Shown: positions 1-64,000 of the stretch, one piece after another | Numbering within the stretch: the stretch's first letter is position 1 | Layout: each line of letters starts with the position of its first letter | Assembly: GCA_964106915.2 (NCBI GenBank) | Contig: OZ066924.1 | Length of the DNA stretch: 64,000 bases | Reading direction: 5' to 3' (one strand) | From: Podarcis gaigeae | Lineage: Eukaryota | The notes under the pieces: model-generated | Told to the model about the DNA's origin: nothing | The model's input: the letters and a program-made list of their open reading frames with translations, nothing else | Database searches by the model: none | Made by a program: the position numbers and the translations under genes

Positions 1-2207
1 CTTTGCAAATAAGCTAAGGGAAAAATTTAAATGAGAGCACCTTGTTTTATCTTTTGTTAGCAGGTGGTGCAGATTTATTCCATGTTGATTTGGATCGTAA
101 TGTGAGGGGACAAAGATAGATAAATAAACAGATTCTTAAAGCTGATGAGGGCTGTGGTGTTAGGTATGTAGGTATTTATATACATTTAAACCCCTTTAAA
201 TAGTCATGACTTTTCAAAGGGAAGAGGGACTGATCATTGAAAGGATATGACTCTGCTTTAAATGGGGCCTAAAATGTGGGGGACTAGAATGTTAGAGCAG
301 TAATGTGGCTACTTGTCACCCTCCAAATATTGTTGGACTGCAACTCCCATCATTCCTGACCATTGTCCATGCTGCCTGGGACTGATGAGAGTCTGGTTCA
401 AATCTCAGCTTTGCTATGAAGCTCACAGAGTGATTTTAGGCGCAGCCAGTCATGCACTCCCAGCCCAACATTCCTCACAGGCTTGTTCTGAGGCTAAAAC
501 AGAAGAGGAAAGAACCACATAGGCCACCCCGAGTTCCTTTACATTTTATTTATTTTGCAAGAACAAATGAAATCACTTTTCGTTGCTTCTCAGTCCTGTC
601 AGTAAGGAAGGAGACTCCAATTGTGCAAAAGTATCTTTACTACATTTTTGGGTAACCCCCCCCCCCCCCGAATTTCTTGCAATATTTTGCATAGGTATTT
701 AAAAGTTGTGTTTGTGTATGTGGCCTGCACTTTCAAAGCTGTTCTTCCCACTCGACATGTCTGCACACATTAGTTATGCCCTAATTAAATCATGCTGATA
801 AATATCTAGCATGGCCGTGTGACTTTACTGTGTTTCAGGGGCTTTGCCCTGAACCTGAGAACCTTCACAATTTGCTTTGTCTGAGCAGTGTTGGTCATTT
901 TTTACAACCACACACTTGCAAGTGCCAGTACACAATGGTTGGTGGTGCACAGGCCTTTTTCTTTGTCTCTTGGTACTGGAAGCAAAGGCTAGGTGATTAC
1001 CTGGCATCCTAAGCCAATCACAGTGATTAGGAGAGACTAAGAGAGACTAATGAGGAGCCGAAGAGGAGAGGGAGCTCCAAAACAAACATTCATGTTTGAG
1101 CTTCATCCTGAACCTTTCTAACTTCAATGTCTCTGTTCTCCTTCTGCCCTCTGACTTCATTCCTTTTGTTTGGCCTCAAAGCACCAGGACTGTGCTAAGG
1201 AGGGACTGGGCCACTGCTGCCTTCCAAGCCCTGCTGGCTCCTGCTGGCCTGGTCAGAAGGTGGGGAAGGATTCTTTCTAGTTTCTTTCTATGTCAGCCTG
1301 GAGGGCCCTGAACTTGTGAGATCCACAGGTTCTTGGATCCAGTGGATCTAAAGTTACTGCCATATCCTTTGCAGGGCTTTCCTCTGACATCCTCCAGTGG
1401 TAGTTTTCTGTGGCACCACCAGCAATGCTGCTTTCTGGCAGTAGAGGCTGGTGCAGAGAAGCCGTCTCTGTACCAGCCTAACATTGGGTGGGGAGAAGGT
1501 AGGATTAAACTATTCTGTTGATGGGAAATAATTCTAGAGAGTTTGCTAAGCCAAACCATGGTTTAGTGCAAATGCTTGTGTGGTAGTGGCTCAAGTCCTG
1601 CTGTACAACTGTGAGCTAAGTCATGGTTTGGCTTAATTTGTCACCTGGACCTGTGCTCTTCGGTTGCTGATACTGCTGTCTGAGACTTTGAAACTAAACT
1701 GTAATCAACCCAGTTACAGATAGGTAGCCGTGTTGGTCTGCTGTAGTCGAAACAAAGTAAAAAAAATTCCTTCCAGTAGCACCTTAGAGACCAACTAAGT
1801 TATTGGTTTGAGCTTTCGTCTGCATGCAAACTTCTTCAGATACACCGAAACAGAAGTCACCAGACCCTTATATACAGTAAGAGGGTGGGGAGGGGTATTA
1901 ATCAGAAGGGTGGTGGGAACGGGTGATTGGCTGAGCTTGCTGCAAGACAGACCCAAAAAAGAAAATAACAACACCACTAGTAATCACAGCTCCCAAGTTT
2001 AAACAGTACAACGCATCATAAGAGATCTACAACCTCTCCTAGACAATGACAGTTCTCTTTCTCAAGCTCTGGGAGGAAGACCTTTCATTGCCTACAGACA
2101 GCCACCCAATCTTAAACAACTCACCCACAAAAATACAACAACCAGACTTAACATGAACACCGGTACCAGAGCCTGCAATAAACCCAGTTGCCAACTTTGC
2201 TGCCACT

Positions 2208-2556
2208 TGTGGGTTAAAGCCTCAGCGCCTAGGACTTGCCGATCGAAAGGTTGGCGGTTCGAATCCCTGTGACGGGGTGCGCTCCCGCTGCTCGGTCCCA
2301 GCGCCTGCCAACCTAGCAGTTCGAAAGCACCTCCGGGTGCAAGTAGATAAATAGGGACCGCTTACCAGCGGGAAGGTAAACGGCGTTTCCGTTTGCGGCT
2401 CTGGCTCGCCAGATGCAGCTTTGTCACGCTGGCCACGTGACCCGGAAGTGTCTCCGGACAGCGCTGGCCCCTGGCCTCTTAAGTGAGATGGGCGCACAAC
2501 CCCAGAGTCTGTCAAGACTGGCCCGTACGGGCAGGGATACCTTTACCTTTACCTTT
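2208..2556 (+). mobile_element. Sauria SINE inserted in the Penelope ORF
   Basis: gggttaaagcctcagcgcc...gcaagtagataaatagg...(ACCTTT)n tail. Confidence 0.9.
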
Positions 2557-3119
2557 TTACACCAGGACAACACCATTACTGGACCCAACAACATCAAACA
2601 TACCATCTCAGGCCTATTTAATTGCTCATCTTCTAACATTGTGTATGCCATCAAATGCCAACGGTGCCCTTCAGCTCTCTATATTGGACAAACAGGCCAA
2701 ACCCTACGCCAAAGGATAAATGGACATAAATCTGACATCAGGAATCTCAAGACAGAGAAACCAGTAGGAGAACACTTCAATCTCCCAGGACATTCTATAC
2801 AAGATCTCAAAGTATCTGTCTTATTACAAAAGAATTTCAGAAATAGACTGGAAAGAGAAGTTGCTGAATTGCAACTTATTACCAAACTTAAAACCATGGA
2901 GAGACCTGGTCTGAATAGAGACATTGGATTCTTATCTCATTATACATGATAAAGCTATTTTTAGCCATCTCACCCCTTGCTTTTTCCTGTAAGACCAATT
3001 GCAGTCATTAACAGTTGTCAACAGGTTTACCACACCTACCAGTCAATCACCACCCTTCTGAGTAATACCTCTCCCCACCCTCTCACTGTATATAAGGGTC
3101 TGGTGACTTCTGTTTCAGT

Positions 3120-3157
3120 GTATCTGAAGAAGTGTGCATGCACACGAAAGCTCATAC
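3120..3157 (+). ncRNA. Minimal type I hammerhead ribozyme motif in Penelope pseudo-LTR
   Basis: GTAT-CTGAAGA-a-GTGTGCATGCACAC-GAAA-GC-TC-ATAC: conserved CUGANGA, GAAA and UH boxes; stem I GTAT/ATAC; palindromic stem II; minimal stem III (AGCT). Confidence 0.75.
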
Positions 3158-3210
3158 CAATCACAAACTTAGTTGGTCTCTAAGGTGCTACTGGAAGGAT
3201 TTTTTTAATA

Positions 3211-3441
3211 CAGTGGTACCTCGGGTTAAGTACTTAATTCGTTCCAGAGGTTTGTTCTTAACCTGAAACTGTTCTTAACCTGAAGCACCACTTTAGCTAA
3301 TGGGGCCTCCTGCTGCCGCAGCACGATTTCTGTTCTCATCCTGAAGCAAAGTTCTTAACCTGAGGTAATATTTCTGGGTTAGTGGAGTCTGTAACCTGAA
3401 GCGTATGTAACCTGAAGCGTATGTAACCCGAGGTACCACTG
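3211..3441. mobile_element. Tc1/mariner (Tigger-like) MITE, family A
   Basis: TIR CAGTGGTACCTCGGGTTA, TA TSD. Confidence 0.9.
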
Positions 3442-6400
3442 TAATCAGCCCTGCAGCAAATAAAATCCCCATGTGGTTAGCCCACAGAACATTCTAGTAG
3501 CCTGCCTCTGTGTTTGTTGTCTGTGACACACTGTCCTGAAAGTGGAGATGAGGTTACCCATTGTTTTTTCCAGCATTTCCTAACTGGATACAATCCTCTG
3601 TACAGTCTTCTCCATTTATAAGATGCAGTAGAAAGGAATGCAATTTTTCATTACCTCCTAAATCTGTGTATTTTGCTTTAATAAATGTGAGTGCCACGCA
3701 CCACTTCCTTCCCCACCCTGTCAATTGCAACTAGGTCCTTAAGATGCTGTCGTTTTGGATCATAGAAATTGGGGACATAGGATGTTTTTTATTTGGGAAT
3801 ACTGAAGGCAACATAAAGTTTAACAAGCCGATCTTCAGCAGCCTTTCACTTGATTTGAGAGACAAGTCACCTGCTACTCCATTAGTACTTGGAAGATTAT
3901 AAGCCTTGGAGATTTAGCTGAGGATTAGTAAATTGGAGAGTGTACATTATCAGGCTAGGCTTAGAACCATGATTGTCTCTTGATTCATTTTCATTAGTGC
4001 TTTATTCAAATATCGCAGGAATTATGTAACGATGACGTTTCAGGAGAATCTGTCAGGAATTCTTTTCTTAATTTTTAAAGACACTTTTACCAAAAGTTAT
4101 TTTTATAACTCTGGCTTGCAGCGTGTGAAATCCATTTTGAAAAACAGGGATGTAGTTGAGTCAGATCGCTGGGGCAAGATGCTTTTAAAGGCTGTAACCG
4201 AACACAGGCTGTCACTTCATTTGGTGGCGCATTGAAGGAGGCAGGATGAAGTATAAGAAATACATAACCATTCTTGAAGCTGCAGTTGGGATCACTCCCC
4301 TTAACAAGAGAGAACTGCTCCCTGTGGTCCGACATGCAAACCTTTGGCAGCATCCAGGGTAAGTTGCTTATTGGGAAAATGAGTAAAAGTAAAAAGCAAA
4401 TATTTACTCTCTAGCTGTGTGCAAGAAAGCTGCAGGCATTGTCTGCAAATGGGAGAAGTGATTAATTTAGAAAGTTGCAGAAGCTGAAGTAGTTCTCTGA
4501 GGGGCATGTACATGATGCCCTTGGCTAACATAGGGGTTGCTGCGATAAATTCAAAGCATGGTCAGGAATGGCATTTTAAACTGCTGTCTAAATTTTTGAG
4601 ACAAGAACTTAGTAGATAAGACAATGCAGACTTAGAGCAACAGCACATTAAGTAGGAACGTAATGGATATTCCCTGAGCACATTTCCCACTACTCATTTT
4701 CAAAAATTCACTTCTTAACATTGTATTGGAAACCTAACAGATTTTTGTGCTGTTGAATAATAGAAAGTCAAGATTCTTAGCATTCCTTTTTCCACCTCCC
4801 TTTTCCAAAAAGCCTCTTCAACTAATATTACTGAATGGGATAATGCAAGGCAGTGATTCTTAACCTTTTGGGGGTCATAGAACTCCTTGAGAATCTGTTG
4901 AAAGCTATGGACCCCCTCCCCAGAAAAATTCAGACAGACACGTACACACAAATTTTTGCATACAATTAATTTTATTGCATAGGGTTTTTTTCTCCCTTGC
5001 TGCTAGTTCATGGACCCCAGCAATGCTATCCTTTAAAAAAAAAAAAGAGGTGCCAGAACTCACCATGAACACCTTCCTCATTCTCTTAGAATGGCAACCC
5101 GCCTGGGATGTTCTGGAACTGAGTTCTGGCGAGTTCCTTCTGAAAAAAAAAGCCCAGGTTAAGTACCCTGATGTCAGGCAAGCTTCAAAAAAGATTTTCA
5201 GTTCATTTTCCCTTCACAGCACAAACAACAGATTCTAGATATTTAATCTTTATTGTTGTGATTAATAACCAGCACATAAAACACATCCATATGTGCAGGG
5301 CTGGGTTGGATCATACAACACATAAAACAGGATCCCACTTTTTCCTAATCTCTGTTTTCAGGCATTTCAAAAGGACATATACACAAAGGTACACTTCATA
5401 GGTTTTTGCCTTTGTCAGTTTAGGAGTCCTGCACTGGTGATGAGCTGGTAGTGCACCAGTGTCAACTGGCTAACAGAAAGAATATTGATCATGTCCCTAG
5501 AAGGCTTTGGAAAAATTCTTCTTTCAGCATAGCTGCCTGACAATATGAGTAGCCAAATGGCGAATTTACTTAGCTTTCATTTTCAAGAAATGTTGCTCTT
5601 TAGTGTTTTCTCAAGAGAGTACTTGAGAATATGTTTTGTCACTTAGGAAGCCTTTCTGTTATAGCCAAATCAAGCTTATGTGCCACTTCAGCATGCATAT
5701 TTACCTTCATGACGCTGATGAATCTGGAGAAGAAATTAAGTTTTGCTGCAAAACAAGGAGCACAACTGACATGCAAGCAACATGTGTTATGCTGGATTGT
5801 AAAGATGCCCACGCCTCTGTGCAATGCAGGCATGTGCATGTGCTGCTTTTTGTTCTTACAGGTAGTAGCGTCTCATGCCTCAGGGAAGGCTGCTTCAGAA
5901 GGACCTCAATTTTGGAGGAACTTGTTGCAAGGGGCTCCCTCCAGAATGGGAGGTTGAAAAGCCCCTATGTGTATATGGAACATTCTGCATGTCAATCTGG
6001 ATTCTGATCACCATTAATGTTAAGTGTCTAATGTGTTCAGTACTCTTCAACTGAAATTCCAAACCAAACCAAAACCACCACCCAGGCTATAGTAGTGTTG
6101 CAATCTGGTCCTATTTTATGGCTTAGATTTTAGCTGCGGGTTTACTGTAAAGACTCTTTCAGCTGAAATACATAACTAGGAAATGTTACCTTGTTCAGCT
6201 GCAGCTCAAGACGCACTATGGCTTAATTTGCAGCCTGGCTGTTGCTGTGATGGTAGCAGGTATAAGAGAGTCTGTGGAAAACAAATCCAAGTGAGTCCAC
6301 AGGGCCCATCACACTCGTTCTGCAATGTGCACTACATTGAATTTGATGTTTGATTCATCCATAAATAGATGAGCCAGGTTTTAGTTCTCCCTTTATAATC

Positions 6401-7390
6401 GTACTTTCTCCTAATATTTTAGGAACTACATTATTTTCCAGAGTAGTATTGGTTTTTTTAAAAAATTAAACATTAGTTTCCAGTTTAACAGAGCTGCTTG
6501 CTTTGATTCCTATATTGAAATGCCTTATAGACTCTGTTCAGCTAAGTGTTGCCTAGCTGTGGGCTGTGTAAGAGGAAGAGTCTCCACCCATGATATTGTT
6601 TTTTTAGCCACACACCCAAAATGTAAACATGCCATCTGAGAAACGTCATTGGTGTAAAGAATGGTAGCAATCCTTCCATCTTTTGTGAAATGTGAATGAT
6701 AACTACACAGAAACTACTGTGTTTCTGAGACACATTCCCCCCCACCTTCAGGACACGATTCATTGTAGGAGGTTATTTGCAGATACTGTACAGTAATCTT
6801 GTTTCCTAAGAGCCCTGAAGTAACATGCTGAGAACTAGTAGCATGACCAACAGCCAAACTGCTGCACTGCATGTAGCCATTTCATTAAGGAAGGAGTGTA
6901 TTCCATGCTAAACTGAAAGTAAAATTCTGTGCTCAAGCAGCCCAAACAAAAATAAATAAATAAATAAATATTATTTTGCAGACTTCAGTCATTTTTATTC
7001 TGGTTTTGCTAGTTATGTAGAAGCTTGAGGAGCTAATTTATCTTACTTCTGAGTAGTCTTTTATCTGTTTATTACTTTTTTACTTTATTTGTTTATTTCT
7101 TTTCCATCCCACCTTTTTTCCTCCAAGGAATTCAAGGTGGTGTACATTGTTTCCCCATTTCTTATTTAATCCCCCTAACAACCCTGTGAGGTAGGTTAGG
7201 CTGAGAGGCAGTGAACGGCCCAAGGTCAGCTGATGTTCTTCGTGGCTAAGTGAGGGTTTTAACCCTGGCCTCCCAGGTTCTAGTCCGACACTCTAACCAC
7301 TACACTACACTGCCACTCTGTTACTGTTAATTGCACTGTTTTTGTGTTTTAATATCAATAACATTTTTACAGGGAGCAAGAGAGTCAGTA

Positions 7391-8169
7391 CAGTGGTGCC
7401 CCGCAAGACGAACGCCTCGCAAGACGAAAAACCCGCTAGACGAAAGGGTTTTCCGTTTTGGAGGCGCTTCACAAAACGAATTTCCCTATGGGCTTGCTTC
7501 GCAAGAAGAAAGCCCATAGGGAAATCTCCGGGGACCTCTTTTAAATGCTAGCGGTGGGGAGCAAAGCCTTCCCCCCCCCTCCGGCCTTCAGAAGAGGTCC
7601 AGGAAGGCCGGCGGGGGCCGAAAGGCTTTGCTCCCCACCGCCAGCATTTTAAAAGCAGTCCGGGATAGCAGGGAAGCGCTTCCCGCTATCCTGGATGGCT
7701 TTTGAAGGCAGGCGGGGGGAGCAAAGACTTTTGCCCCCCGCCCGCCTTCAGAAGAGGTCCTGGACCTCTTCTGAAGCCTGGCGGGGGGCAAAAGTCTTTG
7801 TCCCCCCTGCCTGCCTTCCCGGGGGCTTTTAAATCGTCCCGGGACAGCGGAGAATTCCTCCGCTGTCCCGGGGCGATTTAAAAATGCTGGCGGGCGGCAG
7901 CGCTGCCGCCCGCCAGCATTTTAAGATCGCCCCGGACAGCGGAGAAGTCTCCGCTGTCCTGGGAAGGCAGGCGTGGGGGGAAGCAAAGACTTTCGCCCCC
8001 CGCCGGCCTTCAGAAGAGGTCGGGGGACAGACTGTCCTTGGACCTGGTCTGAAGGCGGTTTCCATAGGAACGCATTAATTGATTTTTAATGCATTCCTAT
8101 GGGAAACCGTGCTTCGCAAGACGAAAAGACTTGCGGAACGAATTAATTTCATCTTGCGAGGCACCACTG
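7391..8169. mobile_element. Tigger-like non-autonomous element with GC-rich internal direct and inverted subrepeats
   Basis: TIR CAGTGGTGCC.CGCAAGA, TA TSD; repeated gccttcagaagaggtc units. Confidence 0.85.
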
Positions 8170-9000
8170 TATGCTGCAGTGGACAGAGTGTTGGGTTGCA
8201 AATGCAATCCTACACCCACTTACCTTGATCTAAGCCCCATTATACTGAATGGGACTCACTTCTGAGTAGGAACATATAGATAGCATTCCTGTATGCTGTA
8301 ACTGTCTGTTTAATTTAAGTAAACGTTTGCATTAACATTGTCTTTGATAATAGTCACAGGTGCTTTGAAAACAAGGCATGTCCAATTCCCAAGAGACTGT
8401 GATCTACTCCCAGTATAAAAATACTGGCAGTGATCTACCCACTGTCATTGGAGGGAGGAGGCATGTGCATGGCGTGGGTGGATTGCCCAGAGTTGTTGAG
8501 CTTTTGGGGGGTTGTTAAGCTTCCCCCCTCCAATAACATTGTACATGTAGATCCTGTGATCTACCAGGGTCAGCCGGGGATCTACTGGTGGATCACGGTC
8601 TGCTGGTTGGACATCCCTGGTACACCATTGATACACAGTTGTGTCCTAGTTGAAGCCTGCCCATCATTGAAATGGAAGGGGGCAGAGGTTTTCAACCTTT
8701 TTGGATCCACAGCTCCCTTGACCAACTGCATTCTTTCTTCGGCACCCCTGGGGGGCTCAGGAGCCCAGTTAGGTCACCCCTTGCCTGCAGAGTGGCCAGC
8801 CTCTCACCCCTTTTTGAACACCCTCCCCTGTGGATTCTGCTCTCCTTTGAGAGTCCTCTGGGCAGCCACAGCTGCCACCCCTGGTCTCTGAGCTACCCCC
8901 CCCCCCCGCCCCAAAGAGAGGTTCCTCCGCACACTGCCCCCCCCCCCGCGGGGCCTAGGAAGCATCCCCGGACAGCCCCAGAGGCACCATTCGTCTGGGG

Positions 9001-9281
9001 CAGGGGTCAGCAAACTTTTTCAGCAGGGGGCCGGTCCACTGTCCCTCAGACAGTGAACTAAGGTTAGCAAACTTAAGGTCTGGGGGCCAGACTATATTTT
9101 GGGGGAAAAAAGAAAAAAAGAACAAATTCCTATGCCCCACAAGTAACCCAGAGATGCATTTTAAATAAAAGTGCACATTCTACTCATGCAAAAACATGCT
9201 GATTCCCAGCCCATCCGCGGGCTGGATTTAGAAGGCGATTGGGTCAGATCCGGCCCCCGGACCTTAGTTTGCCTACTGATG
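9001..9281. mobile_element. hAT MITE nested in another hAT-like MITE (~8683-9469)
   Basis: CAGGGGTCAGCAAACT terminus; 8-bp TSD GTCTGGGG 8993-9000/9282-9289. Confidence 0.85.
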
Positions 9282-10979
9282 GTCTGGGGAGCTTGTAGCC
9301 AGGGATGGTGCAACAAACAGCTGTGCAATCCTCTGGGAGACAGAGATGTGGGAGGGCATCAGAGGACAGAGCGAAGGAAAGAGGGACAGAGGCCAGGGTT
9401 GCCCACAGCACCCCTGACCACCATTCAAGGCACCCCAGGGTGCCACGGCACACTGGTTGAAAGCCACTGTAAAAAACACAAACTTGGTCTTGCTGCTACA
9501 GAAGGCAAAATTAGTTTAAGTAATATTTGTCTTGTGCAATTCTGAGCATGTAGAATCTAGGTTTGGTTTCTGATCTCACTTTATCTAAAACAAGTTTTAG
9601 CAGTTTCTCTTCTGCAGCCTGTTTCAAGAGTGTGCACATAGCGATTACAGATGAATTCAAGGTGCAGAAAGTGGGATAACTGGGCTTGCATGTTTGTCTG
9701 TTTTCTCTTTCTGGCTTTCCAGTGATGTTCCACTTTCTACCCTCTTTCCTGCTACTATCTCTGTGTCTTTTAACAGCTCAATAGCAAATTATATAGTCAG
9801 AAATTCAACAGGTGCAGCTTCCCCCATGCTGAGATGTAGTGATGGAAAATTGGTGCATTTTGAATTTCTGATGGGCATGTTTACATGTACAGAAACTCTG
9901 TTAATTCACATTTCAGAATAAAGCATGCGAAGAATAAGAAAATTAGAATTTATATTAACTAGTTAGAATTCATTATGGATAGAACTTTGTTGTCTTTTGG
10001 GAGATTGCTTCACAGCATGGCTGGTGTTAAAGAGGAATCATTTCTAGAAAAGTAAATAGATAAAAGAACATTGAAAGGTTTCCCCTCTAATTTCATTGTC
10101 TTTTAATTTCTGGCAATCTTCTGAAGCAGAAGGGAGAGTTGAACAACCATTTTAGAAATGTCTGATTACTCAGGGTTTCCCCTAGGAATAAAGGTGGAAG
10201 GTTTATTGTTAGCAAGGTGCTTGGATGGAGGGTGTGGCAAGGAAGGGTCCATGTGTGTCAGCCTGTCTTTCAGCTCGCTGTCGTGTGAGTGCACCGAGAG
10301 GTGAATGGTCCTTGGAATGGCGCTGTGTGCCAGGATGGGCCATGAAAACAAAGCTTCATCGCCTTGGAATTAATTATGGGTTGGAATGAAATGACATCGG
10401 TCTAGGGGCAGCACCTGCTGGACTTGGGGTCTAGGTGATTGAGGGGAATAGGTTAGTGGGTTTGGAGTTGCCTGCGAGATCATTAAATGTGACCTACTTG
10501 CACGAAGGAGAGGTGACTCTGTCCCTGAAGAGAGTGCCTGCCAAGGCCCCAGAATGTTCCAGGCGGAGTGGCAGAGCTGGTTCTGAAATGAAGCTCATTT
10601 CTGGAACCTGTTTTCCATGCCAGAGTTTGTGGCAGAGCAAAGTAATAGTCACTCTTCTGACTGCATACGAGGTGCCGTTAGAGGCATAATGCCTGTTTTC
10701 TCGTCTTCATCTTCCCCGCGTTCAGGCTCTGTTGACTTCCAAGGCAAGTTCATGAGAGGGCAAGCATTTTATTTATTATTAAATTTGTAAACTGACCTTC
10801 ATCTGAAGATCACAGGGTGGTTCACAACATAAAAATACAAAATGAGAACACATATTCATTCATGTGCAAGTAGAGTCAAGCCCCCTTCCTTCAGTGGCCA
10901 ATGCCGGTAGTTCTTTCAGCGCTTGTTTAAAACTTTGAATTTTTAAGTTTGAGTTTTAAGTCTGTTTCTGCTCTTGAAG

Positions 10980-11490
10980 TACCTAAGAGGAGCCTGCTGA
11001 ATCAGGCCAAGAGTCCAGCATCCTGTTCTTACAGTAGCCAGCCAGATGAGAAGCCAGCAAGCCGGACTGAGCCCAAGAGCCTCTTCCCCCTGTGGCTTCC
11101 AGCAACTGCAGTTCAGAAACATGAGTGCCCCCAGCCATGGAGGGCAGGGCAGAGCCATCATGGCAAACAGCCACAGACCGCCTTAGCCAGCCCTCTTCCA
11201 TAGCCATCCAAGCTGGTCTCCTGCGGAAGCAAAGTCCATAGTTGAATCATTCACCCCGCAGGAAGGACTTTCTTTTATCTGCCCTGAATCTCCCAACATG
11301 CAGCCCCAGTGGGTGCCCACAAGTTACAAGAGATGGAGAAAAACTTTTCTCTATCAACTCTTTCCATGCCATTGATAATTTTATAAACTTCCGTCATGTC
11401 ACCTCATACATTTCTCTAAACTAAAAACCTTTCCTCATAGGGGAGCCGCTCCATCCCTTTGATCGTTTCATTTGCCGGTTTCTGAATTGT
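10980..11490 (-). mobile_element. CR1-like LINE 3' end
   Basis: taagaggagcctgctgaatcaggcca...gtccagcatcctgttc. Confidence 0.55.
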
Positions 11491-11699
11491 ATAGTGATTG
11501 TATAGTGCTAAGTACAGTGAAAGACTCTATCAAAACTAGTAATGTCTGCTGTGTCAGTTGCCATGCAGAACTGTTGCCTTGCATGTGCCACATGCAGTTT
11601 AAAAGTAACTACCAAGTGTTAAGTTTTTAGTGTTTCAGGTTTAATGTTATTTGCATTAGACTTACCCTTTCCTTTCCTTTCCTTTCCTTTTCAACTCAG

Positions 11700-11820
11700 G
11701 GAACAGACAACAATCCCACCATCCCCGTGTGACTGGGACTGGAACCAGAGCTGTAACTCCAGCCCAAGACATCCTGCAGGAAAGAGACTGAGAGGACTGA
11801 AACAAGGCCTTCCTCACCAG
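11700..11820 (+). other. Candidate upstream TJP2 exon (5'UTR or N-terminal extension) from a distal promoter
   Basis: Long (CCTTT)n polypyrimidine tract then ctcag| acceptor; CAG|GTACGT donor; 40 open codons ending in phase 0. Confidence 0.5.
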
Positions 11821-11963
11821 GTACGTGTGCTAACAGATCTGTAAAGCTAAAATGCTTGAGACGTTGTGACTAACCTTTGACCATGTATTTTAAAAAATAT
11901 GTTAGTGACATTTTTGCCACAGAAAGACAGAAAATGAAAGTGGCAAGGTACAAGGGAACAGTA

Positions 11964-12183
11964 CAGTGGTACCTCAGTTTTTGAATGTAATCCATTCTGG
12001 AAGACTGTTCGACTTCCAAAATGTTCAAAAACCAAGGCGCAAAGGGCAGTCTGCAAATTCAGTAGAGAAAAGGGGGGGGGGACCTCAGTGCGTTCGAAAA
12101 TGGAAGCATTTACTTCTGGGTTTTCTGTGTTCAGAAACTGAAACGTTCGACTTCCGAGACATTTGGAAACTGAGATACCACTG
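11964..12183. mobile_element. Tigger-like MITE
   Basis: CAGTGGTACCTCAG...CTGAGATACCACTG, TA TSD. Confidence 0.8.
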
Positions 12184-12439
12184 TACAAAAGGTACTGTAG
12201 TTAAGCTATTGCAAAGATACTGCATTGTGTAGAGAAAAGTTACTTACAGATTTCTTTGCGCTGCATTGATCCTTTGAATGCAACTCTTCCCCACTGACAG
12301 CTGATTTGATGGAGGTCAGAGCAAGGGTCTATCTTTGTTTACATATAAGATGAAGGGCCACCATATTATGTCATTGGGGGGCAATGTCTCTAACCATCAA
12401 CCGTGATACACCAGTCACCCTGATAACACCATATTCCGT

Positions 12440-12745
12440 CTAACTACCCTTGTATGGTGAACTCTGTGGCCTCCCAGTGGTATTTCTAGACTCTGACAAT
12501 TCTCTATTAATTATTTGAAAGTCATTAGAAGGTTGAATCAATAATAAAGCTAATTCCAGGTTAGGTGGAATAGTTTGACATGTAATAACCGATCTTTTTG
12601 CAAATACTGCAGCCCAGATATCTTTCACAAAATGACATTTCCACCAAAGATGGAAAAAATCTCCTTTCCTTCCACAGCTTTGCCAGCAATCCTGTGAGAT
12701 CCTGGCCCCTAACAATTTATTATTCCATGTATATTTCCCATCTAG
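12440..12745 (-). mobile_element. L1-like ORF2 C-terminal fragment
   Basis: CWQSCGRKGDFFHLWWKC zinc-knuckle-like motif. Confidence 0.65.
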
Positions 12746-12764
12746 TTGCAAGTTTGCTCTAGAG

Positions 12765-12903
12765 CAGGGGTGGGGAATCTTTGGCCCTCCAAATGTTGCC
12801 AGACTAGAGCTCCCATCAGCCCTAGTCAGCATGGCCAATGGTCAAGACTGATGGGAGATGTAGTTCAACAACATCTAGATGGTCAAAGATTGTCCCACTC
12901 CTG
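12765..12903. mobile_element. Small palindromic hAT MITE (related fragments at ~320, 15170, 15975, 32575, 50800)
   Basis: CAGGGGTGGG..CCCACTCCTG; TSD CTCTAGAG/CTCTAAAG. Confidence 0.78.
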
Positions 12904-15693
12904 CTCTAAAGAGCTCACATAAGCATTACCCCTGGTCTTTAAAATTTTTGCACGGGTGAATTTAGGGCTATGCAAGCAGACACTGGGTGCTGAGCCAAGG
13001 GGTGCCGTATCAAAACCTGGTAGGTGAGGTGCTGGGCTTTGGAAAGGAGGTGTGAGGCTCCTCCTGCCTCCTTCCCAAAGCCTAGTTAGTGCTTTCCCAG
13101 TTTTGGGGAGGAGGTAAGAGGGCTCTAGGATCTTGTCTCGCACCTCCTTCCCCCAAATGGACACCTCCTTAGCTGCCTTTGGGAAAGCATCACAAGGGCT
13201 GGGGTGCCACATTTTGGCTGCGCACAGGCCAAAATCTCTGTTTGATGACCTTGCCCAATGCATTGCAGTGAAGCCCTCAAAGGGCTTATGAAACAGAGTG
13301 GCCTTTCTCAGTTTCATGAAAGCAGGATGGCCCATGCTGAGGTGGGTCTCCTTGGGAGCAACATATTCCCCAGTACTGGGGCCATTGCTCTCAAAAAGTT
13401 GCATTTTGTTCTTTAAAAAATGTATTTATAGTAATTGAGAAAATCTGAAGTGAGGCTTTCTCTGAAGTTCTCTGTTTAAGGGGCATGTGGTCTCTTGCAG
13501 ACGCTGCCTGAGATATGCCAGATTGGTGTACGTGCAAATGTAGTATATATGGCAGTTTGTTGGCATTCAGCAGGTTTTGGAGGGTTGTGTGCCTGCTCCA
13601 GTCACCTGCAGTGTCATAGCTGCACACTGCTTCTGCTTCTCTTTCATTCTTCCAGTACTAAGAGAACCCAGGTTGTGTGTGCAACACTGCATAAGGAGCT
13701 GATCTTCTTGAAAGTAAAAAAGGCTTGTAGGTCTTCTGTATTTGGGGTGGGGGGCTCACCCCAGGTGAAATACAAACTGCTAGCCTCTAACTGTCAGTGG
13801 ATCAGTTCCACTCCTTTCTAGAGATGTATGATGCCTGGCCTGAACTCCTGTGGTAGATTTCCAGTCCCATGTCCAGATTATGGAGGAGACAGAGGCTTGG
13901 AGACTGAAATAAGTAGAAACTAATAAGTGGGGGCGGCAGGGGGGAGTAACGGGAAACAATCTGGGAGACAGAGGCATGCAGGCTGCAATTCTATGTACAC
14001 ACCTGAGAATTAAACCCCTTTGAACTCAGTAGGATTTGCTTCAGAGTAGATAGGCATATGAATGCATTTAAGTCTAAGGAGTCAGTCGGGTACAGAAAAT
14101 GGAAGGATTGGGGAAAGAAGGAGACAGCTGGATGTATTTGAGAAACACAGGCCAAGGTATGAAAAGTGCAAGATTTAAGTTGCTTGTAGGTCTGGGACAC
14201 ACATGATGTTTGACATGGAGGCGCTGCCACCCCCCACATCCCATTTTCCATGGTGACTGAAGCTTTCCATGTACTGTTTAGAAGCTTTTGCCATGTGTAT
14301 TGGGGCCATCTTGTTGCAGGCCTCTTCCACACACCTCCTGCACCAGTCACTGGGAATCTGGAGGGTCCAGGGCACACGGTGAGCCCTTCCTGTGGAGTGG
14401 AGAATTGGTGGGTACAGAGAGTCCATCGTGGCAAATGGTGTGTGTGGTCCTGCATCTTCCCCTCGATACACATTTCTTTCTTACCAGCAGGGTTTTGTTC
14501 ATGGACAAGGTCATGTGCTGATGCGTATACTGCTTTGCAAACATCTGTGAGAACAGGACTTTTTCTGTTCTGAAAAGTGTCTGCTTATTTTGCTTGTGAC
14601 CTAAATAAACCCCCTGATTACTGTGAAAGAAGAGATTTGGATGTCATTGGAGTTTGACTCCAAATGACAGGATGGCAAGGGGAGCTTATAAAAGCCAAAG
14701 AACATAATTTCACTTAAATGAAGCTAGTGCTGAATAGCCTTGAAGAAGAAACACAGCAAACTAGCTGTACAGATCAAGCAAAACAAAAACAGCAAAGCAT
14801 TGAGATAGAATTTGGTTCTTACAGTGCATTTGGTTTGAACTGAAGTGTGTCATTCTCCAGATTATAGATGTAATGCTGATTTGCTGTAAAGCAGGCTTTA
14901 CAAACTGGAAGCCAGAATTGGAAAAATGTGTTGCTCCTCCCTACTCTTGTAAGCCTTAACCATGGCTTAGCATTACATCTCCAGTGATATGAACCATGGT
15001 TAAGGTCAGCAACACGCCCTCTAAACAAAGGTTTAAAACTTGATTTCAACTCTGCTTAATATTGGAACCCTGGAATTAGTATCAGAGGCTATTCAGATGC
15101 AACACTAAACCATGGTTTGAAATGATGAGCTCCTGCCTACCCTTCGTCTGAGCAAAGGAGCTTGGGGAAGTGGCACTGGGGAGCCTGCTGCCGTCCAGAT
15201 GTTGCTGGGCTCCAGCTTCTGTCAGCCACAGCCAACATGACCAATGATCAGGGGTGAGGGGAGTTGTAGTCCAACAACATCTGGAGGGCCACAGGTTCCC
15301 TGGTCTCAGGTGTTTACAAATGAATGTGTTTAGGGGCACCTCTCCCTAGATGCAGCCCAAGCCTTGCACCATGCAGGAGATCCCTGGGAAGAGGTCCTGG
15401 AAGGAAATGCACAGCAGTCTTCTGTTGAATGTAAAATTAGAGGAGCTTTTCCGTTATGGACCTACTTAGGGCCAGACATTTATACTAAATGTCAGTGTTC
15501 TTCTGTTTGTTTATAAAGCATTAGCCCATAAAAATGTTATAAATTTCTACAAGTTAAAATTTAAAATAAACTGAAAGAAAAGGAAAATGGGGAGGAGTCC
15601 TAAGGCAATGATAACAAGGCATTACAAGGCCTCTATAATGATTGACTTAAAGCTGTGGAATGCTCTTCTCAGTAAGGTGCAGAAATCGATCTA

Positions 15694-15969
15694 CCATATT
15701 GGCCCAAATATAACCCGCACTTTCCCCCCAAATTCTGACTGTGAAAGGTTAAAGTGAGGCTTATATCCGGAACTGAGCGCTGTGCGCCCGCCTCCTGGCA
15801 CTACTGCCCTGAACAGGGGATGGGGGCAGCCGGCACCGGCTTGGGGAAGGAGTGCCGGGAGGCAGGAGTGCCGGGAGGTGGGCGCGCAGTGCTCAGTTCC
15901 GGATATAAGCCTCACTTTAACCTTTCACAGTCAGAATTTGGGGGGAAAGTGTGCCTCATATTCAGGCCA
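15694..15969. mobile_element. Palindromic Tc1/mariner (Tc2-like) MITE with ~120-bp arms
   Basis: cccccaaattctgactgtgaaaggttaaagtgaggcttatatccggaactgagc recurs in inverted orientation at ~15890-15945. Confidence 0.75.
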
Positions 15970-17754
15970 GAGGTTTTTGGACTACAACTTTCGTCAGCTG
16001 TGGCTGTGCTGGCTGAAGCAGATGGGCATCATACTCCAAAACATCTGGAGGGCACCAGGTTGAGGAAGGCTTGATCTACAGCTTTTCTTTTAGAAAGGGC
16101 TGCTGCAAGGCTTTTGATCTGGTTGGCTAGGTGAGTGGCAGAATGTCTGTCATGCAATTCCGTGGGTGCTGTGGTCTTTTCATTGTGCTTTCTGAGTATG
16201 ACTGTTGTTTTATTTTGTAATCTGCTTTGAAGAATTGTAGATTGGGCAGTTACTTGTGCATTGTTTTGGGGTTTTTATTTTCAAAGAACCAAAATCGTGT
16301 GTGCTTTCTGTCTTTGATGGAGGCAACACTGACACTACAGCAAAAGATCTCTTCAGGTTTATGTTGGTGGTTGTGAGACCCGTAGTTACTCAGCCCTGGA
16401 AAAAGGAAGGCCTTGCCATTGCAAATTGGTATGCCAAGCTATGGAATAGTTAACATACTGAGTTAGAGTAAATGAAAAACCTGGAAGATCCGGAATATTT
16501 TGTCTATGTTAAGTAAAATTTTATATCTCATGTGAGCCATACTTATCAATGAGGGATTATTCCATTACAATGCAAACAATTATGGAATGAGTTGGTAACT
16601 GTATCAGTATGAATTTTAGTACGAACTAGATTTTTTTTCTAGCATTCTTCAGGATGTTTTGTTCTTCTTTGAGTATGTAGTCCTCTCAGCTCTTGAGAGA
16701 ACTCTGAAATATTACTGTTGTGCTTTAACTTAGTTCTTTAAAATAAAATATATTTTTTGTCCCACCTAAATGATTTTTCACAATTGTAATTTCAAAACAT
16801 TAAACTCCTCCTCCGTTGCCTAGCCTAGAACATTCTGAACTATATTAATCTTCAAGTGCACAAGAATTTGCAGTTAATCATTTTCAAAGACTTGAGTAAT
16901 TTCATCAACAGGAAGTGCATCTCTTCCTTGAAATAAGATGCAACATAGCAAATGTATACTGCTGCCTAGTTCTGAAATAGAGAATCAAATTTTGTTAGAT
17001 GTGAAGCAGGTGCTGGGTAATTTTTTAATTTTAATCTGCATTGTAATAAAGCCTTAGTTGATGTTTTAAAATGTCACCCTTAATGGTTACTGTATTAGTT
17101 GAACACATATATATTGACTTCTTAATTATCACTATAATAATTAAATACATATTTGACAGCTTAACGTGAGTTAATTGTGGGTCTGGTACATCCCTCTCTT
17201 GCAAGGGATTGCAAGACTCAGAGGGAATAATATTGCTAATGTTTGAAAAACTTCTCATTATTTCAGAATAAAGCTTTCCTCTTTGCTCTCTCTCCCCCCC
17301 CCCCCCCCGCAGCTCCCCATTCCTTTTTGTATCTTGCTGTTCCCAAATAAGAAACTTTCCTCTGGATCTCTCATCTTGCTTCCTGTTCTGCTTGTCGATA
17401 TGCCAACCTGGACATGGGTGGCAGGAGAGGCCTGGCCACAGAACGTAGTTCTGCCTGAACCCAGAGCTCCGTACAGGACAGATATCCTGGCCCCAAGCTG
17501 TGCAGGGCTTTGCACACCAAAACCAGCACTTTGAACCTAGCCTGGTAGCTAATTGGCAGCCCATGCAATTATTTCAGCAGTAGCATAATACAGTGGTGAT
17601 ATTCTGCCCCAGTGAGCCGTCAAGCTGCCATGTTTTGAACTAGCTGAAGTGTCTAGGTCAGCCTCAAGAGTAGTCCCACAGAGAGGACATTGCAGCTTGT
17701 GGACAAGCTAACCTGATCCAGAATCGGCCATAGCTGTCTCACTCACTGAAGCTG

Positions 17755-17984
17755 AAACAAAAAAAAAAAAAAAAAATCCTTCCAGTAGCACCTTAAAGAC
17801 CAACTAAGTTAGTTCTTGGTATGAGCTTTCGTGTGCATGCACACTTCTTCAGATACGAAGAAGTGTGCATGCACACGAAAGCTCATACCAAGAACTAACT
17901 TAGTTGGTCTTTAAGGTGCTACTGGAAGGATTTTTTTTTGTTTTGACTATGGCAGACCAACACGGCTACCTATCTGTAACTGAA
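17755..17984. mobile_element. Hairpin mini-insertion of two inverted Penelope ends
   Basis: ~95-bp inverted arms matching the 3' end of the 1711-3208 element; 12-bp TSD TCACTGAAGCTG (17743-17754/17985-17996). Confidence 0.88.
17819..17856 (-). ncRNA. Minimal hammerhead ribozyme motif, minus strand
   Basis: Reverse complement is identical to 3120-3157. Confidence 0.7.
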
Positions 17985-18241
17985 TCACTGAAGCTGGTAA
18001 AAGACACACATAGCCACTGAGGTCACCTGGGCCTCTGGTAATGGAGAACACCCCCAGACGATGAACCTTCTCCTTTGGTGGGGGCAGGGGGTAGGACTGC
18101 ATTCAAAGCAGGCAACTGACCAATGATGAGAGGTTGTGTTGATGTCAGATGGGAGCAGTCCCCAGCAGGTCTTCTTATCAGTTAGGCATACCTGCAGAAG
18201 GCAGGTCAATTCTATTTTTGAACCCACTACCGAGGATTTTA

Positions 18242-18587
18242 GGGACGCGGGTGGCGCTGTGGGTTAAACCACAGAGCCTAGGACTTGCTGATCAGAAGGT
18301 CAGTGGTTTGAATCCCCGTGACGGGGTGAGCTCCCATTGCTCGGTCCCTGCTCCTGCCCACCTAGCAGTTCAAAAGCACGTCAAAGTGCAAGTAGATAAA
18401 TAGGTACCGCACCAGCGGGAAGGTAAACGGTGTTTCCGTGCGCTGCTCTGGTTTGCCTTAGTCATGCTGGCCACATGACCCAGAAGCTGTATGCCGGCTC
18501 CCTCAGCCAGTAAAGCGAGATGAGCGCCGCAACCCCAGAGTCGGTCACGACTGGACCTAATGGTCAGGGGTCCCTTTACCTTTACCT
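18242..18587 (+). mobile_element. Sauria SINE
   Basis: gggacgcgggtggcgctgtgggttaaacc head, ACCTTT tail, imperfect TSD. Confidence 0.92.
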
Positions 18588-18621
18588 TACCAAGAATTTT
18601 AAGGCTGTACCATCTGCAGGA

Positions 18622-18984
18622 GGGACGCAGCTGGCGCTGTGGGTTAAAGCCTCAGCGCCTAGGACTTGCCGATCGAAAGGTCGGCGGTTCGAATCCCTGC
18701 GGCGGGGTGCGCTCCCGTTGCTCGGTCCCAGCGCCTGCCAACCTAGCAGTTTGAAAGCACCTCCGGGTGCAAGTAGATAAATAGGGACCGCTTACCAGCG
18801 GGAAGGTAAACGGCGTTTCCGTGTGCGGCTCTGGCTCGCCAGAGCAGCGATGTCACGCTGGCCACGTGACCCGGAAGTGTCTCCGGACAGCGCTGGCCCC
18901 TGGCCTCTTAAGTGAGATGGGCGCACAACCCCAGAGTCTGTCAAGACTGGCCCGTATGGGCAGGGGTACCTTTACCTTTACCTT
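18622..18984 (+). mobile_element. Sauria SINE (second subfamily)
   Basis: TSD TACCATCTGCAGG 18608-18620/18985-18997; near-identical to 2208-2556. Confidence 0.92.
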
Positions 18985-19500
18985 TACCATCTGCAGGGGA
19001 TAGCTCTGGGCAAATGGTATTCTTCATCATACTTGCAAATTGTTACTTCCTCCAAACTGGTAATCACTGTTTGCAGTTTTAACATATCCAACCTGGCATG
19101 AGGCTTCCACAGGTGGATTAACTGAACCTTCACCTATAACTTAGAAGCAGTAGTTTACATTTGATTTATATTTACTGTGATTTTGAAATGGAAATAAGGC
19201 ATGTAGAGTTGTGGCAAGACTGGATGTGTTGACACTCTTTCTTCCAGTGTTGCTCATTGTAAGCACAGATTGAGCCACAATAATAACTATTCATTATCAA
19301 CTAGTATTAGGTTCTGTTTTGTTTACGCATTTGGCCTCACAGGTTTATACCAGGGGAATCCAGTCTTTTGGGCCATGGGGGACATTCAGAAATGGTTTTC
19401 AGCTATGTTTACTCAGAGGAAAGCCACTGAAATTAATGGACCTAATTTAATCATGTTCATTTTCAGTGGGTCTACTCTGAGTAAAACTTAAACTGTTGTA

Positions 19501-19650
19501 AGGTAAAGGAACCCCTGACCATTAACTCCAGTCATGACCAACTCTGGAGTTGTGGCGCTCATCTCGCTTTATTGGCCGAGGGAGCTTCCGGGTCATGTGG
19601 CCAGCATGACTAAGCTGCTTCTGGCGAACCAGAGCAGCACACGAAAATGC
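19501..19650 (-). mobile_element. Truncated Sauria SINE
   Basis: aggtaaagg.acccctgaccatta... 3' portion only. Confidence 0.8.
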
Positions 19651-20361
19651 TGTTCTGTTGTGGGCACCAGAAAATACCAATTTCACAGAAGATACTCGGA
19701 GACACCATTGAAGTCAGGGGGTCATTCCACATCATGTCAAGACAGTCATGTCACCCACCGTCTCAGATTTTGATGAAACTTGGTGTACCTCCTTAAATTT
19801 TTTCCTTCTATCTAAAACAGTTTTAATTTTATAGCACTTCAAAGTTTCGTGAAATCTCTGTTGTCTGTTCCTCTTGAGACCCTTGGCACATGTACATTTT
19901 TTCTTCTTCCCCATAACCAATGATCAGATCTCTTTGAAATTTTACACAGAGTGCAATAAGAGGATGAGGATTTCAGGAAAAAATACACCATTCAAAAGAT
20001 TTTATAAATGCCAAATATGTATATAATTAATGTACTTTTTTTGGTGGAAAACCTAGGTTTAGAAAACCTCAGTTTTCAGCATGTGGGTATGATGGCACTC
20101 AAAGTTTTTGATGTTGAAAATTATCACAAAGATATAATCTTTCTTGACAAAGAATGAAATTTATGGGTTTTTTATTCCCTGTTAACATTTTTTTTTACCT
20201 TTTTTGGACATCGTGGGGAAAAATGGCTACTGGGTACAACTTTCCTACAATCCATAGCTGTAATAGAAAAAAATAATGAAACAAAGTTGTTCATCATAAA
20301 AATTAACATAACAGTATGCATTTTCGGGGGGAAACTTATAATATCCAATATTATGTTAATA

Positions 20362-20686
20362 GGGTAAAGGGACCCCTGACTGTTAGGTCCACTCTGGGGT
20401 TGCAGTGCTCATCTCGCTTTAATGGCTGAGGGAACCTGCGTACAGCTTCCGGGTCATGTGGCCAGCATGACTAAGCCGCTTCTGGCAAACCAGAGCAGTG
20501 CACAGAAACATCGTTTACCTTCCCGCCTATTTATCTACTTGCACTTTGACATGCTTTTGAACTGCTAGGTTGGCGGGAGCAGGGACCGAGCAACAGGAGC
20601 TCACCCCGTCGTGGGGATTCAAACCACCGACCTTCTGATCAGCAAGTCCTAGGCTCTGTGATTTAACCCACAGCGCCACTCGCATT
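20362..20686 (-). mobile_element. Sauria SINE
   Basis: Reverse complement of the consensus; nested in a DNA element. Confidence 0.88.
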
Positions 20687-20721
20687 CCAGCAAATATTAT
20701 GCTAGAAATATATATATATAA

Positions 20722-20809
20722 TTAAAAAATAGTCCAGTAGCACCTTAGAGACCAACTAAGTTTGTTCTTGGTATGAGCTTTCATGTGCATGCACACTTAT
20801 TCAGATATG
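20722..20809 (-). mobile_element. Single-arm Penelope end fragment (degenerate ribozyme)
   Basis: ccagtagcaccttagagaccaactaag...gtatgagcttt..gtgcatgcacactt.ttcagat. Confidence 0.75.
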
Positions 20810-22069
20810 ATATTATGTTAATACATGTAAAATGTACATGTGCTGAGGGTAACGTAGATTTCATGAAACTTTGAAGTGCTATGAAAATAAAACCATTTGA
20901 GATAGAGGGGAAAAAATTAAGGGGGTTTCTTTCAACCACAAGAGAAGGGTGTAGACCAAGTTTCATCAAAATCTGAGATGGTGGGTGACGAAACCCTTGG
21001 TTTTTTTGCGTTGATCTGATGTGGAATGACCCCAGGGAGAGATGGAAAGAAGGACTATGGCATAAGAGGATGGGTTGACAAGTGATGAAAAAGAGTTATT
21101 TTGAGTTATCTCTCCTAAGAAACCTCATTAGCTAAGAAGCCATACTATCTCTCGAGTTTGATTTCTTCATTGTCCGGTTTCTTAGGAAAGATGACTCCAG
21201 ATAATATCCCTAACTCCCCTACTACTTGTCAGCCCTTCCTCTTATCCTTTAGTCCTCCCTTTCCTAAGCTTAGGCCATTGGGAAAGAGGGCAGCGCATAG
21301 TAGGGATAAGCCAGAAACCAGAACCACCTGTGCCTCCGCTGAGAGGCAACAGCACTGAGATCTGTGGCTGCAGCCACAGGAGGACAACGAGGCAAAGGCT
21401 CCCTCGGTGCTGACTTAGCAGTGAAATGGGACCAGGACCCTGGAGAATGCAGGATGGGATCTTGACCTTGCAACACAATAAAATTACTGCATTTCCTGTT
21501 AAGTGTAACTAAAGCAACTATTGTCTCCAATTCTGGGAATAGAAATTGTGTGCCCCATGCCAGGTGAGCCTGCCCATCTTCTACAATTGGCCACTGAGGC
21601 CTTGCTCTCTGGGCTTTGTGGGATAAGGCCTTTTTAGTATGTAGCAGGGCTGAACTTGTATGTGTGGGTGAACTTTATATTAAGTGCATATTTGTTTGTG
21701 TATTGTGTGTGTGTTTTCAGACACTTCCTTCTTGATAATTGGCTTCTAATACTGATTTCCTGTTCTGAAAGTAACTTGACATTGGTTTTAGGAGGAAAAT
21801 ATGTAGGGCATGCATTGGATAGGTGCTAAAAGACCACTTTGTTGTCTTAGTTACTGCACTGCAATCGCTCAGTGTATATGCATTGCTCTGGCCAGTGCAT
21901 ATCTATTGCATAAAGGGAGACAAAACAAATGTACAGTAGTTACAATGACCATTGTTTTGCTTCTTCAGGATGAGGGCTCGCGAAACAGGATACCTGAAAG
22001 AGTTTCTGGTGGGCTTCCTAAGCCCGCTTGGCTTGCTGCCCTCAAGTCGCCTTTTCTCCTTCCCAGGCG

Positions 22070-22520
22070 CTCCACAGGCGCGCGCTGCCGGGCCCTCTTC
22101 CCTTGTTGCTGCTCTGCCCCGGAGCGCGCGCGCGCCTTCCTTCTCGGCGGGGCTGGGGCGGCTCTTCTCTCGCCGCTTGGCCTCGGCCGGAGCCCCGCGC
22201 TCGGCTCCCGGGGAGGCGCCGGAGGCTGAGCCGCGTCGGGGGCGGGGCGCGGGCGGAGTTCGGCGGGGAAGTCGCGTCGCTTCCGAGGGGGACCCGCCAG
22301 TCCCGGGCGAAGCGTCGCGGCGACCGCGGAGATGCCGGTGAGAGGAGGAGGAGGCGGCGGCGGCGGCGGGGGCTCTCTGCTGCGCGCGGCCGCCCTGCTC
22401 TCGCCGTGGCTTCGGGTGAGTGGGCGGAGGCGCCCCGGGCGGGCGGGCGGGCGGGCGGGCGGTGCTGGCGCGGAGGGCCGGGCGGAGGAAGCCCTTCCCC
22501 GGAGCTGCCTTCGCAACTCG
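22070..22520 (+). promoter_or_regulatory. CpG island / TJP2 promoter
   Basis: Very high GC and CpG density against an AT-rich background; GC box GGGGCGGGGC at 22239-22248; spans first exon. Confidence 0.9.
22332..22415 (+). CDS. TJP2: TJP2 first coding exon (ZO-2A-type N-terminus), MPVRG10SLLRAAALLSPWLR
   Basis: ATG in good context (gagATGc) inside a CpG island; peptide begins MPVRG and ends WLR like the recalled mammalian ZO-2A N-terminus; phase-0 donor CGG|GTGAGT joins in frame to APGMEELIW. Confidence 0.9.
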
Positions 22521-23382
22521 CTTTGTGGACCTTTCTGCCGAAGAGTTGAAATGTCACAGGCCTTTGGCCCCCTGCCGACGGTTTTATTTCTCCATCCTCC
22601 TCTTCTGCCAGCTGCGAGGAACAGGTCATGAGTCTGAGGAAGGGAGCTCGAATGTCCCAGTCAGTTTGTTAAACTTTAATATGCTCCAAGACACTCTGTT
22701 TACGTTTTTCATATACTCTGAAAATCCAGTGTTAAAATCTGAGGTGTGTGTCCTCTTTGCTGCATTGTTTTGATTTTATGTACTTTATTTTTATGCATCA
22801 ATTTTATGTATAACGTTTGCCTTTGTTTGGTTTGAGAATGGTGGGGTTTTATGGACTAACTTAAAAGGCATACTTCCATAAAAGAATAAGATCCTTTGTA
22901 TCTTCCTTTATGCTGTTTTTATTCCTTTTACTTATATTAATTTAACATAACTGTAAATTATGTTCACCTTGATCATTAGCTGGCTGTACCTAGGAGCTTC
23001 ACTGAGAAGAATGCTTTATATTAATACCCAGATAGCCTAATAACATAAAGTGAGATAACAATTACTGGGATTGCATAACATGAGTAATGAAGGCTGAGAT
23101 GCAGTGACAAGCCTGTGGCCATCCATCAAGCCCCATGATTCATATTCAGGTTTAACACATACTCTGCTTGAGATTTCCGTGTGTATGAGTTTATGGAGAT
23201 GACTCCACAAAGAGAATCATTGGGAAAACTTGCAAAGAGAACTACGTATTTCTCAATTGCTGGGGGTGTGGCGACTTCATAAGTACATGTTGAAAAATCT
23301 CCCTAGAAAGTGCAGTCTGGGTTTGAAGTCATTGTAGGGATCATATAAGCTTAAATTTAGAAGGAACTATGAGGGTCATTAC

Positions 23383-23728
23383 GGGACGCGGGTGGCACTG
23401 TGGGTTAAACCACAGAGCCTAGGACTTGCTGATCAGAAGGTTGGCGGTTCAAATCCCCGCAACGGGGTGAGCTCCTGTTGCTCAGTCCCTGCTCCTGCCA
23501 ATCTAGCAGTTCGAAAGCACGTCAAAGTGCAAGTAGATCAATAGGTACCGCTCCAGCAGGAAGGTAAATGGCGTTTCTGTGTCTGCTCTGGTTCGCCAGA
23601 AGCGGCTTAGTCATGCTGGCCACATGACCCGGAAGCTGTACCCTCGGCCAATAAAGCGAGATGAGCGCCGCAACCCCAGAGTCGGTCACGACTGGACCTA
23701 ATGTTCAGGGGTCTATTTACCTTTACCT
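23383..23728 (+). mobile_element. Sauria SINE
   Basis: 14-bp TSD TATGAGGGTCATTA 23368-23381/23729-23742. Confidence 0.92.
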
Positions 23729-23744
23729 TATGAGGGTCATTAAT

Positions 23745-23835
23745 CCAATGTGGGAATCTTTTGTCCAACATGGGGTTTGAACTCACGACCATGAGATTAA
23801 GAGTCTTCTGTTCTACTGACTGAGCTGTCCCAGCC
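23745..23835 (-). mobile_element. tRNA-Lys-derived SINE head (degenerate); its CR1-like tail is split by the Sauria SINE
   Basis: Reverse complement gctgggacagctcagtcagtagaac...actcttaatctc..ggtcgtgagttcaaacccca resembles tRNA-Lys(CTT) A/B boxes. Confidence 0.65.
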
Positions 23836-24959
23836 AAAATGCTGAAAGACAAGGAGTCCTACTGATACTTTTAAGTTAAAGACTGCAGGTTGATTTAAGC
23901 TAGAAATTGAATAAGAAATTAAATTAATTTGTTAAATAATTCTGCTGGCCAGGATAGACCTGCTACTGCTGGTCATAATGTCTGTGGTATAAAGCAGCTT
24001 AACTTTCTTCCTTTAGCCATTCTATCTTTATCACTTTGTATCTAACCTCTGTCATAATTTCTGTAGTATAAAGCTCGGATGTTTTATTTAACATATTAAA
24101 AATACTTAGTTTAAATTTTGAGCATAAAATTGGCATGTTGTTCAACAAGATAATATAGTAAAAATATGATATGCAGCCCAACTGTATGAGGCAGCGAAAC
24201 CAATTGTACACAATAGTGCCAAATGATTATTTTTGTTTTCAGCTACTTTTTGTATTATTTGTTTCCTTTGACATGAGCTACAGACGGCAAAAAAAAAAAG
24301 CTATAAAAACCTGTATTAAACTTTTGGCAGTATAGCTGTTGTTTGTTTTGCTTGGTTGTCTTAAAATTACGGTAGAGGCCCTTTGAGAGTACTGCTTGCT
24401 AATTCCTTCTAGCTATGCATATCTATTATTCATTTTTAGTTTAAATAATGTAGTTTACTTAATCTGAACTGGTTGCCTTTGTATAGACCCAATAAAATGT
24501 TGATCATTGGAGCTTGTGGAAGTATGCAAACATTTTAGATTTTAACATGATTGTGTCAAATGAAACATCATTTTGCTTTGTGGTGGGTCATCTGCTGCTG
24601 ATCAGTGATAAACAGGCCCTCCTCTCAAAAGGCTTTATTTTCTCTTTCTCTGTTCTCTTTTCGAATGTTGGCAAAAGGCTTATCTTCCTGGCTTATGCGA
24701 AAGTATTCAGCATCCAATATTGTTCTGCCAAAATACAGGATTGGGCCCAGCTAAGTAACTTCCATGGGTAAACTAGTTTCATTATGGAGCAGCTTGGGGA
24801 CTTGCCATCTAGAATAACTTTGTCAGAGGAGCATAATGTGCATTTGTTTTGCTGTGATGGTTTTGTATGTACTAGGAAAAAGTGGCTTAGGGCATGTCCA
24901 CAACATCTGTTTTTCATGTTGTAAGTAGTTGGTGCAGCCTGTTCACCAGCCCGAGTCTT

Positions 24960-25185
24960 AGAGTCATAGAATTGTAGACTTGGAAGGGACTTCAAGGGTC
25001 ATCTAGTCCAATCCCCTGCAATGCAGGAATCTCAGCTAAAGCATTCATGACAGATGGCCGCCCCACCTTGGCTTAAAAACCTCCAAGGAAGGAGAATTCA
25101 CCACCTCCTGACTGTTCCACTGTCAAACAACTCTTACTGTCAGAAAGTTCTTCCTGATATTTAGTTGGAATCTTCTTTCTTGTCT
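24960..25185 (-). mobile_element. CR1 3' end fragment (similar copy 30433-30585)
   Basis: tcatagaattgtagacttggaagggac...gggtcatctagtccaa. Confidence 0.7.
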
Positions 25186-25221
25186 TGTCCCTACTTATTC
25201 TGGATTTCTTCACACAAGGTA

Positions 25222-25574
25222 AAGGTACCCCTGCCCGTATGGGCCAGTCGTGTCCGACTCTAGGGTTGCGCGCTCATCTCGCTCAAGAGGCTGGGAGCCA
25301 GCGCTGTCTGGAGACACTTCCGGGTCACGTGGCCAGCGTGACTAAGCGGCATCTGGTGAGCCAGCACCAGCGCCGCACACGGAAACGCCGTTTACCTTCC
25401 TGCTATAAAGCGGTACCTATTTATCTACTTGCACCTAAGGGTGCTTTCGAACTGCTAGGTGGGCAGGAGCTGGGACCGAACGACGGGCGCTCACCCCGCT
25501 GCGGGAATTTGAACCACCGACCTTGCGATCAGCAAGTCCTAGGCACTGAGGTTTTACCCACAGCGCCACCCGCG
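25222..25574 (-). mobile_element. Sauria SINE
   Basis: TSD TCACACAAGGTA 25210-25221/25575-25586. Confidence 0.9.
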
Positions 25575-25635
25575 TCACACAAGGTAGTGTTCCGTTAACA
25601 AAATGCTAATTTCCCCATGATTAGTTTTTGAAATA

Positions 25636-25842
25636 CAGTGGTACTTCTGATTGCGAACAGGATCCGTTCCAGAGGCCCGTTCGCAACCTGAAAAGCGCGC
25701 AACCTGAAGCTCCGTATCTGCGCAAGTGCGCGGCACGATCTGGCACTTGTGCGCATGCAGCGAAACCTGGAAGTAACCCATTCCGGTACTTCTGGGTCGC
25801 CATGGGACCCAACCTGAAAAACTGTAACATGAGGTATGACTG
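25636..25842. mobile_element. Tigger-like MITE
   Basis: CAGTGGTAC...GAGGTATGACTG, TA TSD. Confidence 0.75.
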
Positions 25843-26911
25843 TATCCTAGAATGTCTTCATTGCAGCTACATCTCCACTATAAGATTCCCCCCCCCCCTT
25901 GTACTCCTTGAGTTTGAGTCAGATGGGCGGGCAATAATAATAATAATAATACCTATCCAGTAATTCCTGGTGACAAGCACCATATTTCTTATGAAATGAA
26001 GGTGCTGGTGCGCTGGTACTGGAATTCTGACCTTGGATAATCTTCCTGCCCTAGCTGCTATTGTCTGTTATCTAGATGGAGGTTGAGATCTGTAGCAGAG
26101 CAATGGATTGTCCTGGGACAAGCAGCTCTGCAGGCAGGTTAGAAACCTAAAGCTTAGAGAGGGTTTAGGAACTTCTCAGGAGAGGTTTATTGTACCAGCA
26201 GTATTTGGACCCACCTCCAAATGTGAAATACCACTACACCTTTTCCCACAACAGCCTAAAAACGGAAAGGAGCAAGCCTTGGTTTTGGCAAAACTCCCAA
26301 GACTTTTAAGTAAGGTCATTTACTTCACCTCTGAGCTACCTTTGACATTGGCAATGGTGTCAGTTTTATGTAAAAGTTTGAATTAGGAAAAAAAAATCCT
26401 ATGCAAAACCAAGTAATTTGCAGTGGGAAATGTTCAGTTGGTGTCAGAAAATTTTCTGATGCCCTTGGAAATGATGTTAGCATGTTTATTTTACTTGCAG
26501 TTAGTAAACAAAGCTAAAAACTTTGAAACTGGCAGCTTGCCTAATACTAATTTGCAGTTGGCACCTATTCTTATGAAACCCCTTTTTACTTTGTGTGCAG
26601 AAAATAATGCAGCGGAAAATACTCCATTTTTGAAAAGCTTCTACCCCCTTACACTGTGTCCTTGGGAGTTGGGTGACTTTTAGGCTAGTGAGCAAGACCT
26701 CAGGTACATCTGCCATACAAACTGGGACCTTCTTGCTAATTTCTCATGGTCAGGTACCACATCTTGACTCATAGATGGTTAATGGAAGATAGTGTCTTTG
26801 TAGGTTGAATTAGATTCTTAAGCTGCTGGAACAAACCCAGATTTTGGCTACTTTATGAGATGACCAGGATATCTAGTTCATCAGCTTGGTGTGAGTACCT
26901 ACCATGGTGGG

Positions 26912-26986
26912 GGGAGGAGGAGGAGGAGGAGAAGGAGAAGAAGAAGAAGAAGAAGAAGAAGAAGAAGAAGAAGAAGAAGAAGAAGA
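26912..26986. repeat. (GAG)n(AAG)n microsatellite
   Basis: Seen directly. Confidence 0.95.
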
Positions 26987-29900
26987 AAAATAATGTACTG
27001 CTTCAAGCTGATTTATTTCCTGGTATCAACAAACACCAGGACTCACAGGCCCCAGAGAGGCTTATGGCTTATCCTTAAATATGTTTGCCTCTTTCTTTTT
27101 TCTTCCTCCTCACTCTGAAGCAGCGAGCAGAGAGAGGTGCCTTAAACCCCACAATTCTTATAATCCCCACAATTCCTGTGGACATGTATACTTTGGGCTC
27201 AGCAGAATTTTGGGGTACTAGAGATGGTGGCTGCTTCTCTCCTGAACTCCACCCCAAGACCTGCCGTCTGGGCTTGCAAGCTTGAGCGGTGGAGCTTAGC
27301 ACCGCACTCAGCAGAGAAGGACTAAACAAAGTAGCATCAGCCATCACTATAATTTCCCCCAACAGGGAGGAAGGACTGCCAGAGCCAGTCTTGCAGGTAG
27401 ATACAGCAGAAGCAATATTAGGCCAAACTGCTGTGTCTGTGTGTTTGACGCAGTGCCATATCTTTTAAAACTACCTCAAGAAGTATTTATTGATTTACAC
27501 TGAAAAGACTGGCAATGGTTCCGCTCCCAAGCTTGTCATTAACTTTGATGAGATTTGTTTATACTTTTTGCTAAAACAAAAAGAAAAATCCACATGTAAA
27601 ATTCAACTTCAGTAGAAAACCATAATCTTCTTTAGCGTTACAAAGGCAAATGTATGAAGAACTGCCTCCTTGCCTACCCTCCCATTTTTATTCTCCTTTA
27701 TGTCATCCAAAATAAAGGAAAATCTGTTCTTTATGCATGCCAGCCGCCCTCTTTGATTGCACAAACAAGGCAGGCTACCCATTGCCTCAACTGCTGAACT
27801 GAACCCTTTCAGTCACAAGATTGTCTGGAAAAAAATATTTAATGTGAAGTGAACTTTGAAGCACCCTCCTCTCTTACATGCTTCGCTAGAAAAAATTGTT
27901 AATAATAATAATAATAATAATAATATTTATTTATATCCTGCCCTCCCCAGCCGAAGCCGGGCTCAGAGCGGCTAACAACAATAAAATAATACAACATCCT
28001 AAAATCATTTCATTATAAATAAGTTCAAATCAGATTAATGGCAACCATTGGGCTGGAGTTCTGTGAGGATTCCGAGTCTTCTCATTGTTTTCGTCCTCTT
28101 CACACTAAAAAGAAAGAAAAAAAGCATTAGGCAGAGGGCAGCCCTTGAAATCTTAGCTTTCAGCCTGTTGAAACAAATGCCTGGTTGTAGTTAAATTTCC
28201 CATTCCTCAGTCCTTGTTTTCCTAAGGGTGTGAGTGTGGAAATGTTGCGATTCTATGGTCTTTTGGTTCTCTCTGAACAGCTAGTATGTTGTTAGCTAAA
28301 CTGAAGTCATAACTGAGAAGCAATTTCTGATGCTTTTTCTTGTTATGAAAAATGGGGAAGGGTATCTTTTAATGAGATTGTGTACAATGAAATTTCGGAA
28401 GGATTAGAATCTGAAAGGTGTTTTTTTTGCTCCATCCTGAGGTGTTTGAACCAATATCATCAAAAGGTGAAAATATAATGTGTTCCCTGTAAGAAAAACC
28501 CTGGGGCCTCATTTGAATGGTAGAATGCTTGGGGCCTGGTGGGCGGGGCTTGAGTGTTTTGCTCCAGAATCAGCCCCTCCCTTCAGGGTGGTTCCCTTCA
28601 GAGGGACCAAGAAGTAGGATGTGATCTACGATCCAGTGTAAAACTGGCAGTGATCTACCACCCAGGGGTGGGTGCAGGGAGGGTGTGCGTGCTGACAGGT
28701 AGGCATGGGCGCGCACAGGCGAGAGGAGCTCAGGGTGAGGTGGTGTGGCGATCAACCAGAATTCATCCCAGGATTGACTGGTAGATCGTGATCAACGCCC
28801 ATGTCAGCTGTATTTAGTTTCTCTCATTCTGTTATTTTGTTACAGTTTTCTCTCAGTTTATTATTAAAGCTTAGTTTACATTTACGTGAGCCACTTATTT
28901 TTCTGAGAGAAAAAGAAACTCTGCTGAGGAAAGGTGTAGAATATCCTAAAGTTGGGTGAGTGAAGGGATATTCCCAGTTTACCAGGAGGATTGGTTTGGT
29001 TAATTATCGCCCATCCTCTACAACATTTCCATCCTACGAAAACACTTAAAGCTTACTATAGAGAAGTGAAGAGTTCAGGTATAAAGAGTTCATTTGTATA
29101 AAGAGGCAGGGAAACCTGTAAGACACTTCTCTGCCCAGAAATGTTGGCATTTGCACCCAAGAACTGTGCACCCATTTTATCCAGTGTGCAGCTAGTGACC
29201 TCCCTTCGGTTCCTGAATGGCAGGAGGCTGCCCATTGCAAGACAGAACTTGCAAAGAGAATATTGAAATGAGTTGCCCTGGGAGGAGTATCTGACGCCAG
29301 TACAGGCTGCTTTTATAGAAGTAGGGCAAGGTCTGAGAGATTCATATGGACAACTTGTTTTCCTGGGTTATCATCACAAGAAGGCCATGGAAGAGATAAG
29401 TTTTTCTGGAAAAGAAATCAGTTAAATGGGGCCTTGTAGCTGATCAATTGATGCTTTGTTCCCTAGCTAATGACATCTAGCAGTTCCACTAAAAAGCCTT
29501 TTTGCAAATGTATCAAGAAAGTTATGCCTATGTCAGTGGGCATTACTCTCTCCATTCAGATCCTGAATTTTCTTGCCCAGACCTAACAATTGCAGCACAA
29601 ACAGTTTACAATGGATTATACAGTAGAACAAAGACTCCAGTGTCTGGAAAAATCCTCAGAATTAAGCAAAGAGGTTTCTTGCGGTAATTGTCCTAATTCA
29701 ATTCTCAGTTAAATGGCTGAATATAGTTTAAGCCTTTATTTCCGTTTTAATTGGTGGTGTCAGAGAGTATGCATACAAGTCAGGCTCACACTGCTAAGTC
29801 TGTTAGTAGGTTAACGTATGAGTTCAGGTTGAAATTATTTTCTTTATTTCTTTTGGCAATATATCACATATAATTTTATATTTATAAAATCTTGTACCTT

Positions 29901-30092
29901 AAAATATATTTGACTTTGAAGAGAATTCCTGTTGTGTATTAATCTATTTTATCATCCAGTGAAATACAGATACAGTGAAAAGTAGTATGTGAATAAGTGG
30001 TGAACAATTGTTTTATTAGAACTAGGACAAAGGATATATCAAGTGAGAGTAGTCATTTAAATGGATGGGCTTGAGAATCAAATAGAAACTTA

Positions 30093-30420
30093 AGGTAAAG
30101 GGACCCCTGACCATTAGGTCCAGTTGTGACCGACTCTGGGGTTGCGGCGCTCATCTCGCTTTATTGGCCGAGGGAGCCAGCGTACAGCATGACTAAGCCG
30201 CTTCTGGCAAACCAGAGCAGCGCACGAAAACGCCGTTTACCTTCCCGCTGGAGCAGTACCTATTTATCTACTTGCACTTTGACGTGCTTTCGAACTGCTA
30301 GGTTGGCAGGAGCAGGGACCGAGCAACGGGAGCTCACCCCATCGCTGGGATTCGAACCGCCGACCTTCTGATTGGCAAGCCGTAGGCTCTGTGGTTTAAC
30401 CCACAGCGCCACCCGCGTCC
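30093..30420 (-). mobile_element. Sauria SINE
   Basis: Nearly full-length reverse copy. Confidence 0.9.
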
Positions 30421-31061
30421 ATTTGTTGCGCTATAGAATCATAGAATTGTAGACTTGGAAGGGACTCCAAGGGTCATCTGGTCCAACCCTCTGCAATCTA
30501 AAAATCTCAACTAAAGCATCCATGACAGAGGACCATCCCACCTCTGCTTCAAAAACTCCAAGGAAGGAGCGTCCAGCACCTCCAATTTAGAATTCACCAG
30601 CTGAAGACCACTAGATAGTCCTCCAGAGTTAGCTTGAAACACTGAATTCCTCACAACAAAAAACATATTTTTAAGACCTCACTGAATAAATTTTCAAAAT
30701 TAAGCATCACCCCTAAAATGACACGCCCGAGTTGTAGAGAACGTCCATATTCCTACCTCCCTGTTGCTTTGCTATTTTAGAGTGGGGGGGATGGTTGCCA
30801 GTTATTATTCATAACATTGACTTCTTTAGAACCTGGGCCAAATTATCCGTTGGGTAGATACTACTGGGATTCATTGGTGGAGCATGTCTTCATTGCGCCT
30901 GGGGCAGGTGCGCCAAGGGGCGGCGCCCAGCCCTCACTGCTGATGAGACGCCAGCCCCAATCTGCTTTGCAAGGCTGGGATAATGTCAGCCTCTCAGAGC
31001 GGCTCAGGACGTGAGAAGAACGCAACAGCCAGATGCATTAGACCTCCAGTTATAGGGCAGT

Positions 31062-31075
31062 ATATTATTATTATT

Positions 31076-31111
<36 letters not shown>

Positions 31112-31131
31112 TATTATTATTATTATTATTA
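31062..31131. repeat. (ATT)n(AAT)n(ATT)n compound microsatellite
   Basis: Seen directly. Confidence 0.95.
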
Positions 31132-31510
31132 TGGCCACATGCCCTTCGATCCCAGCGTCACCCTCACTTTGCTGGTGATATGAGTACAAGTGACAGCAAA
31201 AATATAGCCAAAAAAGCAAACCACAATCCCTAGTTGAAATAAGCCAAGAATAATGATTTGTTGAAGCTGCTCATCAGAGGAGGGAGCAAAGCAGGTGCAG
31301 GTTCTCCCTCCCCACGCCCACCTGCCCCACATGGTCAGTTCTTGGTCTGACCCTTAGGTGGAAAAATATTCCCCAATTATGGCCTGCTGTAATGTGTGAA
31401 TGCATCCTACACAACACAAATATTCACTTAATATTTGGGGGGGGGGCTGTGAGAGGACCACAATATTCTTTTGATTGTAATTTTTTTTAAAAAAAACTGA
31501 TTTTAATGTT

Positions 31511-31721
31511 CAAACAAAAAATTCCTTCCAGTAGCACCTTAAAGACCAACTAAGTTAGTTCTTGGTATGAGCTTTCGTGTGCATGCACACTTCTTCATCT
31601 GAAGAAGTGTGCATGCACACGAAAGCTCATACCAAGAACTAACTTAGTTGGTCTTTAAGGTGCTACTGGAAGGAATTTTTTTTGTTTTGACTATGGCAGA
31701 CCAACACGGCTACCTATCTGT
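31511..31721. mobile_element. Second hairpin mini-insertion of two inverted Penelope ends
   Basis: Inverted arms nearly identical to 17755-17984; 16-bp TSD AACTGATTTTAATGTT (31495-31510/31722-31737). Confidence 0.88.
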
Positions 31722-31882
31722 AACTGATTTTAATGTTGTATTTTGAGTTGTTGTGACCTGCTCTTGGGCAGGTAATAAATCAAATTATCATTATTAGTGC
31801 CAGGTGCATTGGAAGAGATGAGCAAATTCCATGGAGAAGTTGTTAGCTTGTTATATGGTGTACCCTGCTCCTTAAGTGAGTA

Positions 31883-32139
31883 CAGTGGTACCTCGGGTTA
31901 CATACGCTTCAGGTTACATACACTTCAGGTTACATACGCTTCAGGTTTAGTCTCTGCTAACCCAGAAATAGTGCTTCAGGTTAAGAACTTTGCTTCAGGA
32001 TAAGAACAGGAATCGTGCTCTGGCGGTGCGGCGGCAGCAGGAGGCCCCATTAGCTAAAGTGGTGCTTCAGGTTAAGAACAGTCTCAGGTTGAGAATGGAC
32101 CTCCGGAACGAATTAAGTACTTAACCTGAGGTACCACTG
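31883..32139. mobile_element. Tigger-like MITE, family A (reverse orientation)
   Basis: TIR CAGTGGTACCTC, TA TSD. Confidence 0.9.
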
Positions 32140-33276
32140 TATATAATTGCAGCAGAACTTGAGGCGGGCTGCTAAGAGCAGAGAAATGGCTTTTGTTTTC
32201 TGACACTTACTTTGAAAAGTATAAATCTGTGGTTTTATAAGTTTAGTTGTTCCTGGCTCAAATTTTAAATAATTAGTTATATCCTGTTGGAGAAGTTTGA
32301 ATGTATTGTCACTGGTGTTCTTTGTGGTTGCAAGAAATAATGTGCATGCAAAAGTCAGTAACTAACAAGTTTGGGTGCTGTTTTTAAAGTCCCTCCTCTA
32401 ATGTTAGATGTTGAAGCTTTTCACTGAAACAAACTTGGGCAATGGCAATAGCTTTCCCTTCATGGTTCCAGATCAATTTGATGAGCTATTTGAAGGAGCC
32501 CTGCCGCCTCATGTGCCACAGTGGTGACTGCATCTAATAATAGGGCGACAAAGTGTGAGCCTGTAAAGTAGGGGCAGCCAACTGGGTTGGACTACAACTC
32601 CCTTGCCCATTGGCCATGCTGACTCGGCCTGATGTTATTTGTAGTCCAGCAACACCTGCAGGGAACCCTGTTGGTTATGCTGTAAAGCTGTTTCCCAAAC
32701 TTTGAATAATCATGTACTCCTTCTGAAAGTTTATTCTTGCTGGCATTCCCCTTCTTAGAAGAAGATAACTGGGGAGTAGTTTTAATAATACTATTTTAGC
32801 TTTGAATTGTTTTATGCAGCTAAAAAAGCTATGATGAATTATAATTAAAATTTCTGCCGTGTACCCTTTGAACCCCATTCATGTCCTGCTGAGGGTACAT
32901 GTACCACACTTTGGGAAACACTCCTGTAAAGGATCGAGCCTTATGCCTCTGCTTTCAAGTGGCAGAACTAGCCAGCTTCCCTTGAGCACCAGGACTTCCC
33001 AGTTGCAGGGATGGCATCATGGTGAGGGTTGTGAGAGAGGACCAGTAGTTCTGAGCCAAGGAGCATCCAAGACTGTAGGTGGCTGGCTGAAGGTGCACTT
33101 AGAGATGCTTAGCTTTGAAGTAGCAGGTGTTTTGAGCTGCAAGTAAATGGGTCTCTTCTAATATTTTCAGAGAGCTCTATTGGCAGCCTTGTCTAGGTGT
33201 TGGTCCCAGGAATGATGGTGTTAGGATTAGCCTCTCTGAAACACTTTCCTGTACAAGCCCCATCAAATGAGGAGTA

Positions 33277-33623
33277 AAGTAAAAGGTAAAGGGACCCCTG
33301 ACCATTAGATCCAGTCATGACCAACTCTCGGGTTGTGGCACTCATCTCGCTTTATTGGCCGAGGGAGCCGGCGTACAGCATGTGGCCAGCATGACTAAGT
33401 TGCTTCTGGTGAACCAGAGCAATGTACGGAAACACCGTTTACCTTCCTGCCGGAGCGGTACCTATTTATCTACTTGCACTTTGACATGCTTTTGAACTGC
33501 TAGGTTGGCAGGAGCAGGGACCGAGCAACGGGAGCTCACCCTGTTGCGGGGATTCGAACCACCAACCTTCTGATCAGCAAGTCCTAGGCTCTATGGTTTA
33601 ACTCACAGCACCACCCGCATCTC
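33277..33623 (-). mobile_element. Sauria SINE
   Basis: TSD TCAAATGAGGAGTA 33263-33276/33624-33637. Confidence 0.9.
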
Positions 33624-33727
33624 TCAAATGAGGAGTAGTAGTAGTTACAAAATAGTCTTCTGTCCCATGTTTTTAGACCCTGCTTAGTATCTGCTGTGGG
33701 CAGTGAGACTACTGTACAAATGGTGGC

Positions 33728-33730
<3 letters not shown>

Positions 33731-33770
<40 letters not shown>
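33731..33770. repeat. (AC)n microsatellite
   Basis: Seen directly. Confidence 0.95.
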
Positions 33771-33773
<3 letters not shown>

Positions 33774-33952
33774 AAAGAGAATCCCCAGAGAACTTACAGG
33801 AACATTCTAAATTTGATACTTAGCTGCAGAAATCCTAGGAAATGTATACAAACTAGTGGCTTTTAGAAGTTTGCCTGCCTATCTGTTGTATTAAGACTTA
33901 AGTGAATCTGGTAAAAATAATTTGAATGGAAAAAGGTTTTTTGCTTTCCAAT

Positions 33953-33960
33953 TGTGTGTG

Positions 33961-33995
<35 letters not shown>
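33953..33995. repeat. (TG)n microsatellite
   Basis: Seen directly. Confidence 0.95.
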
Positions 33996-33997
<2 letters not shown>

Positions 33998-34225
33998 CCT
34001 TTCTTTCATCTGTCTTGTCAAATAGCTGCTTAATACCACCATCTAGTGGAAAATTAGTTTATAGGTCATTTGCTGTTTTAACACCCATTACTTCTGTAGC
34101 AGCTGTACCAATCAATTTAATTATACTGGCCATTCGTATTACTCCAAATTCACAGTAACTGCTGATATGACCATTAGTGAGGGATTCAGCACCAAATTAA
34201 AGGGTTTATCTATTTTTGTGTCATA

Positions 34226-34425
34226 NNNNNNNNNNNNNNNNNNNNNNNNNNNNNNNNNNNNNNNNNNNNNNNNNNNNNNNNNNNNNNNNNNNNNNNNNNN
34301 NNNNNNNNNNNNNNNNNNNNNNNNNNNNNNNNNNNNNNNNNNNNNNNNNNNNNNNNNNNNNNNNNNNNNNNNNNNNNNNNNNNNNNNNNNNNNNNNNNNN
34401 NNNNNNNNNNNNNNNNNNNNNNNNN
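34226..34425. other. Assembly gap (200 N)
   Basis: Run of N; true length unknown. Confidence 1.
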
Positions 34426-35770
34426 GGCATGCTATCCAAATCTATTATCATGTCCTTCCAAGTCTGTTATTTCCTCCCTGTCTAACTTGATCCAATCTCG
34501 GATCCATATTAGGGATGCAGCTTCATAATACAATTTTAAATCTGGAAGTGATAATCTGCCTCTTTCTTTCACATCTGTTAAAATTTTGTTTTTTATCCTT
34601 GGTTTTTCCCATTCCAGACAAATCTTGATATTTTTCTCTGCCATTCTTTGAAGCATGCACTCCTTGTTATTACTGGAAGAGTTTGGGAAGAGAAATAACA
34701 TCCTTGGAAGTACATTCATTTTTATAGTTGCAATGCTTCCCATTCATCCTATTCCATGTTTCCAAATTTCTTTTAATTTCCTGCCAAATTTTTTCATAGT
34801 TATCTTTAAAAATATTTATATTTTTTGATGTTATCCAAATTCCTAAATATTTTACTTTTTTATATGCCTCTATCCCTACCATCTCTGTTATTTCTTTCTT
34901 TTTTGATTCTTTAATATTTTTAGTAACAATTTCGTCTTATTTTTATTTAATTTAAATCCTGCCACAACCAAATTCTTGTATTATATTCATACTTTCGGAA
35001 GAGAATTCTTTGGATCCTCTACCGTTATTACCAAATCATCTGCAAATGCTTTTAATTTATGGTTCATTCTTTTTAATTTTAATACCTACTACTTCCCTAT
35101 CTTGTCTTATCTTCTCAAGACTTCCAGAACCAGAACAAACAACAATGGTGACAAGGGACATCCTTGTCTCGTCCCTTTTTGCATACTACATTTATCTGTT
35201 ATTACCCAGTTTATGATTATTTTTGCATTTTGGTCGGAGTAAACAGCTTGCATTCCCCTATTGAAATTTTCTCCAATCCCATCTCCTCCATCACCTTCTT
35301 CATAAAACTCCAAGAAACATTATCAAATGCTTTCTCCGCATCTATAACATTAATGCTTCTTTTTTCTCATTTCCAGATACTCTATAATATTCAGTACATT
35401 TTCTAATATTATCTTTAATTTGTCTACCTGGAAGGAATCCAGCTTGGTCATGATGAATAAATTCTTTTTTTAAAAAAAAAAACATTCTATTTGCCATGAC
35501 AAATACAAATAGTTTATAATCATTATTTAATAATGAAATCAGCCTATAGTTTTAAACTAATGTCACATCCGAATCCTGTTTTGGTATCAAAAGTTATATA
35601 GGCCTCTTTCCATGTTTCTGGAACTTCCCCTATTTTTAGAATCTCATTCATTGTATCTTTCAGGGGATTCACAAGCTGTTCACTCATTTTTTTATAATAT
35701 TTTGCCGTTATTCCATCTGGCCCTGGGGATTTCCCTACTTTTGTTTGATTTATTGTCTCAATTACTTCTT
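34426..35770 (-). mobile_element. Degraded L1/Tx1-type LINE ORF2 (reverse transcriptase)
   Basis: KGTRQGCPLSPLLF, AFADD, KYLGIWI and GRLSLPDLKLYY motifs in shifted frames. Confidence 0.88.
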
Positions 35771-35904
35771 GAGCTTATTGTCACACTTCCTAAGCAAAGT
35801 TTGTGAACCTGCATTTTGTCTTAAATTAGGGCTGTGGACACGTTACTGTTTACTCTGCTCCAGTGTTTCCCCACCCCCATTTGTTTGAATCCATGTACAT
35901 AGGA

Positions 35905-36155
35905 CATGGGTAGGCAAACTAAGGCCTGTGGGCCGGATCCGGCCCAATCGCCTTCTAAAGCCTGCCTGTGGACAGTCTGGGAATCAGCGTGTTTTTACAT
36001 GAGTAGAATATGTCCTTTTATTTAAAATGCATCTCTGGGTTATTTGTGGGGCATAGGAAATTGTTCATTACCCCCCTCAAAATATAGTCCAGCCCACCAC
36101 ATGGTCTGAGGGACGGTGGACCTGCCCCCTGCTGAAAAAGGGTTGCTGACCCCTA
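35905..36155. mobile_element. hAT MITE, same family as 9001 (reverse orientation)
   Basis: 8-bp TSD ACATAGGA 35897-35904/36156-36163. Confidence 0.85.
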
Positions 36156-36434
36156 ACATAGGATATTACCTACAATCCACAGGTATATTTTGTGTTTTGA
36201 TGCAGTTTTCCCCAATCCAGCTTCACCCCATTTGAGAACTGTAGGATGACTCCTTGGGCCATGAGATGCACAATTGACACATTTGCCAATTGGGGGTGGT
36301 CCTATATGTCTAACTTTGGGTGGGGGAGGCGGTATCCCAGAGCAGCATCTCCCTTCCCACCTGCCAACTTGTCCTGATCCCGTTGATTCAAAACTAAGGC
36401 TGCAATCCTACCTAACAATGTCTGTTCAGAAGTA

Positions 36435-36562
36435 GTTACAGGTAGGTAGCCATGTTGGTCTGCCGTAGTCGAAACAATAAAAAACTCCTTCCAGTAATAC
36501 CTTAGAGACCAACTAAGTTTGTCATTGGTATGAGCTTTCGTGTGCATGCACACGTCTTCAGA
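36435..36562 (-). mobile_element. Single-arm Penelope end fragment with hammerhead core
   Basis: Tail plus pseudo-LTR end; TSD TCAGAAGTA (36426-36434/36563-36571). Confidence 0.8.
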
Positions 36563-36684
36563 TCAGAAGTAATTCCCTGGTAAGCGGGTTAGGATTGCAG
36601 TCAAAGGCTTGTTCATTTCAATAGGCCTTACTTCCAAGTTTTGCTGCCTTAAAACAAGAGGTGAAGAGGAGGAGAGATCCATTC

Positions 36685-38594
36685 CAGGGGCGCCGACTTA
36701 TAAAAAATATTGGGGGGGGGCCCATACCGGGGTCCTGCCCCGGGAAGTTTTCTAAATTTTAGATGAAAATTAGTGAGTTTTAAAGTTTTTTTAAGGTATT
36801 TTAGAGTCATATGATCAACATTAGAACCCCGAAAACTCGACTCTCTATAACTCCACACTCCGGGAAACTCGACAAGCCTGAAACACTTTTTGGCTTTGAA
36901 AAAAGAAACAAAACATAAACACGCACGGTATTTTCGTAAAAAGCTAATTTAATTTACAGTAACAATTATGCTTATAGACTATTACAGAGCAGTGAATATA
37001 TAGCTCTGAAAAGACTGAAATGATATTTAAATAAATCCTAAACTATCATTAAAAGAATAAAACATAAAATATTGCTGTCGCACAGTAATAGCACTTTGAT
37101 TAATAAGTGAAATAGCTAATTTAAGCTTACTTTGAATAAGGCTGAGGGTTCATTAAATAAAAATAATATCTCAAAGTTAATGCTTTAATACAGTTAATAA
37201 AGTTAATACAGTATGCCTAATACTGTATGTAAATACTGTAATACTGTATGTAAATAACGGGCTTTAATTGGGTCTTACACCCTAAAAATATTTAAGTATT
37301 TGAAAATAACTAATACAGTACTATAGTAATATAGAAATACAGTACTAAACTAGTACTAATATTTCGAAACTGAAAATTTAACATTCTGTATGTATTTAAT
37401 TCTCTATTTTATAAAGATTTTTAATATCTGACAGTGAGTTTGGAGTAGCCCAATGCAAAAATCCTGAGGATCCATGTGGATCCATGCTTTGTAACCACGT
37501 TTTTGCACCACTGTGACCCTAGGCAACAGTGGGTGCGTGATTTTTTTGGTGCAAGATGTAGCCATGGACATGCTATGTGATCTGATGGTGAATTTGGGGT
37601 GACCCAATGCAAAGATCCTGAGGATCCATGTGGATCCGTGCTTTGTAACCACGTTTTTGCACCATTATGGCCCCAGGACACAGTGGGTGCGTGATTTTTT
37701 TGGTGCAGGCTGTAGCCATGTACATGCTATGTTATCTGATGGTGAATTTGGGGTGACCCAGTGCAAAGATCCTGTGGATCCATGCTTTGTAACCATGTTT
37801 TTGCACCATTGCAGCCCCAGGCAACAGTGGGTGCGTGATTTTTTTGGTACAGACTGTAGCCATGGACATGTAATGTGATCTGATGGTGAATTTGGGGTGA
37901 CCCAATGCAAAAATCCTGAGGATCCATGTGGATCCGTGCTTTGTCACCACGTTTTAAATGGGGAGGGAAGGAAAAACACAGAAGGGACAAGAAGCACAAG
38001 AGGGGTGTGCGGAGAAGCAGCTGGCTAAGAATGCAGGGGAGGAGTTTAACGGGGTGGGGGGGAGGAAAGGAAGGCAAAAGTCCCCCCCCCAAGCCAGCCC
38101 TCTCTCTCTCTTTCCCACCTGCACCCCTAGAGCACGGAGAGGAGGAGGAGGTGGTGGGCTGGAGCCTGCACGCAGTGTGACTAGGAAAGAATTAGAAGGA
38201 AGGACTCGATCCTTTCCTTAACCCTCTGCTTGCCAGGAGGGCAGGGGATTCCCTGCTCTTTGTTGAGTTTGAGCAAACGCAGCAACAGAAGCGGGTGGGC
38301 AGTAAGACCCTGAGGCAGAATGCAGGAAAGCAGCAGCTTCCGCCTTCCCTCCGCCCGACCGCCCGATCATATTTTTGCCTATTTTTGCTCCTGCGCTCCG
38401 GCTCCAGGGACCACACATTCACTCAATAACACGCACAGACATTTCCCCTTACTTTTTAGGAGAAAAAATCTGCGTGTTATAGAGCGAAATTTACAGTAAT
38501 AATTTTCTTAAATTATTGGGGGGGGCAGAGCCCCCCCAAACGAATTTTTGAGGGGGCTCGGGCCCCCTCAGGCCCCATGGAGTCGGCGCCTATG
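36685..38594. mobile_element. hAT-type non-autonomous element containing the right part of the Tc2-like element
   Basis: TIR CAGGGGCGCCGACT/AGTCGGCGCCTATG; 8-bp TSD ATCCATTC (36677-36684/38595-38602). Confidence 0.85.
37425..37955. repeat. Same 154-bp tandem repeat, ~3.5 units
   Basis: Same unit; one copy has a small deletion. Confidence 0.92.
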
Positions 38595-40077
38595 ATCCAT
38601 TCTCATCTCTGTCCATCAGCATCTGCAAACAACAAAAGGGGGGGGATCTGTCTCACTCTCCTTGATTATTTAAAGTGTGAACTAGCTGCAGGCCTCTGGA
38701 GGATAAAGTGAGCAGAGACTGCTGCAGAGAATCAAGAGAGAGCCCAGAAGGCACAAGCGGCCCCCTCTCCCACCACCAACTATTGCTAGCTTTTAAAATG
38801 GAGATGGGGAGAAGCTGTGTAAGTGTCTTTGTGTCAAAGGAGGAGCTAGAAATGCTAAGAAGGACATAACCAGGAAAGGGATGCTTTCACCTAGACTATT
38901 TCTCTCTTACTGGGAGTAAATCCCAGTGCATCTGGAAGATGTATAGAAATGTGTCTGCAGATGAGAGCTGCAGGGAGATGATTTCCATGGGACAGAGGGA
39001 TGAAAGATTCACCCGTAGGAGTTGAGGGTGGGTGGAGGGGTTGGGGAGGATGGGAAAACCATGGACAGACAGCGGGTGGCTGGGCGATATCTGGCTTTCA
39101 GCATCACAATATATCACCAGCTAAATATCGTGATATCTTAGTATCACAATATCTATCTGCAGTGGTGGTGGGCAGCAGCTAGGGGCTTTGACAGGGCTCC
39201 CTGCAGTGGTGGAGGGCCTTAAAATGTAAGGAAGTAGTAGATTTAATAAAAATATTAAATAAACTTCCATACATTATATTTAATACATTTTCAACTAATT
39301 TATGAGTAGTTTAAGTGATTTAGTCAGGTTGCATCTGCTTCCCCACTCAGAGGTCTAAGTGGAATCCCTACATGCAGAAGCCCCACTGAGTTCAACTAAA
39401 CTTACTTCTACTTTCTTGGGAGTAAGCCCCATGGAATTCAGGAGGGCTTGCTTGTGAGTAGACACACATTTGCTTTCACTGCTTACTGAAAACACCCTCC
39501 TCATCACTGTCACACAGTACCCAACCTCCCATTTCGGCATAAGGCAGCAGCTAAATCTTCTCCCCTCCATTCCCCACCTGCCAAGCCCTCATCTCACCAG
39601 TCTCTTCCTTTTTATCAAAGGGAAGGAGGGAGGGCAAGCAAGCAAAATGATAGTCTCCTTTAAATTTTAAAAAACCTTTCCTTTTTTATATGGAGGAAAG
39701 CCATTTCCGGGGAACTAACAACATAAACACCACCAGAAAACAAAAACAAAACCTCTTCCATCTCTTTTTTCCACTGGTGAGGGAAGAAAGAAGAGATTTC
39801 CAGTTCTTTGTTTACTTGCCACTGGATCTTTGATGGGGGGTTGGGTCCCTCCTGGATTGTTAGCAGGCGCTGCATAATTAGCTGAGTTCTAAGTGGAAAG
39901 ATACTGGTAAAGCTGAAAGAGTTTCCTGGTTTGTGTGAGAGCTTATAATTGAGGAGGGAGAGAGCAAACAAAGCTGGAATTATCTGCAAAGCATCTGCAA
40001 AGTACTGGTCGGCTGAGCTACCTCCTGGGAAGCTGTTAAGTCTCCACCTTTTGTTCACCAGTATATTTCCTTGTTTA

Positions 40078-40270
40078 GCAGCCTTAGAGTGGCCTAGTGG
40101 TTAGTGTGTCAGACTAGGACCTGGAGACCAGGGTTCAAATCCCCACTCAGCCATGAAGCTCACTGGGTGACCTTGGGCCAGTCACATCTCTCAGCCTAAC
40201 CTACCTCATGGGGCTGTTGCAGCGAGCTCTTTGGAGAAAAAGCTGGGATATAAATGCAGTAAATAAAATC
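40078..40270 (+). mobile_element. tRNA-derived core-type SINE (related copies ~390-560 +, 7100-7320 -, 51480-51645 +)
   Basis: gtggcctagtggttag A box, ggttcaaatccc B box, agcctaacctacctca core, AAAT tail. Confidence 0.7.
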
Positions 40271-41791
40271 AATATAAATAAATGCATCAAAGCATAATGC
40301 TAGTTACAACACTGCAAATTCAACAAAACACAGCCTGGGGGGGGTACACCTTGCTGCATCCAGGAATGTGTACATACTCTCATACTTCTAGCCTGGGGCT
40401 TGAGGGGGTTGGAAAGTGGAAACTGTGTGTACCAAGACAACCTAAATTTTATATTATAAATAAATTCTGAAAGCTTGGAATATAAGGTTGACTTCAGGAC
40501 CCATTCTGACTCAGATGCTTAGGCTGCAAGTGCATGAAATGCAACTTGCTCTCGGTGTAACAGAGTGTTGCTATAAGCCTGTTTTTATGAATAAACAAAT
40601 GCACAAGTAAACTGGACTAACCTCTTTCTCCTCCCCACCTTGAGTTGCTTGCAGTTGTCTTGTATGAGAGATTCTTGACCGTTTCCATTTGGTTGTTTCA
40701 TCATTACAATCAAGCTCTTGCATTGCCTCAGTCTGCTCTCTGGAACAGTTAACTATTCCAAACAGTTGTCTCATAGGAGCAGTAGCACATCAAATGAGGC
40801 CACTTGTGTCAGTGGCTCACCTGCGTGATGAAGCTCTGGAAGGAACTTGCCAAAGATTGGGGATGCTGAACACCTTTCATTCAGACACTTTTTCCTTTTT
40901 CCTGAGTGGCCTCATTTGCTCTTCTCAGGCATGTGTCACAAAATACAAAAAGTCACAGAGCAAGAGACAGCCTGCCAAGTGGTATATTATCTGAAGTAGC
41001 TTCTATACCATTAGGCAGGCTGTCTCTCGCTCTGTGACTTTTTTTGTGAGAAGTGCAGATTTCTCCTCTTCATGCAAACTAGTGCGGTAAGCAAGGCAGC
41101 ATTCTTCCAGTTCCTGCTTTGAAAGCCAGGAGGTGGCATCATTGAGCTATAGGTTTGCACACCAGCTGTGGGAGCCTCTTGTGGAGAGAGGAAAGATACT
41201 GGAGGTGTTTGCATCCCCTCTGCCTCACCTCTGATGGGAGAAGGTCAGAAGAGGAAGCCTGGGATGGACTGAGCAGCAAGACACGTGGGAGCTGAGACTG
41301 TTTACAGTACAGAGTTGTCCTTTTCTCATTTCTTTCCCCCAGTAGCTTTCCAGCTGTGATTGCAGAAGCCAGCCAAATGGCATATGCCCCAATACGCAAA
41401 GTCTGTGTCCTAAATGCTGCTTACAGATCAGGCAAACACTTCTCCTGTAACTGCGAATTCCTCACGTTTCTGCATATTCTTTGGGAATGGGGAGGAGACT
41501 GTGTGTTGATGCTTGCCTAGTGGTGACACCAGCAAGTTACTTAAATAGGAATTAAATTGAGGTACTGGGTTACTTATTTTCTGTTTTAAGATAGTGACAT
41601 TTGTTTTGGGAGTAGATGTGTTGCCATTTGTACATCTGTGGGTTTTAATATGTCATTGTGTGAAATGAAGGCAGGATTGGCTGAGTATGTAGGGCACAAT
41701 TGTATTAGAATTACATAACAATGTTTGAGTGGTGGAAACTGATGAAAAGACGGGGATGTTAGAGTCCCTTAACAGATTATAGTGTGCCACA

Positions 41792-41863
41792 ATGAAGACA
41801 GCTCAAGCTCTGCAACGAATGTGGCTACATGCTGTGAAAAAGTTGAGGATTTTAAAATGGCAT
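41792..41863 (+). CDS. TJP2: TJP2 alternative first coding exon, MKTAQALQRMWLHAVKKLRILKWH
   Basis: Resembles the recalled mammalian alternative N-terminus MKTAQALHRMWIQAVKKLR; acaATGa start; phase-0 donor CAT|GTGAGT compatible with exon 46123. Confidence 0.85.
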
Positions 41864-42849
41864 GTGAGTTAATTTTTGAAAAATATATACCATTAGTATT
41901 TCCTATTGTCTCATCCATACTAAGATTTTGTGTTTTAAAACGAGGAAGAAGACATGATTCTTGACTGTCTTCAACATTGTTGTACTTTATTTTAGTCTCA
42001 AATAGTTTAGCATTAAATGGCTCCCTGATTTCCATGCCTTCCGAGTGTCTGAGGGAAGCTTGCTGGCTTGCTGTGTCATTCAAGTCTCACTAGGATCTAA
42101 TTAGTCTTCTAATTAGAATGAATTAGCATGAAATCTGTAAAATTGTGCTTGAGAAGATTGTTTATTAAATAATTCTTCTTTTAATGTAGGCTTAATAGAA
42201 TGTGCTAAGTGAGCTACTGGCAATATCATCACCCGTTTAATTGTGTGACAGTGCAATCAATTAATGTATTCATATTACATTTCTTGCCATTTCCTAAAAT
42301 GATACACTCATTACTCCTCAGGAATAGGTGACACACACCTTAACCTGTCTCTTGATGCATTTGCAGCACTAGTGCAACGTGTACCAGGTTCACTGACACC
42401 TGATGTAGTTGGAGTTTCGTGCTTGCTCTGACAGAATTTAATCCCCTCTCTGGTACAGTCTGAAGTCTTCAGATGGTGACTTACAACATCTGTGGTCTTA
42501 CCCAGCCCCCACACTCATTTTGCTCCTTCCATTAATCTGTCAGCATTGGTTAGTATCTCTGCAACAACAAACAGCTGTAAATTTTATAATGTTAAAGAGA
42601 TTATGAGTTAGAGATTTAGGACAGAGCAGATGGCTTTTGTGCCTTGTGAACTCCCAAGGTGAACTTCCAGTACTTTGTTGGTGCTGCACTTTATATCCTA
42701 CAGAATGTGACCTTAAGAGCTGCTTCCTCTCAGCTTGATTATACCAGCATTCAAAAGCCAAGCATACACCCCCCTCCCCTTTGTAACAATTTGATGCATG
42801 CCATTCCAAGGAACATTTGACTTTCCGGTTTTCTTCTGAGGCACAGATA

Positions 42850-43075
42850 CAATGGTACCTCGGGTTAAGTACTTAATTCATTCCGGAGGTCCATTCTTAA
42901 CCTGAAACTGTTCTTAACCTGAAGCACCACTTTAGCTAATGGGGCCTCCTGCTGCCGCCGCGCTGCCGGAGCACGATTTCTGTTCTTATACTGAAGGAAA
43001 GTTCTTAACCTGAAGCACTATTTCTAGGTTAGCGGAGTCTGTAACCTGAAGCATATGTAACCTGAGGTACCACTG
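42850..43075. mobile_element. Tigger-like MITE, family A
   Basis: TIRs and TA TSD. Confidence 0.9.
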
Positions 43076-43529
43076 TAGTTCAAACTAATTTTCAAATAAT
43101 TTGTAGTTTTTATTCACAAGTAAAGACTAAAAGTATTTCAACATTGTATTCATCAATCTGCACTTCTTAAATTCTGCAAGTAGCTGAACATGCGTAGAAA
43201 TTTGTTCATTTCATTTCCAGTACAATAAAACATTTTTCTTACTGAAAATATCCTGTTAGTATATATATATATGTATATATGTTAGTATATATGTAGCTGC
43301 CGCGACTGGACTTAATTGTCAGGGGTCCCTTTACCTTTAGCTGCCATATAGTAGTATTAATTATAGTAATTAAAAAGATCTCTGAAATGTTTTTAGTAGC
43401 TCTGTGTGTGAGAGAGAATATATTGAACTTGTAATTTATGTAGGGTTTTTTTTTTATCTCGAGGCATGACGTTTTTATTGCATCAATCAATCTGCTGAGG
43501 ATCTGAACTCTGATCAGATTGAAATGATG

Positions 43530-44360
43530 ATGATGATGATTTTATTTGTATCACTCCCATCTTTATTATTTGAACAGGCACTTTGGGCAGGTTCTAACAG
43601 ATATAAAAACCTAATAAAACATCAAACATTAAAAACCTCCCAGTACAGGGCTGTATTGTAGTTATCTTCGTAACACCTAATGAGAGGGCATTCCACAGCA
43701 TGTTTTACATTTTCTATATGCACTGTAAGCTGCCCAGAGTGGCTGAGGAAACCAAGCTAAATGGGCAGGGTATAAATAATACATAAATTATTATTACAGT
43801 GGTACTTCAGGTTACAAACACTTTGGATTACAGACTCCGCTAACCCAGAAGTAGTACCTTGGGTTAAGAACTTTATCTCAGGATGAGAACAGAAATCGCG
43901 CGGTGGTGGCAGCAGGAGGCCCCATTAGCTAAAGTGGTACCTCAGGTTAAGAGTGGTTTCAGGATAAGAACGGACCTCCGGAATGAATTAAGTTCGTAAC
44001 CCAGGGTACCACTGTATTACAATTATTATTACTACTATTACTACTGCTGCCAAAAAGGAACTGCCATAATGCCCTCAGAGCTGGATCTCAATGTCTGGGT
44101 TGGAGAATGGGGATGGAGACGCTCCTTCAGGTCTCCTGGGCCAAGGCCATTTGAGGCTTTCAAGGTCAGCACCAACACTTTGAATTGTGCTCAGAAACAT
44201 ACCAGGAGTCAGTGTAGAGCCTTTAGGACCAGTTCTGTAAGGTTCTGACAGCTGCTCCCAGTCACTAGTCTAGCTGATGCACTCTGAATTAGTTGTTGTT
44301 TCTGAGGCACCTTCAAAGGTCGCCCCACGTAGAGCGCATGGCAGTAGTCCAAGTGGGCAG
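43530..44360 (-). mobile_element. L2-like LINE 3' fragments
   Basis: aaggtcagcaccaacactttgaattg...; similar to the 17500 region. Confidence 0.6.
43797..44014. mobile_element. Tigger-like MITE, family A (reverse orientation)
   Basis: TIRs and TA TSD. Confidence 0.88.
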
Positions 44361-46122
44361 CATCTTAGCTCTTAGAAATCATCCGATTGACTGCCCTGTG
44401 GTTCACCAGGCACCATAGATGGTGGTCCTGTTGTAGGAGCACATCAAGAGACGATCATGGCAGCATTCGGTTATGCTGCACATAGTAAGGATGAGAGCAC
44501 TATCTGTGAGGGAGGGGATGCGGGGTTACATGTCTTATCTCCTTCAGTCTTCCCACATTGAGAAGGGTGATCTGAAGGAGAATCGTAAGATGGCTTAGCA
44601 GAATGTTTTACCATCATCCCTGCAGTCGGAAACCCTGATTGTGTGTGGAGGACTATAAGTGTGTTTGGTCAAATGCACTTGCGATTCCCTTTCAGACCTT
44701 CACATATCACATTAAGCTATAGTTTGTTTTAAACTTTGGTTTAATTTGGAGAGAAACAAACCCTGAACCTGGGATGGGTTGGGATGACATGAAATAAGCT
44801 GGACTCTGATGTGTGTTGTCCACAGCGTGGCTGCAGCAGGATTAGGGGGAGCACCTAGAGAACTTTTGAACAGCATGCCCTCTAGCTCACATTAAACCAT
44901 AGCTAGTTTAAAACTATGATTTAATGTGATATGCAGACCAGGCTGATGCAGAAGGTCAGGAGTGGAGGGGGCAGGGTGCCAGCACACACAGCCCTATTGT
45001 CCCTCTGGGTGACGTTAGTAGAGTAAGTGCATGAAGAGGGCTGGAGCTTCAAACAATGCATGAGTTTCATTTAGAGTAAGGGGCTTACACTAAAGTTTTG
45101 TGCAGGCACCTGCAAAGCAGCTGGCTTTAGGCATCAGGTCTTCTAAATGCTTGAAAATGTAATATTTGGTGTATGCATATAATCCAGACCTTCTCTCCTA
45201 TACATGCTGTCTTATGTGCATGGAGCTGTCTCCAAAAGCATTTGGAAACCAGCACTGGTACGGAACGCGGTGGCCAGGTTTTGAGGGGGGCTTAAGATTA
45301 ATTTTTGGGTACAATTCAATGTGGTAGTTATTAATTGCATTTTAAAGCCCTATATGGTTAGGGCTTAGACATCTTAAAGATCACCTCCTACATGAGCTTT
45401 CTAGTCATTGAGTGAGACCTTGCATTATTGACTTGCCTTCACTGCAGACAGGATGGGGGCGACTTGGGCAGGACCTTTTCGGGGACAGTCACTGGATGTG
45501 TCAGATCTGGCCATCTCATTGATTACTCAGTCAGTCAACAAGATTATTGTTCTAGCCAAAAGCCATGAAAATTTCATGTCAATAATATTAAGAAAATATT
45601 TTTATTTTATTACATTGCATATATTGTTTATTTATTAAACTTCAGTCCCTCCCTTCTTCCCAGAGTGGCAATGGTGACCTATCTATTTTGATAACAGTTT
45701 ATTCAAGGTCTCTGGTCTCTTAGGGTTTTCCATCATGATCAATTTAATCCAAGTGATCTTCATTCAGGCATGTGCTCCCCTGCTACTGAGATTTGGTCCT
45801 TTGTCAGGCAACAAGTACCACAGGCACAAATATATAAAGATCTGGGTGTGAGCTATTTCTCTCAAGTGTGGTTTCCTTTTTGTGCATACAGATAAAAAAC
45901 ACGGAAAAGGCTTCTCAAACTAAAATTTTGTTCTTCAAACGTGTTTATTTTTTTATTCAGATTCTGGCTAATTAATGTCCATTTTTAAAAGCACTGCAGT
46001 GTGATAACTGCAAAACATTACTGCTGTTTGATACTGACTTTGAAAAGGGTCTGTTCTTAATTTTGTGAGAACTGTCTTCTGTTGTGATGTTCTATTGATT
46101 ATTGCTTTTCATTGTCCAGCAG

Positions 46123-46176
46123 GCCCCAGGCATGGAAGAGCTGATATGGGAACAGTATACAGTGACCTTACAAAGG
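46123..46176 (+). CDS. TJP2: TJP2 common exon 2 (APGMEELIWEQYTVTLQR); contains the ZO-2C-type start ATG at 46132
   Basis: Acceptor tccagcag|; donor AGG|GTGAGA; peptide matches the ZO-2 PDZ1 entry. Confidence 0.96.
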
Positions 46177-46523
46177 GTGAGAGGTTATTTCTGGTCCTTT
46201 TTTTCTAATAGTCCCTTTCCCCCTTTTTGCATGTGCCATTGTGTTAGTAAATCTGACACCCGTTAACCTTATTGATCAATTTTCCTTGTGAAACATTTTA
46301 AAAATTGTTAATTAGAACTGTTAAACTATGCTAAATAGTTTTGTTCCACCCTTACATTTTTATTTTTGCTCCAGCAGTGTATTTAAATTCACAGCAATAC
46401 ATTTCTGCATAACTATTAAAATATTTAAAATTCCAGAGCTCACATCAACATCACATTCAGAAGGGCTGAACGATGTCTGGTTTTCAACATCCCGATATAT
46501 CACCAGCTAGTCACCATGATATA

Positions 46524-47488
46524 CCGTATTTTTCGCTCTATAACACGCACCTGACCATAACACGCACATCGTTTTTAGAGGAGGAAAACAAGGGAAAAAA
46601 CATTCTGAATGAAACAGTGGATGTATCATTTTTGTGCTTCATGCTGTGGCCACAGACATGTGATCTGATGGTGAATTTGGGGTGACCCAATGCAAAAATC
46701 CTGAGAATTCCTGTGGATCCATGCTTTGTAGCCACGTTTTTGCACCATTGCAGCCCCAGGCAACAGTGGGTGCGTGATTTTTCTGGTGCAGGCTGTAGCC
46801 ATGGACATGCTATGTGATCTGATGGTGAATTTGGGGTGACCCAATGCAAAGATCCTGAGAATCCCTGTAGATCCATGCTTTGTAACCACATTTTTGCACC
46901 TTTGCAGCCCCAGGCAACAGTGGGTGCGTGATTTTTTTGGTGCAGGCTGTAGCCATGGACATGCTATGTGATCTGATGGTGAATTTGGGGTGACCCAATG
47001 CAAAGATCCTGAGAATCTCTGTGGATCCATGCTTTGTAACCACATTTTTGCACCTTTGCAGCCCCAGGCAACAGTGGGTGCGTGATTTTTCTGGTGCAGG
47101 CTGTAGCCATGGACATGCTATGTGATCTGATGGTGAATTTGGGGTGACCCAATGCAAAGATCCTGAGGATCCATGTGGATCCATGCTTTGTAACCACATT
47201 TTTGCACCTTTGCAGCACCAGGCAACAGTGGGTGCGTGATTTTGGGGGGGCAGGCTGTAGCCATGGACATGCTATGTGATCTGATGGTGAATTTGGGGTG
47301 ACCCAATGCAAAGATCCTGAGGATCCATGTGGATCTATGCTTTGTAACCACATTTTAAGTGGGGAGCGAAGGAAAAACAAAGATGGGACATGAGAGGGGT
47401 GTGCAGAGAAGCAGCTGGCTAAGAATGCAGGAGAGGGATTTAACGGGAGGGAGGAAAGAAAGGCAAAAGTTTCCCCCCACCCAAGCCA

Positions 47489-47530
<42 letters not shown>

Positions 47531-47863
47531 CCCTCTCTCCCTCTCCTCCAGCAGCACCTGAGCACAGAAACCACACGCTGCTTTCCCCTCTGCTTGCCTG
47601 GAGGGGAGGGGCTTTCCCTGCTCTTTGTTCCGTTTCAGCAAACACAGCAACGAAACAGAGGAGGGTGGGCAGTAAGACCCTGAGGCAGAATGCAGGAAAG
47701 CAGACACTTCCTCTTTTCAGGTTTCCCTTCTCCGTGAAGCGCGATTTGATTTTTGCCTGATTTTTTGGCTCCAGGGACCACACATTCGCTCTATAACACG
47801 CACAGACATTTCCCCTCCCTTTTTAGGAGAAAAAATCTGCGTGTTATAGAGGGAAAAATACGG
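46524..47863. mobile_element. Tc2/pogo-like non-autonomous element with internal 154-bp tandem array
   Basis: TIR CCGTATTTTTC.CTCTATAACACGCA, TA TSD; itself inserted in an older element (~46460-48230). Confidence 0.88.
46659..47355. repeat. 154-bp tandem repeat, ~4.5 units
   Basis: tgtgatctgatggtgaatttggggtgacccaatgc recurs at 46659, 46813, 46967, 47121, 47275. Confidence 0.95.
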
Positions 47864-48405
47864 TACTAATATATAACAATGTCTAAAATAAGGACGTAAC
47901 CATGTAATGTTACCAGGGTAACGTAACCATGTAATGTTACCAGGGTAATGTCCTGGCATGTTCTACTACTTCGGGGTCTAAAACTGATACATTTTTACTT
48001 ACCTTTAACATATTGTTACAGCTGTATATAGTACAGACGAACAGGGGTGGCAGGAATCATGAGAGAAGCGATGACTGGCTTCACGGTTTTTCCCACATCA
48101 CAATTTCTTACATAGCACATGTGCTCATCATGATTCGCGATGTATCACCATGTCGAAAATTATGAAACTTTTATCAGGATGTGGACGTCCAATCAATTTT
48201 GGTTAATGTATTGATACATTGCCCATCCCTAGGTCCGAGGTGGTGGTGGTGGTGTTGTTAAATGTCAACCATATTTTTTATTTTAAATTTACCTCCATTA
48301 ATTCCCATAATTACTCCATATTGAATAATAATAAATCATTACATCCTTGACAAGTCTCTCTACTCTACATTGGGCCAATGTTCCATGATTTTTCTTTTCA
48401 TTATA

Positions 48406-48631
48406 CAGTGGTACCTCAGGTTAAGTACTTAATTTGTTCCGGAGGTCCGTACTTAACCTGAAACTGTTCTTAACCTGAAGCACCACTTTAGCTAATGGGG
48501 CCTCCTGCTGCCGCCACGCCGCCGGAGCACAATTTCTGTTCTCATTCTGAAGCAAAGTTCTTAACCCGAAACACTATTTCTGGGTTAGCGGAGTCTATAA
48601 CCTGAAGCGTATGTAACCCAAGGTACCACTG
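48406..48631. mobile_element. Tigger-like MITE, family A
   Basis: TIRs and TA TSD. Confidence 0.9.
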
Positions 48632-48634
48632 TAT

Positions 48635-49760
48635 AGCCACTGGTTCATGTCCAGTTCCACTTCTTCAGTTTCATTTCCTGTTGCGTTTACGATCTCCTCT
48701 AGGACCTTCCATTTTCTTTTTCTTTTTTCCAGAGACAGCACCATAATTTTAATAGCATCCTTCTGTGAATTTGCTCCAGATTGTATGCAAAATACTTTCT
48801 CTCTGCTAGAGCTAAAGAAAGGCCAGGACTGAAGTTTTCCCCAAGCTTTTTTTTTTTGCTTTCAACTCCATCAGCACCATATCAAAATAATTCTCCATAT
48901 CACCATTTGTGATTTTATCTTCTCCTTCTCCAAATTCTTGTATGGAAGTCATTTCCATTTCAGCAGCAGCAACTGCTTCCTTCAATTTAATTATTTCTTG
49001 ATCTAGTCCTGCCAACATTTTATCCATTTGTTCTGAAGCCTCTGAATATTCCCCATTTCCATTTTCCACTTCAGATCCCTCTGGCTCATTTTCTTGCTTG
49101 AACATTGATCCAATCATTTTTTATTGTTCAGCCATCAATTGTTGAACAATACCAACCATCACTGGGAGATCCAACAATACCTTTGCCATGCTGGATGCTT
49201 TTGATGTTCTGCATATTAGTAGCCCCTCAATCCACTTTAAAATTTCCCCTTTAAAACTGAAGCTGCAACTGTGTCTCAAAGCACCTTCCTCATGATGGCT
49301 GCTTAACTTTCAGTTTTTCCAGTTCTTTAGTGACAGGAAGCAGAAAAAGGATTAAAGATTTTTCACATATTGATTCCTATCATCCATTTTAATCCTTCTT
49401 GTTCACCATAAATCAGGCCTTTCACTTTGCTTTGCTTCTAACAATTAGTTTCCTTTCTGTTTTCTCAACAACAGGAGGTGGTACTTACAGATTTTCGCAT
49501 TGTAGATTTTCCCCAGCAGATGGGGGGGGGGGTGTCTCATTACAGTTTCCTTGTTCCAGAGATGTTTTGAAAAGGAAATGTGTGATTCTTTACCTTACTC
49601 ACTGTTTGTTTAAAAAGGTGATTACGTGGTGTTTGGGCATGATGGCATTACTCCTCAGCTTGCCAGTTTGTTCTGACTCCCATCCAAGCTGCGAGGCTCA
49701 GGCAGCAGAAAAGCAGCTTGGATCCAAGCATTTTGAGGTTAACTCCCAGGTCACCCTTGT
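48635..49760 (-). mobile_element. Probable LINE 5'/ORF1-like remnant
   Basis: Purine-rich minus strand with acidic coiled-coil-like ORF 48812-49117; no splice support. Confidence 0.4.
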
Positions 49761-50045
49761 CTCCAGAGTGATTTAATGACCAGACTATCTGTCTGACTAT
49801 TACCAATCACTACATAATTATCTTCTGTCAGTGGCAACTAACAGAAAGACAGCCCAATCACCATTCCTCTCTCCCAGAGGTCCCTGAGCAATTTTCAAGA
49901 GGTCAAGTCGGCGGTGGTGGGAGTTTGGGAATCACTGGTCTAACTATGCCTCTATTTTGGTATTCTAACAATTTCAAATTCTATTGGCTCTATTTTTTGT
50001 TTTGTTTTTTAAAAAGAACGTTTTTCCTCCCTCTTTTCCCTTTAG

Positions 50046-50171
<126 letters not shown>

Positions 50172-50244
50172 TAAGTAAACATGCTTGTAGCAGTAGCGCC
50201 TGTCTCTCTTTGCTCTGATAATTTTTTTGCAAAACACAAATATA

Positions 50245-50459
50245 CCGTCTTTTTCACTCCACAAGACGCACCTGACCATAAGACGCACATAGTTTTTAGA
50301 GGGGGAATGCAAGAAAAAAAATTCTTTAAAGGGAGTTCCCTCTAGCTGTTCTGGCTTCTGGCTTAGCCGCGCAGCCTACATTTGCTCCATAAGACGCACA
50401 CACAATTCCCCTTACTTTTTAGGAGGGGGAAAGTGCGTCCTATAGAGCAAAAAATACGG
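50245..50459. mobile_element. Short Tc2-like MITE, same TIR family as 46524
   Basis: CCGT.TTTTTC...AAAAATACGG, TA TSD. Confidence 0.82.
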
Positions 50460-51710
50460 TAATTGGGAAGGCATAGATTTCACAAAATTTGTGTAATTAT
50501 TTGATCCTGCCATTTTTATCTATGAGGCTGTATCCAGCCTAGATAGCTTTACTTTTAGGCAACCTTGCATAGTGGCTAGCACACTAGACCCTGACCAAAA
50601 TCCCTGCTCAGCTGTGGGATGCATCCAGGTAAGAGCATCTCAGGGGCAGGGGAATGCCGTACGGGAGCTGCATGTTTGTTATGCAGGCAGCAAGGTTCAT
50701 GCTGGACCCATGGCTCCCAGCTGCTTCCGTAGCATCTGCGTTGGCCTGCAGATCCCTGCCTTTAGATCCCAAACCTCAGAATTCTATGATTGGTTGTATG
50801 TCCTGGCTGGGGCTGATGGGATAGTCCAGAGCATCTGGAGGCACCTGGTTGGGAAAGGTCGTAGCAAATTCATGAAAGCTACACTGGTGTGCTAATGAAA
50901 ATGTCGCTCTCCGCCCCGTAGTGGTGAAGACTGAACCTGGGCATTAGGACTGGGAGGATGTTGACAGGCCTCATGTGTTCCATTTCTTTGCTTGTGTTTT
51001 GGTCATTGGAAATTGATGTCTATGGGATTAGGCTCTGGGAATAGTTTGTGAGGACAATTAAATGTAAAACAACAAAGGGAGGAAATCTTCAACTTTCCAG
51101 CAATGTTGACCTACAATTATAATGAGACGTTGCTTATGTTATTAAGCAAATATCATTTGTCTTATACTGAATTTAACGGAACATAATGTTACTGTAGAGA
51201 TAAACGAGCTCAGTTCAGGACTACGCTGGCTGCAGTGCCTGAACACAAAGGGATCTCCATGGGGCATTGCAGAGCCCCGTCTTCTCCCCTTATGTGCTCA
51301 GGAACTAAGAATGGCAGCATAGGAAAAGGCCTGGGGGGCCTGTTCATGGCTTCCATGTCCCCATTTCTTGACTGAGCTAAGTAGAGGGGGCTGGATGGGG
51401 GCAGAGGAGGCAAACGCAGGCAACCAGTTCCCCATAATGGATTGAGGTGGGGCCCTGCAGTAGGGCTGGACTGACCCCAGTCCCCACTCAACCAGAAAGC
51501 TCCCTGGGTGACCTGGGGCCAGTTGCTCACGCTCAGCCTAACCTACCTCACAGGGTTGTTGTGGGGAATAAATGAGGAGGGGGAGAAAAACGTAAGTCAC
51601 TTTGAGTTCCATGGAGAAAAAGGAGGGATATGAAGGCAATAAATAAACAAACCCCACCCTTTTTATCAATGTTAGTATTTTCTAATTGACAACATGCTTC
51701 TGTTTTGCAG

Positions 51711-51813
51711 AGAGAACGATAGAGTGGTTATGGTTAATAATACACCCATGGAAAATGTGGCCCATTCTTTTGCTGTGCAGCAGTTAAGGAAAAGTGGGAA
51801 AGTGGCTACCATT
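51711..51813 (+). CDS. TJP2: TJP2 exon, PDZ1 ([34 protein letters not shown])
   Basis: ttttgcag| acceptor, ATT|GTAAGT donor, phases consistent. Confidence 0.97.
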
Positions 51814-52291
51814 GTAAGTTAACAAGTATTTGCAGAAATATTTGCATTCTATCATTAAGGAGAAGTTAACAACACTGCACTTAGAATAAGTATTAATACG
51901 TCTGAAATATAAAGACCTGATATTACAAAAACTGTAATATTTTAAATGGAAAGGGTGGGAAGGGAGATTATTTCTCAGGCCTGCTGTAGAGATGCTGATG
52001 TCTTGTAAAAAGCATTTACCTGCGAAGCTGATTATCATGTTTAAAGATGCTCAGCGAGTGCACAGGCTTTTCTCTGCACCAGTGACCTGCTGTTTAGGTG
52101 GGCATTCTGCTGGCATCTTAACTGTGGAGCAGCTGCATGGAATGCCAGCTTGGCTGAAGTGCTCTGCTACATTGCGTCTAAGTTGGGTTTGTTGGGTTTT
52201 ATAAACGTAGTGATAATTTTTTTGCAGCTGAATGTAAAATGATTGTGGCTTTTACAAGGAAATACAAAATTGTTCTCATTTTTGCAAACAG

Positions 52292-52853
52292 ATAGTTAAA
52301 AGACCTCGCCAAGTGCAGCTCCCAGCTGTGAGAAGAAGCCCCTCTCTGGACTATGACTACCGGGCCTTTGATGTTATGGATAGTCGTGCCGAGTTTGATG
52401 GCAGAAGCACTCGAAGTGGCTACAGTGAAAGGAGTTGGTATAGTGGGAATGGGGGCCGGAGCCAGAGCTGGGGAGACCACCTGGATCGGGGCTACAGGAC
52501 TGGCCAGCACAGCAGAGAGCGCAGCTGCAGTCGCGATCGAAATCGCGGCCGGAGCATGGACAGAGAGAGGAGCTTCGACCACGAATACCAAAGACCCCGA
52601 AGCAGAGGCAGGAGCGTGGATAGAGAGGATGAATATGACCGGCGCTATGGTGGTGATCGGAGTGTGCCCCGAGACTACGACTGGAGAACCCGTCTTGAAG
52701 CCCCTCGTGAGAGGGAAGCCAAGAGCGGGAGCAGAGACCGGCTTAATTCCCGCAGCCCTTCCCCTGAATTGCAGCCTCAGTATGACTATGGAGCACATCA
52801 GGACCCCAGTGGGCCAGTTAATGTTCTCCTCACAAAAAGCAGATCAAACGAAG
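52292..52853 (+). CDS. TJP2: TJP2 large exon, Arg/Ser/Asp-rich linker to the start of PDZ2
   Basis: IVKRPRQVQ...RSPSPE...GPVNVLLTKSRSNE; overlaps ORF 52313-53026; ends at non-canonical donor AAG|GCAAGT. Confidence 0.93.
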
Positions 52854-53589
52854 GCAAGTGCCCAGCATCTTTTGGTGGGAGGTTGAAAGGAATGCCTCCT
52901 CCTTGCTTTTACCTCCTCTCCCCTTGGCCGTTTAACCCATTGATTGCAAACCTCTGTTTGCTTGGCACCTCAGTTTTTATTTTTTCCTTATTGTTTCCTG
53001 AAATTTACACAAGCGCAAAAAATTAAACAAGAGACAAAAAATTTAGGATACCTTACAAATATATTGAGGACAAAGTGCCATGTAAACGTCCTAGAAGAAC
53101 GTCTGGTACACACTCCACGGTGTCAAAACTACTGAGAAGGACCCAAAGATGCCTTAAATTTAAATGTATACCTTGGTTTACAGAATATAGGGCAAGCAAT
53201 TTGATCCACTTCTTTTTCTCAACATTAGGAGCCCACAAGCTAGCATGGAACTCGGTCAGATCAGGAACCCATGAAGCTGAACTTGCCTGCCAGCCCTGCA
53301 TGGTACCTTGCCCTGGCACTTGATACTTCCTTATTTTTGCATCCCAGGCAGTCAGCCAGATTAGTAGCTATATGTAAAATCTTGGTGACCCTCCCTACCT
53401 GACCAGTAGAGTCTATTTGCCCTGATGTGCCACAGCTGCATTGCTCAGGTCCCCCTTTGTCTTCCAATCCACTGAGAAAGACAAAATACCATTGATGGCT
53501 CCCTCCACTTGCATATATTGGAAACCAGTGGCATGTAGCATGCTTCATGTGTCAAGCTGCAAAACTGTCTCTTATTGTTCCACTTACAG

Positions 53590-53693
53590 AATATGGCCTT
53601 CGACTTGGAAGTCAGATTTTCATCAAAGAAATGACCAGCACGGGGCTGGCAACCAAGGATGGCAATTTGCATGAAGGGGACATCATTCTCAAA
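53590..53693 (+). CDS. TJP2: TJP2 exon, PDZ2 ([35 protein letters not shown])
   Basis: ttacag| acceptor, AAA|GTACGT donor. Confidence 0.96.
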
Positions 53694-53838
53694 GTACGTT
53701 TTTGTATTAAGGGCCCTTAATTTCTTACGTTTTTGGGGAAATGGACACTTTGCAAGTTTTCCTGTCCATTTGCAATTAGTGAATGGAGAACCGTTTGTGC
53801 TCAAAGTGTAAGTAAATATGTTTGTCTCACACATCCAG

Positions 53839-53992
53839 ATCAATGGTACAGTGACAGAGAATATGTCTTTATTTGATGCCAGAAAATTGATTGAGAAATC
53901 AAGAGGAAAACTCCAGTTGGTTGTCCTAAGGGACAGAAAACAAACCCTAATCAACATTCCTTCCATGCATGACAGCGAGTCAGAAATAGAAG
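53839..53992 (+). CDS. TJP2: TJP2 exon, PDZ2 C-half ([32 protein letters not shown]...SEIE)
   Basis: atccag| acceptor, AAG|GTGAGA donor. Confidence 0.96.
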
Positions 53993-54740
53993 GTGAGAGC
54001 TTAGAAGCAGAGCTAAAGTCACTTTCCTATTTAAGTATTTATTTGCATAAATAAAAATATACCTTCACAGAAATGTACTCAATTAGACACAAAACAAAAG
54101 TTGCTAAGTATAAAAGCTTGTGTGTTTTTTGTGGTACAGATTTTGAGACTTGGAAATCTGTACCAGTAACTGGTCTGAAGTGTGACCAAATGTCTTGAGT
54201 CAAGGCAAGGCATGTGGGTGAGTTCCTTTGCCCCAAGCCAAGGCCAATATGAGCTAAGAATATGCCACAGAATGTGTTTTTCATACCAGGTTTCTTCACT
54301 TCCATTGCATTCATTGATCATGCTGTTCTGTTGTATCCATAGGCTGGCTGAGAAAGAGACTACCTCTGTGCAGGCTGCCCACTAAAGGTCACTTCTTACA
54401 TGGCATTTTTCCTGGGAAGGAAAAACTGTATTCAGTGCCAGATATGAAGTGATCATGCGGTCATGGATCTGCTGGCTAGAAGGCCACTTTGCATGTAACT
54501 TTCCCAGCTTCCTAATGGTGGTTTATGTAACTGGGCATGAGCGTTGGTCCTGCATGTTCCTTTCAGGCTCCCATCTACCTCTTGTGGGCTGCCTTAAGTT
54601 CACAGGTCCTGCTTTAACTAAGCCAAAGCGCTCTCTTCTATGTGAAGGGGGAGGAGCACTCCAGTATAATGTCAATAAAACCAACAAGGATGTTCAAATG
54701 TTTATTGTGCAGCTAAATTTATGCTCTCCTCTCTCAACAG

Positions 54741-54852
54741 ATATTTCTGAAATAGAGTCAAACAGGTCTTGCTCCCCTCAGGAAGATAGGAGGCTGCACC
54801 ATTCAGATTTAGATTCTCATTCTTCCAACGAAAAGCTAAAGGAAAAACAGAG
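54741..54852 (+). CDS. TJP2: TJP2 exon (DISEIESNRSCSPQED...EKLKEKQ)
   Basis: ctcaacag| acceptor, AG|GTAGGA donor. Confidence 0.94.
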
Positions 54853-54936
54853 GTAGGAAGGACGTGGTGTCACTTACATCTGTTACGGTTACTAGATCCT
54901 CAACTTTTCTATTAACTTTGTGGATTTTGTTTTAAG

Positions 54937-55070
54937 TGCAAAAGAAGATCCAGCCAGCAGACTATCCAAAATGGGAGCAACACCTACGCCTTTTAGATCA
55001 ACCGGTGATCTCACTGCTGCTTTAATCTCAGAGACAAATAGTGAACCCAAGTACCAAGATGATCCTCCAG
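54937..55070 (+). CDS. TJP2: TJP2 exon ([23 protein letters not shown]...YQDDPP)
   Basis: tttaag| acceptor after an 84-nt intron, CAG|GTCAGT donor. Confidence 0.94.
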
Positions 55071-55805
55071 GTCAGTTTCACTCTCTCTCGACTTTGAAAT
55101 GCTTTAATTTCAATAGGAGAAGCAGCCTTGCTTCATTCATAGAAATATAAAACCTGATCAGTTGTTAACACAGATGATTTTTAGGAAGTACATTTCATTT
55201 CTGCTGCTCCAGGCTTTCCCTTCTAATAATATACTCTGGTGCATTAAGAATCCTTCCCCTAAGCTACTTTTATAGACGGGAGAGAGGACCGCTTGTCTTT
55301 TTCAGCACACCAACTGCATACCAAATTATCTTTCAGTTTCTCTGTTAGCATTTGTTGTTTTAAAACAGAAAATAAGCTGAGACATTGGAGGCAGCCCAAT
55401 AAAACTGTATGCGTTTCACACGTTTTTTGTTTTTTACTGGTGAACTTTGTGTAAACGTAAAAGAGGGGCACTACAGCAAACTGAGCTTGTGAAATAAATG
55501 CAAATGTAAAAAGAAAAATATTTTCCTTCCTCTGTTATAATAGAATTAATATTGGCAGAGTGTATTAAACATAGAGACATTGAAAGCCTTGTACCAGAAA
55601 AGGTTGGTTGGCCTTTGAGATCTGATTTGTGATATTCAGGTAAACCAACTTAAGAGAAAGTGAAAGTTATTTCTAAATAAAAAGATTTAGATACCCTAAA
55701 CGTTCTTCTTTTTACTCTTTTTACTGTCTTTTGTGTTATTTAGAAACAAAATGGAAGCTAGTTCTATGATTCTGTGTGCATCATGTTGTTTTTTAATACA
55801 TACAG

Positions 55806-55872
55806 TTGTTCAGCCCAAGCCAGCCCCAAGAACATTCCTTCAGCCAAGTCCTGAAGACCTAGCAATATATGG
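55806..55872 (+). CDS. TJP2: TJP2 exon (VVQPKPAPRTFLQPSPEDLAIYG)
   Basis: tacag| acceptor, weak GG|GTTTGT donor; phases fit both neighbours. Confidence 0.9.
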
Positions 55873-55920
55873 GTTTGTGTTTTATATTTCACCTATTACT
55901 TTCATACCTTAAATATGTAT

Positions 55921-56800
55921 TGTAGTATTCACACGCCCTCTCCACCTCTCCACCTCTCCAAGCCGTCCTCGGCATGTGAAAGCTTTTTCAGAACACAAAA
56001 AACAGAACAGTAGTTGGCTGCCACCACTTCCTTATCTCAGAACAGCCCCCAAAAAGTAACCTAAGGAAGGTGATTACTCTTCAGCTTTACCAGGCTGCCC
56101 CCCTCTGTGTCACTTTACCGTGAGGCAGACAGAAATCCAACAGGCTCTGGTAGGCGACTAAGTGGTCAGGTACTGGTTCAGCTTCCCCAGTAGAAAGGCA
56201 CAAAAGACAAAAGTAGGAAAAAGTCCTTTCCCCAGAATTTATTAAAAAGAAAGATTATTCAGAACATAAAATTTGGCACATCTCTTACAAATCCCAAACA
56301 AAAAATAAAAACATTCTTTAGTATCACTAACTACAGAACATACTCATCAGGGCAGGCCCTTTGCATGACGATGGTCTCACATGGCAAGGTGTGCTAGGCA
56401 AGATGGGTTGCCTGGCAAGATGGGCTGCGAAAAGGTCTGCATTTTGCAAGTTAGTTTCCTAAGGTTTTTTCCCTCTTGAACCCAGGGGGATTCAAAACTT
56501 AATCCAATCAGGTCTTTAGATTAATTAGCAATTCGCCAAGGGTTACATGGAGGAACAATAGCTCAGACTTGTTAAGAGACAGCTGAATCCTGTTTATCAA
56601 AAGACCTTGAAGATTAAAGCATTCCCAGACACAGACCAGATTCTTTGAGTTGTAAATTAGCCAGATAACAGCCAGGTGTCAAGAACAACAAATCAACTAG
56701 AAACTCCCTTTTCTACAGAGGAAGGAGACACCCAAGTTACACTTCTGAAGACAAGAATTCGGCAATTAAAGAACCAGATACACTTTCCCAGGATTCTACA
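55921..56800 (-). mobile_element. Solo LTR, probably ERV
   Basis: TGTAG...CTACA inverted termini; flanks GTAT/GCAT (4-bp TSD, one mismatch); AATAAA on minus strand at ~56240. Confidence 0.6.
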
Positions 56801-57595
56801 GCATTTGGCTCTCCCATAATGCTCTTCTTTTTCATGAGCCAAAGTTTTAACTTGCTAAGATTTCCCAACATCATTACATGCATACATCAAAATGAGGTGT
56901 AATCATAGTTTAGCCAAAGCCACAATTTGCAAAATTAACTTCCAAAGAGGGTTGCAAATTGTGGTTTGGTACCAACCCTATGGTAGTTGAAATTGCAGGT
57001 GTAGCTGTAATATTAATCATAATTATCTCTTAGTGGGAGATACATAAAAAAGGAATTTGCACACCTGAGTTGGAAGGAGGCTCTGAGGCACTTCTAATCT
57101 CCTAACCATGTTAAGAAATGCAGCAGCGGCACTGCAGTAGACGGTCAGTTCTTGGCATCTGCTTCTGATCAGATCTGTAGATACAGGTCACTGCAGCCTG
57201 GGATCTCATGTGTCTGCTCACAATGTCCAGTCCCACCAAGCGCTCACACCTGTGAATACACAATTGTGTAAAACAAGGCTAGGATGCAACGGACTGTGTT
57301 CACAGGGAGACAGAGTTGTTCCCATTATTGTGGCTGCCTTTTTTTCCATTGGTGACCACAGAGTTGACTACCAGCTCATGGTGTGCACTGTTTTATGTCA
57401 ACCTTCCCCCTACCACTATGTTTCAGTATACAGCACATGAAATAAGTGTGGTGGAAATCCCTGTACTTTTGTAATCCCATGGCTGCTTTAAATGTGTAAG
57501 TTTGCGATGCTGATGTCTTCACATGGGGACTATGTTGCCTCAGCTTTCATGTGCTCACACATGAAATGCTCTTACACGACTCAAATCATCTCTAA

Positions 57596-57868
<273 letters not shown>

Positions 57869-58055
57869 TAGTAAATGTGTTTGTTTCAAAACCTTGGATG
57901 GGATTCCTAATTTAAAAACAGTTGCTGAAGCAACTTGTTACGTTAAAACCTCTGGCAGCATCTTGACAACCCAGCTGAGGCAATTGTTACCTAGTTATCA
58001 TTCTATTGTGTTTTCCACCAATCTTTGTGAAGGCTTACAGTACAGAATAGTACTA

Positions 58056-58289
58056 CAGTGGTACCTTGGGTTAAGAACTTAATTTGTTCCGGAGGTCCAT
58101 TCTTAACCTAAAACTGTTCTTAGCCTGAAGTACCACTTTAGCTAATGGGGCCTCCTGCTGCTGCCGCCGTGTGATTTCTGTTCTCATCCTGAAGCAAAGT
58201 TCTTAACCCGAGGTACTATTTCTGGATTAGCAGAGTCTGTAACCTGAAGCGTCTGTAACCTGAAGTGTCTGTAACCCGAGGTACCACTG
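58056..58289. mobile_element. Tigger-like MITE, family A
   Basis: TIRs and TA TSD. Confidence 0.9.
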
Positions 58290-58399
58290 TATTCCTTCTG
58301 ATCTGAACTGATTGATTTCTGAGCTCACGTTCCTCCCAGCAGCCTCCTGGGCATCACTTGTTTTAAAAGAACTTTAAGCCTTCTTCAGGCATTCTAAAG

Positions 58400-59219
58400 C
58401 AGGGGTCAGCAACCTTTTAAAGTAGAGGGCCAGATCACTGTCCCTCAAACCTTGCCGCAGGCCAGAGCACGCACGCGCATGCACACTCTCTCTTTACTAC
58501 AGGATCCAAAGATTCCATCAAAAAACAATAATAAAGTTCCAAAGGTCTCAGTTGCATGCCACAGCATATCTGTTCCGTTCTGAGACACCCTCCCAGGGTT
58601 CTGGGGTGTGCGAAGCTTTGTTCCCCCATTTTTAACTCTGCTACGGAACGTCTATCCCCCTCCAAGACGGGAAAGCGGAGAACATGTGTCCTGAACCGAG
58701 CAGTTCCTTCTGCAGAAGGACACGTGTTCTCCTCTCTCCCGTCTTGGAGGGGGAGACGCATTCGGTAGCGGAGTTAAAAACGGGTGAAACAAGGCTTCAT
58801 ACACCCCAGAACCCTGGGAGGGTGTCTCAGAACAGAACTTGTGGCGGTGGCAGAAGGAGTAGCGAGCCAGGGGAGAGCCGGGGAGGGGCTGCCTTAAATC
58901 ACGCTGGCACAAACAAAGCCCAGGCCCCTTCCTCTCGGCTCTAGAGGGAGGGAGGCAGGAGGAAAGGAAGCTGCAACCAATGAGAAGGAAACAAAGCTGC
59001 TGGCACCAATCAAAGGCTAGCCCCCTTCTTCCGCAGGGCGGGGGAGAAACCAGGAGGAGGGAGGGAGGAGGCGCCGCCATCAGGGAGAGAGAGAGAAAAA
59101 TGGCGCAGCCCAAATGATATGAATCAGAACCATGCAGCGATTTCTGGACCATCCGTGGGCCGGATTCAGAACCCATTTGGGCCGGAACCAGCCCGCGGGC
59201 CTTAGGTTGCCGACCTCTG
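58400..59219. mobile_element. hAT non-autonomous element with internal palindrome
   Basis: TIR CAGGGGTCAGCAACCT/AGGTTGCCGACCTCTG; 8-bp TSD TTCTAAAG. Confidence 0.88.
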
Positions 59220-59701
59220 TTCTAAAGCATGCAGCTGCTGACCATGGTTAAGTATCCCATGAAATCCTTCTCAAAGAAGACCCATTGCAATAAATGAACC
59301 AGTTAGCCATGTCCATTGATTCATTGGGTCTACTCTGGATACAAATCAATGGTTTTAGCCTCATCCAATGCAGTATTCACTTAGCTCTTGTAACAGGCAA
59401 ACTGTTCTGAAACAAATAAGGGTGTCTGATCACCCCATATTACACATCTAAAACATTATTTTTAGGAGACGTATAGTGGTTAAAAGTTGGTTGTACTTGC
59501 TAGTAGAAAAATGGTTGGTACTGAGTCAGTTCAGAGAGGGAGATTGACATGTTCCTGCCCTCAGTGAATATAACCCAGAAATGTGTAAAGTTGGTTGGCT
59601 AAAATTAATATTTTGCACAAAGGCAAAACCAGCTTCTTCCTCTTTGGTGGTCTGTATCAAAGGAATCTTCTCTTAAAATCTGTTTGGTGGTTTTGTATCA
59701 G

Positions 59702-59810
59702 GTAAACACTCAAGATTTCAGAGGTATTATTCGAGAGGATGCTGTTCTGTACCTGTTGGAAATTCCGAAAGGAGATATTGTGACAATTCTGGCCCAGAGC
59801 AAATATGATG
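59702..59810 (+). CDS. TJP2: TJP2 exon, PDZ3 C-half ([36 protein letters not shown])
   Basis: tatcag| acceptor, ATG|GTAGGC donor. Confidence 0.96.
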
Positions 59811-60192
59811 GTAGGCACCGGCATGTAAATTTTTGTTTATGTACTTCCTGCTTTTATCTATAGCTCAAGCTGTGTCTCAGTGTAGTAGGTGAACAGCAAA
59901 TATAGCAGTAGTCAGCTGCTGCATTTTGCTCTGTTCATATTTAAAGATTTTACTGCATCTTATTGGAGAAAGTGGGTTAGTAGAAATAATTAAAGCTTCT
60001 CATTTCCATGCAGATTTTAAGTCAAAATTACCTGTATTAATGGCTCTTCAGTCATTTGCACACAGCAGATTCTTATGGAAAATATTTGCAAATCTACAAT
60101 GTCCGGTAGTTTCTTTGTGCTGACTGTAGCAGTCTTCTAAGAGAGTCCCCAAAGCCCTGCTATAGACCTACTGAGAAAAATAATTGAACTAG

Positions 60193-60438
<246 letters not shown>

Positions 60439-60958
60439 TAGATCATGATGTTAATTGATGTTACTCTCTCTTGTAGTTTATTCCATCTCTGTCTAGTGTT
60501 ATCAAAAACAGATGGAGCATGTAAATAAGTACATGCAGAACTCAATTCTTATTTACAAGGGTCACTTGGGATCCTCTTCCCCAGTGGTGTCCTTGGGTTA
60601 CACCCCTTTATTTGGTCTCATATAAATAAATAGTTGTGTTTTACTCTTATGTAGAAGAGGAAAGCGACACATTTAGAGGCAAAGACCTACGGTACTTCAT
60701 GCATCTAACATGTAAAGGGGCTTTTGTGTCACACTGCTGTCCCTGCTCCTGATGTCAGGAGGTATTAGGGGAAGCAGCCAAAGACTTGGATATGTTACCT
60801 ATACATACATGTACATACATAGGAATATAGTGATGGGGGCCATCCTGTACTATTTTATAGCATCAGTTGTGTCTATGATATGCTTTTCTGCCTGCAGAAA
60901 TGCACACAAGTTGACTTGCTGACTTTTACAAATGGACTAAATGCTGTTTCTTTTTCAG

Positions 60959-61146
60959 GGCTGAGCAGATGGCCAGTGTTCAAAATGCTCAAAGAGATGG
61001 CTCCAGTGACAGGGCAGACTTCTGGCGGATGCGTGGCCAACGGTCTGGAATGAAAAAGAATCTAAAGAAGAGCCGTGAAGATTTGACAGCAATTGCATCT
61101 GTTAGCACAAAGTTTCCAGCCTATGAGCGAGTCATGCTCCGGGAGG
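60959..61146 (+). CDS. TJP2: TJP2 exon, SH3-GK hinge ([13 protein letters not shown]...[12 protein letters not shown])
   Basis: tttttcag| acceptor, AGG|GTGAGT donor. Confidence 0.97.
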
Positions 61147-62438
61147 GTGAGTGAGTGACAGCATATGAAAACTGACAGCTCATTTCCTCATTTGTAAAAG
61201 ACAGCTACAGCGATTTTTTCTGGCAACTTAAACAAATCAAGCCAACTGGCTTTATCTCTAGGCTAACTGCAAGTGGTAAAGTCTGTCTCTGGTCACAACC
61301 ATGTTGTGGCCTGTCCAAAACATCACATTAAATTTGTTTAGATGAGTGGTTCCCCCCCCCTTCAGTAACCAGTTCCTCTGCATGCCCCTCCTGTGGGCTG
61401 CCAAATAATGGAATAGTCCACAATACAAAATATGGAAACACAAACTATACTAACGCACAGTGTGTTCATAATGTTTTGAGAAGTTAAAAAAAGACATGTA
61501 AGCATTTCAGACATTACAATTGAGCTTCTGTTGTGCTGCTGTTATAACTGTAATGTGTGAGTCAGTTTTCAAAGTCAGGCTGGCTCATTTGTAGATACAC
61601 TTAGTAAATACTCAGGACAATGGACTCTCTCCATCAGTGCTGTTGTGCGCCCCCTTTTCTTGAACTGTGTTGTGAAAATGTATGCTTAATTTTTTCTCTA
61701 AGTGTAGCTTATCTGCTGTCATGCTAGTATTGCATTGGCTAGAATACAGTCCATTCTCATAGATAAGCGTGGATTATTGTATATGTTAGGATAATAAATA
61801 GGTATTTTCAAAAAAACAGGCTTTGAATGTTCTTTGTTGGAACAAAATAGTGATGATGCCCTTCAAATCTGAATAACTCTTTTCAAGAGACCTCTTTTCA
61901 ATATCTCTTGTGGAAAGCTTAGCAAGGAGTGTGCCAACTTTATTCTGGTTAAATGTGAGTTAGCATCTCAGCATGACACACCTGTGACTGCACAAAAGTG
62001 TTAAGGGACATGTTATTTTAAAATAACATTTAAGAGACATGTAGGGATTGTTTCAACAAAAGCAAACACACTGAAGCAATAGCTGCTGAGATGTAGAGTT
62101 AATAATTATTTTGGACTGCGTTAGAACAGAACATTTGCTGTACTGACTCGTGTGAGAGATGTTTCACAGAGCCATATTGTGTGAAGGGTATCTGCAAGTA
62201 ATTGTCTCTTAAGTGTGTCAGCTGCTGTTTGTTGGCCTCTGCCAATTTCCAGTGAAAGTATGTCTGAATTGTGAGGAACTTTTCCCTTTGTGAGGACAAA
62301 ATGTCCTCACGTATTTTACAGATGATTATGATGATTGGATGATTTGGGGGATATTCATTTCTGTATTTTAGAGGGAACAGTTTTTTGTTTTGGTCATTAT
62401 AAAATAGAAACTAGTCATATGCAGCTTTCTATTTTCAG

Positions 62439-62534
62439 CTGGTTTTAGGCGCCCTGTGGTGATATTTGGTCCCATTGCAGACGTAGCAATGGAGAAACTT
62501 TGCAATGACTTGCCTGAGATGTATCATGCTGCCA
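62439..62534 (+). CDS. TJP2: TJP2 exon, GK domain ([31 protein letters not shown])
   Basis: ttttcag| acceptor, CCA|GTAAGT donor. Confidence 0.96.
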
Positions 62535-62622
62535 GTAAGTCTTTCAGTGCTCCTCTCTTAACACAATCCTTCAGCATTTAGTGATCCACGGAAATGACGA
62601 CATAGCTGTATTATTCTTGCAG

Positions 62623-62702
62623 AAACCGAGCCTAAAGATGCAGGCTCAGAGAAGTCCACCGGCGTTGTGCGTTTGAATACTGTGAGGCAAATCATTGAGC
62701 AG
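62623..62702 (+). CDS. TJP2: TJP2 exon, GK domain ([26 protein letters not shown])
   Basis: cttgcag| acceptor, CAG|GTACAC donor. Confidence 0.96.
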
Positions 62703-62856
62703 GTACACATATTCACTCCCCCCACCCACCCCTGGGCCGGTTCTCTTAGCTTTTTATCACGTTGGGAAGCCAAGTAGGAGATGCTGGGGATGGGGATGCT
62801 GTTATTTTGCTGTCCTTTTTGTACCTGTAACCTTCCTATTGCTGCACTTTTAACAG

Positions 62857-63067
62857 GATAAACATGCTCTATTGGATGTGACCCCAAAAGCCGTGGATCT
62901 GTTAAACTACACCCAGTGGTTCCCAATTGTAGTTTTTTTCAACCCAGATAGCAAGCAGGGTGTGAAAGTCATGAGGCAAAGGCTAATTTCCACCTCCAAC
63001 AAGAGCGCACGGAAGTTGTATGACCAAGCAAATAAGCTGAAGAGGACCTGCTCGCATCTTTTCACAG
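62857..63067 (+). CDS. TJP2: TJP2 exon, GK domain ([32 protein letters not shown]...SHLFT); gene continues past window
   Basis: taacag| acceptor, CAG|GTAGGT donor. Confidence 0.97.
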
Positions 63068-63377
63068 GTAGGTGGAAATAGGTTGCTCGCTTCTTTGTTT
63101 GGTTTTCTTTGAAAGCATCTCTAGGTGCAGAGTGAATTTCACATGACAGCCCTTCTCAGTGCATGGAGCAAGTCTTATTTCAGTGGAGGTCGAGTAGGGA
63201 TTATGTATTGGATGGTGTATGACCCATGCTTTTAAAATATGCTGGTCACTTAGTCCCATGCATGAAATATCTTTCTTGCTTTTTTCCTGTACTTCCTTTC
63301 ATCACAGAATGAATGCAAGGATCTCAGCTAAAGCATCCATACAATAAGGTTTTTAGTTTAACTTCTCAACTTGCCCA

Positions 63378-63920
63378 TGTCAGGCCTGGTCGTTGTCCTC
63401 TTCAGATCACCACACAAACGCTTCTTGTTCTTTTATAACTTTTTATTGCGTATTAACAAAACAATCTTATAAACGGTTCTTAAATATCATTCCTCAGAGT
63501 CACTTCTTTCAGATCCCTTCTGAGCTCTGCTTCTCCGTGACCAGCCACTCTCAAAATGGCGAAGGCGCCCTTCCCTTCGCTTTCCCACTCTTTTTCCTAC
63601 CCTCCTGGCTAGAGCTGGCCTGTATCTCCCCTCCTCCCAATCTGAGCTAGAACTGAACCCTGGCCTTTCCTGGGAACAGCCGGTCCCTCCCTCTTGTTCC
63701 TCTTGCTCCCTTCTATTAGATTCACTGCTCTCCCTCCCCCCTTGGGGAATGCTTTCTCCCTCTGAGAAACTGGAAACGTCTAACTCTTCCCTGACATCAC
63801 CCCCTCCCCTAAGCCCCCCTTCCTCCTCCTCCTCCTCGCTCTCCTCTGTTTCTGAAGGACCGAACCCTATGAACTCTTCTTCCTCGCTATCTGTCTCTTC
63901 AAAAATTTCTTGAAGATGCC
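63378..63920 (-). mobile_element. Probable Gypsy-type LTR, interrupted by a Penelope fragment
   Basis: Starts TGTCAGG; minus-strand AATAAA at ~63445; CT-rich body; other end not visible. Confidence 0.45.
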
Positions 63921-64000
63921 AAAACAAAAAAAATTCCTTCCAGTAGCACCTTAAAGACCAACTAAGTTAGTTCTTGGTATGAGCTTTTGTGTGCATGCAT
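63921..64000 (-). mobile_element. Penelope end fragment, cut by window edge
   Basis: Same arm sequence as 17755 and 31511. Confidence 0.8.

Follow-up and report, generated by a model that had tools for sequence, protein, structure and literature searches.

Penelope-like elements (PLEs) typically insert in a layout that combines an inverted truncated copy, a 30–40-bp tail at one end and a short target-site duplication (TSD) (PMC8557442, PMC3846280, PMC8969392). The mechanism behind these inverted, one-tailed insertions is called undefined in the account of Craig et al. 2021 (PMC8557442), and Arkhipova et al. 2013 discuss self-priming on an antisense template as a source of palindromic junctions, a question that their text leaves open (PMC3846280). 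For PAc, an element of Anolis carolinensis, biochemical work established that the element protein, a predicted dimer, nicks and extends both strands, and that reverse transcription begins at two adjacent internal RNA start sites that bound the tail; the portion of that report considered here contains no model of inverted insertions (Frangieh et al. 2024, PMC11167929). The minimal hammerheads of metazoan PLEs, in turn, are described as weakly active and have been proposed to form dimers, and the same source records pairs of motifs on opposite strands, about 100–700 bp apart, along with many solo motifs derived from truncated PLEs (PMC4209133).

The 64,000-nt stretch of Podarcis gaigeae DNA analysed here (hereafter the window) contains a 230-bp hairpin that is the shortest form of this known back-to-back PLE insertion and thus belongs to a class of structures already described. 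Like the canonical endonuclease-bearing (EN+) PLE unit, the hairpin is arranged head to head, carries a tail on one arm, is bounded by a TSD within the reported range of ~8–12 bp and has a palindrome at its junction; it differs from that unit as described in that both arms are minimal and devoid of an ORF, that the entire insert is a single hairpin and that its ends cluster 31 nt behind a TATA-box match (PMC3846280, PMC8557442). The first-pass annotation of this DNA had suggested that MITE-like hairpins would arise in this way by a retrotransposition route. The retro-insertion with its TSD stands, whereas the route is not new, the layout having been published before. A literature search, with older subscription literature outside its scope, found no study that describes short PLE hairpins in reptiles or a clustering of 5' ends at the start site of a pLTR. 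The value of the hairpin lies in its use as test material and as a mechanistic footprint rather than in a new system, and minimal hairpins of this kind are short enough for every junction to be read.

Structure of the hairpin insertion

The insert (positions 17755–17984, 230 bp) is flanked on both sides by an exact 12-mer, the TSD TCACTGAAGCTG, which lies at 17743–17754 and again at 17985–17996 on the plus strand. Its body is made up of two inverted arms of 88 nt (17763–17850 and 17857–17944) that are 99% complementary and separated by a 6-nt loop, and the fold of the whole insert has a predicted energy of −156.6 kcal/mol. The 88 nt common to both arms consist of a 74-nt core and a U-tract. 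In the element numbering used here, +1 denotes the first base of stem I of the hammerhead motif, which is found at 17856 on the minus strand and at 3120 in a longer copy of the element described below. The left, tail-less pLTR arm (17755–17856, minus strand) extends from +1 to the U-tract and amounts to 102 nt because its A-run has expanded to 18, as against 9 in the right arm. The right arm, on the plus strand, holds the shared part from +7 to the U-tract (17857–17944) with an incomplete hammerhead, to which a one-sided tail of ~40 nt is added (17945–17984, ending at 17981–17984). The loop (17851–17856) corresponds to +1 to +6 of the element, belongs to the left arm only and is connected to the right arm by a blunt join without microhomology.

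A complete minimal hammerhead motif, and thus a putative ribozyme, occupies 17819–17856 on the minus strand and is composed of a 4-bp stem I, CUGAAGA, a bulged A, a palindromic stem II, GAAA, GC and UC, the same anatomy as that of the minimal hammerheads of metazoan PLEs (PMC4209133). The plus-strand arm, which starts with the third base of CUGA, is devoid of the first two bases of this box and of the 5' strand of stem I. A descriptor for minimal hammerheads matched twice in 128 kb (both strands), at 17852–17819 on the minus strand and at 3124–3157, and among 20 shuffled sequences it gave no match in 19 and two matches in one. A search of Rfam yielded 31 matches, none of which reached the gathering score and none of which belonged to a hammerhead family.

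Much of the first-pass description is borne out by these observations, namely a 230-bp insertion with a 12-bp TSD, an extra ~40-nt tail on the right arm only, a left arm that starts at the U-rich tract and a ribozyme that is complete on the minus strand and lacks its first CT on the plus strand. Its statement that the two arms copy the same ~95 nt in opposite directions holds for the direction and slightly overstates the length, the shared part being 88 nt.

Two other candidate classes were considered for the insert and rejected. A miRNA precursor was dismissed on a best Rfam score of 61.5 bits against a threshold of 90, such matches reflecting the hairpin shape. Non-LTR retrozymes are described as head-to-tail tandem arrays in which each hammerhead is complete, whereas the insert is head to head with one arm incomplete and, again in contrast to the retrozymes, does not end at the hammerhead cleavage site (+34/+35) (bioRxiv 10.64898/2026.07.22.740005).

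Parent element and other copies

The pLTR sequence is present at seven places in the window, which represent six insertions and nine arms. The copy that discloses the parent element is a long one (1711–3206), itself built of two inverted arms. Its tail-less arm (1934–3206, plus strand) encodes the C-terminus of the reverse transcriptase (RT), a CX4CX2C linker and an endonuclease (EN) that matches GIY-YIG, followed by the 3' UTR and the pLTR, and its tailed arm (1711–1933, minus strand) reaches about −91, through TATA, CACCC and CCAAT motifs. The segment 1934–2946 aligns with residues 362–585 of the RT+EN protein P0002 (RVT_1 + GIY-YIG), and the endonuclease part is 94% identical to that protein, 85–89% identical to Zootoca vivipara gene models and 59–68% identical to turtle proteins, in keeping with a lacertid host. 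The arm, for which identities to P0002 of 84% and 92% were obtained, is interrupted by a repeat at about 2208–2556. This ~350-bp repeat, which we take to be Sauria-SINE-like, splits the ORF of the long copy. The right TSD of the same copy (about 9–10 bp, one mismatch) is likewise interrupted, in this case by a ~235-bp element at about 3208–3442 with 15-bp terminal inverted repeats.

An RT followed by a C-terminal GIY-YIG domain, an inverted copy with a one-sided tail and a TSD of variable length, and a pLTR with a hammerhead, the last at the level of the motif, together place the parent element among the EN+ PLEs. The Penelope origin proposed in the earlier annotation is supported by this long copy, which carries the same pLTR as the hairpin and encodes the RT end and the GIY-YIG endonuclease. 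The CX4CX2C linker between RT and EN is of the CX2-5CxxC type that marks the Neptune clade and also the Nematis clade (Craig et al. 2021, PMC8557442). The hairpin is therefore composed of two pLTR ends of what appears, judged by the linker, to be a Neptune-type PLE.

The nine Zootoca vivipara gene models (P0003–P0011) that carry the endonuclease segment of the element form a curiosity of their own. Eight of the nine also contain PF00619, presumably the CARD domain, and the combination may reflect exon capture or an error of gene prediction. Scans of metagenome contigs for pLTR motifs gave 0 matches.

Another hairpin of this young subfamily, inserted independently, lies at 31511–31721 (plus strand) and is distinguished by a different loop, of 4 nt, and by a TSD of 11–16 bp. 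Over the 74-nt core the four arms of both hairpins show no difference, which is to be expected of a young subfamily, and the plus-strand hammerhead of the second hairpin, with only 2 bp left of stem I, was not caught by the descriptor. The remaining copies are a solo tailed pLTR stub at 36435–36562 (minus strand; 5' end at +3/+4; TSD of 9 bp), a solo tail-less stub at 20724–20810 (minus strand; 5' end at +2), for which a TSD was sought and none found, and a tail-less stub at 63920–64000 (minus strand) that is cut by the end of the window, its 5' end lying outside.

Support for the locus in public contigs

Logan contigs from 4 of 23 runs, representing organism A (two samples), organism B and organism C, were compared with the locus over 17400–18230. 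In all four runs, the tail and the unique right flank are found together on single contigs, with 0–1 mismatches. This evidence pertains to the right junction, the A-run at the left junction having been skipped in the comparison and none of the contigs listed spanning the whole insert. No empty site was encountered among the matches listed (15 of 252 joint rows). The insertion is common to closely related species labels, and an assembly artefact, a possibility that the first-pass annotation had held against its own interpretation, is unlikely as the origin of the hairpin because contigs of four runs, with three species labels, bridge the right junction.

The same contigs provide a view of how arms of this family are joined, as far as the tool-selected matches listed allow (15 of 252 joints and 24 of 1286 loose ends). 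In eight of these 15 joints one arm ends exactly at +1 and the other at +51 to +103, in three of the 15 the first arm ends at +3 to +7, and in the remaining four both ends lie inside the ribozyme (+16 to +37) with 2–3 nt of microhomology; among the matches listed, the second-arm ends spread from +16 to +106. Near-symmetric junctions are numerous and differ from one another; at 17857 in X1, 29 contigs carry G>A, 29 G>C and 10 a 2-nt loss. Loose ends also pile at 17856 (115–132 contigs per run), a pile that is partly forced since the reference stops at +1, and the consensus beyond 17856 stays native for 3 letters and then diverges in X1 and X2, whereas in X5 and X7 it largely follows the native sequence. 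A joint between 17822 and 17857 in X5 forms a minor class in which the arms are connected via stem I and the whole ribozyme makes up the loop. This stem-I joint looks like a true cDNA snap-back, and, together with the four joints inside the ribozyme, it fits better with fold-back or template switching. A single non-native C was present in two of the five +1 joints with extra letters among the matches listed (12 of 302 rows), which is no more than a hint of a copied cap G; for L1, an extra G is reported to mark full-length insertions (PMC11702581).

Ends of the arms and the predicted RNA start

The 5' ends of arms in the window cluster. Six of the nine end at +1 to +7 (individually at +1, +2, +3/4, +3/4, +6/7 and +7), both arms of the long copy extend beyond this region, and one arm is cut by the window. 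That four insertions have ends within a 4-nt span corresponds to a P of about 1.5e-5 under a crude uniform null.

The upstream part of the long copy offers a candidate reason for this clustering. Relative to +1, TATATAAG is positioned at −31, CACCC at −45 and −70, and CCAAT at −89; the first of these is a TATA-box match (3089–3096, plus strand) with a putative promoter function, and an Inr-like TCAGT lies at −5 (3115–3119). Such a spacing of TATA and Inr is the textbook Pol II arrangement. By chance, the TATA pattern would occur in the 8-position slot with a probability of about 0.003, an estimate made after the fact and from a single element. Upstream of the hammerhead, at 1826–1935 (minus strand) and at 3050–3120, both arms of the long copy contain a combination of CCAAT, CACCC, TATA and Inr-like motifs that resembles that of an LTR. 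A scan for sigma-70 promoters found nothing, the model being bacterial and not applicable to a vertebrate. With its TATA/CCAAT/CACCC set the pLTR of the lizard element is unlike the promoter of Drosophila virilis Penelope, which is described as internal and TATA-less (PMC2377424), and TATA and Inr-like motifs have been noted in the pLTR of Pen2a from A. vaga (PMC3846280).

On the strength of these motifs +1 is predicted to be the RNA start, and run-off at the RNA 5' end would be the simplest reading of the arm ends. At 17755–17984 the two landmarks are inseparable, +1 being the exact 5' edge of stem I as well. The first-pass annotation had both cDNAs stopping at the ribozyme fold. This part of its proposal is not supported, since the arms include part or all of the motif, and in the copy at 1711–3206 both continue past it; nor is an RT stop at the fold supported by geometry, because the RT meets the motif at its 3' side (+38), yet the arms end at +1 to +7. 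The central position of the ribozyme in the hairpin would thus follow from its likely place at the very front of the transcript, about 31 nt behind TATA, and not from a block to the RT. If the 5' ends do represent the RNA start, a monomeric transcript would yield only ~130-nt stubs, which would explain both the many solo pLTR fragments and the need of long copies for tandem read-through. A useful addition is the testable prediction that the centre of such a hairpin marks the RNA 5' end.

The 3' ends of the same nine arms fall into two groups; five, all tail-less, lie in the U-tract between about +81 and +95, and four, all tailed, lie at about +131, such that tailed arms begin about 40 nt beyond the U-tract start of the tail-less arms. 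Loose contig ends pile at corresponding positions, at 17981 in all four runs (53–71 contigs) and, among the matches listed, at 17938 in three of the four (56–61 contigs). A second RT start site would accordingly be placed at about 17981, at the end of the tail. The two 3' start points agree with the pair of RT start sites on either side of the tail in PAc, and the two elements further have in common a hammerhead in the pLTR; PAc differs in that it belongs to the Poseidon clade and starts at an AC-rich stem-loop, whereas the present element has a Neptune-type linker and a start at a U-tract (PMC11167929).

Origin of the two arms

The hairpin is probably a dead-on-arrival insertion of a Neptune-type PLE, generated by priming on both target strands, run-off of the cDNAs at the RNA 5' end and head-to-head joining. 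The element protein would nick the two target strands 12 bp apart, and each strand would prime one cDNA, the starting points on the RNA being the two predicted internal sites, the U-tract and the end of the tail. Both cDNAs would then run to the predicted RNA 5' end, immediately before the hammerhead, whereupon repair would join them head to head with the loss of 6 nt from one.

The argument for two separate primings is built on sequence private to each arm and on the polarity of the loop. The bases +1 to +6 are present only in the tail-less arm and the tail only in the tailed arm, and in the long copy at 1711–3206 each arm also holds sequence that is absent from the other. The 6-nt loop, moreover, has antisense polarity on the strand that holds the tail-less cDNA, and for this reason fold-back of one cDNA cannot make both arms; fold-back of the tail-less cDNA has no source for the tail, and fold-back of the tailed cDNA would give a loop of the opposite polarity. 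Two primings are consequently the better reading for the insert at 17755–17984, unless the loop was inverted later, an event that could mask an origin by fold-back. The proposal of the first-pass annotation that both target strands were primed is supported by this private sequence and by the ability of the anole PAc protein to extend both strands in vitro; conversely, a hairpin that argues for two primings ties that in vitro activity to genomes. Because the arms have ~88 nt that were copied twice, the template must have been either two RNAs or one RNA with the pLTR present twice; in the latter case the arms, which overlap by 88 nt in element coordinates, could come from different places on one transcript. 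It is in this overlap that the hairpin would differ from L1 twin priming, with which it shares a second priming on the other strand, an intact TSD and an end-joined inversion point; the twin-priming segments of L1, as described, overlap by at most a few bases (PMC11702581).

Several other routes to such a structure deserve consideration. A single priming followed by self-priming or fold-back copying, either on the cDNA or on an antisense template, has the merit of being a published model for palindromic junctions (Arkhipova et al. 2013, PMC3846280). The quasi-palindromic motif would favor it, four of the 15 joints listed (of 252) and the one stem-I junction fit it, the loop polarity of the second hairpin (31511–31721) is compatible with it, as it is with two primings, and at the sole site that differs between the two hairpins both arms of each hairpin share the base. 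Even so, fold-back seems unlikely, given that the loop of the insert at 17755–17984 sits on the tail-less strand with no source for the tail, that each arm of the long copy contains sequence of its own and that the pairing of the cDNA 3' bases is predicted to be at most 0.05. The reading of the first-pass annotation, in which both strands prime and the RT then stalls on a hammerhead fold, possibly a dimer by which the two RNAs are also held together, is in our view improbable. The coincidence of +1 with the 5' edge of stem I, the position of the tailed arm end (+7) and of the second hairpin's arm ends (+3 to +7) in or beside the CUGA box, and the proposal that minimal hammerheads act as dimers (PMC4209133) are all in keeping with a stall; a block, however, would be expected at the 3' side of the motif (+38 or stem II), parts that the arms did copy, and both arms of the copy at 1711–3206 passed the motif altogether. 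In addition, the predicted minimum-energy fold of +1 to +80 forms stem II and not hammerhead stem I, PAc insertion in vitro is reported to be unchanged by catalytic mutants (PMC11167929), and Naiads, described as lacking canonical hammerheads, form inverted insertions nonetheless (PMC8557442). Nor would a ribozyme dimer be needed to bring two RNAs together, the PAc protein being itself a predicted dimer (PMC11167929).

A solo stub turned into a palindrome by replication template switching after insertion, or an artefact of assembly, would be in line with the absence, among the contigs listed, of one that covers the whole insert or bridges the left junction, but either is very improbable in view of the intact 12-bp TSD that flanks both arms, the agreement of the two arm ends with the two start sites of the family, the bridging of the right junction in four of four runs and the presence in the same window of a second hairpin with its own TSD. 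The identity of the 74-nt cores in all four arms of the two hairpins might suggest copies of one non-autonomous master, be it a true MITE or a hairpin RNA mobilized whole. There is hardly any likelihood of this, as the loops and left ends of the two hairpins differ, TSDs measure 12, 11–16 and 9 bp, dozens of junction types occur in public contigs and the hairpin has no promoter inside. A MITE with fixed termini and a TSD of fixed length is thereby largely refuted, and the single fixed junction with a fixed short TSD that the first-pass annotation had named as the mark of such a master was not observed, since junctions and TSDs both vary. Finally, it is tempting to extend the favored reading of two primings with run-off to a more general scheme in which a complex of two RNAs and two target strands is the default mode of PLE integration; in this lizard family a TATA-driven transcript would start at the hammerhead, both cDNAs would run off the capped end, and the poorly cleaving minimal hammerhead would pair the template RNAs. 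This extension is speculative and, on balance, rather unlikely. Were it correct, short hairpins would preserve in the genome, at base resolution, the intermediate of PLE integration and would also be a recurring source of perfect double-stranded RNA.

Surroundings of the hairpin

Contig depth rises in both flanks of the hairpin (17480–17620 and 17988–18043), which implies that it adjoins fragments of other, older repeats; summed contig depths were not taken as copy numbers. Other palindromes in the window (15700–15969, 58572–58838, 40947–41043, 7480–8021, 12757–12911 and 31080–31132; 72–94% complementary) gave no motif with the hammerhead descriptor and are probably MITEs or simple repeats. 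The window further contains a tandem unit of ~150 bp in two arrays (46613–47356 and 37426–37955), 85–94% alike, and a 200-N assembly gap at 34226–34425. An Arg/Ser/Asp-rich ORF is located at 52238–53026. Searches of Pfam gave no match for the ORFs at 52238 and 63487, and a search of PDB gave none for the ORF at 52238, which nevertheless resembles what we take to be an exon of the tight-junction protein ZO-2; the hairpin may be situated in the upstream region or within an intron of that gene. A GC-rich island is found at 21900–22670, about 4 kb from the hairpin.
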